DNA from: an uncultured Rickettsiales bacterium
Lineage (GTDB): Bacteria; Pseudomonadota; Alphaproteobacteria; Rickettsiales; SXRF01
Assembly (NCBI GenBank): GCA_964529155.1
Contig: CAZGVV010000008.1
Location: forward strand, 1-45,260
DNA: 45,260 bases
Direction of reading: 5' to 3'
Under the pieces are notes generated by a model that searched no databases, was not told where the DNA came from, and saw only the letters and a list, made by a program, of their open reading frames with translations. The translations under genes were made by a program, and so were the position numbers. Shown here piece by piece: positions 1 through 45,260 of this stretch. Each line of letters opens with the position of its first letter. Within the stretch, counting starts at the first letter, position 1.

Positions 1-1
1 C

Positions 2-286
2 AGCCGCATGGATTAAGTGATCTTTGAAGAATTCAAGGGCACCGGCAACTCGGAAATCGTGCTGGATCGAAAACTGGCCGATAAACGCACCTTCCCGGCG
101 ATGGACATCAATAAATCCGGCACCCGCAAGGAAGACCTGCTGGTAGATAAGCCGATCCTGACCAAAATGTGGGTCATGCGCCGCATTCTAAACCCGATGG
201 GTGCGATTGATGGCATGGAATTCTTGCTGGAAAAACTCAAGGATACCAAGACGAATGCTGAGTTCTTTGAGAAGATGAATTCGTAA
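2..286 (+). CDS. rho: transcription termination factor Rho, 3' end (5'-partial at window edge; in-frame TAA at 14-16, so possibly a pseudogene or a base-call error)
   Basis: Frame 2 reads [46 protein letters not shown]...[23 protein letters not shown]. This is the conserved C-terminal end of Rho. The stop at 284-286 is where Rho normally ends. Confidence 0.8.
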
Positions 287-324
287 GAATTACATTCTTT
301 TAGTTCGCATATTACGGCTGGCGC

Positions 325-353
325 TTGCACTGGCAGTATAAACGCGTTAATAA
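325..353 (+). promoter_or_regulatory. candidate sigma70-type promoter upstream of ettA (TTGCAC-N17-TAATAA)
   Basis: TTGCAC at 325-330, a 17-nt spacer, then TAATAA at 348-353, about 34 nt before the ettA ATG. This is a motif match only. Confidence 0.3.
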
Positions 354-386
354 ATACGCCTTACATCCATTATCATCAGGAATACT

Positions 387-2051
387 ATGGCAGCACATCA
401 ATATCTCTACGTCATGAAGGGCCTTTCAAAAGCGTGGCCCGGTGGAAAACAGGTGCTGAAAGACATTTGGCTTTCGTTTTTGCCAGGTGCAAAAATCGGC
501 GTGCTTGGGCCAAACGGCGCGGGTAAATCTACCTTGATTAAAATCATGGCGGGGCTGGATAAGGAATATACCGGTGAAGCATGGGCGGCGGAGGGCATCA
601 AGATCGGCTATCTGCCACAGGAGCCGCAGCTCGATACGTCGAAAAATGTATTTGAAAATATCATGGATTCACTGGGTGAAAAAAAGGCGCTGCTGGAGCG
701 CTATAACGAATTGATGGCCGACTATTCCGATGATGTGGCCGATGAAGCGGCAAAGCTTCAAGACCAGATTGATGCCGCAGGTGCGTGGGACATTGAGCGC
801 GATGCGGAAATCGCCATGGACGCGCTCCGCTGCCCACCTAAGGATGCAGATGTAAGCAAAATTTCCGGTGGCGAAAAGCGCCGCGTGGCACTGTGCAAAT
901 TGCTGCTGGAAAAACCGGACATGCTGTTGCTCGATGAACCAACCAACCATTTGGATGCGGAGTCTATTGCGTGGTTGCAGCACTTCCTGGAAACCTATCC
1001 CGGCACAGTGGTAATGATTACGCATGATCGCTACTTCCTGGATAATGTAACCGGCTGGATTCTTGAATTAGACCGTGGTTCAGGCATTCCTTACGAAGGT
1101 AATTACTCGACCTATCTGGAAGCCAAGCAAAAGCGCATGACCCAAGAATCAGCAGAAGAATCGGGTCGCCAAAAGCAATTGGCACGTGAATTGGAGTGGA
1201 TTCGTCAGGGTGCCAAGGCACGTCAGTCAAAAAGCAAGGCGCGTATTGCCGCATATGAAGAATTGCTGGCAAAAGATGTGCGGGCGCAAGTCGGCGCGGC
1301 GCAAATCGTTATTCCAACCGGCCCGCGCCTCGGCAACACAGTCATTGAAGCGCAGGATGTGGCGAAGACCTACGGCGATAAATTACTGTTTGAGCATTTG
1401 CAATTTAAACTGCCCCCGGGTGGTATTGTTGGTATTATTGGGCCAAATGGTGCAGGTAAATCGACGTTATTTCGCCTGATTACCAAACAAGAAACCGCCG
1501 ATGCAGGCACCTTTACCGTAGGTGATACGGTAAAGTTAGGCTACGTGGACCAATCACGTGATTCGTTGAATGACAGCAAAACCGTGTGGGAAGAAATTTC
1601 CGACGGCAATGAAGAAATCGAGCTCGGCAAGCAGAAGGTCAAATCAAGGGCGTATGTATCCTCGTTCAATTTCAAAGGCACGGATCAGCAGAAAAAGGTC
1701 GGCCAGCTTTCCGGCGGTGAACGCAACCGTGTGCATTTGGCGAAGATGCTAAAGAGTGGAGCGAATGTAATTCTACTCGATGAACCGACCAACGATCTGG
1801 ACGTCGAAACATTACGCGCATTGGAAGATGCACTGGAAGAATTCGCCGGCTGCGCCGTGGTCATCTCGCACGATCGCTGGTTCCTGGATCGCATAGCGAC
1901 GCACATTCTGGCATTTGAGGGTGACTCCCATGTGGAATGGTTCGAGGGGAATTACGAAGCCTATGAGGCGGATTTAAAACGCAGGCTTGGCGTGAGTGAG
2001 CTGACACCACAAAAAATGCGCTTTAAACCAATTGAGCGGAAGCGGGCGTAA
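387..2051 (+). CDS. ettA: energy-dependent translational throttle protein EttA (ABC-F ATPase)
   Basis: 554-aa ORF with two ABC cassettes. Walker A GPNGAGKST occurs twice, with signatures ISGGEKRRV and LSGGERNRV. The N-terminus (YVMKGLSKAWPGGKQVLKDIWLSFLPGAKIGVLG) and the length are typical of EttA. Confidence 0.9.
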   Translation: MAAHQYLYVMKGLSKAWPGGKQVLKDIWLSFLPGAKIGVLGPNGAGKSTLIKIMAGLDKEYTGEAWAAEGIKIGYLPQEPQLDTSKNVFENIMDSLGEKKALLERYNELMADYSDDVADEAAKLQDQIDAAGAWDIERDAEIAMDALRCPPKDADVSKISGGEKRRVALCKLLLEKPDMLLLDEPTNHLDAESIAWLQHFLETYPGTVVMITHDRYFLDNVTGWILELDRGSGIPYEGNYSTYLEAKQKRMTQESAEESGRQKQLARELEWIRQGAKARQSKSKARIAAYEELLAKDVRAQVGAAQIVIPTGPRLGNTVIEAQDVAKTYGDKLLFEHLQFKLPPGGIVGIIGPNGAGKSTLFRLITKQETADAGTFTVGDTVKLGYVDQSRDSLNDSKTVWEEISDGNEEIELGKQKVKSRAYVSSFNFKGTDQQKKVGQLSGGERNRVHLAKMLKSGANVILLDEPTNDLDVETLRALEDALEEFAGCAVVISHDRWFLDRIATHILAFEGDSHVEWFEGNYEAYEADLKRRLGVSELTPQKMRFKPIERKRA

Positions 2052-2056
2052 TCAAC

Positions 2057-2076
2057 ATCCCGGCGAAGGCCGGGAT
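2057..2076 (+). terminator. GC-rich stem-loop just after the ettA stop (8-bp stem ATCCCGGC/GCCGGGAT, loop GAAG); no clear T-tract
   Basis: A perfect inverted repeat starts 6 nt after the stop codon. No U-run follows, so terminator function is uncertain. Confidence 0.3.
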
Positions 2077-2156
2077 ATAGGCTTGAATATGGACTTGCTT
2101 TTCGTTAATGTCGCTTGAATTTCACATGGATACTGGCTTTCGCCGGGATGATAGCT

Positions 2157-2816
2157 ATGCCCCGCCCTCACCTCACCGCTCCCGATAACGCTACCAATGT
2201 CCTCCTCCACTCCTGCTGCGCGCCGTGCGCCGGGGAGCTGATGGAGGCGTGTGTGGAGAGTGGGCTTGCGCTTACGGTGTTTTTTTATAATCCCAATATT
2301 CACCCCAAAAAAGAATACGAGATTCGCAAACAAGAAAATATCCGTTTTGCCGAGCAGATGGGGATTCCGTTTGTGGACGCCGATTATGACGTGCAAAACT
2401 GGTTTTCGCGCGCTAAGGGCATGGAGTATGAGCCTGAGCGTGGCATTCGTTGCACGGCATGCTTTGACATGCGGTTTGAGCGCACGGCGCTATATGCGCA
2501 TGAGCATGGATTTTCGGTGTTTACGTCAAGCCTGGGGCTTTCACGCTGGAAAAATATGGAGCAGATCAACAATTGCGGGCACCGCGCAGCATCACATTAT
2601 CCGGGGATTACCTACTGGGATTATAACTGGCGCAAAGGCGGCGGATCTGCACGGATGTATGAGATTGCTAAGCGCGAGGAATTTTATCAGCAGGAATATT
2701 GCGGCTGCATCTACTCTTTGCGTGACACCAACGCCTGGCGGGAGCAGAATGGTCGCGAAAAGATCGAGATTGGAGAGAAATTTTATCAAGAAAAGATAAG
2801 CAATACAAATAGTTGA
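2157..2816 (+). CDS. queH: epoxyqueuosine reductase QueH (DUF208 family)
   Basis: Cysteine motifs [20 protein letters not shown] and EYCGCIYS are characteristic of QueH. The start is uncertain: TTG 2115, ATG 2148 or ATG 2157. ATG 2157 has GGGA 8 nt upstream. Confidence 0.8.
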
Positions 2817-2848
2817 GATTATTACCACCACCATTAAGACTGCCTTAA

Positions 2849-3865
<1,017 letters not shown>

Positions 3866-3890
3866 GAATCAAAAGCAACATAGGTAATGT

Positions 3891-4460
3891 ATGTATTCTG
3901 TACTTCTGATGGTAGTGATTATGGCCGGTGGTGCAGCCAATACGCTGCGTGGACGCGCCATCTTACCCCGCTGGGCATTTTATCTGGTAATGGGTTTGCT
4001 GGCATTCGCCGTTAGCGGCAAATGGTGGTATGGGGCATTATGGGCAATCGGCAGCATCATCTGGCTTTCTCGCGGGTGGGGTGAAGGATTTTCTGCTATC
4101 ACCGGCCGCATGAGCACTAATTTAGGCAGCAATCCTGTGATCGAAAAAGTATGTTTTAAACTGGTTCCTGATCCCTACGCCACGCCTGATGCTGCAAAAA
4201 AATGGGGATTTTACTTCATGCTGCAGCGTGGCCTGTATTTTCTCTACCCTATATTTATAGCGCTTGCTTACTTTACCGGCATGTGGAGCTTCTTAGTACT
4301 GGGCTTGTTCGGCGGCTTACAAGGCGTGTGTTATCGTATGTTTGGTTGTGTGCCTGAAGGTCAATATTCTGTGGCATGTGCCGAAGTATTGATGGGCGGG
4401 GTTCTTGCCTTGCTCATGATCACGGGCACATTAACTTTCAACGGATTTAATCCCTATTAA
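3891..4460 (+). CDS. hypothetical integral membrane protein (about 4-5 predicted TM segments), no family recognised
   Basis: 189-aa ORF fills the mdh-sucC gap. It has hydrophobic helices (LVMGLLAFAVSG, LWAIGSIIWL, LYFLYPIFIALAYF, FLVLGLFGGL, VLMGGVLALLMI). No competing ORF. Confidence 0.55.
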   Translation: MYSVLLMVVIMAGGAANTLRGRAILPRWAFYLVMGLLAFAVSGKWWYGALWAIGSIIWLSRGWGEGFSAITGRMSTNLGSNPVIEKVCFKLVPDPYATPDAAKKWGFYFMLQRGLYFLYPIFIALAYFTGMWSFLVLGLFGGLQGVCYRMFGCVPEGQYSVACAEVLMGGVLALLMITGTLTFNGFNPY

Positions 4461-4535
4461 TTTGTATAACAGTTGACTTAGCAATCAAAGACGATCAGAA
4501 ACCACTGGAAAAGTGAGAGTTTTGGAGAGATAGCA

Positions 4536-5708
4536 ATGAATATTCATGAATACCAAGCCAAACAGATACTTGAAAAACATGGCGTTTGTGTGCCGAAAGG
4601 GCATGTAGCGTACTCACCGCATGAAGCGGTAACGGGCGCGCAATCGCTCGGTGGTAAATTATGGGTAGTGAAAGCCCAGATTCATGCTGGTGGCCGCGGC
4701 AAAGCGGGCGGAGTGAAATTAGCTCGCAGCCTGGATGAAGTGGAAACATTCTCACGCCAGATGCTTGGCATGACATTGATTACCCATCAAACCGGCCCGG
4801 AAGGCCGTTTGGTTCGCCGTATATACGTAGAACAGGGAACAGAAATTAAAAAAGAATTGTATGTGAGCCTAGTAGTAGACCGCGCCAGTTCACGCGTTAC
4901 CTTCATAGCTTCTACCGAAGGCGGGATGGACATTGAAGAAGTTGCGGCAAAACATCCGGATAAAATCGCCATGGTGAGTATTGACCCGGCATGCAGCATT
5001 CAGCCTTCGCATACGCGGCGCCTGGCATTCGCGCTGAATATTCCCAAAGAATTACATAAGGATTTCACCACTTTCATCAATGCGCTCTATTGCTCATTCA
5101 TAGACACTGACGCAGCGCAGGTGGAAATAAATCCATTGGTTATCACCGGCGAAAACAAGCTAGTGGCACTGGATGCAAAATTCAATTTTGATGACAATGC
5201 CCTCTTCCGCCACCCTGATATCGCCGATCTACGCGATCCAGACGAAGAAGACCCGCTGGAACAGCAAGCGGCCAAATACGGCCTGTCATATGTGAAAATG
5301 GACGGCAATATCGGCTGCATGGTAAATGGTGCAGGCCTTGCTATGGCGACCATGGACATCATTAAACTCTATGGCGGTGCACCGGCTAACTTCCTGGATG
5401 TCGGCGGCGGAGCGAATAAGGAGAAGGTAACGGAAGCCTTTAAATTGATTCTCTCGGATAAGAACGTGGAAGGCATTCTGGTGAACATTTTCGGCGGCAT
5501 CATGCGTTGCGATATTATCGCCGAAGGGATCATCACCGCCGCCCGCGAAGTGAATTTGCGCGTGCCCCTGGTGGTGCGCTTGGAAGGCACGAATGTGGAG
5601 CTGGGCAAGAAGATGCTGGCGAGCTCAGGGCTGGCGATTATGTCAGCGGATAATCTTGGCGATGCAGCAGAGAAGATTACAAGCGCTGTGAAGCGGCAGG
5701 CTGCGTAG
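4536..5708 (+). CDS. sucC: succinyl-CoA ligase (ADP-forming) subunit beta
   Basis: [17 protein letters not shown]..., ATP-grasp domain, [18 protein letters not shown], 390 aa. GGAGAG lies upstream of the ATG. Confidence 0.95.
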
Positions 5709-5723
5709 ATGGAAGACGTGGTT

Positions 5724-5737
5724 CGAGTCGAGAGTCG
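5724..5737. repeat. left arm of an inverted repeat bracketing the four-helix-bundle remnant (CGAGTCGAGAGTCG)
   Basis: Its reverse complement CGACTCTCGACTCG matches CGACTCGCGACTCG at 5992-6005 and at 5999-6012 in 13 of 14 positions. Confidence 0.7.
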
Positions 5738-5992
5738 GCAGTTGCGAGAAGCAATAAAAAGCTATCGTGATTTGCGTGTTTGGCAAGAAGCACGTATTTT
5801 AGTGAAAGAATTATATTTCGCTACCAAGGCGTTACCTAAAGAGGAATTATATGGTTTAACGAGTCAACTTAAACGCGCAGCTATTTCTGTCCCTTCCACT
5901 ATTGCTGAAGGTGCAATCCTTATTGCAGCGGTCGGATAGTCTAAGCCGCATGCTAAACGGTTTGCATCATTCACTTGTTACCAAAACCACAC

Positions 5993-6013
5993 GACTCGCG
6001 ACTCGCGACTCGC
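5993..6013. repeat. 3 x 7-bp perfect tandem repeat (GACTCGC)3; right arm of the inverted repeat
   Basis: GACTCGC GACTCGC GACTCGC read directly, 18 nt upstream of the sucD ATG. Confidence 0.9.
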
Positions 6014-6030
6014 ATCAAGAGGAGTAAGAC

Positions 6031-6912
6031 ATGTCCATTCTCATCAACAAAAATACCAAGGTCATCTGCCAAGGCTTTACCGGCCGTGAAGGCACGTATC
6101 ATTCTGAGCAGGCAGTAGCGTATGGCACGCAGATGGTGGGTGGCGTGACGCCTGGCAAAGGTGGCACGACACATATTGATCTGCCGGTATTTGACACAGT
6201 GGAGCAGGCTAAAGCAAAAACCGGTGCGAATGCATCGGTGATTTATGTACCGCCGCCATTTGCCGCCGACGCCATTGTAGAGGCGATTGATGCACAGATG
6301 GAATTGGTGATTTGCATCACCGAAGGTATTCCTGTGCTTGACATGGTGAAGGTAAAACGCGCGCTGTGCGGTAGCAAAACACGCCTGGTCGGGCCGAACT
6401 GCCCCGGCGTCATTACACCCGGCGAATGCAAAATCGGCATCATGCCAGGGCATATTCATAAAAAAGGCCGCATAGGCATTGTATCACGCTCCGGCACCTT
6501 GACCTACGAAGCGGTAGCACAAACCACGGCGGAAGGACTGGGCCAGTCTACCTGCGTTGGTATTGGCGGCGACCCGGTAAACGGCACGAATTTCTTGGAT
6601 GTGCTGGATCTCTTCCTGCATGACAGCGAAACCGACGCGATTATTATGATCGGCGAAATCGGTGGAGATGCGGAAGAAGAAGCCGCAGCGTTCCTGAAAG
6701 CCTCGAAAATTAAAAAGCCTATTGTTGGCTTCATCGCTGGCCGCACGGCTCCTCCAGGACGCCGCATGGGCCACGCGGGTGCTATCGTATCCGGCGGCAA
6801 AGGTGGTGCAGAAGACAAGATCGAAGCCATGAAATCGGCAGGCATTGCAGTAGCGGATTCCCCCGCGAGCCTTGGTATTACGATGAAGGAGTTACTGAAG
6901 AAGGTGGCGTAA
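6031..6912 (+). CDS. sucD: succinyl-CoA ligase (ADP-forming) subunit alpha
   Basis: [36 protein letters not shown], and [12 protein letters not shown] (phosphohistidine loop). 293 aa. AGAGGAG RBS upstream. Confidence 0.95.
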
Positions 6913-6914
6913 GC

Positions 6915-7289
6915 ATGATAGATAATCGCACCTCGTTTAACACACTCGTTAAAAATGTTGCTGATTTGAAAGGCTGGCGGCGCACCGCAAGCGGAGGCAT
7001 TGCCATTCGTTTTGATGAGGTTGAAAAGCAAAATACACCCGAAAATGAAGTATTGAATGCATTCCACCAATTGCAAGAACGTTCCGTTTTGCTCCCAACT
7101 AATTCACGTGGAAAAGATATTCATGCAATTATAATGCAATTTTCTGCTTCCTTAGCAACAAAGGAGGAGAAAGAAAGAGGCGTAATGCCTCCAGCATTTT
7201 ATGCACAAGGTAATACACTAAAAAATGCGATAGAAAATAATCCAGATTATAAAGCCAATTTGCAAAGGGCTTCTTTAGGACGCTTTTAA
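6915..7289 (+). CDS. hypothetical protein (AT-rich orphan ORF, no family recognised)
   Basis: 124-aa ORF starts 2 nt after the sucD stop, with AAGGTGG 7 nt upstream. Codon first positions are purine-rich. It is visibly more AT-rich than its flanks. Confidence 0.5.
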   Translation: MIDNRTSFNTLVKNVADLKGWRRTASGGIAIRFDEVEKQNTPENEVLNAFHQLQERSVLLPTNSRGKDIHAIIMQFSASLATKEEKERGVMPPAFYAQGNTLKNAIENNPDYKANLQRASLGRF

Positions 7290-7993
7290 CTCCTGCCCCG
7301 CCCCTGATTTGCCGTTTGCGTCATCGCTTCCTGCACGAATTTTCCGGCGAGATTGAAGCCACGAGCGGCAAGCTCCTTCACCACATCTTTCCCCACCTCA
7401 TAAAGACCAAGCTGAGCCATGGAATAATCGCCATGGGCTTTATCAATGGTATGTAATTCCTGATCAGCAGTGGCAATATTGGCTTTTAGGGCCGCGGTTT
7501 GTTCGGGATGGCTTTGGATCATTTCAGCATATTCTTCCACCTGGGCATTTAAATCCTCCTGGCGGTCGAGGAAATCACGGTCTGCCACGGGTTTAAGCAA
7601 CGCCGCGAAAAGGACGCCATATTGCTGGTATAAATCACTGAGGCGCTGGCGGGTAGAGCGATCCGGTGCACTAGGGGCGGGTGTGGCATCACGGCGAACC
7701 AGTTGCGTTCCATCGCCAGCACCTGCCCCATGCGGCCGCAAGGTGGCTAATGGTTTGGATTGCAGATAGCGCAGCGCGCTGACATCATAGGCCAAACGCT
7801 CAATGGTGAGCCGTTCCGGCGGTATCCCACCGGAGATAAATGCCCGCACAGCATCTTGAAAATACTCAATTCTTGGCCGCGGATCTCCACGCCCCACCAG
7901 CAAGGCATAGCGCTGTTCGACGTCAGAGAGTTCCAGGCATAGCCGACCGAGCAGCTCAACGATGCCTTGTAGTTCAGTTGCCGATAATTTCAT
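7286..7993 (-). CDS. hypothetical protein (235 aa, no family recognised)
   Basis: Long ORF with host-like GC content. Only short junk ORFs lie on the opposite strand. It is divergent from hemW. Confidence 0.55.
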   Translation of the reverse strand: MKLSATELQGIVELLGRLCLELSDVEQRYALLVGRGDPRPRIEYFQDAVRAFISGGIPPERLTIERLAYDVSALRYLQSKPLATLRPHGAGAGDGTQLVRRDATPAPSAPDRSTRQRLSDLYQQYGVLFAALLKPVADRDFLDRQEDLNAQVEEYAEMIQSHPEQTAALKANIATADQELHTIDKAHGDYSMAQLGLYEVGKDVVKELAARGFNLAGKFVQEAMTQTANQGRGRS

Positions 7994-8009
7994 GCTACTA
8001 TGATAAACG

Positions 8010-9140
8010 ATGAAACACGATACGCTAGCGCTTTATATCCATTGGCCTTTCTGTAAGGCCAAATGCCCGTATTGCGACTTCAATAGCCATGTACGTGAGT
8101 CCGTGGATGAGCAGGCCTGGCAAGCGGCTTTATTAGCAGAAATGGCCTATATGGCCGAGCATGTACCGGGAAAGCCGGTGGCCAGCATTTTTTTTGGCGG
8201 CGGCACTCCCTCCCTCATGCCCCCGAAAACGGCAGAAGCGTTGATTCACGAGGCGGAGCGGTTGTGGGGATGTGTGCCGGGGGTGGAAATTACACTGGAG
8301 GCGAATCCTACATCGGTGGAAGCCTCCCGGTTTGCCGGATTTCGCGCAGCGGGGGTGAACCGGGTTTCGCTGGGCGTACAGGCGATGGATGATGCATCGC
8401 TGGCGTTTTTAGGCCGCAAGCATAGTGCCGCAGAAGCATTGGTAGCAGTGGAAACGGCGGCACGGTTATTTCCGCGCTATTCATTTGATCTTATTTACGC
8501 CCGCCCCAATCAAACCGAAGCCCAGTGGCGTGAAGAGCTTACGCGAGCGCTGGACTTTGCCGATGGGCATTTGTCATTATATCAATTGACCATTGAGGAA
8601 AATACCGCGTTCTATACGGCCCATGCGCGCGGGGATTTTGTGGTGCCGGAAGAGCATCTGGCGGCGGATTTATATATTTTGACGCAGGAAATGATGGAGT
8701 CGGCCGGACTACCCGCCTACGAGGTGTCAAACCACGCACGCCCCGGGCAGGAAAGCCTGCATAATCTGGCCTATTGGCAAGGAGCGGATTATGTCGGGAT
8801 CGGGCCGGGCGCGCATGGGCGGCTTACGATCAATGACGGACGGGTTGCGACGCAGACCTTAAAAAGCCCCGAGCGCTGGCTCTCCAGCGTGCAAAGCAAA
8901 GGGCACGGTGCGGAGGTGTGGCAGGCGCTTTCTCTGGAAGAGACGCGGGAAGAACAGCTGATGATGCGCCTGCGATTAACAACAGGGCTGGACCGGGCAT
9001 TGGTGCCCTGGATACGTGAACACACTCTTAAAAGCATGGCAGCAGAGGGCGCATTGCGGTTTGATGACCATGAGATACAGCTCACACTGCAAGGCCGCCT
9101 GGTGTTGAATTATGTTACGGCGCGATTGCTGGCGGCGTAA
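8010..9140 (+). CDS. hemW: radical SAM family heme chaperone HemW (HemN-like)
   Basis: LYIHWPFCKAKCPYCDFNS radical-SAM CxxxCxxC motif, GGGTPS, 376 aa. The HemN C-terminal-like domain lacks the extra HemN N-terminal motifs. Confidence 0.85.
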   Translation: MKHDTLALYIHWPFCKAKCPYCDFNSHVRESVDEQAWQAALLAEMAYMAEHVPGKPVASIFFGGGTPSLMPPKTAEALIHEAERLWGCVPGVEITLEANPTSVEASRFAGFRAAGVNRVSLGVQAMDDASLAFLGRKHSAAEALVAVETAARLFPRYSFDLIYARPNQTEAQWREELTRALDFADGHLSLYQLTIEENTAFYTAHARGDFVVPEEHLAADLYILTQEMMESAGLPAYEVSNHARPGQESLHNLAYWQGADYVGIGPGAHGRLTINDGRVATQTLKSPERWLSSVQSKGHGAEVWQALSLEETREEQLMMRLRLTTGLDRALVPWIREHTLKSMAAEGALRFDDHEIQLTLQGRLVLNYVTARLLAA

Positions 9141-9143
9141 GAT

Positions 9144-10397
9144 TTATTTCTTATCAAATGCCAGCGGCGCCGGATCCAATTGGCGGAAACCGCCCTCGGT
9201 AATTTCCATCACGGCGAGCGCCCGCTCGGATGTGCCGTCTAACCGTAAGCGGTACAGGCCATCTGCCGGGCCAATAAATCCATCGGGTGCAGTTAACGTT
9301 AGGTCGGAATAATCAGGCCCGCCCGACGCCAGGGCAATTTTGGCTGCCAGAGCAACCGCGTCATAGGCAAGTCCGGCTAAACGCTTTGGTTTATACGCAT
9401 AAGAAGCCACGAAACGACGCGAGAAAGACGCATAGTCCTGGGGAGGCGCACTGGCTAACCACCCGCCGCGCAAGTCAGGATTGGCGAGAATTTCTTCATC
9501 ATCCCATAGCCCAGTCCCAAGAAACCGCACGCTTTTGCCACTTAACCCGTTGGATTTAAGAGCGGTTAGCATGTCGCGAAGTAAGGGGCCACTTTCTGCC
9601 AGCATCAGCCCCTGGAACGGCGCGCGACTGTACCCGGCTTTAATACGGGTTATGGCGGCTTCTAAATTAGCTTGGGTTTGGGAATAACTTTCTACCGGCT
9701 CAATACGCACGCCTTGTGGCGTCAGCGTATTACTGAGGGTGTCGCTGACGGTTTTGCCATATGCATCGTTTGGCACTAATGCCCCGATGGCGGTGATATT
9801 ATGCAGGGCCGCATATTCCGAGACGCGCTTCACCTGCTGCTCAGGCAGGAAGCCAAGCACATAGACGCCGGGTTGTGCCACGGCCTTGTTATTGGACAAC
9901 GATAAGACTGGCACGCCTGCTGCACGGGCGATTGGCGCAACAGCGCTGACAGAGGAGCTGAAAAGAGGCCCGATAATCAGGCTTGCCCCCTGAGCGATCA
10001 CTTCCTTTGCCGCTTCTGCAGCCAGCGCAGGGGAAGATTGGGTGTCTTTCGGGATGAGGGTTACGCGCGCGGTGATTTTATCCGGGGGAAGCGATACATA
10101 CGCGTCATATAACGCAAGGGTTGCTGCGTCCAGCATGGATTGACCAAGCGCCTTGGATTCGCCGGTCAAGGGCAACAGCAGCGCCACTTTTACCATAGGC
10201 ACAGCTGCGCCGGAAGGCGTTGTGCGCAGCCCGGCTGGATTTGCCACGTCTCCGGCCAAGCGGGCCATTTTGGAAGAAGTACTGGGCGGCGTGGTGGTTA
10301 CGCGGTTTTCTACCTTGTCGCGCGGCTGTGGCATGGTACATGCCGTCACGCTGATAAGCGCTATAATGGATAATGCGTGTAAAATGCGCGTGGTCAT
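9144..10397 (-). CDS. LpoA-like penicillin-binding protein activator / periplasmic-binding-protein type I fold lipoprotein
   Basis: Lipoprotein signal with lipobox (ALISVTAC). The rest resembles the Leu/Ile/Val-binding-protein fold. It is divergent from rsmI, as lpoA is in E. coli. Confidence 0.6.
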   Translation of the reverse strand: MTTRILHALSIIALISVTACTMPQPRDKVENRVTTTPPSTSSKMARLAGDVANPAGLRTTPSGAAVPMVKVALLLPLTGESKALGQSMLDAATLALYDAYVSLPPDKITARVTLIPKDTQSSPALAAEAAKEVIAQGASLIIGPLFSSSVSAVAPIARAAGVPVLSLSNNKAVAQPGVYVLGFLPEQQVKRVSEYAALHNITAIGALVPNDAYGKTVSDTLSNTLTPQGVRIEPVESYSQTQANLEAAITRIKAGYSRAPFQGLMLAESGPLLRDMLTALKSNGLSGKSVRFLGTGLWDDEEILANPDLRGGWLASAPPQDYASFSRRFVASYAYKPKRLAGLAYDAVALAAKIALASGGPDYSDLTLTAPDGFIGPADGLYRLRLDGTSERALAVMEITEGGFRQLDPAPLAFDKK

Positions 10398-10415
10398 GGC
10401 ATATACTGTAAAACT

Positions 10416-11309
10416 ATGAATACAGATGCTTCTACTCCTAAATCACCGGCCAGTCAAACACCGCTGACGTTTCCTAGCGTTTCACTGAAAGCGGGCCTGT
10501 ATTTGGTGGCGACGCCCATTGGTAATTTGGGTGATATTACGCTGCGGGCGCTTTCGGTTTTGCATGCTGCCGCTGTGGTGGCGTGTGAGGACACGCGCGT
10601 AAGCGCTAAATTATTACGGCATTACGGTATTGCAACCAGGCTGGAGGCATATCATGAGCATAATGCCGAGCGAAAACGCCCGGAACTCTTGGCGCGTATT
10701 GCCCAGGGCAGCACTGTGGCCTTGATCTCGGACGCAGGCACACCGCTGATTTCCGATCCTGGGTATAAGCTGGTCCGCGAAGCAGCGGCGCAAGGGTTGC
10801 ATGTCGAGGCATTACCGGGGCCTTCCAGCGTGATGGCCGCACTCTGCGTGGCGGCGCTTCCGACGGACCGGTTTTTATTCATTGGATTTTTGCCGAATAA
10901 AGAAGCAGCGCTACGTACTGCACTTACAGAAATAGCGCAAACACGTGCAACGCTCGTATGTTTTGAATCAGCGAAACGGCTGGCGGATTCATTATCTGTA
11001 TTGCATGCCGTGCTTGGGCCCAGGGACGCGGCTGTTACACGCGAGTTAACTAAGCTATATGAAGAAGTGCGGCGTGGCACTTTGCAGGAATTGGCGGAGC
11101 ATTATGCGCAAGCAGACGAGCCGCGCGGAGAAATCGTATTAGTTATCGGGCCGCCGCAACACCATGCGCCTGACCCGCAAACGCTGGATGCATTGCTGGT
11201 GGAATTACTGGGCAGCCTGTCAGTGAAGGATGCCGTAGCCGAGGCATGCCGCGTGTTGGATATGCCGCATAAACAGGTGTATAAACGTGCATTGGAATTA
11301 AAGCCGTGA
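10416..11309 (+). CDS. rsmI: 16S rRNA (cytidine1402-2'-O)-methyltransferase RsmI
   Basis: GLYLVATPIGNLGDITLRAL, ACEDTR, SDAGTPLISDPG. Tetrapyrrole-methylase fold typical of RsmI. 297 aa. Confidence 0.9.
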   Translation: MNTDASTPKSPASQTPLTFPSVSLKAGLYLVATPIGNLGDITLRALSVLHAAAVVACEDTRVSAKLLRHYGIATRLEAYHEHNAERKRPELLARIAQGSTVALISDAGTPLISDPGYKLVREAAAQGLHVEALPGPSSVMAALCVAALPTDRFLFIGFLPNKEAALRTALTEIAQTRATLVCFESAKRLADSLSVLHAVLGPRDAAVTRELTKLYEEVRRGTLQELAEHYAQADEPRGEIVLVIGPPQHHAPDPQTLDALLVELLGSLSVKDAVAEACRVLDMPHKQVYKRALELKP

Positions 11310-11677
11310 GCGCGCGCAAACAACAAGCACATGCGTTTGGCATAGCTGCAGAGCAGCTTTGCGCACAATATCTTACAGAAAAAGGCTATGCGATTTTAGG
11401 GGTGCGTGTACGGACCTCAGGCGGTGAAATTGACATTGTGGCCCGCCATGGCGATACGTTGGTAGTGGTGGAAGTGAAGGCACGCGCCAAGCATGAGTCA
11501 GCACTTTATTCCATAACGCCGCATAAACAAAAACGCCTGGCACAAGCGGCGGAAGCGTTGATGTCCGAGGAAATGATTGGACTTATCGGCACGGGCAGCC
11601 CTAATATGCGCTTTGATGCCATGATTGTAGCACCTGGCGAATCGCCATTTCATTTGGAGGACGCATGGAGACCTTAA
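11306..11677 (+). CDS. yraN: YraN family endonuclease-like protein (UPF0102)
   Basis: GGEIDIVARHGDTLVVVEVKAR and RFDAMIV motifs, 123 aa. The GTG start overlaps the rsmI TGA (GTGA). Confidence 0.8.
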   Translation: MSARKQQAHAFGIAAEQLCAQYLTEKGYAILGVRVRTSGGEIDIVARHGDTLVVVEVKARAKHESALYSITPHKQKRLAQAAEALMSEEMIGLIGTGSPNMRFDAMIVAPGESPFHLEDAWRP

Positions 11678-12258
11678 AACGCTTTTTGTTAATTATGCTG
11701 GTTACCAACGTCATGACAGGATGCGTGCCCGTTCTTATCGGCGGCGGCATGGAAGGCGCGGTGGTGGCCTCACAAGAGCGCACGGCGGGTCATGCTGTCG
11801 ATGATGCAACGATTTTCGTCAAAATCAAAGCGTCTTTCGCACAAAACAATTCCAGCGATTTGTTTGCCAACGTGGATGTTAAAGTGGTGGAAGGGCGCGT
11901 ACTTTTAACCGGAAATGTGGATAAGCCGGAAACGCAAGTGAATGCGGTGGACCTGACATGGAAAATAAATGGCGTTAAGGAAGTGATCAACGAAATCCAA
12001 ATTAATGATAAATCCGGATTTGGCAATTACGCACGCGATGTATGGATAAGCACGCAAGTGCGCACCAAATTCCTGCTTACTCGCGGTATTCGCTCCATCA
12101 ATTACTCGGTGATTACGGTGAATCAGTCGGTATATTTAATGGGCATTGCACAAGATCAGGCAGAGCTGGACCGCGCGATTGCCGTGGCAAGCAACGTAAG
12201 CTATGTGCAAAAAGTGATCAGCCATGTAACCCTGAAGGATGATCCAAGCAGGAAATAG
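11665..12258 (+). CDS. BON domain-containing lipoprotein (DolP/YraP-like)
   Basis: Lipobox VMTGC. Two BON-like segments (VKVVEGRVLLTGNV and VITVNQSVYLMGIA). Sits in the position of dolP in the lpoA-yraN cluster. Confidence 0.75.
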   Translation: METLKRFLLIMLVTNVMTGCVPVLIGGGMEGAVVASQERTAGHAVDDATIFVKIKASFAQNNSSDLFANVDVKVVEGRVLLTGNVDKPETQVNAVDLTWKINGVKEVINEIQINDKSGFGNYARDVWISTQVRTKFLLTRGIRSINYSVITVNQSVYLMGIAQDQAELDRAIAVASNVSYVQKVISHVTLKDDPSRK

Positions 12259-12271
12259 CCAGGCAGACATC

Positions 12272-13201
12272 ATGACTAAAATCATTGCCATCCAAGCGGA
12301 CCCGGTAGCTGGTTTAAATCGCTTATCGGACTCCACCTTGATGCTTGCCGAAGAAGCCCAAGCGCGTGGATTTTCATTGCATTGGTACGCACCACAGCAA
12401 CTCAGCCTGCGCCAAGGCGTTCCGGTGGCACAGGCGCAGCCATTTTTCTTAACACAAGGCGACGCTTGGTACAGACTTGAGACTGCATCCGCACTTCCTT
12501 TGCAGGAAGTGGATGTAGTGCTTATGCGCCAGGATCCACCGTTTGATATGGCGTATTTAACCGCCACCTATATGCTTGAGCGACTTCCTGGCTCAACGCA
12601 GGTGGTGAATCATCCCACAGAAGTACGAAATAACCCCGAGAAACTGTTTCCGCTCACTTTTTCAGAGTTTACTCCCCCCACACTTATTTCTGCTGATGTT
12701 ACTGATATTCGCGCTTTTCACCGTGAGCACGAGGAGATTGTTTTAAAACCGCTGTATAGCTTTGGCGGCCGCGCGGTTTTTCACATTCGTAAAGACGGCA
12801 GCAATTTAGAAGCGCTGCTGGAGATGATGTTTACATCCACACCTGAGCCATTAATCGCGCAGCGCTTTCTGCCAGAAGTCACTACAGGGGAGCGGCGTAT
12901 TGTATTAATTAATGGCGAAGTAGCCGGCGTGTTCGGTCGATTGCCGGCAAAAGGCGAAATTCGCTCTAATTTACGCATTGGCGGCACGCCTGTTGCCTGT
13001 GAACTGACGCCAAGACAGCGCGCCATTTGCGAGGCCGTGGGGCCTGTGCTGAAGAAAAAAGGCTTGTTGCTTGCCGGACTGGATACAATTGGTGATTGGC
13101 TGACAGAAATTAATGTTACCTCACCTACCGGACTACGCGCCATTGCCTCACTGTATGGAACGAACCCGGCAGCTCTGTTTTGGGATGCATTGGAGAAATA
13201 A
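12272..13201 (+). CDS. gshB: glutathione synthetase
   Basis: Prokaryotic GshB N-domain (KIIAIQADPVAGLN..DSTLMLAEEAQARG) followed by an ATP-grasp domain (RRIVLINGEV, EINVTSPTG). ATG 12272 lies after the BON gene stop. Confidence 0.9.
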   Translation: MTKIIAIQADPVAGLNRLSDSTLMLAEEAQARGFSLHWYAPQQLSLRQGVPVAQAQPFFLTQGDAWYRLETASALPLQEVDVVLMRQDPPFDMAYLTATYMLERLPGSTQVVNHPTEVRNNPEKLFPLTFSEFTPPTLISADVTDIRAFHREHEEIVLKPLYSFGGRAVFHIRKDGSNLEALLEMMFTSTPEPLIAQRFLPEVTTGERRIVLINGEVAGVFGRLPAKGEIRSNLRIGGTPVACELTPRQRAICEAVGPVLKKKGLLLAGLDTIGDWLTEINVTSPTGLRAIASLYGTNPAALFWDALEK

Positions 13202-13990
13202 TTACCCGGCTTTTCCACGCACAATAAATCCTGGATTTCCAAATCCAGGCTTGGCGTAGGTAAATGGCGTGCCGTCTATATTCGTCACACTTCCACCCGC
13301 CGCCTCGACAATGGCTTGCCCAGCTGCAGTGTCCCACTCCATTGTGCGGCCAAAACGAGGATATATATCGGCGCTGCCTTCGGCCACCCAACAAAATTTA
13401 ATGGCACTGGAGGACGGACGTATTTCTTGCACGTTCAGGTTCGATAAAAATGCGTTGGCCTGCGCTGCCGCTTTGGAGCGGCTACGGGTGATGATGGCGC
13501 CTTCAGGGGGAATGACACGGGCAGAAATCGGCTCTGGCTCACCGCCATCCGGCCAGCGGAATGCGCCTATTCCTGCACCACCATAATATAATACGCGGGA
13601 CACAGGGGCATACAGCACACCAAACGTCGCACGTGATTGTTCTATTAACCCGATATTTACCGTAAACTCCCCATCTCCGCGAACAAAACTTAAAGTGCCG
13701 TCCAGGGGATCAACCAAAAAAAATGTGCCCTGCGCATCCGGCGTTGCCATAGCCGCATCTTCTTCGGAAATGATAGGTATGTGCGGCACATCGCGCGTTA
13801 ACGATTCAAGAATCGCATGGTGCGCAGCAATGTCAGCCTCGGTTAAAGGGGAATGATCTTTTTTGGCTGTAGCTGTACGCGATCCGGCGTAATGCACCAT
13901 GATACATTTCCCCGCCTGACGGGCAGCTGCCGCGAGGGGCATAATGAGCGTTGCGTAATGCATATTTTTTATGTTAGTTACGTTACTCAT
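13202..13990 (-). CDS. cysQ: 3'(2'),5'-bisphosphate nucleotidase CysQ (inositol monophosphatase fold)
   Basis: SEEDAA, LVDPLDGT and WDTAAGQAIVEAAGG motifs. An alternative start at 13963 (MHYATL...) fits CysQ N-termini better and removes the overlap with the GDH start. Confidence 0.75.
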   Translation of the reverse strand: MSNVTNIKNMHYATLIMPLAAAARQAGKCIMVHYAGSRTATAKKDHSPLTEADIAAHHAILESLTRDVPHIPIISEEDAAMATPDAQGTFFLVDPLDGTLSFVRGDGEFTVNIGLIEQSRATFGVLYAPVSRVLYYGGAGIGAFRWPDGGEPEPISARVIPPEGAIITRSRSKAAAQANAFLSNLNVQEIRPSSSAIKFCWVAEGSADIYPRFGRTMEWDTAAGQAIVEAAGGSVTNIDGTPFTYAKPGFGNPGFIVRGKAG

Positions 13991-16900
13991 GAAGCCGCGT
14001 TATTTAGAAAGAGTCAATAGCTGCCTGAAAGATATTATTCAGGCGTTACCGCGTGGTGCAGCAGATATGCTGCGCGTTTTCACGCACCAGTTTTATGCCA
14101 AGATGCCATTGGCTGACTTGGAGCGCCTGGATCCGACACTGGCCGCAGCAATTGCTCGTTCGGCATTTGCTTTTTTTGAGCATCGCGAAAAAGGTGCACC
14201 GCAGATTCGCTTATTTACACCCACTATGCGCGAGCATGGATATGAAAGCCATCGCCTGGTTGTGGAGCTGCTCAATGACGACATGCCATTTCTGGTGGAC
14301 TCTTTAACAGCAGATTTGCTGCGTCGCGGGTTTACGCTGCACGAAATGATCCATCCGATTTTGCGGGTGAAACGTGACCGTAAAGGTGCACTGACGGAAG
14401 TAGTGCAAGACCCGCATGACGGCCGGGATATTCACAACGAGTCTTTAATTCATTTTGAATTGTCCCCGCTCCCTGCCGGTATGTCCGCAGAATTGCTGAA
14501 AGAAGATTTAGAGCGGGTACTTTCTTATATTCGTTCTGCGGTAAATGACTGGCCAACGATGACGAAAATCGTCGTAGAAGCGGCTAACAATTTTAAGCAT
14601 GTTTCTGATACACATGACGCAAAGACGGTGGAAGAAGCCCGCGACTTTCTGGTATGGCTGCGCGAGAAAAATTTTATTTTCTTAGGCTATGCCGATGACA
14701 GTAAAAAACTCGGTATTTGCGCACTTGAGCAAGCGCCGCCTGCACCGCGTAGCGTTGACGGCTTAGTCAGCGTCACCAAGTCCGATGGCCGTTCCATGGT
14801 GCACCGGGACGCATTGATGGATGTAGTCCAGCTTTCGCAACCAGGACGCGGTGGTGAACTGAAACCTGGCGGGCAGCTGGTTGGGTTGTTTACTTCATCA
14901 GTGTATTACCAAAGCGCAGACCAGATTCCTTTGGTGCGCAATAAAATCGCCCGTGTGCTTGGCCGTTCCGGCTATGATCTGGCAAGTCATGATGGAAAAG
15001 CATTGAAAGCCATTTTGGAATTCATGCCACGTGATGAATTATTCCAATATGATGAAGACGAGCTGTTTGAAACAGCACTGGGCATTTTGGCATTGGAAGC
15101 ACGGCCTGGGGTTCGCTTGTTCATTCGCCGCGATGCGCATGAGCGCTTCGTAAGTTGCTTGGCTTTTGTTCCACGCGAATATTTTACTACCGATTTACGC
15201 AAAACTATTATGAACGCGGTAAGTCATGCCTATCAAGGGGCCGTGGAGCATTTTGCAACGCAACTGAGCGACTCACCGCTGGCACGTTTGCATTTTGTAT
15301 TGCGCACCACGCCTGGATTCTTGCCGGATGTAGATATTGCAGCAGTAGAATCTGATATTGCACGCGCCACCCATTTATGGAGCGACGAGCTACGCACCTC
15401 ACTCACGCGCCGGTTTGGCGAGCAGCAGGCAGAGAGCTTGTTCCGTACATTCTCTTCATCTTTCCCCAATAGTTACACGGGGCGCTACGGTATTGATGCC
15501 ACGGTTTATGACATCGCTAAATGCACCGAAGCCCTTGGTGCCAATGGGTTAGTGGTAGATTTGTACCGCTTAAAAGACGAGCCGAATTTGCTGCACTTAA
15601 AGACCTATAATCCAAGCGAAGAAATCGCATTATCGGATATTCTTCCCGTGCTGGAAAATATGGGTTTTCGCGTCATTGATGAACATCCTTTCCTTATCAC
15701 GCCGCAAGCGACGGCGCATGTATGGATTCGTGACTTCAAACTTATGCTGGCGGAACCCGAAGCACTGACGTTGGATCATGTAAAGCCCTTGCTTGAAGAC
15801 GCATTACTCGCCGTGTGGAAGCGCACGATGGAAAATGACCGTTTCAATGCATTGGTGATTCGCGCTGGATTAAGCTGGCGTCAGGTAACGATGCTACGCG
15901 CATATGGCCGCTATTTAAAACAAATCAGTTTCACTTACGGGGAAATGGCGTTGGCATTGGCGTTGGCGGCACATCCGTCTATTACCAAGCTTATCGTTGC
16001 ACTATTCGTCGCACGCTTTGACCCAGAATGCACGGATGCTGCATCGCGGCAAGCGTATTTGGAATCGCAATTGGATGCCAAACTTGCTGAGGTCAACTCT
16101 TTAAGTGATGACCGCATTTTGCGGCAATATATTGCATTACTGCGCGCGACCATGCGCACCAATTATTTTCAGCAAAACAAGATCGGTGAATCACGGCCGG
16201 TGCTGTCGTTCAAATTCCTTTCTTCTGCTATTCCCGGCATCCCCGCACCTGTACCATTTATGGAAATTTTTGTGTATGGCGTGCGCGTGGAAGGCATCCA
16301 TTTACGCGGCGGCAAAGTAGCGCGCGGTGGGTTGCGCTGGTCTGATCGCGCGGAAGATTTCCGCACCGAAGTGCTTGGCTTAATGAAAGCACAGATGGTG
16401 AAAAACGCCGTGATTGTTCCGGTGGGCTCCAAAGGCGGATTCATTGTAAAACAACCGCAACCAACACGCGAAGCTTTCCAGGAAGAAGGCGTTGCGTGTT
16501 ACAAAATGTACCTCTCCGGCTTACTTGATATTACCGACAATATCGTCCGCGGTGCCGTCATGCCACCGGAACGGGTAGTGCGCCATGATGAGGATGATCC
16601 CTATTTGGTGGTCGCGGCGGATAAAGGCACAGCTAATTTCTCAGACATCGCCAATGGCGTGGCGCAAGCTTATCATTTCTGGCTGGATGACGCATTTGCT
16701 TCCGGTGGTTCTGCTGGATATGACCACAAAAAAATGGCTATCACTGCCCGCGGCGGATGGGTATCCGTTACCCGCCATTTCCGCGAAATGGGTGTGGATA
16801 TTGCAAACCATGAATTTACCTGTGTTGGCATTGGTGACATGGCCGGCGACGTGTTTGGAAACGGCATGTTGCTGTCTGACACCATGAAGCTGGTTGCAGC

Positions 16901-18695
16901 ATTCAACCATATGCATATTTTTATTGATCCCACCCCGGATCCCAAAAGCAGCTTTGAAGAACGCAAACGCCTGTTTAATTTACCGCGTTCCAGCTGGAAG
17001 GATTATGACGTTAAAAAAATCTCCAAGGGCGGCGGTATTTTTGAGCGCAGCAGCAAATCCATTTCGCTCAGCACACAAGCAAAGCTGGCCCTGGGTATTG
17101 AACAGGATATGCTGACACCCGATGAATTAATCCGGGCAATCTTGACGGCGCAGGTGGATTTATTATGGAATGGCGGCATCGGCACTTATGTAAAAGCCGA
17201 AGATGAAACGCATGATCAAGTAGGTGACCGAGCCAATAACGCCGTGCGTGTCAATGGCCGCGAATTGCGCTGCAAAGTAGTGGGTGAAGGCGGCAATTTG
17301 GGATTGACCCAAAAAGGCCGTATTGAATATGCGCGCATGACCGGGGGCCACATTAACACGGACGCCATCGATAATTCAGGCGGCGTCGATTGCTCTGATC
17401 ATGAAGTAAATATCAAGATCGCCTTCAGCAACGTGTTAAATACCGGGAAATTAAGCCGCGATCGCCGCGATCAATTACTTGTGCGCATGACCGATGAAGT
17501 GGCTGGACTGGTACTTAAAGACAATATTTTGCAGACACAAGCTATCTCGCTTGCACATGCTCAAGGTGCAGCAATGCTGGAATCGCATGCCCGTTTGATG
17601 CGGCGCTTGGAAAAGCAAGGGCTGCTGAACCGCGCTTTAGAATTCCTGCCCTCCGACCGGCAAATTAGCGAACTACGCACTTCAGGCAATGGCCTGACGC
17701 GCCCGGAATTGGCGGTACTGCTGGCTTATGCAAAAATTGCGCTATACCGTGAATTGATCGAATCTTCACTTCCTGATGAATCCTATTTCGCCGCGGATTT
17801 AGCACGCTACTTCCCAAAACCGATGCAAAAAGATTATGCCGCAGAAATTGAAGCTCACCCTCTGAAACGCGAAATTATTGGCACGATGGTAACCAACAGC
17901 CTGGTGAATCGCGCGGGTATTGCATTTTTCTTTGACATTGCCGATGACAGCAACCGTCCTTCCAGGGAAATTGCTGCAGCCTATACCCTGGCACGTGATG
18001 CATTTTCCTTACGCGATTTATGGGCGGATATTGAGGCCCAGCCCAACGTGGACGGCGGCATCCAAGCGGAAATGCTAACTGCGATCAATAACCTGGTGGA
18101 ACGGGTAACGCTGTGGTGCTTACGCCATTTGCCGGCCCCGATTAGCATTGAATCCACTATTACAGATCTGCGCGCCGGTATTGATGAATTCCGCCGTGCC
18201 TTATCCACAATGCATTCCCCCGCCACACGTGAAGCATATGAGCGTATCCGCACACATTTAGTGCAGGCAGGTGTAAGCGAAGCATTGGCGCAGGCGATTG
18301 CTAATTTAGACATGCTCGCTTCAGCATGCGATGTGATTGCCGTTGCGCATCAAGCTAACCGCAGCATTGCAAGCGTTGGTAACGCGTATTTTGCATTAGA
18401 AGCGCAGTTAGGCTTAGGTTGGTTGCGCGCTAATGCCTTATCCATGCGCCCTCACTCACATTGGGACCGTTTAGCCCTGCGGGCTTTGGTGCAGGATATT
18501 TTTGATGAACAGCGCCGCATTACGGCTGCTGCACTGGCATATAATGCTGATTCCGCACATGCGCTGCATCATTGGGCAGATGCACAAACGGATATCTTGT
18601 CACGCTATAACCGATTCCTGGAAGATTTGCGTACGCGTGAAACGCAGGAACTTTCAGCACTTTTGGTTGCACTTAAGCATGTAAGAATGCTGTAG
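13971..18695 (+). CDS. NAD-specific glutamate dehydrogenase (large Bac_GDH family, about 1600 aa)
   Basis: 1574-aa ORF with ARGGLRWSDRAEDFRTEVLGLMKAQMVKNAVIVPVGSKGGF, AADKGTANFSD and GEGGNLGLTQ. These are hallmark motifs of the giant NAD-GDH family. An alternative ATG is at 13989. Confidence 0.9.
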   Translation: MLVTLLMKPRYLERVNSCLKDIIQALPRGAADMLRVFTHQFYAKMPLADLERLDPTLAAAIARSAFAFFEHREKGAPQIRLFTPTMREHGYESHRLVVELLNDDMPFLVDSLTADLLRRGFTLHEMIHPILRVKRDRKGALTEVVQDPHDGRDIHNESLIHFELSPLPAGMSAELLKEDLERVLSYIRSAVNDWPTMTKIVVEAANNFKHVSDTHDAKTVEEARDFLVWLREKNFIFLGYADDSKKLGICALEQAPPAPRSVDGLVSVTKSDGRSMVHRDALMDVVQLSQPGRGGELKPGGQLVGLFTSSVYYQSADQIPLVRNKIARVLGRSGYDLASHDGKALKAILEFMPRDELFQYDEDELFETALGILALEARPGVRLFIRRDAHERFVSCLAFVPREYFTTDLRKTIMNAVSHAYQGAVEHFATQLSDSPLARLHFVLRTTPGFLPDVDIAAVESDIARATHLWSDELRTSLTRRFGEQQAESLFRTFSSSFPNSYTGRYGIDATVYDIAKCTEALGANGLVVDLYRLKDEPNLLHLKTYNPSEEIALSDILPVLENMGFRVIDEHPFLITPQATAHVWIRDFKLMLAEPEALTLDHVKPLLEDALLAVWKRTMENDRFNALVIRAGLSWRQVTMLRAYGRYLKQISFTYGEMALALALAAHPSITKLIVALFVARFDPECTDAASRQAYLESQLDAKLAEVNSLSDDRILRQYIALLRATMRTNYFQQNKIGESRPVLSFKFLSSAIPGIPAPVPFMEIFVYGVRVEGIHLRGGKVARGGLRWSDRAEDFRTEVLGLMKAQMVKNAVIVPVGSKGGFIVKQPQPTREAFQEEGVACYKMYLSGLLDITDNIVRGAVMPPERVVRHDEDDPYLVVAADKGTANFSDIANGVAQAYHFWLDDAFASGGSAGYDHKKMAITARGGWVSVTRHFREMGVDIANHEFTCVGIGDMAGDVFGNGMLLSDTMKLVAAFNHMHIFIDPTPDPKSSFEERKRLFNLPRSSWKDYDVKKISKGGGIFERSSKSISLSTQAKLALGIEQDMLTPDELIRAILTAQVDLLWNGGIGTYVKAEDETHDQVGDRANNAVRVNGRELRCKVVGEGGNLGLTQKGRIEYARMTGGHINTDAIDNSGGVDCSDHEVNIKIAFSNVLNTGKLSRDRRDQLLVRMTDEVAGLVLKDNILQTQAISLAHAQGAAMLESHARLMRRLEKQGLLNRALEFLPSDRQISELRTSGNGLTRPELAVLLAYAKIALYRELIESSLPDESYFAADLARYFPKPMQKDYAAEIEAHPLKREIIGTMVTNSLVNRAGIAFFFDIADDSNRPSREIAAAYTLARDAFSLRDLWADIEAQPNVDGGIQAEMLTAINNLVERVTLWCLRHLPAPISIESTITDLRAGIDEFRRALSTMHSPATREAYERIRTHLVQAGVSEALAQAIANLDMLASACDVIAVAHQANRSIASVGNAYFALEAQLGLGWLRANALSMRPHSHWDRLALRALVQDIFDEQRRITAAALAYNADSAHALHHWADAQTDILSRYNRFLEDLRTRETQELSALLVALKHVRML

Positions 18696-18732
18696 CGGAA
18701 TTAATCTTACACTACCTAATGCCGATAAATTT

Positions 18733-20274
18733 CTAATGCCTGAAATGGCGTATTCCCGTGAATACCATGCTTATCCCACGAGCATCCGCTTCTTGAATCA
18801 CTTCTTCGTCCCGGATGGAACCACCCGGCTGGATAACAGCAGAAATACCTGCTTCTGCAGCCATGACCACGTTATCAGCAAAGGGGAAAAAAGCGTCAGA
18901 AGCAAGAACAGCACCTTTTATATCCAATCCCGCTTCCTTCGCTTTCCAGCACGCTATGCGGGTGGAGTCAATACGGCTCATTTGACCGGCGCCGATGCCA
19001 ATAGTCGCACCATCCCGCACCAGCACGATGGCATTGGATTTTACATGCTTAGCAACGGTGAAAGCGAGCTTCATATCATTTAGTTGTGCAGGCGTAGCAT
19101 GGGTTTTTGTGATAGCTTTTAAGGTGCTCTCATCTAAAACCTGGGCATCATCCTGCTGATATAGAAATCCACCTGCCACACTACGCAGAGTCATGCGCGA
19201 CCGTTTGGCATCGGGTACTGTGCCGGTAAGCAATAAACGCAATTTTTTGCGAGTTTTTAATGCATCCAACGCGTCCGCTGTAGCAGAGGGCGCAATCAGA
19301 ACTTCGAGGAATATTTTACCTAATCCTTCTACAAAAGCACGCGTAATAGGCCGGTTCAATGCAATAATACCGCCATACGCCGAGACGGGATCACATGCAA
19401 GTGCTCTGCCGTATGCGTCTTCGATAGACGCCGCCACTGCCACGCCGCACGGATTAGCGTGTTTTACGATCACAACAGCGGGTTCAGAAAATTCTGCTAC
19501 CAATTCCAATGCCGCACTGGCATCGTTTAGATTGTTATAGCTGAGACGCTCACCGTGTGCGAGTTGAGCAGATGCCAAGGATGCGCCTGCCTCGGCCATG
19601 CCGTAAAATGCCGCTTGTTGATGCGGGTTTTCACCGTAGTGCAATGGCTGCACACGCCTACCGGTAACGGTTAATACCATCGGGAATAATTCACCGCGTT
19701 CGCGGGCGAACCATTGCGAAATAGCGGAATCATAAGCTGCGGTGCGGGCAAAGGCTTTGGCAGCGAGATATTGCTTAGTCCCGGCAGAAAGCAAACCACT
19801 TTTTTCTATTTCCTGCCTGATGGCATCGTAATCTGCTGGATCGGTCACAACTCCTACATGCGCATGATTCTTTGCTGCGGAGCGAATCATGGCGGGACCG
19901 CCAATATCAATATTTTCTACGCATTCCTCAAAACCTGCCCCACGGGCAACAGTGGCCTCGAACGGGTAAAGATTAATGACCACTAAATCGATTCCCTCAA
20001 TTCCATGCGCCTGCATAGCCGCAACGTGCGCCGGGTCATCCCGCTTACCCAGCAATCCGCCATGAATACGTGGATGTAAGGTTTTTACCCGCCCATCGAG
20101 CATTTCGGGAAAGCCGGTATATTCAGCCACTTCGGTAACGGGCAATCCTGCATCCCGTAATGCAAGCGCCGTTCCGCCGGTAGAAAGCAGCATAACTTTA
20201 CGATCGGCCAAGAAACGGGCAAATTCGATGAGACCGGTTTTGTCAGAAACGGAAAGCAGGGCACGCTGAATCAT
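18733..20274 (-). CDS. purH: bifunctional AICAR formyltransferase / IMP cyclohydrolase
   Basis: MGS-like N-domain ([24 protein letters not shown]) plus an AICARFT domain ending GIRHFRH. 513 aa. Confidence 0.95.
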
Positions 20275-20296
20275 AAAATCCTAATACGTAATGTGG

Positions 20297-22261
20297 TTAA
20301 AGACTGCGTAAGCCTCGCACGCTTTGTGCACTGGAAACTGCTTCGTTGGCATCTGGATTTCGTTGAAATTCCGGTACTAACTGCTGCAATACCCCAATAG
20401 CTGCAGGGTTTCCGTCTTTACAGTATTTTTCCATCAGCGCAAGCGATTGTTCCAGTGGAGTAAGCACACATTCACGCGGGGCTGCCACCAAAACGCCCCC
20501 CAGGGCCGTGCGTTTAATGTGCTCTTCATCGTAAAACAGCTCTTCGAAAAGCTTTTCCCCAGGCCGTAATCCACTGAATTTAATCTCTATATCTTTTCCA
20601 GGAATTAACCCGGCCAGGCGTATCATTTGGGTAGCCAGTTCAACAATACGGACCGGTTTTCCCATATCGAGCACGAAAATAGCCTCACGCCGGGCTTCCT
20701 GCACGCCCAGTGCGGCAGCATGCATCACCAGTTCAACGGCTTCCCGAATGGTCATGAAATACCGAACCATATCGGGGTGCGTCACCGTTATAGGGCCGCC
20801 AGCACGGATTTGGTGCTCAAATAAGGGGACTACCGAGCCATGGCTGCCGAGTACATTCCCGAAACGCACGGTAAAAAACCGCGTTCCCTCTTTTGCTGAT
20901 TGGCCGAGAGCCTGACACCACGTTTCCGCCAGGCGTTTAGTGGCGCCCATGATATTGGTCGGGCGTACAGCTTTATCGGTAGAAATCATCACCATTGCTT
21001 CTGCTCCCACATTTTGTGCCGCGCGCGCCACATTACGGCTTCCGAGCACGTTGGTGGAGATAGCAGCCAGCGGATTGCTTTCTGACAAAGGCACATGCTT
21101 GATGGCAGCCGCGTGGAACACTATTTGTGGCTTATATTCTGCAAAAAGCGCACATAAATGTGTATCATCTCTCACATCCGCAATGACAGCACGGCATGAG
21201 AGAGTGGGCATGGTTTCAGATAATTCACGGTCAATCAGGTATAGAAAATGCTCACTTAAATCAATGAGCAGTACGCTGGCCGGGGCAAGTGCGGCTACCT
21301 GACGCACCAGTTCAGCCCCAATGCTGCCACCTGCCCCGGTAATGGCGACACGTTTGCCACGCACCAACGCATCTAATGCCGCACGGTCATGGGCATATTG
21401 CGCGCGGCCAAGTAAATCTTCCAGCACAATAGGCCGTAATTCGGACTTTCCGGGGACGCCTTGCTTGAATTCTTCTAATTGCGGAAGGCGGCCCAACGGT
21501 AAACCAAGCGCTTCTGTTTGGAGCAACAACGCTTTTACCTGATCAGACGTCCAATTCGGATCCGTTAAAATAATGCGCTGTGGTTTTAATCCACGGCGCT
21601 CCAGACGGCGAATGACCGTGCGCATATTCGCAGTATTGCCATAAATACGTATGCCATGAAGCGCACGGTTTTTGCGTACAGGGTTTTCATCCAGCAGGCC
21701 GACAATACGGTAAAGGGAGCGGGTATCCCTCAAGCAATCGCGAATAAAAAGTTCGGCATTACCGGTAGCACCGACCAACAGCAGAGGAATTCGTCGTAAT
21801 TCCGCCGTGCCAATATCTATTTGCAGACGCCCTTCTTTTAAGGCCCGATACGCCAACCGTGGCCCTGCCAATAACGCGATTAATAGCAACCAATTGATAA
21901 AAGGAACAGACCGCGGCAAGCCGTCCAAACGGGTAAGAACGAACATGGCCATAGAAAATAACGCCACGGCAACCGTCACGGCTTTCACAATCGCCACCAT
22001 ATCGGGAAGGGAAGCGTAGCGCCATAACCCCCGATATAAACGCATTGCACTAAAGACAGTGGCACAAATCAGCGTAAATAGCATCATGCCAGGAAGGGCA
22101 TAAGCTTGCATATGGATAAATGGGTTTACACCCAGCCGTAAATAAAGCGCCAATAAAAAGCTAAGGGCTGCCATAGCAATATCATGGGCAACTGCTACGC
22201 CACCACGTGCTTGTGAGGGCAAAAAGTCTATAAAAGACCGCAGTTTTTGCAATAAAATCAT
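20297..22261 (-). CDS. membrane-bound polysaccharide biosynthesis protein, CapD/WbpM/PglF-type nucleotide-sugar dehydratase
   Basis: About 4 N-terminal TM helices, then SDR Rossmann regions (VAITGAGGSIGAEL, HAAAIKHVP). I prefer ATG 22261 (MILLQKLRSF...). The ORF-track extension to 22393 is AT-rich non-homologous sequence. Confidence 0.8.
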   Translation of the reverse strand: MILLQKLRSFIDFLPSQARGGVAVAHDIAMAALSFLLALYLRLGVNPFIHMQAYALPGMMLFTLICATVFSAMRLYRGLWRYASLPDMVAIVKAVTVAVALFSMAMFVLTRLDGLPRSVPFINWLLLIALLAGPRLAYRALKEGRLQIDIGTAELRRIPLLLVGATGNAELFIRDCLRDTRSLYRIVGLLDENPVRKNRALHGIRIYGNTANMRTVIRRLERRGLKPQRIILTDPNWTSDQVKALLLQTEALGLPLGRLPQLEEFKQGVPGKSELRPIVLEDLLGRAQYAHDRAALDALVRGKRVAITGAGGSIGAELVRQVAALAPASVLLIDLSEHFLYLIDRELSETMPTLSCRAVIADVRDDTHLCALFAEYKPQIVFHAAAIKHVPLSESNPLAAISTNVLGSRNVARAAQNVGAEAMVMISTDKAVRPTNIMGATKRLAETWCQALGQSAKEGTRFFTVRFGNVLGSHGSVVPLFEHQIRAGGPITVTHPDMVRYFMTIREAVELVMHAAALGVQEARREAIFVLDMGKPVRIVELATQMIRLAGLIPGKDIEIKFSGLRPGEKLFEELFYDEEHIKRTALGGVLVAAPRECVLTPLEQSLALMEKYCKDGNPAAIGVLQQLVPEFQRNPDANEAVSSAQSVRGLRSL

Positions 22262-22361
22262 TATAATTCGCTTTTTATCAACCACTTGCGTAGAATTGGT
22301 TTTCTTGATACCATAAGTATACGTTTTTATAGGATCTATAAATATAATTGTGTATGAAGCA

Positions 22362-22414
22362 GCGTATGAATACGCATTTACTTGTAAACGCAAAGGTGCT
22401 GGACCAGCGCCTTT
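22362..22414 (+). promoter_or_regulatory. three adjacent palindromes/stem-loops in the capD-like/sucA divergent intergenic region (candidate operator or leader structure)
   Basis: GCGTAT-GA-ATACGC at 22362-22375. GCATTTAC-TT-GTAAACGC at 22374-22391 (7 of 8 pairs). AAAGGTGCTGG-A-CCAGCGCCTTT at 22392-22414 (11 pairs including one G-U). Confidence 0.4.
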
Positions 22415-22459
22415 AAATCGGCATAATACCTATTTTACACTCACATTGCATGGCATTTT

Positions 22460-25351
22460 ATGACTGTACCCTTTGACTCCACGCCTATTTTTTCCGGTAA
22501 CGCCACTTTTGTAGAAGAGTTGTATGAGCGTTATTTGCAGAATCCGCAAAATGTAGATGCCGCATGGCGTGATTTTTTCCGTGAAACAACGAATGGCTCC
22601 GGCAGTTCAGCACGAAGCGCTTCATGGGCCGCCGTAAAAAGCCAGGTTATCGGCGCAAAAGAAGAGGTTTCTGACACCAAGCCGTCCGCTAAGGATAAAG
22701 GCAAACCTGTTGCAACCAGCCAAGAAGTAATTGAAGCGGCAACGCATGATTCCATCCGCGCCATGATGATGATTCGCGCGTATCGCGTGCGTGGACATTT
22801 GATTGCCAATTTAGACCCGTTAGGTTTAGAAGGCGGCGAGCCGCACCCGGAATTAACACCAGAGCATTACGGCTTTACTGAGGCCGATTATGATAAGGAC
22901 ATTTTTCTCGATGGCGTGCTGGGCCTGAAAAAAGCTAAGCTGCGCGATATTATTTCTGCATTGCGTCAAACGTATTGCGGCACGGTGGGCGTAGAGTTCA
23001 TGCATATCCAGCACCCCGAGCAAAAAAGCTGGATCCAGCATCGCATTGAAGACACACGCGGCCGCCCACAATTCAGCGCCGAAGACAAGAAGGCGATTTG
23101 GAATTCACTTGTAGAAGTAGAAGCGTTTGAGCAATTCCTGCAAGTGAAATATCCCGGCACGAAGCGGTTCTCGGCCCAAGGCGGCGATGCTATGATTCCA
23201 GGTTTGGAATCTATTATCAAAACGGCTTCAAGCCTTGGCGTGCAGGAAATTATTTTCGGCATGCCACACCGTGGGCGTATGAATGTGCTCACCACCATTA
23301 TGGGCAAACCTTATGCGGAATTGCTTTCTATTTTCCAGGGCAATTTAGATTTTCCGGAATGGATTAACTCATCCGGTGACGTAAAATACCATTTGGGCGC
23401 AACGACGGACCGTAATGTAAACGGCAAGAATGTGCACATGAGCTTGCTGTCCAACCCATCGCATTTAGAGGCTGTTGATCCCGTAGTCTGCGGTAAGGTG
23501 CGTGCAAAGCTTGATATTCGCGGTGATTCCGAAGCGAAAACATCCGTAATGGGTGTATTGATGCATGGTGACGCAGCGTTTTGTGGCCAAGGTAGCGTTG
23601 CTGAGACACTGGCACTTTCCGAGCTTCGTGGTTACCGCACAGGCGGCACGATCCATTTGATCGTCAACAATCAGATCGGCTTCACCACCAGCCCCAAATA
23701 TAGCCGTTTTACCCCCTACCCCTCCGACATTGCCAAAGCCGTGCAAGCACCGATTTTCCATGTGAACGGGGATGACCCGGAAGCTGTGGCATTCGTATGT
23801 CGTCTAGCCGCCGAGTTCCGCCAGGAATTCAAGCGCGATGTGGTCGTGGATATGTTCTGCTACCGTAAATACGGGCATAATGAATCCGATGAACCGATGT
23901 TTACGCAACCGTTAATGTACAAAGAGATCGCGCGTCATGCCCTACCGGCGCATATTTATTCCGACCGCCTGGTGGCGGAAGGTACGGTTTCAAAGGAAGA
24001 GGTTGACCAGCGTTTCGCGGAATTTAAATCCAAATACGAAAAAGATTACGAAACCGCAAAAAACTTTAAGCCGAATAAGGCAGACTGGCTGGAAGGTAAC
24101 TGGACCGGGTTTGAACCTCCCAAAACAGAGCAGGAAGAACCGGTTACTGGCCTGGAAGAAAACATGCTCAAAGCCATTGGGGAGGCGCTTTCTATGCAAC
24201 CCCAAGGCGTACATCTCAACTCGAAAATTATTCGTCAGTTGGAAGCAAAACGTAAGATGGTCGAAACCGGCGCTGGCTTTGACTGGGCAACCGCGGAAGC
24301 GTTGGCGTTTGGAACATTGCTGGCGGAAGAGCATCCGGTGCGTTTATCGGGCCAGGATTGTGGCCGTGGCACCTTCTCGCAACGGCATGCCGTATTGGTG
24401 GACCAGGACAATGAGCAGCGCTATGTGCCGTTAAATCATGTGGCTGAGGTGCAATCGCAATTTGAGGTGATTGACTCTTCTTTGTCTGAATTCGCCATTC
24501 TTGGCTTTGAATATGGCTATTCGCTGGGGCAACCACAAGGCCTTACCATGTGGGAAGCGCAATTTGGTGATTTTGCAAACGGCGCTCAGGTAATTATCGA
24601 TCAATTTATTGCCAGCGGTGAGAGCAAATGGCTGCGTATGTCAGGGCTTACCATGCTGCTACCGCATGGCTATGAGGGCCAGGGACCAGAGCATTCCAGC
24701 GCACGATTAGAACGTTATTTGCAGCTCTGCGCTGAAGATAATATGCAGGTGGCCAATTGCACAACACCTGCCAACTATTTCCATATTCTGCGCCGCCAGA
24801 TTCACCGCAATTATCGCAAACCATTGATTTTGATGACACCTAAATCACTACTGCGCCATAAGCTTGCGGTATCGAAATTGGCAGATATGGGTAAAAATAC
24901 CCGCTTCCTGCGCTTAATTCCGGAGACAGAAAAACTTATCAAAGAAGACAAGGTAAAACGCGTCGTGCTGACGTCCGGCAAGGTCTATTACGATTTATTC
25001 GAAGCCCGTGCAGAAAAAGGCATTGATGATGTAGCCATCATCCGCATTGAGCAATATTATCCCTTCCCGGCACGCGAACTGAAAACCGAGCTTGCGCGTT
25101 ACAAAAACGCCGAAATCGTCTGGTGCCAGGAAGAGCCACGTAATATGGGCGCCTGGTTCTTTGTCCGCGAACGTATTGAAGCGGTACTGGACAGCTTAGG
25201 CCGCCTGAATGAACGCGTGAGCTATGTAGGCCGGATTGAAGCGGCTTCCCCTGCCGCTGGATACCTCAAGATTCATGAGCGCCAGCAGAAAGAATTGGTG
25301 GATAATGCACTTGAAGTAAAGGGCGCCAAGCTTAAAGCAGCCAAGGCATAA
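22460..25351 (+). CDS. sucA: 2-oxoglutarate dehydrogenase E1 component
   Basis: 963 aa. N-terminus FSGNATFVEELYERYLQNPQNVDAAWRDFF. ThDP-binding region (GMPHRGRMNVL, HGDAAFCGQG) and transketolase-like C-terminus. Confidence 0.95.
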   Translation: MTVPFDSTPIFSGNATFVEELYERYLQNPQNVDAAWRDFFRETTNGSGSSARSASWAAVKSQVIGAKEEVSDTKPSAKDKGKPVATSQEVIEAATHDSIRAMMMIRAYRVRGHLIANLDPLGLEGGEPHPELTPEHYGFTEADYDKDIFLDGVLGLKKAKLRDIISALRQTYCGTVGVEFMHIQHPEQKSWIQHRIEDTRGRPQFSAEDKKAIWNSLVEVEAFEQFLQVKYPGTKRFSAQGGDAMIPGLESIIKTASSLGVQEIIFGMPHRGRMNVLTTIMGKPYAELLSIFQGNLDFPEWINSSGDVKYHLGATTDRNVNGKNVHMSLLSNPSHLEAVDPVVCGKVRAKLDIRGDSEAKTSVMGVLMHGDAAFCGQGSVAETLALSELRGYRTGGTIHLIVNNQIGFTTSPKYSRFTPYPSDIAKAVQAPIFHVNGDDPEAVAFVCRLAAEFRQEFKRDVVVDMFCYRKYGHNESDEPMFTQPLMYKEIARHALPAHIYSDRLVAEGTVSKEEVDQRFAEFKSKYEKDYETAKNFKPNKADWLEGNWTGFEPPKTEQEEPVTGLEENMLKAIGEALSMQPQGVHLNSKIIRQLEAKRKMVETGAGFDWATAEALAFGTLLAEEHPVRLSGQDCGRGTFSQRHAVLVDQDNEQRYVPLNHVAEVQSQFEVIDSSLSEFAILGFEYGYSLGQPQGLTMWEAQFGDFANGAQVIIDQFIASGESKWLRMSGLTMLLPHGYEGQGPEHSSARLERYLQLCAEDNMQVANCTTPANYFHILRRQIHRNYRKPLILMTPKSLLRHKLAVSKLADMGKNTRFLRLIPETEKLIKEDKVKRVVLTSGKVYYDLFEARAEKGIDDVAIIRIEQYYPFPARELKTELARYKNAEIVWCQEEPRNMGAWFFVRERIEAVLDSLGRLNERVSYVGRIEAASPAAGYLKIHERQQKELVDNALEVKGAKLKAAKA

Positions 25352-25476
25352 ATACTTACGGTCTTTTGGTAGGTTGAAGGGTGAAACGGCAGGATACGCA
25401 TTTTTTGCTGGCTTCCCTTGCGTCTGTCCTTTAAATAGGGCCTTCACCCTACTTCAATCCATATAAAGGCCTTATT

Positions 25477-26661
25477 ATGCCCGGTGAAATCGTTGTTCCT
25501 AATCTTGGCGAATCTGTTTCGGAAGCCACTGTTTCTAAATGGTTTAAAAAAGTCGGCGATGCCGTGGCGGTCGACGAACCTGTGGCGGAACTCGAAACCG
25601 ATAAGGTGACGATGGAAGTGAATGCGCCTGCCGCAGGTGCATTGAAAGAAATCAAGGTTAAAGAAGGCCAGACGGTGGAAGTTGGCACATTACTCGGCTT
25701 GATTGAGGTCGGCGCCAAAGGCGCTGCCGCTGCCCAGCCTGCCCCTGCCGCGAAACCTGCTGCACCCGCCGCCACTCCTGCCCCTGCAGCACAAAAAACC
25801 GGCGTTAACCCTGCCACTGATTCCGGACCGGCCGTGTCTAAAATGCTGGCAGAAACCGGCAAAAATGCAGCCTCCATTCAAGGCACCGGCAAAGATGGCC
25901 GCTTAACCAAGGGTGATGTGATGAGTGCTTCTGCTCCGGCTGCAGTATCTACCTCTGCTGGCCCACGCGAGGAACGCGTAAAAATGTCTAAATTGCGCCA
26001 GGTTATTGCTAAGCGCCTGAAAGAATCGCAAAATACTGCAGCCATTTTGACCACGTTCAACGAAATTGACATGTCGAACGTAATTAATCTGCGCAATGAG
26101 TACAAAGATGCGTTTGAGAAAAAACACGGCATTCGCTTAGGTTTCATGGGCTTTTTTGTGAAAGCTGCCGTGAATGCCTTGAAAGAAGTTGCTGCGGTGA
26201 ACGCCAGTATTGAGGGCGATGAGGTCATTTATAAAAACCATTATGACATCGGTGTTGCGGTAGGCACGGAGCAAGGCTTAGTGGTGCCGGTAATTCGCAA
26301 TTGCGACCAGTTGTCCATCATGGAAATCGAGGCGGAAATCGCCCGTATGGCAAAGAAAGCCCGCGACGGCGCGTTGGCGTTGGCAGATTTGCAAGGCGGT
26401 ACGTTCACTATTTCCAACGGTGGTGTCTATGGCTCTCTGATGAGCACGCCGATCATCAACCCACCGCAATCCGGCATCTTAGGTATGCATAAAACCGAGG
26501 AACGCCCTATTGCCGTAAAAGGCCAGGTAGTGATTCGCCCAATGATGTATGTGGCGCTTTCTTATGATCACCGCATTATTGACGGCAAAGAGTCGGTAAC
26601 GTTCCTGGTGCGCGTGAAGGAAGGCGTGGAAGATCCACGCCGCTTGCTGCTGGGGGTATAA
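25477..26661 (+). CDS. sucB: dihydrolipoyllysine-residue succinyltransferase (E2 of 2-oxoglutarate dehydrogenase)
   Basis: Lipoyl domain ([11 protein letters not shown]), Ala/Pro-rich linker, E3-binding segment, and catalytic domain with SYDHRIIDG. Confidence 0.95.
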
Positions 26662-26668
26662 TTGTTTA

Positions 26669-26686
26669 TTCCCGTAAAGACGGGAA
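26669..26686 (+). other. stem-loop in the sucB-lpdA spacer (TTCCCGT-AAAG-ACGGGAA)
   Basis: 7-bp perfect inverted repeat beginning 8 nt after the sucB stop. It resembles the hairpin after ettA (CCCG...CGGG core). Confidence 0.3.
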
Positions 26687-26745
26687 TTCAGCGCTTATTC
26701 AACGTAATCCTGCGGCACTCACGCGGGAATGGTAGTGGAGATTAT

Positions 26746-28137
26746 ATGACCAATCAATTCGATCTTATCGTCATCGGTGGCGGCCCCGGCGGGTATGTGG
26801 CGGCCATTCGCGCAGCACAGCTTGGAATGTCGGTGGCATGCGTGGAAAAACGCGGAACGCTCGGCGGCACGTGCTTGAACGTGGGGTGCATACCCTCTAA
26901 AGCATTGCTGAATTCTTCCCATAAATTTGAGGATGCACGCGAACATTTTGCCTCTTACGGTATCAAAGCCAAGGTGGAGCTAGATCTGCCCGGCATGCTG
27001 AAGCAAAAGGATGATGCGGTTTCCAGCCTCACCAAAGGCATCGAAGGCTTGTTCAAAAAGAATAAAGTGACGTATGTGCAAGGGGCGGCAGCGTTTAGCG
27101 GCAAGAATGAAATCACGGTGAATAGCAAAGATACCTACACCGCTAAAAACTTTATCATTGCCACCGGGTCCGAATCCATGCCTCTGCCCGGCGTAGAGGT
27201 AGATGAGAAACGAATTGTAAGCTCCACGGGTGCACTTACGCTTTCTAAAGTGCCTGAGCATATGGTAGTGGTTGGTGGCGGTGTTATCGGCCTCGAGCTT
27301 GGCTCAGTATGGCGTAGGCTGGGCGCAAAAGTGACCGTCGTGGAATTCCTGGAGCGCATTGGCGGGGCCATGGATGCAGAAGTAGCAAAGCAGTTCCAGC
27401 GCGCATTGGAAAAACAGGGATTTGCTTTCAAGCTTGGCATGAAAGTGACCGGCGCAAAGCAGGATGCAAAATCCATTACCTTGAATTTGGAACCGGCCAA
27501 AGGTGGCGCAGCAGAAACTCTAAGCGCTGATGTGGTGCTGGTATCCATCGGCCGCCGTCCGTATACGCAAGGATTGAATTTGGAAGCGGCAGGATTGAAA
27601 ACCGACGAACGCGGCCGCATTCCTGTCGATGCCCATTTGCGTACGAATGTTTCCCATATCTATGCGATTGGCGATGTAATCGTTGGCCCTATGCTTGCAC
27701 ACAAAGCAGAAGAAGAAGGCGTTGCGGTTGCGGAAACCCTGGCAGGGCAAAAAGGGCATGTGAATTACGATGTCATTCCCGGCGTAGTTTATACACATCC
27801 GGAAGTCGCTAATGTTGGCAAAACGGAGGAAGAGCTGAAGGCGGCAGGCGTGGCTTATAAAGTTGGAAAATTTCCGATGATGGCCAATAGCCGTGCCCGT
27901 TCTGTGGCGGATGCAGAAGGATTTGTCAAAATTCTGGCCGATGCTACGACAGACCGGGTGCTTGGCGTACATATTCTGGCGGCGGATGCAGGGACAATCA
28001 TTCACGAGGCCTGTATTGCTATGGAATTCGGCGCATCTTCTGAGGATATTGCCCGTACATGCCATGCCCATCCAACCCTCAATGAAGCGGTGAAAGAAGC
28101 GGCGCTTGCAGTGGCAGGACGACCAATTCATATTTAA
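26746..28137 (+). CDS. lpdA: dihydrolipoyl dehydrogenase (E3)
   Basis: [16 protein letters not shown] motif, redox-active [10 protein letters not shown], and HAHPTLNE at the C-terminus. ATG 26746 is preceded by GGTAGTGGAG. The ORF-track start 26662 is a non-homologous extension. Confidence 0.93.
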
Positions 28138-28202
28138 GGAGCTGCGATTGGACGAAAAAACATGCTGCCAAAACAGGTAATTATTGGGCTCTATTTCACC
28201 CC

Positions 28203-28231
28203 TTGATTCCTGTACTGATTAGTACTATAAT
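28203..28231 (+). promoter_or_regulatory. candidate sigma70-type promoter of rpoH (TTGATT-N17-TATAAT)
   Basis: TTGATT at 28203-28208, a 17-nt spacer, then consensus TATAAT at 28226-28231. This is 26 nt before the rpoH ATG, with AAGGAG at 28241-28246. Confidence 0.5.
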
Positions 28232-28256
28232 CGGGCATCCAAGGAGAATTATCATA

Positions 28257-29150
28257 ATGACTCAAGCAAAAGCTCTGGCATTGACGCCGGCGTTGCCTGC
28301 CTCTCTGCCTCTGTTAGCACCTGTTGATGGACTGCGGCGTTATTTGCAGGAAATCAGCCGGTTTCCCCTACTTTCGCCCGCCGATGAGCACGCCCTGTCT
28401 GTGAAATGGCGCGCAGATGGTGATGTTGCCGCAGCGCATCGCCTGGTGACGTCGCATTTACGCTTAGTCGCGAAAATTGCCCTGCGTTATCGCGGCTATG
28501 GGTTGCCGCTGGCTGAGTTGATCTCGGAAGGCAATATCGGCCTGATGCAGGCGGTGAAACGCTTTGAACCCGAACGAGGCTTCCGTTTGTCTACCTATGC
28601 GATGTGGTGGATCAAAGCCGCGATTCAGGAATATGTGCTGCGCTCATGGTCGCTGGTGAAAATCGGCAGCAGCGCTTCGCAAAAACGCTTGTTCTTTAAC
28701 TTACGCAAATTAAAGCAGAAGATCGGCGTGGAAAGTGCTGAGATGACGCAAGAACAAGTGCGCGATATTGCACTGCGGCTGGAGGTGACGGATCAAGACG
28801 TGATCGACATGAACCAGCGTATGACGGCATCGGACGTGTATTTAAACAGCCCGGCCAGCGCCGATGGCGACAGTGAGAAAATGGATTTCCTGGTTGAACC
28901 AGAAGCTAATCAGGAAACGCAACTGGCCAACCGCCAGGAGGCAAATGCTCGCACTAGATTGCTGACCCATGCATTGGCGCTGCTCGACGAACGTGAACGC
29001 GATATTTTAGAAAAACGCCGCCTTCAAGATGACCCGGTAACACTGGAAGAATTGAGCGGTATCTATAATATTTCCCGCGAACGGGTGCGGCAAATCGAAG
29101 TACGCGCGTTTGAAAAGCTGCAAAAGGCAATGCTGGCACAGGCGGCATAA
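28257..29150 (+). CDS. rpoH: RNA polymerase sigma-32 factor RpoH
   Basis: RpoH box (SQKRLFFNLRKLK), region 2 (LISEGNIGLMQAVKRFEPERGFRLSTYAMWWIKAAI) and region 4 (LEELSGIYNISRERVRQIE). ATG 28257 has AAGGAG upstream. Confidence 0.93.
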   Translation: MTQAKALALTPALPASLPLLAPVDGLRRYLQEISRFPLLSPADEHALSVKWRADGDVAAAHRLVTSHLRLVAKIALRYRGYGLPLAELISEGNIGLMQAVKRFEPERGFRLSTYAMWWIKAAIQEYVLRSWSLVKIGSSASQKRLFFNLRKLKQKIGVESAEMTQEQVRDIALRLEVTDQDVIDMNQRMTASDVYLNSPASADGDSEKMDFLVEPEANQETQLANRQEANARTRLLTHALALLDERERDILEKRRLQDDPVTLEELSGIYNISRERVRQIEVRAFEKLQKAMLAQAA

Positions 29151-29220
29151 GAGCCGCCTGCTTGCCTGGGTTAAGCCTGCGTGGTATGAGATACATATTC
29201 CCTTACCTAATAGGCTTATT

Positions 29221-29790
29221 TTGCATTTCTTCAGCCAATTTTTTTCTTCTTCTACTAAACACCACGCCCATGATGTGTATGCCGCATTGGTAACACAGGC
29301 ACGCAAGCCGGTGCTCTATATGACATGCGGCATCCCCGACACTTTAGATGGCCGCTTTGACGCAATTTTGTTGCATTTATTTTTGCTGCAGCGCCGTTTA
29401 AAAGAGCTGGCCACTCATGAAGCAGCTACGCTTGGCCGCCACATTCAGGAGGCCTTCATTTCTGACATGGATCGCGGGCTGCGTGAGCTTGGAGTAGGTG
29501 ATACGGGTGTTTCTCACCGCATTCGCAAAATGGCCAGCGCATTGCTTGGCCGCATTGCCAGCTATGACGCTGCCTGGGGAGATGAGAAAGCGTTTCGGGA
29601 TGCGCTGACTCGCAACCTATACCGGGGCAATCATCCGACGGGGGCACAGTTAGATGCACTCATGCAACAACTTCGTCAGGTGGCAGACTGCTTGCATAGC
29701 TGGAATAGTCAAAACATACCTTTTACCCCTACTCACGCGATCAACAATTCTTTGGCGCCATCCGAAAAAAGTGCTGTAGACGCGCTGTAA
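29221..29790 (+). CDS. ubiquinol-cytochrome c chaperone (Cbp3-like) family protein
   Basis: VYAALVTQARKPVLY..GIPDTLDGRFDAILLHLFLLQRRL..DMDRGLRELGVGDTGVSHRIRKMASALLGR fits the family pattern. The ORF-track start 29110 overlaps rpoH. In-frame TTG 29221 gives a family-typical length of about 189 aa. The start is uncertain. Confidence 0.7.
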   Translation: MHFFSQFFSSSTKHHAHDVYAALVTQARKPVLYMTCGIPDTLDGRFDAILLHLFLLQRRLKELATHEAATLGRHIQEAFISDMDRGLRELGVGDTGVSHRIRKMASALLGRIASYDAAWGDEKAFRDALTRNLYRGNHPTGAQLDALMQQLRQVADCLHSWNSQNIPFTPTHAINNSLAPSEKSAVDAL

Positions 29791-30407
29791 GCCTTATTTC
29801 CGATACCGCTGGGTAAAATCGGCTTTTTCAACTCGTTGAACGATTTTAACGCCATGCCTGATAAGGGTGTTTGTGCAAGCGTAGTAGTAGCAAAAAATGA
29901 CGATTCAGATACGGCATCTTCTTGCATAGAGGCAAGCTTTGCGCTTAACGAATTATCGGTTTTACTGGCATGCGCTTGCGTTTCTAAAACGTGGCTAAAA
30001 ATACTCATGGGATTTGTTTGTTCCGGCGTGACTTGCGGAAGCTTTGGAATATTTTCCGGCTGATAGCTCATTATTAAGCCACTGGCTTGAGGATCTGGGG
30101 GTTGCTGGCCTAATATATGAGCCATGAAGAGGGTAGGAAAACTATGGATTACTCCACCTGGAGCAGGCCCCAACAGCCCATTAAATGCACTTGATGCCGC
30201 AGCAGGAGTTTCTATCTCCGCTTTTGCAGACGCATATGCAGCGCTATTTTTTGATTCGCTTCCTACCCGCACATCCGCTATGGGTGCCGCCACATGCGTG
30301 ACAGGTATACGACCAATCACAGGTGTTTCTGAGACAATGGCACTTGCCACCGAGGGAGTCGGCGTGATACTGGATGTAGGTGAAAACGGCGCATTGATAG
30401 CGTACAT
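29733..30407 (-). CDS. hypothetical Ser/Ala/Pro/Thr-rich protein (probably disordered), no family recognised
   Basis: 224-aa ORF. Codon first positions are strongly purine/G-rich in the sampled stretch 30241-30300 (ACG CAT GTG GCG GCA CCC ATA GCG GAT GTG CGG GTA GGA AGC GAA), better than the opposite-strand ORFs. Confidence 0.5.
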   Translation of the reverse strand: MYAINAPFSPTSSITPTPSVASAIVSETPVIGRIPVTHVAAPIADVRVGSESKNSAAYASAKAEIETPAAASSAFNGLLGPAPGGVIHSFPTLFMAHILGQQPPDPQASGLIMSYQPENIPKLPQVTPEQTNPMSIFSHVLETQAHASKTDNSLSAKLASMQEDAVSESSFFATTTLAQTPLSGMALKSFNELKKPILPSGIGNKAYSASTALFSDGAKELLIA

Positions 30408-30455
30408 AACCCAACCTTATGATATTATAGCAAAAATGAAGGATAGAGTAAAGGC

Positions 30456-31079
30456 ATGACCATCCGCGCCCTCCTGGTATTTACCTTTCTTTTACTGGCA
30501 CTTACCGCCACCACGCTGTGGATGACGCAGGGTGATGCCCGTAACACCCCTCCCTCAGTACAAAACCAAGCCCAGATTGGTGGCGCCTTTACGCTCACGG
30601 ATCAGCGTGGTCAAACGGTAAAAGATATGGATTTTAGAGGCCGATTGATGTTGGTTTACTTTGGTTTCACCAATTGCCCAGACCAATGCCCCTTAGCACT
30701 TGGCACGATTACCCAAGCTTTAGAAAAATTGGGCGGGGACTCCGCCCAAGTCGCACCGATTTTTATTACCGTTGATCCAACCCGGGATACACCTGAACGC
30801 TTGAAAGAATATTTAGGTAATTTTTCTCCCATGCTGATTGGCTTGACGGGAACGGATGCGCAAATCGCAGCGGCAACTAAAACCTATAAAGCGTATTATT
30901 CAGCGCCCGTATTGCAACACGATGAGCATGGGCATGCGGATCATGCCGAACATGCTTATAATGTCGATCATTCAGGCTTTTTCTATTTGATGGGACGCGA
31001 TGGCGCTTATCTTACGCACTTCTCTGCTGATATCACTGCGGAGCAATTAAGCACCGCGATTAAAACCTACCTCCACTAG
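30456..31079 (+). CDS. SCO1/SenC family copper chaperone (cytochrome oxidase assembly)
   Basis: N-terminal TM anchor, thioredoxin-fold CPDQCP motif and downstream DHSGFFYLM histidine motif. 207 aa. Confidence 0.85.
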   Translation: MTIRALLVFTFLLLALTATTLWMTQGDARNTPPSVQNQAQIGGAFTLTDQRGQTVKDMDFRGRLMLVYFGFTNCPDQCPLALGTITQALEKLGGDSAQVAPIFITVDPTRDTPERLKEYLGNFSPMLIGLTGTDAQIAAATKTYKAYYSAPVLQHDEHGHADHAEHAYNVDHSGFFYLMGRDGAYLTHFSADITAEQLSTAIKTYLH

Positions 31080-31081
31080 TT

Positions 31082-31720
31082 ATGCCCCAGCTGCGACGCG
31101 GTTTAATGTTTGTGCTTTCCTCCCCCTCTGGGGCAGGCAAGACAACGCTTTCACGCCGCCTGCTGGCACAGCAACAAGCCATTGATGGCGATTGCCCGAC
31201 CATGGCAATGTCCGTATCTGTTACTACCCGCCCTATGCGGCCAGGAGAGATTAGTGGACGCGATTATTTTTTCGTCGAACACACGGAATGTGCCCGCATG
31301 ATTGAAGCAGAAGAATTGCTGGAGCACGCGCAAGTATTTGATCATCACTATGGAACGCCCAAGCATTTTGTTTCTGAGCAGTTAGAACGCGGGATAGATG
31401 TTTTATTTGATATTGACTGGCAAGGTACGCGCCAGTTAGCAGCACAAGCACGGGCCGATTTGGTGAGCGTATTTATTTTACCCCCCTCCATGGCTGAACT
31501 GGAACGCAGGCTACGCACACGGGCTCAGGATAGCGAGGAAATCGTACAACGCCGCATGAGCAAAGCACGCGATGAAATCAGCCATTGGCAGGAATATGAT
31601 TACGTCCTGGTCAATGATGATCTGGATGCGACCTTGGCACGTATCAATGCCATTTTAATGGTTGAGCGCACAAAACGAGCACGTCAGTGCTGGCTAGAAG
31701 GATTTATCAGCGCATTATAG
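31082..31720 (+). CDS. gmk: guanylate kinase
   Basis: P-loop SSPSGAGKTTL, SVTTRPMRPGE, HYGTP and DIDWQG motifs. 212 aa. Confidence 0.92.
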   Translation: MPQLRRGLMFVLSSPSGAGKTTLSRRLLAQQQAIDGDCPTMAMSVSVTTRPMRPGEISGRDYFFVEHTECARMIEAEELLEHAQVFDHHYGTPKHFVSEQLERGIDVLFDIDWQGTRQLAAQARADLVSVFILPPSMAELERRLRTRAQDSEEIVQRRMSKARDEISHWQEYDYVLVNDDLDATLARINAILMVERTKRARQCWLEGFISAL

Positions 31721-32535
31721 CTGTTGGACAGGCGACACCATTCCTCGACATTTAATGTCTCTGCCCGGCGCGTGGGATCAATATTCGACCGGGTGAGTAA
31801 GCGCTCTGCTTCGGGAAACAATGATTTCAGTGCCGCACGTAACATTTTCCGGCGGTTGCCGAATCCGGCAGCAAGTACTTTTTCCAGCGCTCGCTTATCA
31901 GCCGCATAGAGCGGAGTAGGCCTTGGAATTAATGTCAGCACCGTAGAATGTACTTTTGGTGGCGGTGAAAAGGCACCGGGTGGGAGCACAAAGCGGGGCA
32001 CTACGTCACAAAGCCATTGGGCCATAACCGACAACCGTCCATAGTCTTTCGTATTCGGTGCGGATGCGATGCGATCTGCGACTTCCTGCTGAAACATCAG
32101 GGTAAGCGATTGGTAGGCGGTGGGATCAGCATAGATGTCCTCAAGCCAGCGGACTAATAACGCGGTACCCACATTATAGGGCAAATTCGCAACTATTTTG
32201 CGCGGGGCATTACACAATGTGGGGAGGGATATTTTCATGGCATCTGCATGCACAACGCGTAATTTATCGCTACTTACCGCCACCAATTCCTGCAGGGCTT
32301 CCACGCAACGTGCGTCCATTTCCACAGCAACCAGGCTGGCTGCTTTCGTCGCCAATACCGCACGTGTAAGCCCCCCCGGGCCGGGGCCAATTTCAATGAT
32401 GTTGCAACCTGCCATATCGCCCGCCTGAGCAGCGATTTTGGCGCAGATATTTTCATCAAGCAGGAAATGCTGACCCAGCGATTTTTTGGTGGCCAGCCCG
32501 TATTGGGCGATGGTGGATTTAAGGGAGGAGAGCAT
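31684..32535 (-). CDS. rsmA: 16S rRNA (adenine1518-N6/adenine1519-N6)-dimethyltransferase RsmA/KsgA
   Basis: KSLGQHFLLD, SAM motif IIEIGPGPGGLT, and NLPYNVGT. 283 aa. Confidence 0.92.
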   Translation of the reverse strand: MLSSLKSTIAQYGLATKKSLGQHFLLDENICAKIAAQAGDMAGCNIIEIGPGPGGLTRAVLATKAASLVAVEMDARCVEALQELVAVSSDKLRVVHADAMKISLPTLCNAPRKIVANLPYNVGTALLVRWLEDIYADPTAYQSLTLMFQQEVADRIASAPNTKDYGRLSVMAQWLCDVVPRFVLPPGAFSPPPKVHSTVLTLIPRPTPLYAADKRALEKVLAAGFGNRRKMLRAALKSLFPEAERLLTRSNIDPTRRAETLNVEEWCRLSNSYNALINPSSQH

Positions 32536-32579
32536 GCATTAACAGAGGTAGTGATATGAAAATCTTCATATCGCTTGTA

Positions 32580-33296
32580 CTATTCCTCTTCTGCCTTTTC
32601 ACCCGGAGGCACTTCTTCCAACGCGTAGCCTGCCGAGCGAACGGTACGAATGAGGTCCTGCTGACGTCCATCAAAATCGAGGCCTTTGCGCAGGCGGCGG
32701 ATGTGTACGTCTACCGTGCGCAGTTCGACATAAATATCATGGCCCCATACCGCATCAAGCAATTGCTCGCGCGAGAACACGCGGTTTGGGTGCTCCAGCA
32801 AATAACGTAGCAGGCTGAACTCGGTAGGGCTTAGGTGAATTTCCGTGCTGTTTCGGAACACTTTATGGGCTGCAACATCCATGGAAATATCGGCAAAGCC
32901 GAGCGTTTTTTCAGTTAATGCAGGACGGAAACGCCGAAATACAGCACGAATACGTGCCACTAATTCAGCAGGAGAAAAAGGTTTTACCAGATAATCATCG
33001 GCGCCTGCATCGAGGCCACGGATGCGGTCCCCTTCTTCACCGCGGGCGGAGAGCATGATGATAGGAGTTGCCTTGGTTTCAGCATGCCAACGCAACTGCC
33101 GGCATACATCGATGCCACTCATGGAGGGCAACATCCAGTCCAGCACAACAATGTCTGGGCGAACTTCTTTGACCAATGCCACCGCTTCTTCGCCGTCGCC
33201 GGTCGAGTATACACGGAAGCCTTCACGCTCCAGGTTATAACGCAGCAGCGTAACGATTGCCGCCTCGTCTTCCACAATCAAAACCGATGTCTCCAA
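32580..33296 (-). CDS. phoB: phosphate regulon response regulator PhoB (OmpR family)
   Basis: Receiver domain (VLIVEDEAAIV, VVLDWMLPSMSG, MLSARGEE, DDYLVKPF) plus winged helix (RTVDVHIRRLRKGL..IRTVRSAGYAL). TTG start with GGGAGA 7 nt upstream. Confidence 0.85.
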   Translation of the reverse strand: METSVLIVEDEAAIVTLLRYNLEREGFRVYSTGDGEEAVALVKEVRPDIVVLDWMLPSMSGIDVCRQLRWHAETKATPIIMLSARGEEGDRIRGLDAGADDYLVKPFSPAELVARIRAVFRRFRPALTEKTLGFADISMDVAAHKVFRNSTEIHLSPTEFSLLRYLLEHPNRVFSREQLLDAVWGHDIYVELRTVDVHIRRLRKGLDFDGRQQDLIRTVRSAGYALEEVPPGEKAEEE

Positions 33297-33383
33297 GCCG
33301 CATTCTCCCTATGGGGAATATAAAAGCGGCTTTACCATAACCTATTTTTTCGCAAAGGAAAAGTCATCCTTGCATATTTTACG

Positions 33384-36300
33384 CTACATTCGTCTTCCCA
33401 TGGGGATAAGTTGCAATTCTGGGCTATTATCCCGGGTTTGGGTGAGCTGCGTTAACACATTATAAAGGTTATTGATGACATTGAGCCGGTCTGAATAGTG
33501 CTGCCTATCGTCCTCTTTGTCATACCGCATCGTATGCCAGACTTCATGCGCCGCCGCCATCATGCCATGGGCGATCTTGTCCAGGGCTTTGACCAGTGGC
33601 CGCTCCGGTGGCAGGTGCGTATCTGCTTGCCGAATTTTTTCGGCAAAGCCTTTTGGGTTACCTAATTTATCCAGCAGGGTATCCAGACCATTTAATTTGC
33701 TGCATACTGTTTTTACAAATTCCTGCTGACCGCTTAGCTCACCCATCATACTCGCTACGGCAGGATCATAGTTTTTAATACCGGAGCGCATCACTTCAAT
33801 GGCACCGCGGAAGAATTTATGGTTTTTCATTTCGGTGAGAAACTTTGCTCCGCTCTCACAGTGAATGCCTAATTTCTGCAAATCTTCCTGGTTCATAGCG
33901 CTAAATTTCTCCAACGCTTCGCGGGTTCCAACCAAAAATGCCGGCATGTCTGCCATCTCAAATCCATATTCTTTGGTGATCATGCGGATATCATCATAGG
34001 ATTTTTCAATGAATTTTTGATGCGCGTCTTGATATGCTTTTTTTTGTTCTGGCGTTGCCCCCTCACCTGGCGGTGTTGGTGGTTGCGGTTTTTCAGAGCG
34101 TGCGGTCGGGCGTGACGTATTGGCTTTATTTAATGGCATGGCGGCTAAAAACGTCTGTGCCGCTGGATTTTTGCGTACGGTTTCCTGGAAAATTTCAGAT
34201 GCCTTATCTGCAAGCCACGTGATGCCTTTTTCATATTCGGCCATTTGCTTTTTTACATCATCATCATTCTCACGCTCTTTTGCCCGTTCACGATTGGTGA
34301 GCAAGCCAAGCATGATACTGGCGATATTATATTTCGCATGCGCCGGTGAGGTGCCCATGGCGGTTGGCAGATCAGCCTGGATGGTAGCGTCGTGGATGAG
34401 CTGATTGATCTGCAATTCATCGGGCACCATGTCTTCCATCACACCCAGCTCAACTGTGCCGCCACGATCCGTGCCGCGGCCAGGTCCACGCATGAAGCGC
34501 ACTTCGATACCCGCTTTTTTGTATTTTTCATGCAGCGTTCGCATGGCTTTGAAAATTGCCCAGCGCGAACCGAGCATGCCGCCAGTTGCTGCTGAATCAC
34601 TGAATCCAACCATGAATTCCGCCACAGGTTTTCCAGCATGCAATTTTTCGCCGCGTGCTTTGTAATAGCTTCCAGCGATTTCTTTATCCGCTATCAGCGC
34701 ATCGGCAATTTTTTCTGCGTTTTGCAAATCTTCAATCGTCTCCAGTAGCGGCATAATACCAATGTCAGTACGCTTCACTGTGCCAGTATTTTTTTCAATC
34801 TCGGCAAGCCCGGTTTCCTGCATCAATTTTAGCATGATGTAGAAATCTTTTGGCGCGCTGAAATTGGCGATCTGATAACGCGTCGCCACTTTATCATTAG
34901 GGAATTCATCGATGGAATGTTTCAACACAACCATGCGGCGAATGATGTTCATGAGAATGGCGCGATCCCCTTTTTTATCAATTCCTTTTAATTTTGTACG
35001 TAATCCATCCGAATTCAAATAATCCGTTTCCGCTAAATAAGTACTTACGCGATCCTGTTCTTCTGACGGCAATGAAACTCTAAAGCCCATTCGTTCGCTG
35101 TAATCATCAAATGTAAATCCCAGTTTGAACGCCTTATTATTGACAGTAAATTCGCTAACTGCTTCCAGAGCATTTTTAAATTGGGTAGCAATCGGGTAGC
35201 CACCATTATGCTGAATCTGCTCTAAATGCTCAAATGTCACTTTTGACAAATCTTTTTCATGCTCATCACGTTTTACGTTTGGCTCAATGATGTTCCAATT
35301 ATTTTTGATGAGAACACTATTTTCTTTAATAATTTGATTCCACGTCTGATGATATTTTCCAACTACTGCTAGGGTGTCGTCTTTAATTTGCTCAGGAATG
35401 AGATTGTATCCGCGTTTAATAACTTCTTGGGCGAAATCCGTCTTATCTTGATCGTTTAACTGAAGAAATATCGAGTTAAGCGGATCAACCCAAACTTTAC
35501 TTTTACGACCGTTTTTTTCACTATTGCCATTGTCTTTAGAATCGTGGCCATTATCCCCATTGTTGTAATTTTCTTTCCGCGCCTGCATAAATTCATCGCA
35601 GAAATCATTGAATTTTTGCTTATTTACTTCTTTTCCTTCGTGATTGCCTTTCTTGGCCCAATAATATTTGTTTTGAAACAACGAACTCATCAGCTGTTGA
35701 TGATCACGCGAATTTTGGCGGAAATCGAGGATAGGACCGGTATATTTTCCGTCCTTCACGTCGTCGTGAATAAAACGGTATAATTCCACTGCGGTGGATG
35801 CCGGTCTTCCGTCGGCATCAGCAGTACGCCCCCAGCTGCGCTCTTCATAGAGAGCTTTGTCTTTTACTTTTAGCGTTTCAAGCAGATCATTGTGCTGAGC
35901 ATATTTGTTTTGCATCGCTTGTACGGCTTCATCCCAGTCATTTTTCACTTCCGCAAAGGCCGCTTTAATTTTAGCAAGATTATCCACTTCCTTTAAATGC
36001 TCTTCTTGAATGGTGACCTGGTTGAAAGGCGTCAGTGGATTGTTTTTAGCACTGCTGATTTTGGCGTGTTCCACCCAGCTATTGAGCAATGCTTCTGTAT
36101 TTTTGAATGTATCAAGTCCTGCGCTTGCTACGGCAAGGGGTGGGATTTCTCCTTCTTTGGAAAGCCATAATTTACTAGAGTTTTCTGATTTAAATTCTTC
36201 TGCAATAGCTTGCTGATTCTGCTGCTCTTGAACTTTTCCACCTTCTAACAACTCGGTAAGCTGCTGTACATTTTGCCTTCCCCACGCTGAATGCCAGCCC

Positions 36301-36872
36301 ACAGGGTGTACGGTATGAATGAAGCTGACAAGCATCATGTCCAAAGATTCCCCAAGCGTTTTAAGCTTAGATTCAGCATTATCCTGATTTAGTATGCCTT
36401 CTAAATAGCGACTGAAGCGTTCCTTTGGCGAGGGAAAATGCACGGCAGCTTCATAGTGATGCACAGCTTCAAGCACCATGGAATCTAACACCATCAAATT
36501 GGTTAAAGCCGTAAGTTCTGAGTTTAGCTTACCCCCTTTTTGGGGATAAAGTGTTGCGAGTGCTTCTTGCTGAATGGTGCCTAATATTTCTACGCGCTTT
36601 TCCGTAGTTGCAGCGGCATATGCATCTGTATTTTTTATACATGCATTGAGAAAATCCAACGTTTCTTGTGTGACCAATCCTTTTTCAACGGCAATTTCAT
36701 GCAACCGATCAATTAATAGATCGCTGTTATGCGAACGCGTGGCGTCTACCTGATTGAGGGGATCTTTTTCTTTAAGTAAATCACGAAGAGTATCCCTTTT
36801 TTCGCTCTCATTTTGTTTGGACAATTTTTGTATTAAAGTGTCATTTCTTTTCTTATTGAAAGCAAAACTCAT
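33384..36872 (-). CDS. highly divergent, expanded phosphoenolpyruvate carboxylase-like protein (1162 aa); function uncertain
   Basis: Collinear matches to PEPC landmark motifs: IHTVHPVG (TAHPTE), SWGRTADADGRP (SWMGGDRDGNP), LDFRQNS (IDIRQES), MPLLETIEDL (PLFETLDDL), VGFSDSAATGG (IGYSDSAKDAG) and FMRGPGRGTDRGG (FHGRGGSIGRGG). Several catalytic positions are substituted, and a large insertion is present. Confidence 0.75.
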   Translation of the reverse strand: MSFAFNKKRNDTLIQKLSKQNESEKRDTLRDLLKEKDPLNQVDATRSHNSDLLIDRLHEIAVEKGLVTQETLDFLNACIKNTDAYAAATTEKRVEILGTIQQEALATLYPQKGGKLNSELTALTNLMVLDSMVLEAVHHYEAAVHFPSPKERFSRYLEGILNQDNAESKLKTLGESLDMMLVSFIHTVHPVGWHSAWGRQNVQQLTELLEGGKVQEQQNQQAIAEEFKSENSSKLWLSKEGEIPPLAVASAGLDTFKNTEALLNSWVEHAKISSAKNNPLTPFNQVTIQEEHLKEVDNLAKIKAAFAEVKNDWDEAVQAMQNKYAQHNDLLETLKVKDKALYEERSWGRTADADGRPASTAVELYRFIHDDVKDGKYTGPILDFRQNSRDHQQLMSSLFQNKYYWAKKGNHEGKEVNKQKFNDFCDEFMQARKENYNNGDNGHDSKDNGNSEKNGRKSKVWVDPLNSIFLQLNDQDKTDFAQEVIKRGYNLIPEQIKDDTLAVVGKYHQTWNQIIKENSVLIKNNWNIIEPNVKRDEHEKDLSKVTFEHLEQIQHNGGYPIATQFKNALEAVSEFTVNNKAFKLGFTFDDYSERMGFRVSLPSEEQDRVSTYLAETDYLNSDGLRTKLKGIDKKGDRAILMNIIRRMVVLKHSIDEFPNDKVATRYQIANFSAPKDFYIMLKLMQETGLAEIEKNTGTVKRTDIGIMPLLETIEDLQNAEKIADALIADKEIAGSYYKARGEKLHAGKPVAEFMVGFSDSAATGGMLGSRWAIFKAMRTLHEKYKKAGIEVRFMRGPGRGTDRGGTVELGVMEDMVPDELQINQLIHDATIQADLPTAMGTSPAHAKYNIASIMLGLLTNRERAKERENDDDVKKQMAEYEKGITWLADKASEIFQETVRKNPAAQTFLAAMPLNKANTSRPTARSEKPQPPTPPGEGATPEQKKAYQDAHQKFIEKSYDDIRMITKEYGFEMADMPAFLVGTREALEKFSAMNQEDLQKLGIHCESGAKFLTEMKNHKFFRGAIEVMRSGIKNYDPAVASMMGELSGQQEFVKTVCSKLNGLDTLLDKLGNPKGFAEKIRQADTHLPPERPLVKALDKIAHGMMAAAHEVWHTMRYDKEDDRQHYSDRLNVINNLYNVLTQLTQTRDNSPELQLIPMGRRM

Positions 36873-36968
36873 AAAACCCTCAGACTTGGTTATTTAAAGG
36901 TTAATGACACTATCTGCATATCAACATCCTGCCAAGCGATTATTTATTATTATTAAGGGATTCACCCC

Positions 36969-37085
36969 CTAATTTAAGTTCTTCAGGAAGATTTGCACTT
37001 TAACAGTCGTGCCCTGGCTAAAGTCGCGGTCACTGGTAAAATCGTGGCCTGCCGTGGTTTGAACAGTAAGACATTCATTTTGAAA
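36969..37085 (-). other. out-of-frame 3' coding remnant of lptD (canonical C-terminal beta-strands)
   Basis: A different frame from the lptD ORF reads FQNECLTVQTTAGHDFTSDRDFSQGTTVKVQIFLKNLN*. This follows the LptD C-terminal pattern (compare E. coli GVQYSSCCYAIRVGYERKL...AIGFNIELRGL). Confidence 0.65.
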
Positions 37086-37114
37086 TACAAAAGATAGTTT
37101 TGAAAAATCTCTCC

Positions 37115-39226
37115 CTAGATAATAATAATTCTGAACTTTATATTGCGACAGAACTTTTGGAATATAAGTCCGGCATTTGTGCCTACAAATGCATTACGTA
37201 TCAAATCTCGGTTAGCACCAGCACTTAGTGTCCAGTATTTACCCAGTTTCACCCAGGTACCACCTGTAATATTTTCTTCATTACCTAGCACCGGATCATT
37301 ATTCAAATCCAGATAATTCACACTAAATCCCAAACGCTCCCAACTAAGGCTCGCATTCAACTCGCTTCGGTTAGGGGTAAGCGTATCCTTATCCAAACGA
37401 AACCGATAAGACAGATCTATAGGCAAATAGCTTATTCCCAACATGCCAACATAATCGGAGAAATGGCTTTTTAAATCGTTTGATACAGGGAAAAGTGGAT
37501 CATTATCGATCCGATATGACTGGCCTAACAAACCTCTAATTGCCGTATTTTTTTCTAAGAACCGTTGGCTTCGCATCCCATATTTCATGCGCGGACCACT
37601 CTCCACGCGATCATAGCCTGCGAAGCGATTAGCGGAGAACAAATTCACATCGGTAAATTCAGGAATACGGCTGTCTTCGTTTGGAATACGCGAAGAATTG
37701 CCACTTCCCGGGCTGGCAATGGCTTGCACGACAGGCTCTAGGGTCAGGTTGCTATGGGCATAGCGGCTAATTAATGGGTAACGCCATTCAAGCATCGTTT
37801 GCGGCACTAAACGTCCGGCGTTGCCATCAAAGCTTTTTCCATTCGGCAATGCCTGCTGACTGACGTCATAGGCATCCCCTCGTAAGCTGGTGCTGAATTC
37901 AAAAATATGCCCATCAGCGGTTAGATAAGGCACACTCCATTTTCCTTGCATCGACAAGCGCCGGCTATCCGCCCCGACATCACGGGTTAGCGCCATGGCA
38001 TCTGCGTTGAGGGAAAAACGGGAATTCCATGCCATTGGCACTGTTTCATAATAGGCATCAAGTAACGGCAATACCAACGGACTGGTATGGGGATCAGCAT
38101 CAATTTGCATCCCTTGAAATGTAAATGCTTGTACGGACGCATAGTTACGGCCTGATTCACCAGCATAATTAAAATCTTCCGCATACAAACGCGATGTCAA
38201 TACAGGGTCATAATTGATGTCATACCGGCGAAGATAGGTGTCATCTGTAGTGCGGCGAATGCGAAAGCCCCAATCCGAATTATCCGTAATAGAGAAATCC
38301 CCATTGCCAAAGAAATGTCCGCGCAAAGAACCACCTTCTTCCGGCACGTTATTTGCACTCTTACTTTGAGGGGCTGTGATGCTGCCGTCCAGCTTCATGG
38401 CACCTTCATTAAAACGCTGGCGGTACTCCCCAAACAATATGGGCGAATCAAGCGCTATAATAACTGGCGTGATAGTCAAATCACGGTCTGGAGCAATCGA
38501 CCAATAAAGTGGTATTCGTATAATACTGCCCAAATTGGAATTACGCTGATAAGTAGGTGTCAGAATACCACTTTTATTATCCGCACCGGGCATAGTCTGC
38601 GAAAAATACGGCGTGTAAAGCACCGGGACACCATAGAAATCCATATAGGCATCACGGTAAACAATACGCTGCTCGCCTTTGTCTATTGTGGCTTTATCAG
38701 CCTGAATTTGCCAGAGCGGTGTTTTAGGCGTTTTTTTATCGTCGCAAACAACAAAGCATGGCGAATAAACAGCACGGTATAATTTAGTGACCAGTTCATT
38801 TTCACGCTTAGCTTTGCTGGCAACCAGCAGCGAATTGTCGGATAAGCGTTCTTTAAATTCCGTTACAACGCCCGTTTTCATGTCGTTGTTGAGTTCCATG
38901 TCATCGGCAAAATATACATTGCCGGATGATTCCATTACGCTGACATGGCCTTCGGCAAATACGGTATTATTGCGTTGATCATAGGTCAAGGTATCCGCAA
39001 GCAAGACAGTTTCGCCCTGAGACACCTCCACATGCCCTTCAGCAATAAGGAAATCATGGTCTTTATCGTATTCCATTTGATCGGCCGTCAGCAGTACTGG
39101 CTCACCAGAGGATACTGCCTTCGAGGAAGGCCCCGACATTTTTGCCGCCGCAGGCATACTGTGGCTTCCCCAACCCAGGATGCCCAACAAAAAAACTATT
39201 CTATATAAAACAACAGCTTTATTCAT
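37115..39226 (-). CDS. lptD: LPS-assembly protein LptD (3' end apparently disrupted; the ORF terminates in a non-homologous tail)
   Basis: Signal peptide from ATG 39226 (MNKAVVLYRIVFLLGILGWGSHSMPAAA). OstA-like N-domain (LLTADQMEYDKDHDFLIAEGHVEV, GNVYFADDMEL) and a large beta-barrel region. The ORF-track TTG start is at 39262. The tail FQKFCRNIKFRIIII* is atypical. Confidence 0.85.
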   Translation of the reverse strand: MNKAVVLYRIVFLLGILGWGSHSMPAAAKMSGPSSKAVSSGEPVLLTADQMEYDKDHDFLIAEGHVEVSQGETVLLADTLTYDQRNNTVFAEGHVSVMESSGNVYFADDMELNNDMKTGVVTEFKERLSDNSLLVASKAKRENELVTKLYRAVYSPCFVVCDDKKTPKTPLWQIQADKATIDKGEQRIVYRDAYMDFYGVPVLYTPYFSQTMPGADNKSGILTPTYQRNSNLGSIIRIPLYWSIAPDRDLTITPVIIALDSPILFGEYRQRFNEGAMKLDGSITAPQSKSANNVPEEGGSLRGHFFGNGDFSITDNSDWGFRIRRTTDDTYLRRYDINYDPVLTSRLYAEDFNYAGESGRNYASVQAFTFQGMQIDADPHTSPLVLPLLDAYYETVPMAWNSRFSLNADAMALTRDVGADSRRLSMQGKWSVPYLTADGHIFEFSTSLRGDAYDVSQQALPNGKSFDGNAGRLVPQTMLEWRYPLISRYAHSNLTLEPVVQAIASPGSGNSSRIPNEDSRIPEFTDVNLFSANRFAGYDRVESGPRMKYGMRSQRFLEKNTAIRGLLGQSYRIDNDPLFPVSNDLKSHFSDYVGMLGISYLPIDLSYRFRLDKDTLTPNRSELNASLSWERLGFSVNYLDLNNDPVLGNEENITGGTWVKLGKYWTLSAGANRDLIRNAFVGTNAGLIFQKFCRNIKFRIIII

Positions 39227-39307
39227 TTTTGCGATACTTACTTTACACAAGGCATACGCCAACTTATCTTTCTTAAAACAGTTGCTATTTAAAGGCTAGG
39301 AATTGAT

Positions 39308-39336
39308 TTGACTTCCTGTTAACGAAATATTAATAT
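39308..39336 (+). promoter_or_regulatory. candidate sigma70-type promoter of the 39365-40015 orphan gene (TTGACT-N17-TAATAT)
   Basis: TTGACT at 39308-39313, a 17-nt spacer, then TAATAT at 39331-39336. The implied transcription start lies downstream of the ORF-track TTG at 39338, which favours ATG 39359 or 39365. Confidence 0.45.
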
Positions 39337-39364
39337 ATTGTTAATTTTAATCAGTGGGATGTAT

Positions 39365-40015
39365 ATGTCTATCGCTACTAATCATTTAGCTTCTGATAAT
39401 TCAAATACGATTACGCCTCCTAGTTCTGTGTTACATGGTAGCGGAACGGGTGATGAAACCCCGGCATTACAACCTATGAAGCTTGCATTCCGGCTTGCCG
39501 GTGTCCAAGAGGATAAGATAAATCACGGTAGGTTTACTGTAGAAGATTTGGTGGCTGCAGCACCATTGCTTGATCCTCTAGTAGCTATCCGCAATGCAGT
39601 TAAGGCTAAGGTAAAAGCAGCTGTTGGTGTAAAACCTGCCGTTAAAGGAAAAGAAAATTTTGTACAAATTGAATTTCCGTTTCCTTATGCTAAACGTGCT
39701 TTAGTTCCTCTTGAAGAGCGTGATAAATACCCCCTTACCGAGCAAGAAAAAACCAATGATGCCATTGCACGTGAAATAAAAAACTTATTAGAAAATGCGA
39801 AAGAAGATAATGATAACATTAAGGTTTCAAATTGCACCTCAACTGATAAGAAAGGCAATAAATATATGGCCTTTAAAATTTCAGCTGGTGACGTACTAAA
39901 ATTAGATGTTGAGAAATTAAATAGCTATGCTTTAGCACAAGAAAAACCCGGCTCAAAAATTACAGAACACTCTTCTTTGCCTTTCAGCTTGCCTCACAAC
40001 CATGTACTGGCTTAA
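39365..40015 (+). CDS. hypothetical protein (AT-rich orphan, about 216 aa, Lys/Ala/Val-rich central segment), no family recognised
   Basis: Open frame with purine-rich codon first positions, its own promoter-like and terminator-like signals, and GGGA 7 nt before ATG 39365. Alternative starts are at 39359 and 39338. Confidence 0.55.
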   Translation: MSIATNHLASDNSNTITPPSSVLHGSGTGDETPALQPMKLAFRLAGVQEDKINHGRFTVEDLVAAAPLLDPLVAIRNAVKAKVKAAVGVKPAVKGKENFVQIEFPFPYAKRALVPLEERDKYPLTEQEKTNDAIAREIKNLLENAKEDNDNIKVSNCTSTDKKGNKYMAFKISAGDVLKLDVEKLNSYALAQEKPGSKITEHSSLPFSLPHNHVLA

Positions 40016-40055
40016 GCGTCATTAATGATGGCCTTTTTATAGCCTCTTCCCTGAG

Positions 40056-40085
40056 AAGATCGGGCAATTAATGCCCGATCTTTTT
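40056..40085 (+). terminator. intrinsic terminator-like hairpin plus T-tract downstream of the orphan gene, overlapping the petC 3' end
   Basis: GATCGGGCA-ATTAA-TGCCCGATC (9-bp perfect stem, extendable by AA/TT) followed by TTTTT at 40081-40085. Confidence 0.6.
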
Positions 40086-40841
40086 CCAGATACGCTTTTT
40101 AGCTACATACATCAGCGCGGTAAACACCACTAAGTAAAAGAGCGCTTTCAGACCCATCTGCTTGCGCATTTCCATTTCCGGTTCAGCGGCCCATTGCAGG
40201 AAGTTGACCACATCGCGTGCTTCCTGATCCAACGAGGCTTGCGTTCCATCGGCATATTCCACGCGTCCATCGGACAGTGGGGGTGGCATAGCGATTTGGC
40301 CGCCGGGATAATAATGGTTGTAATATTTTCCTTCGGCCATTTTTACGTCAGCAGGCGCATCCCCGTAGCCCGTAAGCAGCGAATAGACATAATTCGCGCC
40401 ATCATGGCGGGCTTTGACGATGAGGCTTAAATCAGGCGGATAAGCACCGCTGTTGGCTGCACGCGCGGCCTGTTCATTGGCAAAAGGTGCAGGGAAATGG
40501 TCGGAGGGCTTGCCAGGGCGATCAAACATATCGCCTGCGTCGTTCGGACCATCTTTTATGCTATAACTGCTGGCCAGTGCCTTGATTTCAGCTTCACTGA
40601 AACCCAGATCGCCCAGATTGCGCACAGCCACATGCGACAGCGCATGGCAGGAAGAGCACACTTCTTTATAGACCTGAAATCCACGCTGTGCTGCTTGCTT
40701 ATCTACCTTCCCAGTGATGCCTGAAAACGGCCAGGACATATGCTTTGGCGCAAATTCTTCATTAGCCAAAACAGGGTTTGCTAAAGCGCACAACGCAACG
40801 CCAGCCAGTAGCGCGATTTTATGGTAATTACGCATGTGCAT
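40068..40841 (-). CDS. petC: cytochrome c1 (bc1 complex)
   Basis: Signal peptide, heme-binding CSSCH, distal Met region ([10 protein letters not shown]) and C-terminal TM anchor ([19 protein letters not shown]). 257 aa. Confidence 0.92.
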
Positions 40842-42084
40842 GTTCCTCCCCGTGCGAGCCGTTTAACACGGATTTACTGATACTTTCCGGCAAGGGCAGT
40901 GGCTTCTCAATGCCATAGCGTGTAATTGCCCAGAGCAATACATAATGCAGGAAGTAATACGCCGTAGCCAAACGGCCAATGATGATGAAACTGCCTTCCG
41001 GCGGCTTTGCGCCAATATACCCAAGCACAATGCAATCCACCAGAAATACCCAGAACATCCATTTATAGATAGGACGGAATGTTGCGGCACGCACCCGTGA
41101 GCGGTCAATCCATGGAAGGAAGAACAGCACCAGAATGGCCGAGAACATAGCGATTACACCGCCAAGCTTATCCGGAATCGCCCGCAAAATAGCGTAGAAT
41201 GGCAGGAAGTACCATTCTGGCACAATGTGCGCAGGCGTCACCATGGGGTTGGCAGGAATGTAGTTGTCCGGATGACCCAAGGAATTCGGGGCATAAAACA
41301 GGAAAAGTGCGAACAGGATGAAGAATACGCCCAGACCGAAGCAATCCTTTACCGTGTAATAGGGATGGAAAGGAATGGTGTCTTGCGGCCCCTTCACATC
41401 AATGCCGGTTGGATTATTGGAACCATGCTGATGCAGCGCGATCAGGTGCAGGGCGACAATGGCAACCAGCACGAACGGCAGCAAATAATGCAAGGCAAAA
41501 AAGCGGTTGAGCGTCGGGTTGTCTACGGCGAAACCACCCCACAGCCAATGCACAATCCCCTCGCCCACTAATGGGACAGCGGAGAACAGGTTGGTAATTA
41601 CGGTTGCACCCCAGAAACTCATTTGGCCCCATGGCAGTACGTAACCCATAAATGCAGTCGCCATCATGAGCAATAAGATGATGATGCCAAGCCACCACAA
41701 TACTTCGCGCGGTGATTTGTAGGAACCGTAATATAATGTGCGGAAGATATGGATATAGGTCACCACAAAGAACATCGAAGCACCGATGGCATGGGTATAA
41801 CGAATTAGCCAACCATAATTCACATCACGCATGATGCGCTCAACGCTGTCAAATGCCAGATTCACGTTAGGCACGTAATGCATGGCAAGAAACAAACCGG
41901 TGAGGATCTGGATCAGCAGGCAGATGCCGGCGATAGAACCGAAATTCCACCAATAGTTTAAATTGCGCGGCGTCTGGTATTCCACCAGCGCATGCTTGGC
42001 AAAGGAGAATACCGGCAGACGGTAATCCAGCCAGCCAATGACGCCACCCGTTGCTTTAGAAGAAGAATTATCACCGTATTGCAT
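40828..42084 (-). CDS. petB: cytochrome b (bc1 complex)
   Basis: [29 protein letters not shown] and [13 protein letters not shown]. 418 aa. Overlaps the petC start by 14 nt. Confidence 0.95.
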
Positions 42085-42086
42085 GG

Positions 42087-42647
42087 TTATCCAATCTTGA
42101 TTTTGGTATCAGACAAAAACGTATATTGCGGCACGACTAAGTTTTGTGGAGCCGGACCGCCACGAATGCGGCCAGCGGTGTCATATTGCGAGCCGTGGCA
42201 CGGGCAAAACCAGCCACCACCATCCGTGCCACCGAAATCGCCAGCGCCAGAGATAGGAATGCAGCCCAGATGCGTGCACACACCCACCATCACGAGCCAT
42301 TGCTCTTTGCCTTTTTGCACACGCGCTTCGTCTGCCTCTGGATCGCGCAGCGATTTCACGTCTACTTTGCGGGCGAGCTCAATGTCTTCGGGGGTACGGT
42401 GCCGAATAAACACTGGCACACCACGCCATTTTACTTTGATGGTCTGGCCTGGTTGCACGGCGGACAAATCTACTTCCACAGATGACAAGGCCAGCGTATC
42501 CGCTGCCGGGTTCATGCTATCTACAAAAGGCCAGGCAGTGAGTGCCGCACCCAAAGCGCCGACGGCTCCGCCGGCTAATACCAAAAAGTCGCGGCGCGTA
42601 GAGCCATCATCATGCTTGTTAGCGGCGGGGGAATGAAAATCGGTCAT
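42087..42647 (-). CDS. petA: ubiquinol-cytochrome c reductase Rieske iron-sulfur subunit
   Basis: Tat-type signal (TRRDFLV). Rieske boxes CTHLGC and CPCHGS. 186 aa. The stop lies 2 nt before the petB start. Confidence 0.95.
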
Positions 42648-42741
42648 GTAAAATCCAGCTGCGGTGAAGAACTCACTCGCATGTATAACAAACGTTTCTC
42701 GGTTTGCAAGAAGGGTTTTTACAACACCGCTATTATGTGTA

Positions 42742-43101
42742 TTAACCCCAATGAAATCCGCCGCTGCGACGCGCCACTTCTTTTACTACGGCAACAAACC
42801 AGGCGATCATATGGTCGCCTGTCGATTGCAAAACTTTTTCCATTTTTTCGGCATAGTCCACGCATTGCGGCACTTTACTTAAATCAAATAAGCAAACAGA
42901 AAAACCAGCGGCGAAGGCAAAAAAAGTCAGGCCCGTCAATCCGTAAAATACCCGGAAAGGGTCAATTGGGGGACGAAAATTAAATCCGCCTGGATCAGTA
43001 GGTCCAAATGGCACGTATGCCTCCATTGCATAATTCATTAAAGTTTGCCAGAAATACCCACCCGAATAAACTGGTTTCTGCTTTTTTGCGTTAAATTTCA
43101 T
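42742..43101 (-). CDS. hypothetical small membrane protein (one clear TM: [22 protein letters not shown]), no family recognised
   Basis: Longest ORF in the otherwise 490-nt petA-hemF spacer. The opposite-strand ORFs translate to Arg/Lys-rich junk. Coding status is unproven. Confidence 0.35.
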
Positions 43102-43145
43102 GAAACCGTAACATCTTTTCTTTTTTAGGCATATAATTGAGCATT

Positions 43146-44006
43146 ATGGAAAATATTGAGCAACGCAAGCAGCACGCCAGCACGTGGTTTCGCACCTTAA
43201 GAGACCACATTTGCGCTTCTTTTGAAGCCTTGGAAACTGAAGCAACTTTATTAACCGATATGGCCGCGGGCCAGTTTGTCCGCACTGCCTGGCAGCGTGA
43301 CGGCGGCGGTGGCGGCGAGATGTCGGTTATGAAGGGCCGGGTATTTGAGAAGGTGGGAGTTAACATTTCCACTGTGCACGGCGAGTTTTCCGAAGCATTT
43401 CGTAAGGAAATCCCCGGAGCTGAAGCAGATCCACACTTCTGGGCCAGCGGTATCTCCTTAGTAGCCCATATGCGCTCACCCTTAGTACCAGCCGTGCATA
43501 TGAATACCCGGATGGTGGTGGTAGGCGGGCAAGCTGGAGAGCCTACCGTATGGTTTGGCGGCGGCAGCGATATCAATGCATCACACCCGTTTGATCAGGA
43601 TATCGCGGATTTTCATGCGGCATTTGCAGCAGCATGCGACCATTTTGATCCAGGGTATTATCCTAAATTCAAACAATGGTGTGATGATTACTTTTATATC
43701 AAGCACCGCCATGAGCCACGCGGGCAAGGCGGCATTTTTTATGATTATTTAAAAGAAAACTGGAAGCAGGAATTTGCCTTTACCCAAGCCGTTGGCAACG
43801 CTTTCGCTACTATTTACCCTAACCTGGTTCGCAAGCATATGCACACGCACTGGACACAAGAACAACGCCATACGCAGCTTGTTAAGCGGGGACGCTATGC
43901 CGAATTCAATTTACTGTATGATCGCGGCACGCGTTTTGGGCTTATGACTGGCGGAAATGTAGATGCTATTCTTATGAGCCTTCCCCCGGAAGCGATCTGG
44001 GAATAA
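43146..44006 (+). CDS. hemF: oxygen-dependent coproporphyrinogen III oxidase
   Basis: WQRDGGGGGEMSVMKGRVFEKVGVNISTVHGEF, MRSPLVPAVHMNTR, HRHEPRGQGGIFYDYL and NLLYDRGTRFGL motifs. ATG 43146 is preferred over the ORF-track TTG 43137. Confidence 0.92.
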   Translation: MENIEQRKQHASTWFRTLRDHICASFEALETEATLLTDMAAGQFVRTAWQRDGGGGGEMSVMKGRVFEKVGVNISTVHGEFSEAFRKEIPGAEADPHFWASGISLVAHMRSPLVPAVHMNTRMVVVGGQAGEPTVWFGGGSDINASHPFDQDIADFHAAFAAACDHFDPGYYPKFKQWCDDYFYIKHRHEPRGQGGIFYDYLKENWKQEFAFTQAVGNAFATIYPNLVRKHMHTHWTQEQRHTQLVKRGRYAEFNLLYDRGTRFGLMTGGNVDAILMSLPPEAIWE

Positions 44007-44025
44007 AACAACGGAAAGCCAGCGA

Positions 44026-45260
44026 TTAAACCAGCTTCCCGTGACAATGCTTATATTTTCGCCCAGACCCGCAAGGGCATACATCATTCCGCCCGATTTT
44101 ATGATTAATCGTCGGTGACTGAACATTCGATTGCGCTTGAAAACCCGTATCCTGCCCATCTTCGCTCATACCGACAATAGCGGGGTCCTGACGTGTTTCC
44201 ACCATGCGCTGCGGCATAACGGCTTTTTCCCAGCCTGGCGGCGGCTCCATGGTGATTTCCAGATGCGACGTACGCTGCGTTACCTGCTCACGCAGCTCAT
44301 GAAGCATCTGCTCAAATAGCGAAAAGGCTTCCTGCTTGTATTCATTTAATGGATCGCGCTGGCCGTAAGCACGTAAATTAATACCGTGACGCAAATGGTC
44401 CAGCGTATGCAGATGGTCTTTCCACAAATAATCCAGTGTCTGCAGCAAAATGCGCTTTTCAGCGATACGCAGCAACTCACCGTATTGATCGAATTTGGTA
44501 GCAATTAATTCATCGGTACTTTTGCGGACGCGGGCGACGATTTCTTCATCGGCGATGCCTTCTTCCTTAGCCCAGCCGACAATGGGCAAATGCAGGCCGA
44601 ATATGCGAAACACATCCTGCGCCAGCTCCTCCGTTTCCCATTCATGGGCATAGGCTTTAGGCGGCAGACGGAGCGATACCATTTCCTCAATCACTTCATC
44701 GCGCATACCTGAAACGGTTTCGCTTACATCGGTCGCTTCCATTAATTCAATCCGCTGCTCATAAATGACTTTACGTTGATCGTTCATCACGTCGTCATAT
44801 TTCAGCAGGTTTTTACGTATGTCATAGTTGCGGGATTCCACTTTGGTTTGAGCGCGTTGCATGGCACGCGTCATCCAGGGATGCAATAACGGCTCCCCTT
44901 CCTTGAAACCCTTGCTCATCATGCGCGACATCATTTCAGCGGCTTCGCCGAAAATACGCATTAGATCATCTTCCAATGAGATGAAAAATTTAGAAGCCCC
45001 GGGATCACCTTGGCGGCCTGAACGCCCACGCAGCTGGTTATCGATACGCCGCGATTCGTGTCGTTCCGTGCCGATCACATAAAGACCGCCAGCCTCAATT
45101 ACTTCCTGTTTGCCACGTGCCACTTCATTGCGAACCGTGGCCGCATAATCCGGGTCTGGCGTATCGCCCAGGTGGTGCTGAATCAGCATTTCGGCATTAC
45201 CACCGAGCTTAATATCCGTACCACGACCGGCCATGTTGGTGGCAATAGTTACTGCGCCGG
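44026..45260 (-). CDS. secA: preprotein translocase ATPase SecA, C-terminal part (5'-partial, continues beyond the window)
   Basis: The frame stays open to the window edge (GAVTIATNMAGRGTDIKLGG). Helical scaffold/wing regions are present. C-terminal zinc-binding tail CPCGSGRKYKHCHG. Confidence 0.95.
   Translation of the reverse strand, partial: GAVTIATNMAGRGTDIKLGGNAEMLIQHHLGDTPDPDYAATVRNEVARGKQEVIEAGGLYVIGTERHESRRIDNQLRGRSGRQGDPGASKFFISLEDDLMRIFGEAAEMMSRMMSKGFKEGEPLLHPWMTRAMQRAQTKVESRNYDIRKNLLKYDDVMNDQRKVIYEQRIELMEATDVSETVSGMRDEVIEEMVSLRLPPKAYAHEWETEELAQDVFRIFGLHLPIVGWAKEEGIADEEIVARVRKSTDELIATKFDQYGELLRIAEKRILLQTLDYLWKDHLHTLDHLRHGINLRAYGQRDPLNEYKQEAFSLFEQMLHELREQVTQRTSHLEITMEPPPGWEKAVMPQRMVETRQDPAIVGMSEDGQDTGFQAQSNVQSPTINHKIGRNDVCPCGSGRKYKHCHGKLV

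Follow-up and report, generated by a model that had tools for sequence, protein, structure and literature searches.

A long PEP carboxylase-like protein from an uncultured Rickettsiales bacterium represents a putative deep branch of the bacterial/plant-type PEP carboxylase fold

The locus and the fold of its product

The window, the whole 45,260-nt stretch of DNA analyzed here, contains a complete coding sequence for a long PEP carboxylase (PEPC)-like protein. The open reading frame is real and encodes a full-length PEPC-fold protein of 1162 aa (Table 1). It is preceded by a sequence resembling a ribosome-binding site, and a promoter scan gave a site count not above that of shuffled sequence. 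The window also encodes a TCA cycle set (mdh-sucCD...sucAB-lpd), NAD-GDH, and purH. No canonical ppc or pyc was found within the 45 kb of the contig. If either is encoded elsewhere in the genome, the PEPC-like gene may be a paralogue with another role.

Table 1. Features of the PEPC-like gene, from the N terminus of its product to the C terminus
Feature	Coordinates	Strand	Basis or remark
GAGGG, ribosome-binding-site-like, 4 nt before ATG	36877..36881	-	Read from sequence
Complete CDS, long PEPC-like protein (1162 codons and stop)	33384..36872	-	ORF list, ATG start
N-terminal helical region, aa 1-180, ~20% identity across family	36333..36872	-	Model and alignment
DSMVLEAVHHYE helix, opposite E. 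coli FLNLANTAEQYH	inside 36333..36872	-	Global profile alignment
HTVHPVG, end of barrel strand 1; H189 = E. coli catalytic His138	36297..36317	-	Alignment and model
SWGRTADADGRP, after barrel strand 2; W347 = E. coli W248, hydrophobic pocket	35802..35837	-	Alignment
ILDFRQNS, barrel strand 3; R385 = E. coli R396 = Flaveria R450	35709..35732	-	Segment hhalign and model
Family-specific insert between strands 3 and 4, aa 388-662 (275 residues)	34887..35711	-	Helices and small beta-sheet
VATRYQIANF, barrel strand 4, opposite E. coli 465-496	34860..34889	-	Alignment
MPLLETIEDL, barrel strand 5; L709 = L504 (pocket), E711 = E506 (metal ligand)	34725..34754	-	
VGFSDSAATGG, after barrel strand 6; D759 = D543 (metal ligand)	34578..34610	-	
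Gly/Arg loop FMRGPGRGTDRGG	34458..34496	-	Alignment
TIQAD, end of barrel strand 8; Q832 = E. coli Q613, invariant in both families	34371..34385	-	
NTSRPTAR, equivalent of GSRPxxR mobile loop II	34098..34121	-	Alignment
Pro-rich loop II extension, aa 926-959, 28 aa longer than E. coli	33996..34097	-	
DIRMITKEYGFEMAD; R963 = E. coli R713 = Flaveria R767	33948..33992	-	Alignment
C-terminal helical region, aa 1001-1162, poorly conserved, without NTG	33387..33872	-	

The AlphaFold (AF2) model of the protein is PEPC-like and confident, with a pLDDT of 86.2, a pTM of 0.88, and eight barrel strands; confidence is lower at aa 921 to 930. The best 50 matches in a Foldseek search of the PDB with this model were all PEPCs (best E value, 7e-21; 12 to 14% identity; target-normalized TM scores, 0.55 to 0.63). 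The match to maize 6mgi had an E value of 7e-21 and a TM score of 0.61, and that to E. coli 1jqn had an E value of 2.8e-18. Profile-profile comparison with canonical PEPCs gave a probability of 100%, with E values of 1.8e-45 (local) and 6.9e-65 (global). The initial annotation had read the protein as a diverged, expanded PEPC collinear with the E. coli enzyme from end to end, and the profile comparison, the model, and the Foldseek search agree with this.

The protein scored 88.2 bits against the Pfam PEPcase model (PF00311), above the gathering score of 22.4. This match is significant, but it covers only aa 649 to 927, aligned to profile positions 478 to 737 of 919, the central third. The score against the NCBIfam equivalog NF000584 was 84.9 bits, a tenth of the cutoff of 815. 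With a partial Pfam match and an equivalog score this far below its cutoff, the protein is not an ordinary PEPC. Nine other family members scored 91 to 148 bits against the Pfam model, in the C-terminal half only, and 91 to 146 bits against NF000584. The models for archaeal-type PEPC matched the protein weakly, in the region of strands 5 to 7, and both scores were below the cutoff (PF14010, 18.3 bits versus 25; TIGR02751, 21.4 versus 146).

The family and its predicted active site

The protein belongs to a family that forms about 50 clusters when grouped at 50% identity, with members of 1000 to 1150 aa. We introduce the name long alphaproteobacterial PEPC-like family for it here. Members were retrieved from MAGs labeled uncultured "Alphaproteobacteria" and "Rickettsiales" and from metagenomes. 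The search returned 52 cluster representatives at E values of 1e-30 or below, followed by a gap; canonical PEPCs start at about 1e-14. A neighbor-joining (NJ) tree was built with 59 other PEPC-type sequences (58 representatives and E. coli Ppc). All 48 family members were monophyletic in it and apart from these sequences, on a long stem branch. The gap and the monophyly bear out the earlier view of a deep-branching protein. It belongs to a separate clade outside the known PEPC clades, a previously undescribed deep branch of the bacterial/plant-type PEPC fold. A literature search found no published account of a long alphaproteobacterial PEPC-like clade.

The family is marked by its monophyly, an insert between strands 3 and 4, IANF on strand 4, an invariant R665, a loop of the G-R-G-R-G type, and RAIxxEY. 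The 1162-aa protein carries these marks, with RGPGRG and Ala762/Lys967 as sub-lineage variants. R665 is specific to the family, and A669, N670, and F671, which replace the ISM of canonical PEPC, reach at least 90% conservation. Away from the invariant active-site residues, members are 20 to 38% identical. The protein is 28% identical to the L012 homologue overall and 41% identical in the core, and the adjoining gmk is 68% identical. Fast evolution, as previously proposed, thus holds outside the core. The insert is 200 to 295 aa long in 47 of the 48 members. Modeled alone, it had a pLDDT of 83 and a pTM of 0.80, and no structural match was found in the PDB (best E value, 6). This conserved segment of about 250 aa could serve in regulation or oligomer contacts.

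Most of the motif pairs first proposed with E. coli Ppc were recovered. The pairing of DSMVLEAVHHYE with FLNLANTAEQYH holds in the global profile alignment. HTVHPVG, SWGRTADADGRP (opposite SWMGGDRDGNP), MPLLETIEDL, VGFSDSAATGG, and FMRGPGRGTDRGG all fall where they had been placed. The LDFRQNS segment, paired with IDIRQES, is misplaced by the full-length profile alignment, so we used a segment-level comparison. It placed the segment uniquely on E. coli 388 to 406 (E value, 1.7e-5; next best, 0.72), and a model barrel strand at 381 to 387 agrees. The two C-terminal pairs (NNLYNVLTQ with LNVLQ and IPMGRRM with MRNTG) were not sustained; the global profile alignment puts these E. coli motifs at other positions. 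The conserved C-terminal (R/Q)NTG was not found in the family, whose termini vary; the 1162-aa protein ends in IPMGRRM.

The residues of the hydrophobic pocket, which we take to be W248, L504, and M538 after Kai et al. 2003, correspond to W347, L709, and M754. These three and H189, R385, E711, D759, and Q832 are present in 48/48 members; R803, R921, R925, and R963 are present in 47/48. The equivalents of the PEP-phosphate arginines R396, R699, and R713 are R385, R921, and R963, and R925 corresponds to R703. T187 and P190 (T-x-H-P) are also found in 48/48 members, and D352, R356, and N387 are invariant. The roles of the metal-ligand Glu and Asp, the catalytic His, and the pocket are described for known PEPCs (PMC10176493). 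In the Flaveria enzyme, R450 and R767 are essential, and K600 belongs to the HCO3- site (PMC6363079). The family retains every residue that could be assigned to the binding of PEP and metal, as well as the catalytic His and the pocket.

Other positions differ. The Gly-rich loop FHGRGGxxGRGG keeps R587-G-G as R803-G-G. As first reported, R795 stands at the position of H579, P797 at that of R581, and A762 at that of K546 (Flaveria K600), and each holds position by position. R799 stands at the position of G583. His579 is not conserved in the family, and 37/48 members carry an additional Arg where E. coli has G583. TKEYGFEMAD does lie opposite WIFAWTQNR. Of the RAIPWxFxWxQxR motif after loop II, only R963 and Ile are kept, and the remainder reads MITKEYGFEMAD. 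The family consensus there is RAIxxEYxxxxxD/G, without the canonical motif. [quoted passage not shown] The columns of the Asp/malate site (E. coli K773, R832, and N881) hold N, L, and S here and are unconserved, in a C-terminal alignment that is unreliable at about 20% identity. Several features count against canonical activity: the replaced WxFxWxQxR motif, the unconserved His579, and the equivalog score. The absence of both K546 and R581 from their canonical positions in the 1162-aa protein also counts against it.

The Lys546 equivalent is Lys in 32/48 family members. Ala762 occurs with Lys967, which lies in DIRMITKEYGFEMAD, in 15/15 sequences, and Lys or Arg at 762 occurs with a residue other than Lys at 967 in 34/34 (Fisher P = 6e-13). 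Parsimony on the NJ tree counts at least four joint changes. Arg795, two residues upstream of 797, occurs with a residue other than Arg at 797 in 7/7 (P = 9e-6). Both P values ignore kinship, and phylogeny enters only through the parsimony count on a rough tree. Additional sequences obey both rules. Most family members keep both canonical residues, so the two substitutions are sub-lineage variation and not a family hallmark. They look compensated, with the residues relocated to nearby positions. The description of substituted catalytic residues therefore stands by position; as a loss it does not, since Lys967 and Arg795 look like relocation.

Predicted function and alternative readings

The protein is most likely an active, non-canonically regulated PEPC that feeds the TCA cycle. 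We give a probability of about 0.6 to a catalytically competent, deep-branching PEPC, predicted from sequence and model, that converts PEP and bicarbonate to oxaloacetate. PEP and Mg2+ would bind at the barrel's C-terminal mouth. Bicarbonate would be used, and the presumed product, oxaloacetate, would top up the TCA cycle, whose genes lie on this contig. In the sub-lineage of the 1162-aa protein, the bicarbonate-site Lys would have shifted from 762 to 967, and the Arg of the loop from 797 to 795. Both may extend to the same point of the active site as the residues they replace. Control would be unlike that of canonical PEPC, given the missing NTG and WxFxWxQxR, the apparently unmatched Asp/malate-site residues, and the insert of about 250 aa.

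A neofunctionalized enzyme of the PEPC fold is a more tentative reading. It would bind PEP or a close analogue with a divalent metal and form the enolate, and the second half-reaction would be changed. It could carry out PEP hydrolysis or phosphotransfer, use another electrophile or acceptor, or have an altered need for bicarbonate, with the insert accommodating a new substrate or partner. Loss of WxFxWxQxR throughout the family, beside the PEP and HCO3- sites, is consistent with this, as are the unconserved His579, the additional Arg in place of G583, the new invariant R665 with the conserved N670-F671 on strand 4, and the insert without a structural relative. The long stem branch and the scores far under the equivalog cutoff point the same way. 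Against it, the residues of the carboxylation step are invariant or nearly so, namely, the His138 and Arg587 equivalents and the W/L/M pocket, which protects CO2 and the enolate. A Lys reappears nearby wherever the bicarbonate-site Lys is lost, which argues for continued selection for the same chemistry. No conserved neighboring gene hints at a new pathway in 22 loci, where the PEPC-like gene stands alone among housekeeping genes. Equally tentative is the reading that the family is no PEP carboxylase but a new class of PEP-dependent enzymes on the PEPC scaffold, with the enolate half-site kept and a rebuilt WxFxWxQxR site and insert for a different second substrate or protein partner, or that it is a PEPC with entirely new regulation borne by the insert.

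The initial annotation also raised horizontal acquisition and, for an intracellular or predatory bacterium, a role as a secreted effector. Such an acquired effector would act on host PEP or oxaloacetate pools, a reading that we consider very improbable. The GC content of the gene is 43.8%, 6 points under the 49.8% of the window. The reported counts of 16 G+C in the 60 nt at 35281-35340 and 34 of 60 at 8281-8340 (hemW) are exact. The AT richness is real in two blocks of 300-nt intervals below 40% GC (starts 34901-35501 and 36551-37051) but is not gene-wide, and the catalytic core is 46 to 50% GC. The first block (~34900-35800) is largely the insert. The second (~36550-37350) runs from the 3' end of lptD through the intervening spacer into the first ~107 codons of the gene. 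An orphan ORF nearby and lptD itself are AT rich too. The genes of relatives are likewise 1 to 3 points lower in GC than the sequence flanking them, in genomes that range from 43 to 55% GC. A 51%-identical homologue lies in a different context, which favors transfer, but one relative has a similar SCO1-gmk neighborhood with a 68%-identical gmk. Recent acquisition thus finds little support, with the low GC confined to the least conserved segments, AT-rich neighbors, and this shared context. The label "Rickettsiales bacterium" on several genome matches, the fast divergence, and Lys/Asn/Glu-rich segments would suit an effector. However, the N terminus is hydrophilic, with no hydrophobic signal visible in the sequence, no secretion-system genes adjoin the gene in the 22 loci, and no plasmid copies were found. 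The chemotaxis, RND efflux, B12-dependent Met synthase, and GGDEF genes in the genomes of relatives, together with the TCA cycle genes of the window, are typical of Alphaproteobacteria with a free-living habit.

A catalytically dead PEPC-like pseudoenzyme with a structural or regulatory role would fit the absence of K546, R581, and H579 from their canonical positions and the partial Pfam match, but it is highly unlikely given that metal ligands, substrate Args, catalytic His, and pocket are kept across about 50 clusters otherwise so divergent and that the substitutions appear compensated by Lys967 and Arg795.

Comparison with known PEPC types

A 2020 review recognizes four types of PEPC: bacterial, plant-type, plant bacterial-type, and archaeal-type (PMC8100219). 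The family would be a fifth, deep lineage that curated equivalog models miss and Pfam covers in part. It offers a natural experiment on the indispensable elements of PEPC. Invariant elements are the His, the metal ligands, three Args, the Arg of the loop, and the W/L/M pocket; the Lys of the bicarbonate site and the equivalent of Arg581 seem able to move elsewhere. The folded insert, as modeled, may carry a new mode of regulation. Whether this protein is the anaplerotic enzyme matters for annotating the genomes of uncultured Alphaproteobacteria and reconstructing their metabolism. For engineers of carbon fixation, a PEPC that seems to lack the Asp/malate site could be of interest.

The family is closer to bacterial/plant-type PEPC (EC 4.1.1.31; PF00311, NF000584; 1JQN/1FIY, 1JQO/6MGI) than to the archaeal type by profile scores. 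It shares the whole-chain fold and eight-strand order with these enzymes, as well as the equivalents of H138, W248, R396, L504, E506, M538, D543, R587-G-G, Q613, R699, R703, and R713, and a gene that stands alone. It differs in its low identity to solved structures (12 to 14%) and its NF000584 score (85 versus 815). The spacing from beta2 to beta3 is 38 aa here and 148 in bacterial/plant-type PEPC; that from beta3 to beta5 is 326 versus 110 aa because of the new insert. Bacterial/plant-type PEPC has WxFxWxQxR and a C-terminal NTG, whereas the family lacks both. The loop consensus is GRGRGxDRGG in the family and GRGGxxGRGG in bacterial/plant-type PEPC.

Archaeal-type PEPC belongs to the same superfamily and is divergent; standard models missed it until it was characterized (PMC8100219). 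At 55 to 60 kDa (~500 to 540 aa; PF14010, TIGR02751), it is about half as large; the family, in contrast, exceeds canonical PEPC in length. Plant and algal bacterial-type PEPC (BTPC; about 116 to 118 kDa) lies within the canonical bpPEPC group and keeps the canonical motifs, whereas the family lies outside all 59 canonical sequences sampled. O'Leary et al. reportedly described BTPC in 2011 as an enlarged PEPC that has an additional internal segment and is regulated differently. The family would resemble it in both respects. Unlike in BTPC, the insert of the family is modeled as a folded domain.

The long PEPC-like family and its fold

The window protein belongs to a new, deep-branching family of proteins resembling phosphoenolpyruvate carboxylase (PEPC). 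When 1.84 billion cluster representatives were searched exhaustively with HMMER, 52 proteins reached E <= 1e-30. Their lengths were 1000-1150 aa, and they shared 28-37% identity with the window protein. The next matches were canonical PEPCs of about 900-940 aa, found at about 1e-14 and in the central region only. In a neighbor-joining tree, the 48 full-length members formed one clade apart from 59 other PEPC-type sequences, which bears out the deep branching proposed in the initial annotation. Three of these others (P0072, P0119, and P0140) are closer to the family than to canonical PEPC. They are about 1000 aa long, and their loops are unlike the family's, e.g., HGFGQREARGG and DGAGWEPERGGGG. 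They look like more distant relatives and suggest additional undescribed PEPC-like lineages.

Four types of PEPC are listed in PMC8100219, and a literature search for the family found no description of this clade. All family clusters looked up were singletons, one of them named "phosphoenolpyruvate carboxylase" automatically by IMG. Genome matches were labeled as three "Rickettsiales bacterium" MAGs, three "Alphaproteobacteria bacterium" MAGs, one "Proteobacteria" MAG, and one short contig binned as "Candidatus Poribacteria." Metagenomes yielded ten further loci. A word-indexed homologue search with the window protein as query returned only itself and one 51%-identical relative; with the family profile, it was dominated by canonical 894-aa PEPCs. 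A Ralstonia megaplasmid match with unusually long coverage was rejected as an ordinary ppc that adjoins hemC and ends in GLRNSG. On JABDCD010000015.1, from an Alphaproteobacteria MAG (locus L010, the same as L023; 6576-9837), two overlapping ORFs of 800 and 340 aa together make up the homologue. Either the gene is a pseudogene with a frameshift or the assembly is in error here.

Sequence searches confirmed a relationship to PEPC, but only a partial one. The Pfam PEPcase profile (PF00311) scored 88 bits against a cutoff of 22, and its match was limited to residues 649-927 (profile positions 478-737 of 919). The NCBIfam PEPC equivalog scored 85 bits against a cutoff of 815, and the archaeal-type PEPC models scored under their cutoffs. 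In a direct sequence search of the PDB, the match to E. coli PEPC covered residues 705-812 and reached only E = 6e-7. The Pfam scan of other family proteins covered nine members.

By its modeled structure, the window protein has a full-length PEPC fold. The AlphaFold2 model, built from the 48-sequence family alignment, had a mean pLDDT of 86.2 and a pTM of 0.88. It contains eight barrel strands (residues 181-186, 342-346, 381-387, 663-669, 705-710, 750-756, 790-796, and 826-831). In a Foldseek search of the PDB, the model's 50 best matches were all PEPCs, at 12-14% sequence identity; they included maize 6mgi (E = 7e-21, TM 0.61) and E. coli 1jqn (E = 2.8e-18). The family profile matched a profile of eight canonical PEPCs with 100% probability (E = 1.8e-45 local, 6.9e-65 global). 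An insert occupies residues 388-662 and is 200-295 aa long in 47 of 48 members. Modeled on its own, it gave a confident structure (pLDDT 83, pTM 0.80), and a PDB search with this model gave no match (best E = 6).

Active-site residues and covarying substitutions

Residues of E. coli Ppc were mapped onto the window protein from profile alignments. The residues that form the hydrophobic pocket, and the identities of R581, R587, and R699, we take to be those in Kai et al. 2003.

Active-site residues of E. coli Ppc, their equivalents, and conservation in the 48-member alignment
E. coli Ppc	Window protein	Conserved
H138	H189	48/48
W248	W347	48/48
R396	R385	48/48
L504 / E506	L709 / E711	48/48
M538	M754	48/48
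D543	D759	48/48
R587-G-G	R803-G-G	47/48
Q613	Q832	48/48
R699	R921	47/48
R703	R925	47/48
R713	R963	47/48

The full-length profile alignment had placed R396 opposite N532. This placement was dropped on a segment-level comparison and the strand order of the model. PILDFRQNS matched only E. coli 388-406 (E = 1.7e-5; second best, 0.72), in agreement with strand 3 of the model. In PEPC, one Glu and one Asp are the Mg2+ ligands, a conserved His deprotonates carboxyphosphate, and CO2 and the enolate lie shielded in a hydrophobic pocket (PMC10176493). In Flaveria PEPC, the essential residues R450 and R767 correspond to E. coli R396 and R713, K600 of the bicarbonate site corresponds to E. coli K546, and residue 774 is close to both substrate sites (PMC6363079).

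The divergence described in the initial annotation is real. Its motif pairs hold for the N-terminal helix, the His, the Trp, the Glu, SDS, the Gly-rich loop, and the region opposite WIFAWTQNR, and its motif coordinates 34458-34496 are correct. Two pairs that it proposed at the C terminus are unsupported.

Site pairs were counted in the 48 aligned members and one further protein, P0048. At position 762, which aligns with K546, 34 proteins carry Lys or Arg and 15 carry Ala. Lys967 occurs in 15/15 Ala762 members and in 0/34 others (Fisher p = 6e-13). Position 967 is the E. coli W717 position, four residues past R713. In the neighbor-joining tree, the states at 762 and 967 each change at least four times, always jointly. 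Arg795 (the H579 position) occurs in seven members, all without Arg at 797, the R581 position (p = 9e-6); five of the seven, including the window protein, have Pro797. Sequences outside the alignment obey both rules. In the model, position 967 lies in helix 964-973, three to four residues from the Flaveria 774 equivalent, and should therefore face the same way. The substituted catalytic residues first reported (Ala762, Arg795, and Pro797) are present, and by their covariation they appear to be relocations of residues.

We predict, at a probability of about 0.6, that the window protein is an active PEPC with noncanonical regulation. A serious rival, which we consider less likely, is that the second half-reaction is changed relative to PEPC. 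A pseudoenzyme would have the substitutions at 762, 795, and 797 on its side; set beside the conservation in the table, it is very improbable.

Gene neighborhood and composition

The gene is preceded by GAGGG, four bases 5' of the ATG. The Rfam scan of the window gave no match, and promoter and terminator scans of the window gave sites no better than in shuffled sequence.

Features of the window
Feature	Coordinates	Strand	Remarks
PEPC-like CDS	33384-36872	(-)	Intact, 1162 codons, ATG start
mdh and sucCD block	2870-6912
sucA, sucB, lpd block	22460-28137
NAD-specific glutamate dehydrogenase	13971-18695		1574 aa; between the two TCA blocks, as is purH
lptD, PEPC-like gene, phoB-like response regulator, rsmA (ksgA), in this order	31684-39262	(-)
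SCO1/SenC, gmk, rsmA-like gene	30456-32535		Also in L012
Polysaccharide-biosynthesis gene	20297-22393	(-)
ORF between lptD and petC	39338-40015	(+)	225 aa; GC 38.3%, GC3 27%; no Pfam match
ORF	3891-4460	(+)	No Pfam match
ORF	7286-7993	(-)	No Pfam match
ORF	29733-30407	(-)	No Pfam match

The contig also encodes petABC and secA. It contains no canonical ppc or pyc within its 45 kb. Across 22 loci, no neighbor recurred in more than three, and the context varies. Beside relatives lie genes for chemotaxis, the cell wall, RND efflux, and cobalamin-dependent functions. Such gene content is what an ordinary free-living alphaproteobacterium carries, rather than a reduced intracellular one. Against this background, the secreted-effector role first floated for an intracellular or predatory host is highly unlikely.

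In many Proteobacteria, lptD, surA, pdxA, and rsmA are contiguous. Here, the PEPC-like gene and the phoB-like regulator occupy the place expected for surA and pdxA. The ORF between lptD and petC adjoins the AT-rich stretch containing the PEPC-like gene. Its exact sequence is absent from a 15-billion-protein collection. It may be an orphan gene, or the ORF may be spurious. The other three ORFs without a Pfam match encode 189-235 aa. At locus L007 of one Alphaproteobacteria MAG, a gene for a propionyl-CoA carboxylase alpha subunit (biotin carboxylase; 251-2245, +) lies directly upstream of the homologue on the same strand, a single case.

The initial annotation described much of the gene as AT-rich and the gene as possibly acquired horizontally. 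Its two G+C counts are correct. GC is 43.8% in the gene and 49.8% in the window as a whole. Only two blocks account for the low values, with 300-nt windows below 40% GC starting at 34901-35501 and 36551-37051. One block is the insert; the other is the N-terminal 107 or so codons and the upstream spacer into the lptD 3' end. Within the gene, these are the least conserved parts (about 20-22% family identity versus 38% in the core), and the catalytic core has 46-50% GC. Neighbors are AT-rich too (lptD, 45.5%; the ORF at 39338-40015, 38%). Homologues in genomes of 43-55% GC are 1-3 points under their own flanks, and the closest homologue (51% identity) equals its flank. Elsewhere, such windows start at 22051-22301 (about 22050-22600) and 6951-7001 (about 6950-7300). 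The former stretch takes in the polysaccharide-biosynthesis gene's 5' end, a spacer, and the sucA start.

On the ENA metagenome contig ERZ27314162 (locus L012, 17748-20413), SCO1/SenC, gmk, and the rsmA-like gene lie a few kilobases from the PEPC-like gene, as in the window. SCO1 and gmk have a similar distance and the same relative orientation in both; gmk is 68% identical and SCO1 46% identical. No other clue to relatives of the window's organism emerged. With this shared context and the low-GC blocks in the least conserved parts, the gene does not look like a recent horizontal transfer. Sequence comparison shows a PEPC-like protein evolving much faster than the adjacent housekeeping gene.

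Comparison with canonical PEPC

Both motifs and architecture set the family apart from canonical PEPC. The canonical WxFxWxQxR motif and terminal NTG are missing. Columns aligned to the canonical Asp/malate-site residues are unconserved, in a part where the alignment is weak. The family loop has the consensus GRGRGxDRGG. Strand 4 reads R-Y-Q-I-A-N-F, and its Arg665 is invariant and family specific. In E. coli Ppc, strand 2 to strand 3 spans 148 residues and strand 3 to strand 5 spans 110 residues. In the family protein, these distances are 38 residues and, because of the insert, 326 residues.

What the first reader, a model, noticed from the sequence alone, without database searches (positions are those of the whole stretch)
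36969..37162. A 77-nt segment interrupts lptD and shifts its canonical C-terminal beta-strands out of frame
The lptD ORF ends ...NAGLIFQKFCRNIKFRIIII* with TAG at 37115-37117. In a different frame, the DNA just downstream encodes FQNECLTVQTTAGHDFTSDRDFSQGTTVKVQIFLKNLN* with its stop at 36969-36971. That is the expected LptD C-terminus (compare E. coli GVQYSSCCYAIRVGYERKL...AIGFNIELRGL).

The two points are exactly 77 nt apart: TTC CAA AAG starts at 37162 and TTT CAA AAT starts at 37085 (minus-strand reading). They share an imperfect direct repeat, TATTCCAAAAGTTCTGTC vs TATTTCAAAATGAATGTC (13 of 18). Deleting the 77 nt restores ...NAGLIFQNECLTVQ... in frame.

Possible explanations:
- A small insertion, or a duplication followed by decay.
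- An assembly or sequencing artefact.
- Genuine truncation of the last barrel strands of an essential outer-membrane protein.
- Much less likely, a recoding event. Both sites are Phe codons read by the same tRNA, which is reminiscent of take-off and landing pairs in translational bypassing. However, no stop codon follows the first site.
Basis: partly seen in the sequence, partly recalled or inferred. Interest (0 to 1): 0.6.

Follow-up and report, generated by a model that had tools for sequence, protein, structure and literature searches.

The report
77-nt filler breaking lptD, probably misassembly
A unique, AT-rich 77-base segment really does split the end of the essential outer-membrane gene lptD in this contig, but the same draft genome has similar local errors in other essential genes, so it is most likely an assembly artefact and not biology.

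Summary
The lptD frame stops at TAG 37117-37115 after an aberrant 13-residue tail. The canonical LptD C-terminus (NECLTVQ...FLKNLN*) lies intact in the -1 frame. Removing exactly 77 nt (37086-37162) gives a gapless match to all 13 same-family relatives.

The insert is 27% GC (genome 50.6%) and single-copy. It has no Rfam match and no significant fold, and it is bracketed by an imperfect 10-18 nt direct repeat.

No reads and no conspecific sequence could be obtained.

The genome context decides my reading. This is a scaffolded draft with 123 N-gaps. A survey against one relative genome found other defects at or away from gaps:
- the only ftsH copy lacks about 25 nt;
- glnA lacks 41 nt and kdpB 10 nt;
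- xthA carries a seamless ~126-nt piece of a foreign ABC-transporter gene;
- atpD and infB contig ends carry 33- and 105-nt unrelated tails.

LPS genes (lpxC, lptF, lptG) are intact.

Best reading: a local misassembly (filler at a contig join), about 0.6. A genuine recent insertion inactivating lptD: about 0.28. Recoding (bypass or -1 frameshift): about 0.04, because its defining signals are missing. Low interest until reads say otherwise.

The parts
37163..39262 (-). lptD body (OstA N-terminal domain plus LptD barrel) up to ...NAGLI. The public gene call starts further in and gives 680 aa.
   Evidence: 45-55% identity to same-family LptD over residues ~45-708. (Pfam PF04453 and PF03968 recorded for the window's own product).
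37086..37162 (-). The 77-nt intervening segment: 27% GC, unique in the genome. The boundaries can slide by a few nt.
   Evidence: No Rfam match. Fold z = 0.08 over 131 nt and -0.54 over the 77 nt.
37115..37117 (-). Premature TAG stop of the lptD frame, inside the insert, after the aberrant tail KFCRNIKFRIIII.
36969..37085 (-). Orphaned authentic 3' end of lptD in the -1 frame: FQNECLTVQTTAGHDFTSDRDFSQGTTVKVQIFLKNLN plus stop. It holds the invariant Cys, the rest of the penultimate barrel strand and the last strand.
   Evidence: 30 of 36 residues are identical to the closest homologue P0002, against ~60% for the whole protein. Strand mapping comes from the AlphaFold2 model of P0002.
37148..37165 (-). 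Upstream copy of the imperfect direct repeat (ATATTCCAAAAGTTCTGT).
   Evidence: 12 of 18 in register, 0.24% of shuffles. The core TATT[C/T]CAAAA matches at 9 of 10.
37071..37088 (-). Downstream copy of the imperfect direct repeat (GTATTTCAAAATGAATGT). A third TTTCAAAA lies at 37098-37105.
37126..37155 (-). Weak AU-rich hairpin directly after CAA AAG (-6.3 kcal/mol, z = -1.8). This is the only candidate for a 'take-off' structure.

Best explanation
The 77 nt are most likely not part of the organism's lptD. I read them as a local misassembly.

Proposed mechanism (inferred):
- At a low-coverage break in this scaffolded short-read draft, one contig end carried a short unrelated tail. Such a tail can come from a chimeric read or from another organism's DNA, and it is shorter than a read.
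- The assembler's gap-closing or overlap-joining step then merged that tail with the next contig through the ~10-nt similarity TATT[C/T]CAAAA. It did not leave an N-gap.
- The real gene would then read ...NAGLIFQNECLTVQ... and encode a normal 26-strand LptD.

What is shown: the interruption itself, the intact orphan tail, the gapped draft, and several comparable defects elsewhere in the assembly.

What is inferred: that the lptD insert arose in the same way.
For: (1) The genome is a gapped draft. It has 123 N-runs in 110 scaffolds, 110 of them exactly 10 N.

(2) I used a full relative genome as a yardstick (1,859 ORFs, 1,320 with a match). Nearly all frame breaks in conserved genes sit at N-gaps.

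(3) The breaks without N are multi-nucleotide and hit genes a cell cannot lose.
- The only ftsH locus lacks ~25 nt just after HEGGH.
- glnA lacks 41 nt.
- kdpB lacks 10 nt.
- In glnA and kdpB the same 5-13 nt serve both flanking frames, as expected from a spurious overlap-merge.

(4) Contig ends carry unrelated unique tails.
- atpD has 33 nt before a 10-N gap where only one codon is missing.
- infB has 105 nt after a 22-nt duplicate.

(5) There is one seamless foreign patch without N. In xthA, ~126 nt encoding an ABC-exporter H-loop region ([42 protein letters not shown]) replace ~10-14 codons.
- The patch is only 51-56% identical to the genome's own ABC exporters.
- It again has about a 10-nt overlap (KQL) at one junction.

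(6) The lptD insert has the same profile: shorter than a read, unique in the genome, foreign in composition, and with ~10-nt similarity at the join.

(7) Biology argues against a fixed lesion.
- lpxC, lptF and lptG are intact.
- The orphan tail is better conserved than the rest of the protein.
- The cut removes half of the penultimate strand and the whole last strand of the barrel.
Against:
- Removing the 77 nt restores the gene exactly, with no native base lost or duplicated. The other defects lose native bases, so exactness fits a true insertion in a DNA molecule at least as well.
- Under the artefact model the tail had to end in a near-copy of the native 10-13 nt. That is improbable for any one contig end, although the assembler's joining rule selects for it.
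- The window's scaffold has no N-gap, so there is no direct sign of a join at this spot.
- The genome does carry real foreign AT-rich DNA inserted into the 3' end of ilvC.
- It also carries real mini-elements inside coding genes.
- The assembler and its rules are not known to me. What I say about gap closers rests on my memory of such programs.
Confidence: 0.6

Rival explanations
1. The insert is a genuine, very recent insertion of 77 nt of foreign AT-rich DNA, joined through microhomology or an att-like short repeat. It truncates LptD: the protein ends in KFCRNIKFRIIII and lacks the last barrel strand. The allele would be either a dying or minority variant that low coverage let into the consensus, or the first step of LPS-export loss in a host-associated lineage.
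For: - Excision is exact and the insert is flanked by an imperfect direct repeat.
- The same genome has a 1.2-kb AT-rich segment inserted 8 codons before the ilvC stop with the same layout.
- AT-rich in-frame inserts occur in other conserved genes.
- The replacement tail keeps a Cys at the position of the invariant Cys.
Against: - lptD is single-copy.
- The LPS pathway is otherwise intact.
- The cut removes the last strand and half of the penultimate one. By established knowledge of LptD barrels, that should prevent barrel closure.
- The orphan tail shows no decay.
- Unlike at ilvC, the new tail does not rebuild the lost residues and there is no cargo.
- The genome is not pseudogene-rich.
- Its other odd lesions hit ftsH and glnA, which points to assembly errors and not to gene decay.
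Confidence: 0.28
2. The insert is real and lptD stays functional through recoding.

- One route is translational bypassing: the ribosome takes off at CAA 37159-37157 (or TTC) and lands on CAA 37082-37080 (or TTT), skipping 77 nt.
- The other route is a -1 frameshift at CAA_AAG. It would read the insert in the open frame and add 26 residues (KVLSQYKVQNYYYLGRDFSKLSFVFQ).
For: - The take-off and landing codons match, and a bypass would restore the protein exactly.
- The tail is conserved although out of frame.
- The rest of the LPS machinery is intact.
- The C-terminal frame is open across the AT-rich insert, which only 10.6% of shuffles achieve.
- A weak hairpin follows CAA AAG.
Against: - The codon after the take-off site is AAG, a common codon here (13 per 1000). 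It is neither a stop nor a rare codon.
- The hairpin is weak (-6.3 kcal/mol, z = -1.8), and the flanking regions have no significant structure.
- The gap is longer than the 50 nt of T4 gene 60 (PMC7026636).
- None of the 13 relatives or 120 homologues has an insert here, so nothing shows conservation.
- C CAA AAG is not an X XXY YYZ slippery heptamer, and the hairpin starts too close to it.
- A 26-residue insert in the middle of a membrane strand, just before the invariant Cys, should wreck the barrel.
Confidence: 0.04
3. The organism has a real in-frame insertion of about 26 codons at this site, and the assembly additionally lacks or adds one base near the 5' junction. The frame break alone would then be the artefact.
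For: - The C-terminal frame is open from ~37200 through the insert.
- In-frame short inserts occur in other genes of this genome.
- The draft has small indels elsewhere, for example the aroQ-like gene on C50 and the recN-like gene on C2.
Against: - The insert would lie in the middle of the penultimate strand, where no relative has extra residues.
- It lacks the GGATGAC/GTCATCC arrays of the genome's in-frame mini-elements.
- This reading needs two independent events.
Confidence: 0.05

Closest known systems
Local misassemblies (chimeric contig tails, spurious overlap joins, wrong gap fills) in scaffolded short-read metagenome bins
   Same: - The draft is gapped, with 123 N-runs.
- The filler is unique and shorter than a read.
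- There is ~10-nt similarity at the join.
- Sister cases occur in the same assembly: the xthA patch, the atpD and infB tails, and the ftsH, glnA and kdpB deletions.
   Different: Here the native sequence is preserved to the base on both sides, and there is no N-gap nearby. The other cases lose native bases or sit next to an N-gap.
Translational bypassing of the 50-nt gap in phage T4 gene 60, and the byps of Magnusiomyces mitochondria
   Same: A non-coding gap lies inside an essential gene. The codons at its two edges match (CAA/CAA), and skipping the gap restores the exact protein.
   Different: - No stop or rare codon follows the take-off codon.
- There is no strong take-off stem-loop.
- No nascent-peptide signal can be recognised.
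- The gap is 77 nt, not 50 nt (gene 60) or 27-55 nt (byps; range recalled from memory).
- The insert is single-copy and has no relatives.
Integration of foreign DNA into the 3' end of a gene with an element-borne replacement tail (e14 in icd of E. coli; the ilvC insert of this same genome)
   Same: Foreign AT-rich DNA sits near the 3' end of the gene and runs in the same direction. It is flanked by an imperfect direct repeat whose upstream copy joins the gene body, and the native tail is orphaned downstream.
   Different: The insert is only 77 nt, with no cargo and no recombinase. The new tail shares just F-Q-x-x-C with the native one, and it removes two barrel strands where such elements normally rebuild the lost tail.
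Short repeat elements tolerated inside coding genes (Rickettsia palindromic elements; the GGATGAC...GTCATCC mini-elements of this genome)
   Same: The size class is similar: 65-80 nt in this genome's elements against 77 nt here. The location inside a conserved protein gene is also shared.
   Different: Those elements are multi-copy, palindromic and in frame. The lptD insert is single-copy, has no significant fold, lacks their motifs and breaks the frame.

Membership tests
Assembly artefact (local misjoin or chimeric filler) | The assembly is fragmented or scaffolded, so hidden joins are plausible | tested here: met
   123 N-runs in 110 scaffolds, 110 of them exactly 10 N. None lies in the window's own scaffold.
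Assembly artefact (local misjoin or chimeric filler) | Independent examples of the same kind of error in the same assembly | tested here: met
   - xthA has a seamless foreign ABC-gene patch.
- atpD and infB contig ends carry unrelated tails.
- The only ftsH lacks ~25 nt.
- glnA lacks 41 nt and kdpB 10 nt.
Assembly artefact (local misjoin or chimeric filler) | Reads do not support the junctions, or support an empty site | not testable with these tools
- No conspecific sequence exists in any collection searched.
T4 gene 60-type translational bypass | [quoted passage not shown] | tested here: met
   CAA 37159-37157 matches CAA 37082-37080. TTC and TTT are read by the same tRNA-Phe.
T4 gene 60-type translational bypass | A stop (or rare, 'hungry') codon directly after the take-off codon (PMC7026636) | tested here: not met
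   The next codon is AAG, at 13.0 per 1000 codons in this genome's long ORFs. The first stop comes 13 codons later.
T4 gene 60-type translational bypass | A take-off stem-loop, plus 5' and 3' structures | tested here: inconclusive
   - The hairpin after CAA AAG is -6.3 kcal/mol, z = -1.8.
- The 5' region has z = -1.1 and the region after the landing site z = +0.8.
- The whole 131 nt has z = 0.08.
T4 gene 60-type translational bypass | A nascent-peptide signal that holds the peptidyl-tRNA | not testable with these tools
   No sequence rule for such a signal exists. The upstream peptide here is ...NRDLIRNAFVGTNAGLIFQ.
Mitochondrial byps / mobile bypass elements | Many related copies in one genome | tested here: not met
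   Single copy: no second match longer than 20 nt.
-1 programmed ribosomal frameshift | An X XXY YYZ slippery heptamer with a stimulatory structure 5-9 nt downstream | tested here: not met
   Only C CAA AAG is available. The weak hairpin starts 1 nt after it.
Element integrated in a gene's 3' end with a replacement tail (e14/icd type) | The element-borne copy restores the gene's C-terminus | tested here: not met
   The new tail KFCRNIKFRIIII* shares only the Cys position with NECLTVQ...KNLN*. ilvC in the same genome does meet this feature.
Element integrated in a gene's 3' end with a replacement tail (e14/icd type) | Cargo genes and/or a recombinase between the repeats | tested here: not met
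   There are 77 nt in all between the repeats.
MITE / palindromic in-frame element (RPE-like) | Multi-copy, with terminal inverted repeats or a palindromic fold, and a length that keeps the frame | tested here: not met
   - Single copy.
- No significant fold.
- Only a 6-nt CAAAAG/CTTTTG terminal inverted match, read directly from the sequence.
- 77 is not a multiple of 3.

The most novel reading that the evidence does not exclude
The 77 nt are real and fixed, and ribosomes hop from CAA (37159) to CAA (37082) to make full-length LptD. This would be a chromosomal, bacterial translational bypass of a gap longer than any known one. It would also work without a stop codon at the take-off site.
Probability: 0.03. 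Interest if true: 0.9.

Novelty: not a real feature. Interest (0 to 1): 0.15.

Why it matters
**If it is an artefact**
- The finding matters mainly as a quality warning. This bin carries hidden, N-free local errors in conserved genes (lptD, ftsH, glnA, kdpB, xthA).
- Split genes, odd inserts and 'pseudogenes' reported from it need read support before anyone interprets them.

**If the insert proves real**
- It would be either a natural knock-out of the last LptD barrel strands in a bacterium that still makes LPS, or a new case of ribosomal bypassing.
- Both would interest specialists.

One read-mapping experiment decides between these.

Tried and rejected
- **Conspecific sequences.**
  - The best other LptD is 60% identical and the best fragment 53%.
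  - A 90-aa query around the junction found no candidate.
  - An exact look-up of the neighbouring cytochrome c1 gene found nothing.
  - Exact-pattern scans of metagenome and genome contigs, for both halves of the insert and for the empty site, gave 0 hits.
- **Other copies in the genome.** None.
- **Known RNA family.** None, only noise hits.
- **Stable structure.** None.
- **Tandem duplication with decay.** Rejected: there is no similarity beyond 18 nt.
- **A coding fragment of a recognisable foreign gene inside the insert** (as in xthA). Six-frame tblastn gave only chance hits.
- **Genome-wide family of AT-rich gene-splitting inserts.** Rejected: lptD is the only N-free orphaned C-terminal tail among 845 matched genes.
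- **Link to the AATCAAAAG repeats around the ORF between mdh and sucC.** I looked at them. They are too short to tell.
- **Mapping the break on solved LptD structures by sequence.** The alignments stop before the C-terminus, so I used an AlphaFold2 model of the closest homologue.
- **A scan for low-identity patches in conserved genes.** It flagged 34 regions, and I could not tell errors from natural variable loops among them.
Full report
**1. The observation**

On the minus strand the lptD ORF (39262..37115) ends ...NAGLIFQKFCRNIKFRIIII, with TAG at 37117-37115. One frame over, the DNA reads ...FQNECLTVQTTAGHDFTSDRDFSQGTTVKVQIFLKNLN and stops at 36971-36969. TTC CAA AAG (37162) and TTT CAA AAT (37085) are 77 nt apart.

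I fetched LptD from 13 genomes of the same family (45-55% identical). All are uninterrupted and end ...GL.[YF].[ND]EC...FT.DRD...LKNL[NDE]*. The window's sequence without the 77 nt aligns to them without a single gap.

The closest homologue anywhere (P0002, 60% identical) ends ...NAALTYQNECITVQSTAGHDFTSDRDFRQGTSVKVQLFLKNLH. The orphaned 36 residues match it at 30 of 36 positions, better than the protein as a whole. So the description is correct and is not a chance effect.

**2. Anatomy of the insert**

- It is 27% GC, against 46% for lptD and 50.6% for the genome.
- It is single-copy in the genome.
- It matches no Rfam family.
- It does not fold better than shuffled sequence (z = 0.08 for 131 nt; -0.54 for the 77 nt).
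- It is bracketed by an imperfect direct repeat. Only 0.24% of shuffled inserts match as well in register.
- A third TTTCAAAA lies 20 nt inside the insert.
- The lptD frame meets a stop inside it. The C-terminal frame is open right through it, as are 10.6% of shuffles.

**3. What the break would do to the protein**

I made an AlphaFold2 model of P0002 with 38 aligned homologues (mean pLDDT 78.6). It places the junction inside the penultimate barrel strand (residues 708-732), immediately before the invariant Cys722. Downstream of the junction lie the rest of that strand and the last strand, 742-751.

The stop at TAG would therefore give a barrel without its closing strand. By established knowledge of LptD barrels, the first and last strands form the seam. 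In E. coli the C-terminal cysteines also make the disulfides to the N-terminal domain. Such a protein should not work.

The rest of the pathway is intact: lpxC, lptF and lptG are full-length. lptD is single-copy.

**4. No direct test was possible**

- The species appears nowhere else.
  - The next LptD is 60% identical.
  - The best fragments are 53% identical.
  - A short query at the junction found no candidate.
  - An exact look-up of a neighbouring gene found nothing.
  - Four exact-pattern scans, for the two halves of the insert and for the empty site, found nothing.

**5. The genome context decides my reading**

The genome is a scaffolded draft with 110 scaffolds and 123 N-runs, 110 of them exactly 10 N. 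I fetched essentially the whole genome of one same-family relative, G005. I then compared its 1,859 ORFs with the window's genome; 1,320 had a match.

Nearly every frame break in a conserved gene sits at an N-gap. From the homologues, these gaps hide roughly 0-27 nt.

Two gaps show what contig ends can look like here.
- In atpD the left contig carries 33 unrelated nt (KVAASKAGKVN) where one codon is missing.
- In infB the left contig runs on for 105 unrelated nt after a 22-nt stretch with which the right contig starts again.
- Both tails are unique in the genome.

Breaks without N are few, and they are odd in kind.

| Gene | Defect |
|---|---|
| ftsH (only locus) | lacks ~25 nt just after HEGGH; its M41 domain is split between two frames |
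| glnA | lacks 41 nt |
| kdpB | lacks 10 nt, which looks like the collapse of a 10-nt tandem |
| other genes (recN-like, aroQ-like, a C27 ORF; C34 -59 nt in a variable region) | smaller or less clear breaks |

In glnA and kdpB the same 5-13 nt are read by both flanking frames. That is what a spurious overlap-merge of two contig ends produces.

Most telling is xthA on C40. It contains, without any N, ~126 nt encoding [42 protein letters not shown].
- This is the H-loop region of an ABC exporter, sitting in place of ~10-14 exonuclease III codons.
- The patch is only 51-56% identical to this genome's own ABC exporters, so it is not a copy of them.
- It shares about 10 nt (KQL) with xthA at one junction.

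A living bacterium cannot have its only ftsH, its lptD and its glnA broken while the other ~1,300 compared genes are intact. These are best read as assembly errors. The lptD insert fits the class: shorter than a read, unique, foreign in composition, and joined through a ~10-nt similarity.

From memory, not tested: gap closers and scaffold joiners of common de Bruijn assemblers merge ends on overlaps of about 6-10 nt with mismatches, and otherwise write 10 N.

**6. What speaks against the artefact**

- Removing the 77 nt restores the gene to the base, whereas the other errors lose native bases. A true insertion in a DNA molecule explains that at least as naturally.
- The window's scaffold has no N.
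- The genome also holds real foreign AT-rich DNA in a comparable position. A 1.2-kb segment lies eight codons before the ilvC stop. It carries an AT-rich synonymous copy of the tail and leaves the native tail orphaned downstream.
- At lptD, however, the new tail does not rebuild the protein and there is no cargo.
- The genome also has a family of 65-80-nt elements, built of GGATGAC arrays facing GTCATCC arrays, inserted in frame in several genes. The lptD insert has none of their motifs.

**7. Recoding**

By the features listed for T4 gene 60 in PMC7026636, only the matched codons are present (CAA/CAA).
- The following codon is AAG, common here at 13 per 1000, not a stop.
- The only hairpin is weak (-6.3 kcal/mol, z = -1.8).
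- The flanks are unstructured.
- The gap is 77 nt, not 50.
- No relative shares the insert.

A -1 shift at CAA_AAG would keep the frame open to the true stop. But the site is not a canonical slippery heptamer. The product would also carry 26 extra residues in the middle of a membrane strand.

**8. Verdict**

My probabilities:

| Reading | Probability |
|---|---|
| Local misassembly | ~0.6 |
| Genuine recent insertion that inactivates lptD (a minority or dying allele, or the first step of LPS-export loss) | ~0.28 |
| Real in-frame insert plus a 1-nt error | ~0.05 |
| Recoding | ~0.04 |

Read mapping over C8:36,700-37,400 settles the question. Low interest unless the reads support the insert.

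Noticed in passing
G000 contig C40: 6922-7047 (minus strand), inside xthA 6637-7515: A seamless ~126-nt patch encodes an ABC-exporter H-loop region ([42 protein letters not shown]). It replaces ~10-14 codons of exonuclease III. It is not a copy of the genome's own ABC genes (51-56% aa identity), so it is probably a chimeric assembly patch.
   Followed up: partly
G000 contig C4: ~37951-37957 (minus strand), ftsH: The only ftsH locus lacks ~25 nt just after the HEGGH motif. It is split between two frames without any N. The Pfam M41 model matches at positions 2-26 and 35-191 in different frames.
   Followed up: partly
G000 C9 ~24631-24644 (glnA); C78 ~2216-2237 (kdpB); C2 ~49246-49321 (recN-like); C50 ~2792-2820 (aroQ-like): These are further frame breaks without N in conserved genes.
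- glnA lacks 41 nt.
- kdpB lacks 10 nt, the apparent collapse of a tandem AAAACGCCAG.
- The recN-like and aroQ-like genes have small indels.
In glnA and kdpB the same 5-13 nt serve both flanking frames.
   Followed up: partly
G000 C83: 3277-3309 (atpD); C42: 12241-12347 (infB): Contig ends next to 10-N gaps carry unrelated tails that are unique in the genome: 33 nt in atpD and 105 nt in infB. In infB the tail follows a 22-nt stretch that is repeated right after the gap.
   Followed up: yes
G000 C13: 13003-13080; C68 ~6860-6930; C27: 25176-25235; C1: 21399-21470; C49: 4375-4440; C31: 19896-19967: This is a family of 65-80-nt mini-elements made of GGATGAC arrays facing GTCATCC arrays. At least three copies are inserted in frame inside conserved genes (a kdsB-like gene, a lipB-like gene and one on C68). 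One adds the peptide ITDDSTQMTKTPASYHPPCVIRHPSP. They look like cargo-less forms of the repeat-bracketed cassettes in earlier notes on this genome.
   Followed up: partly
ilvC ends ...KLVDKAKN* in AT-rich codons. A 1.2-kb AT-rich ORF follows and ends in a second ...KLVDKAKN* in GC-richer codons.
   Followed up: partly
G000 C11: 26397-26429; C9: 10438-10554; C24: 941-985: These are short AT-rich (27-33% GC) in-frame inserts in conserved genes, relative to the G005 orthologues. The C11 insert sits in GC-rich flanks (56-62% GC).
   Followed up: no
They share CAAAAG with the lptD repeat (TTCCAAAAG). The match is too short to judge.
   Followed up: no
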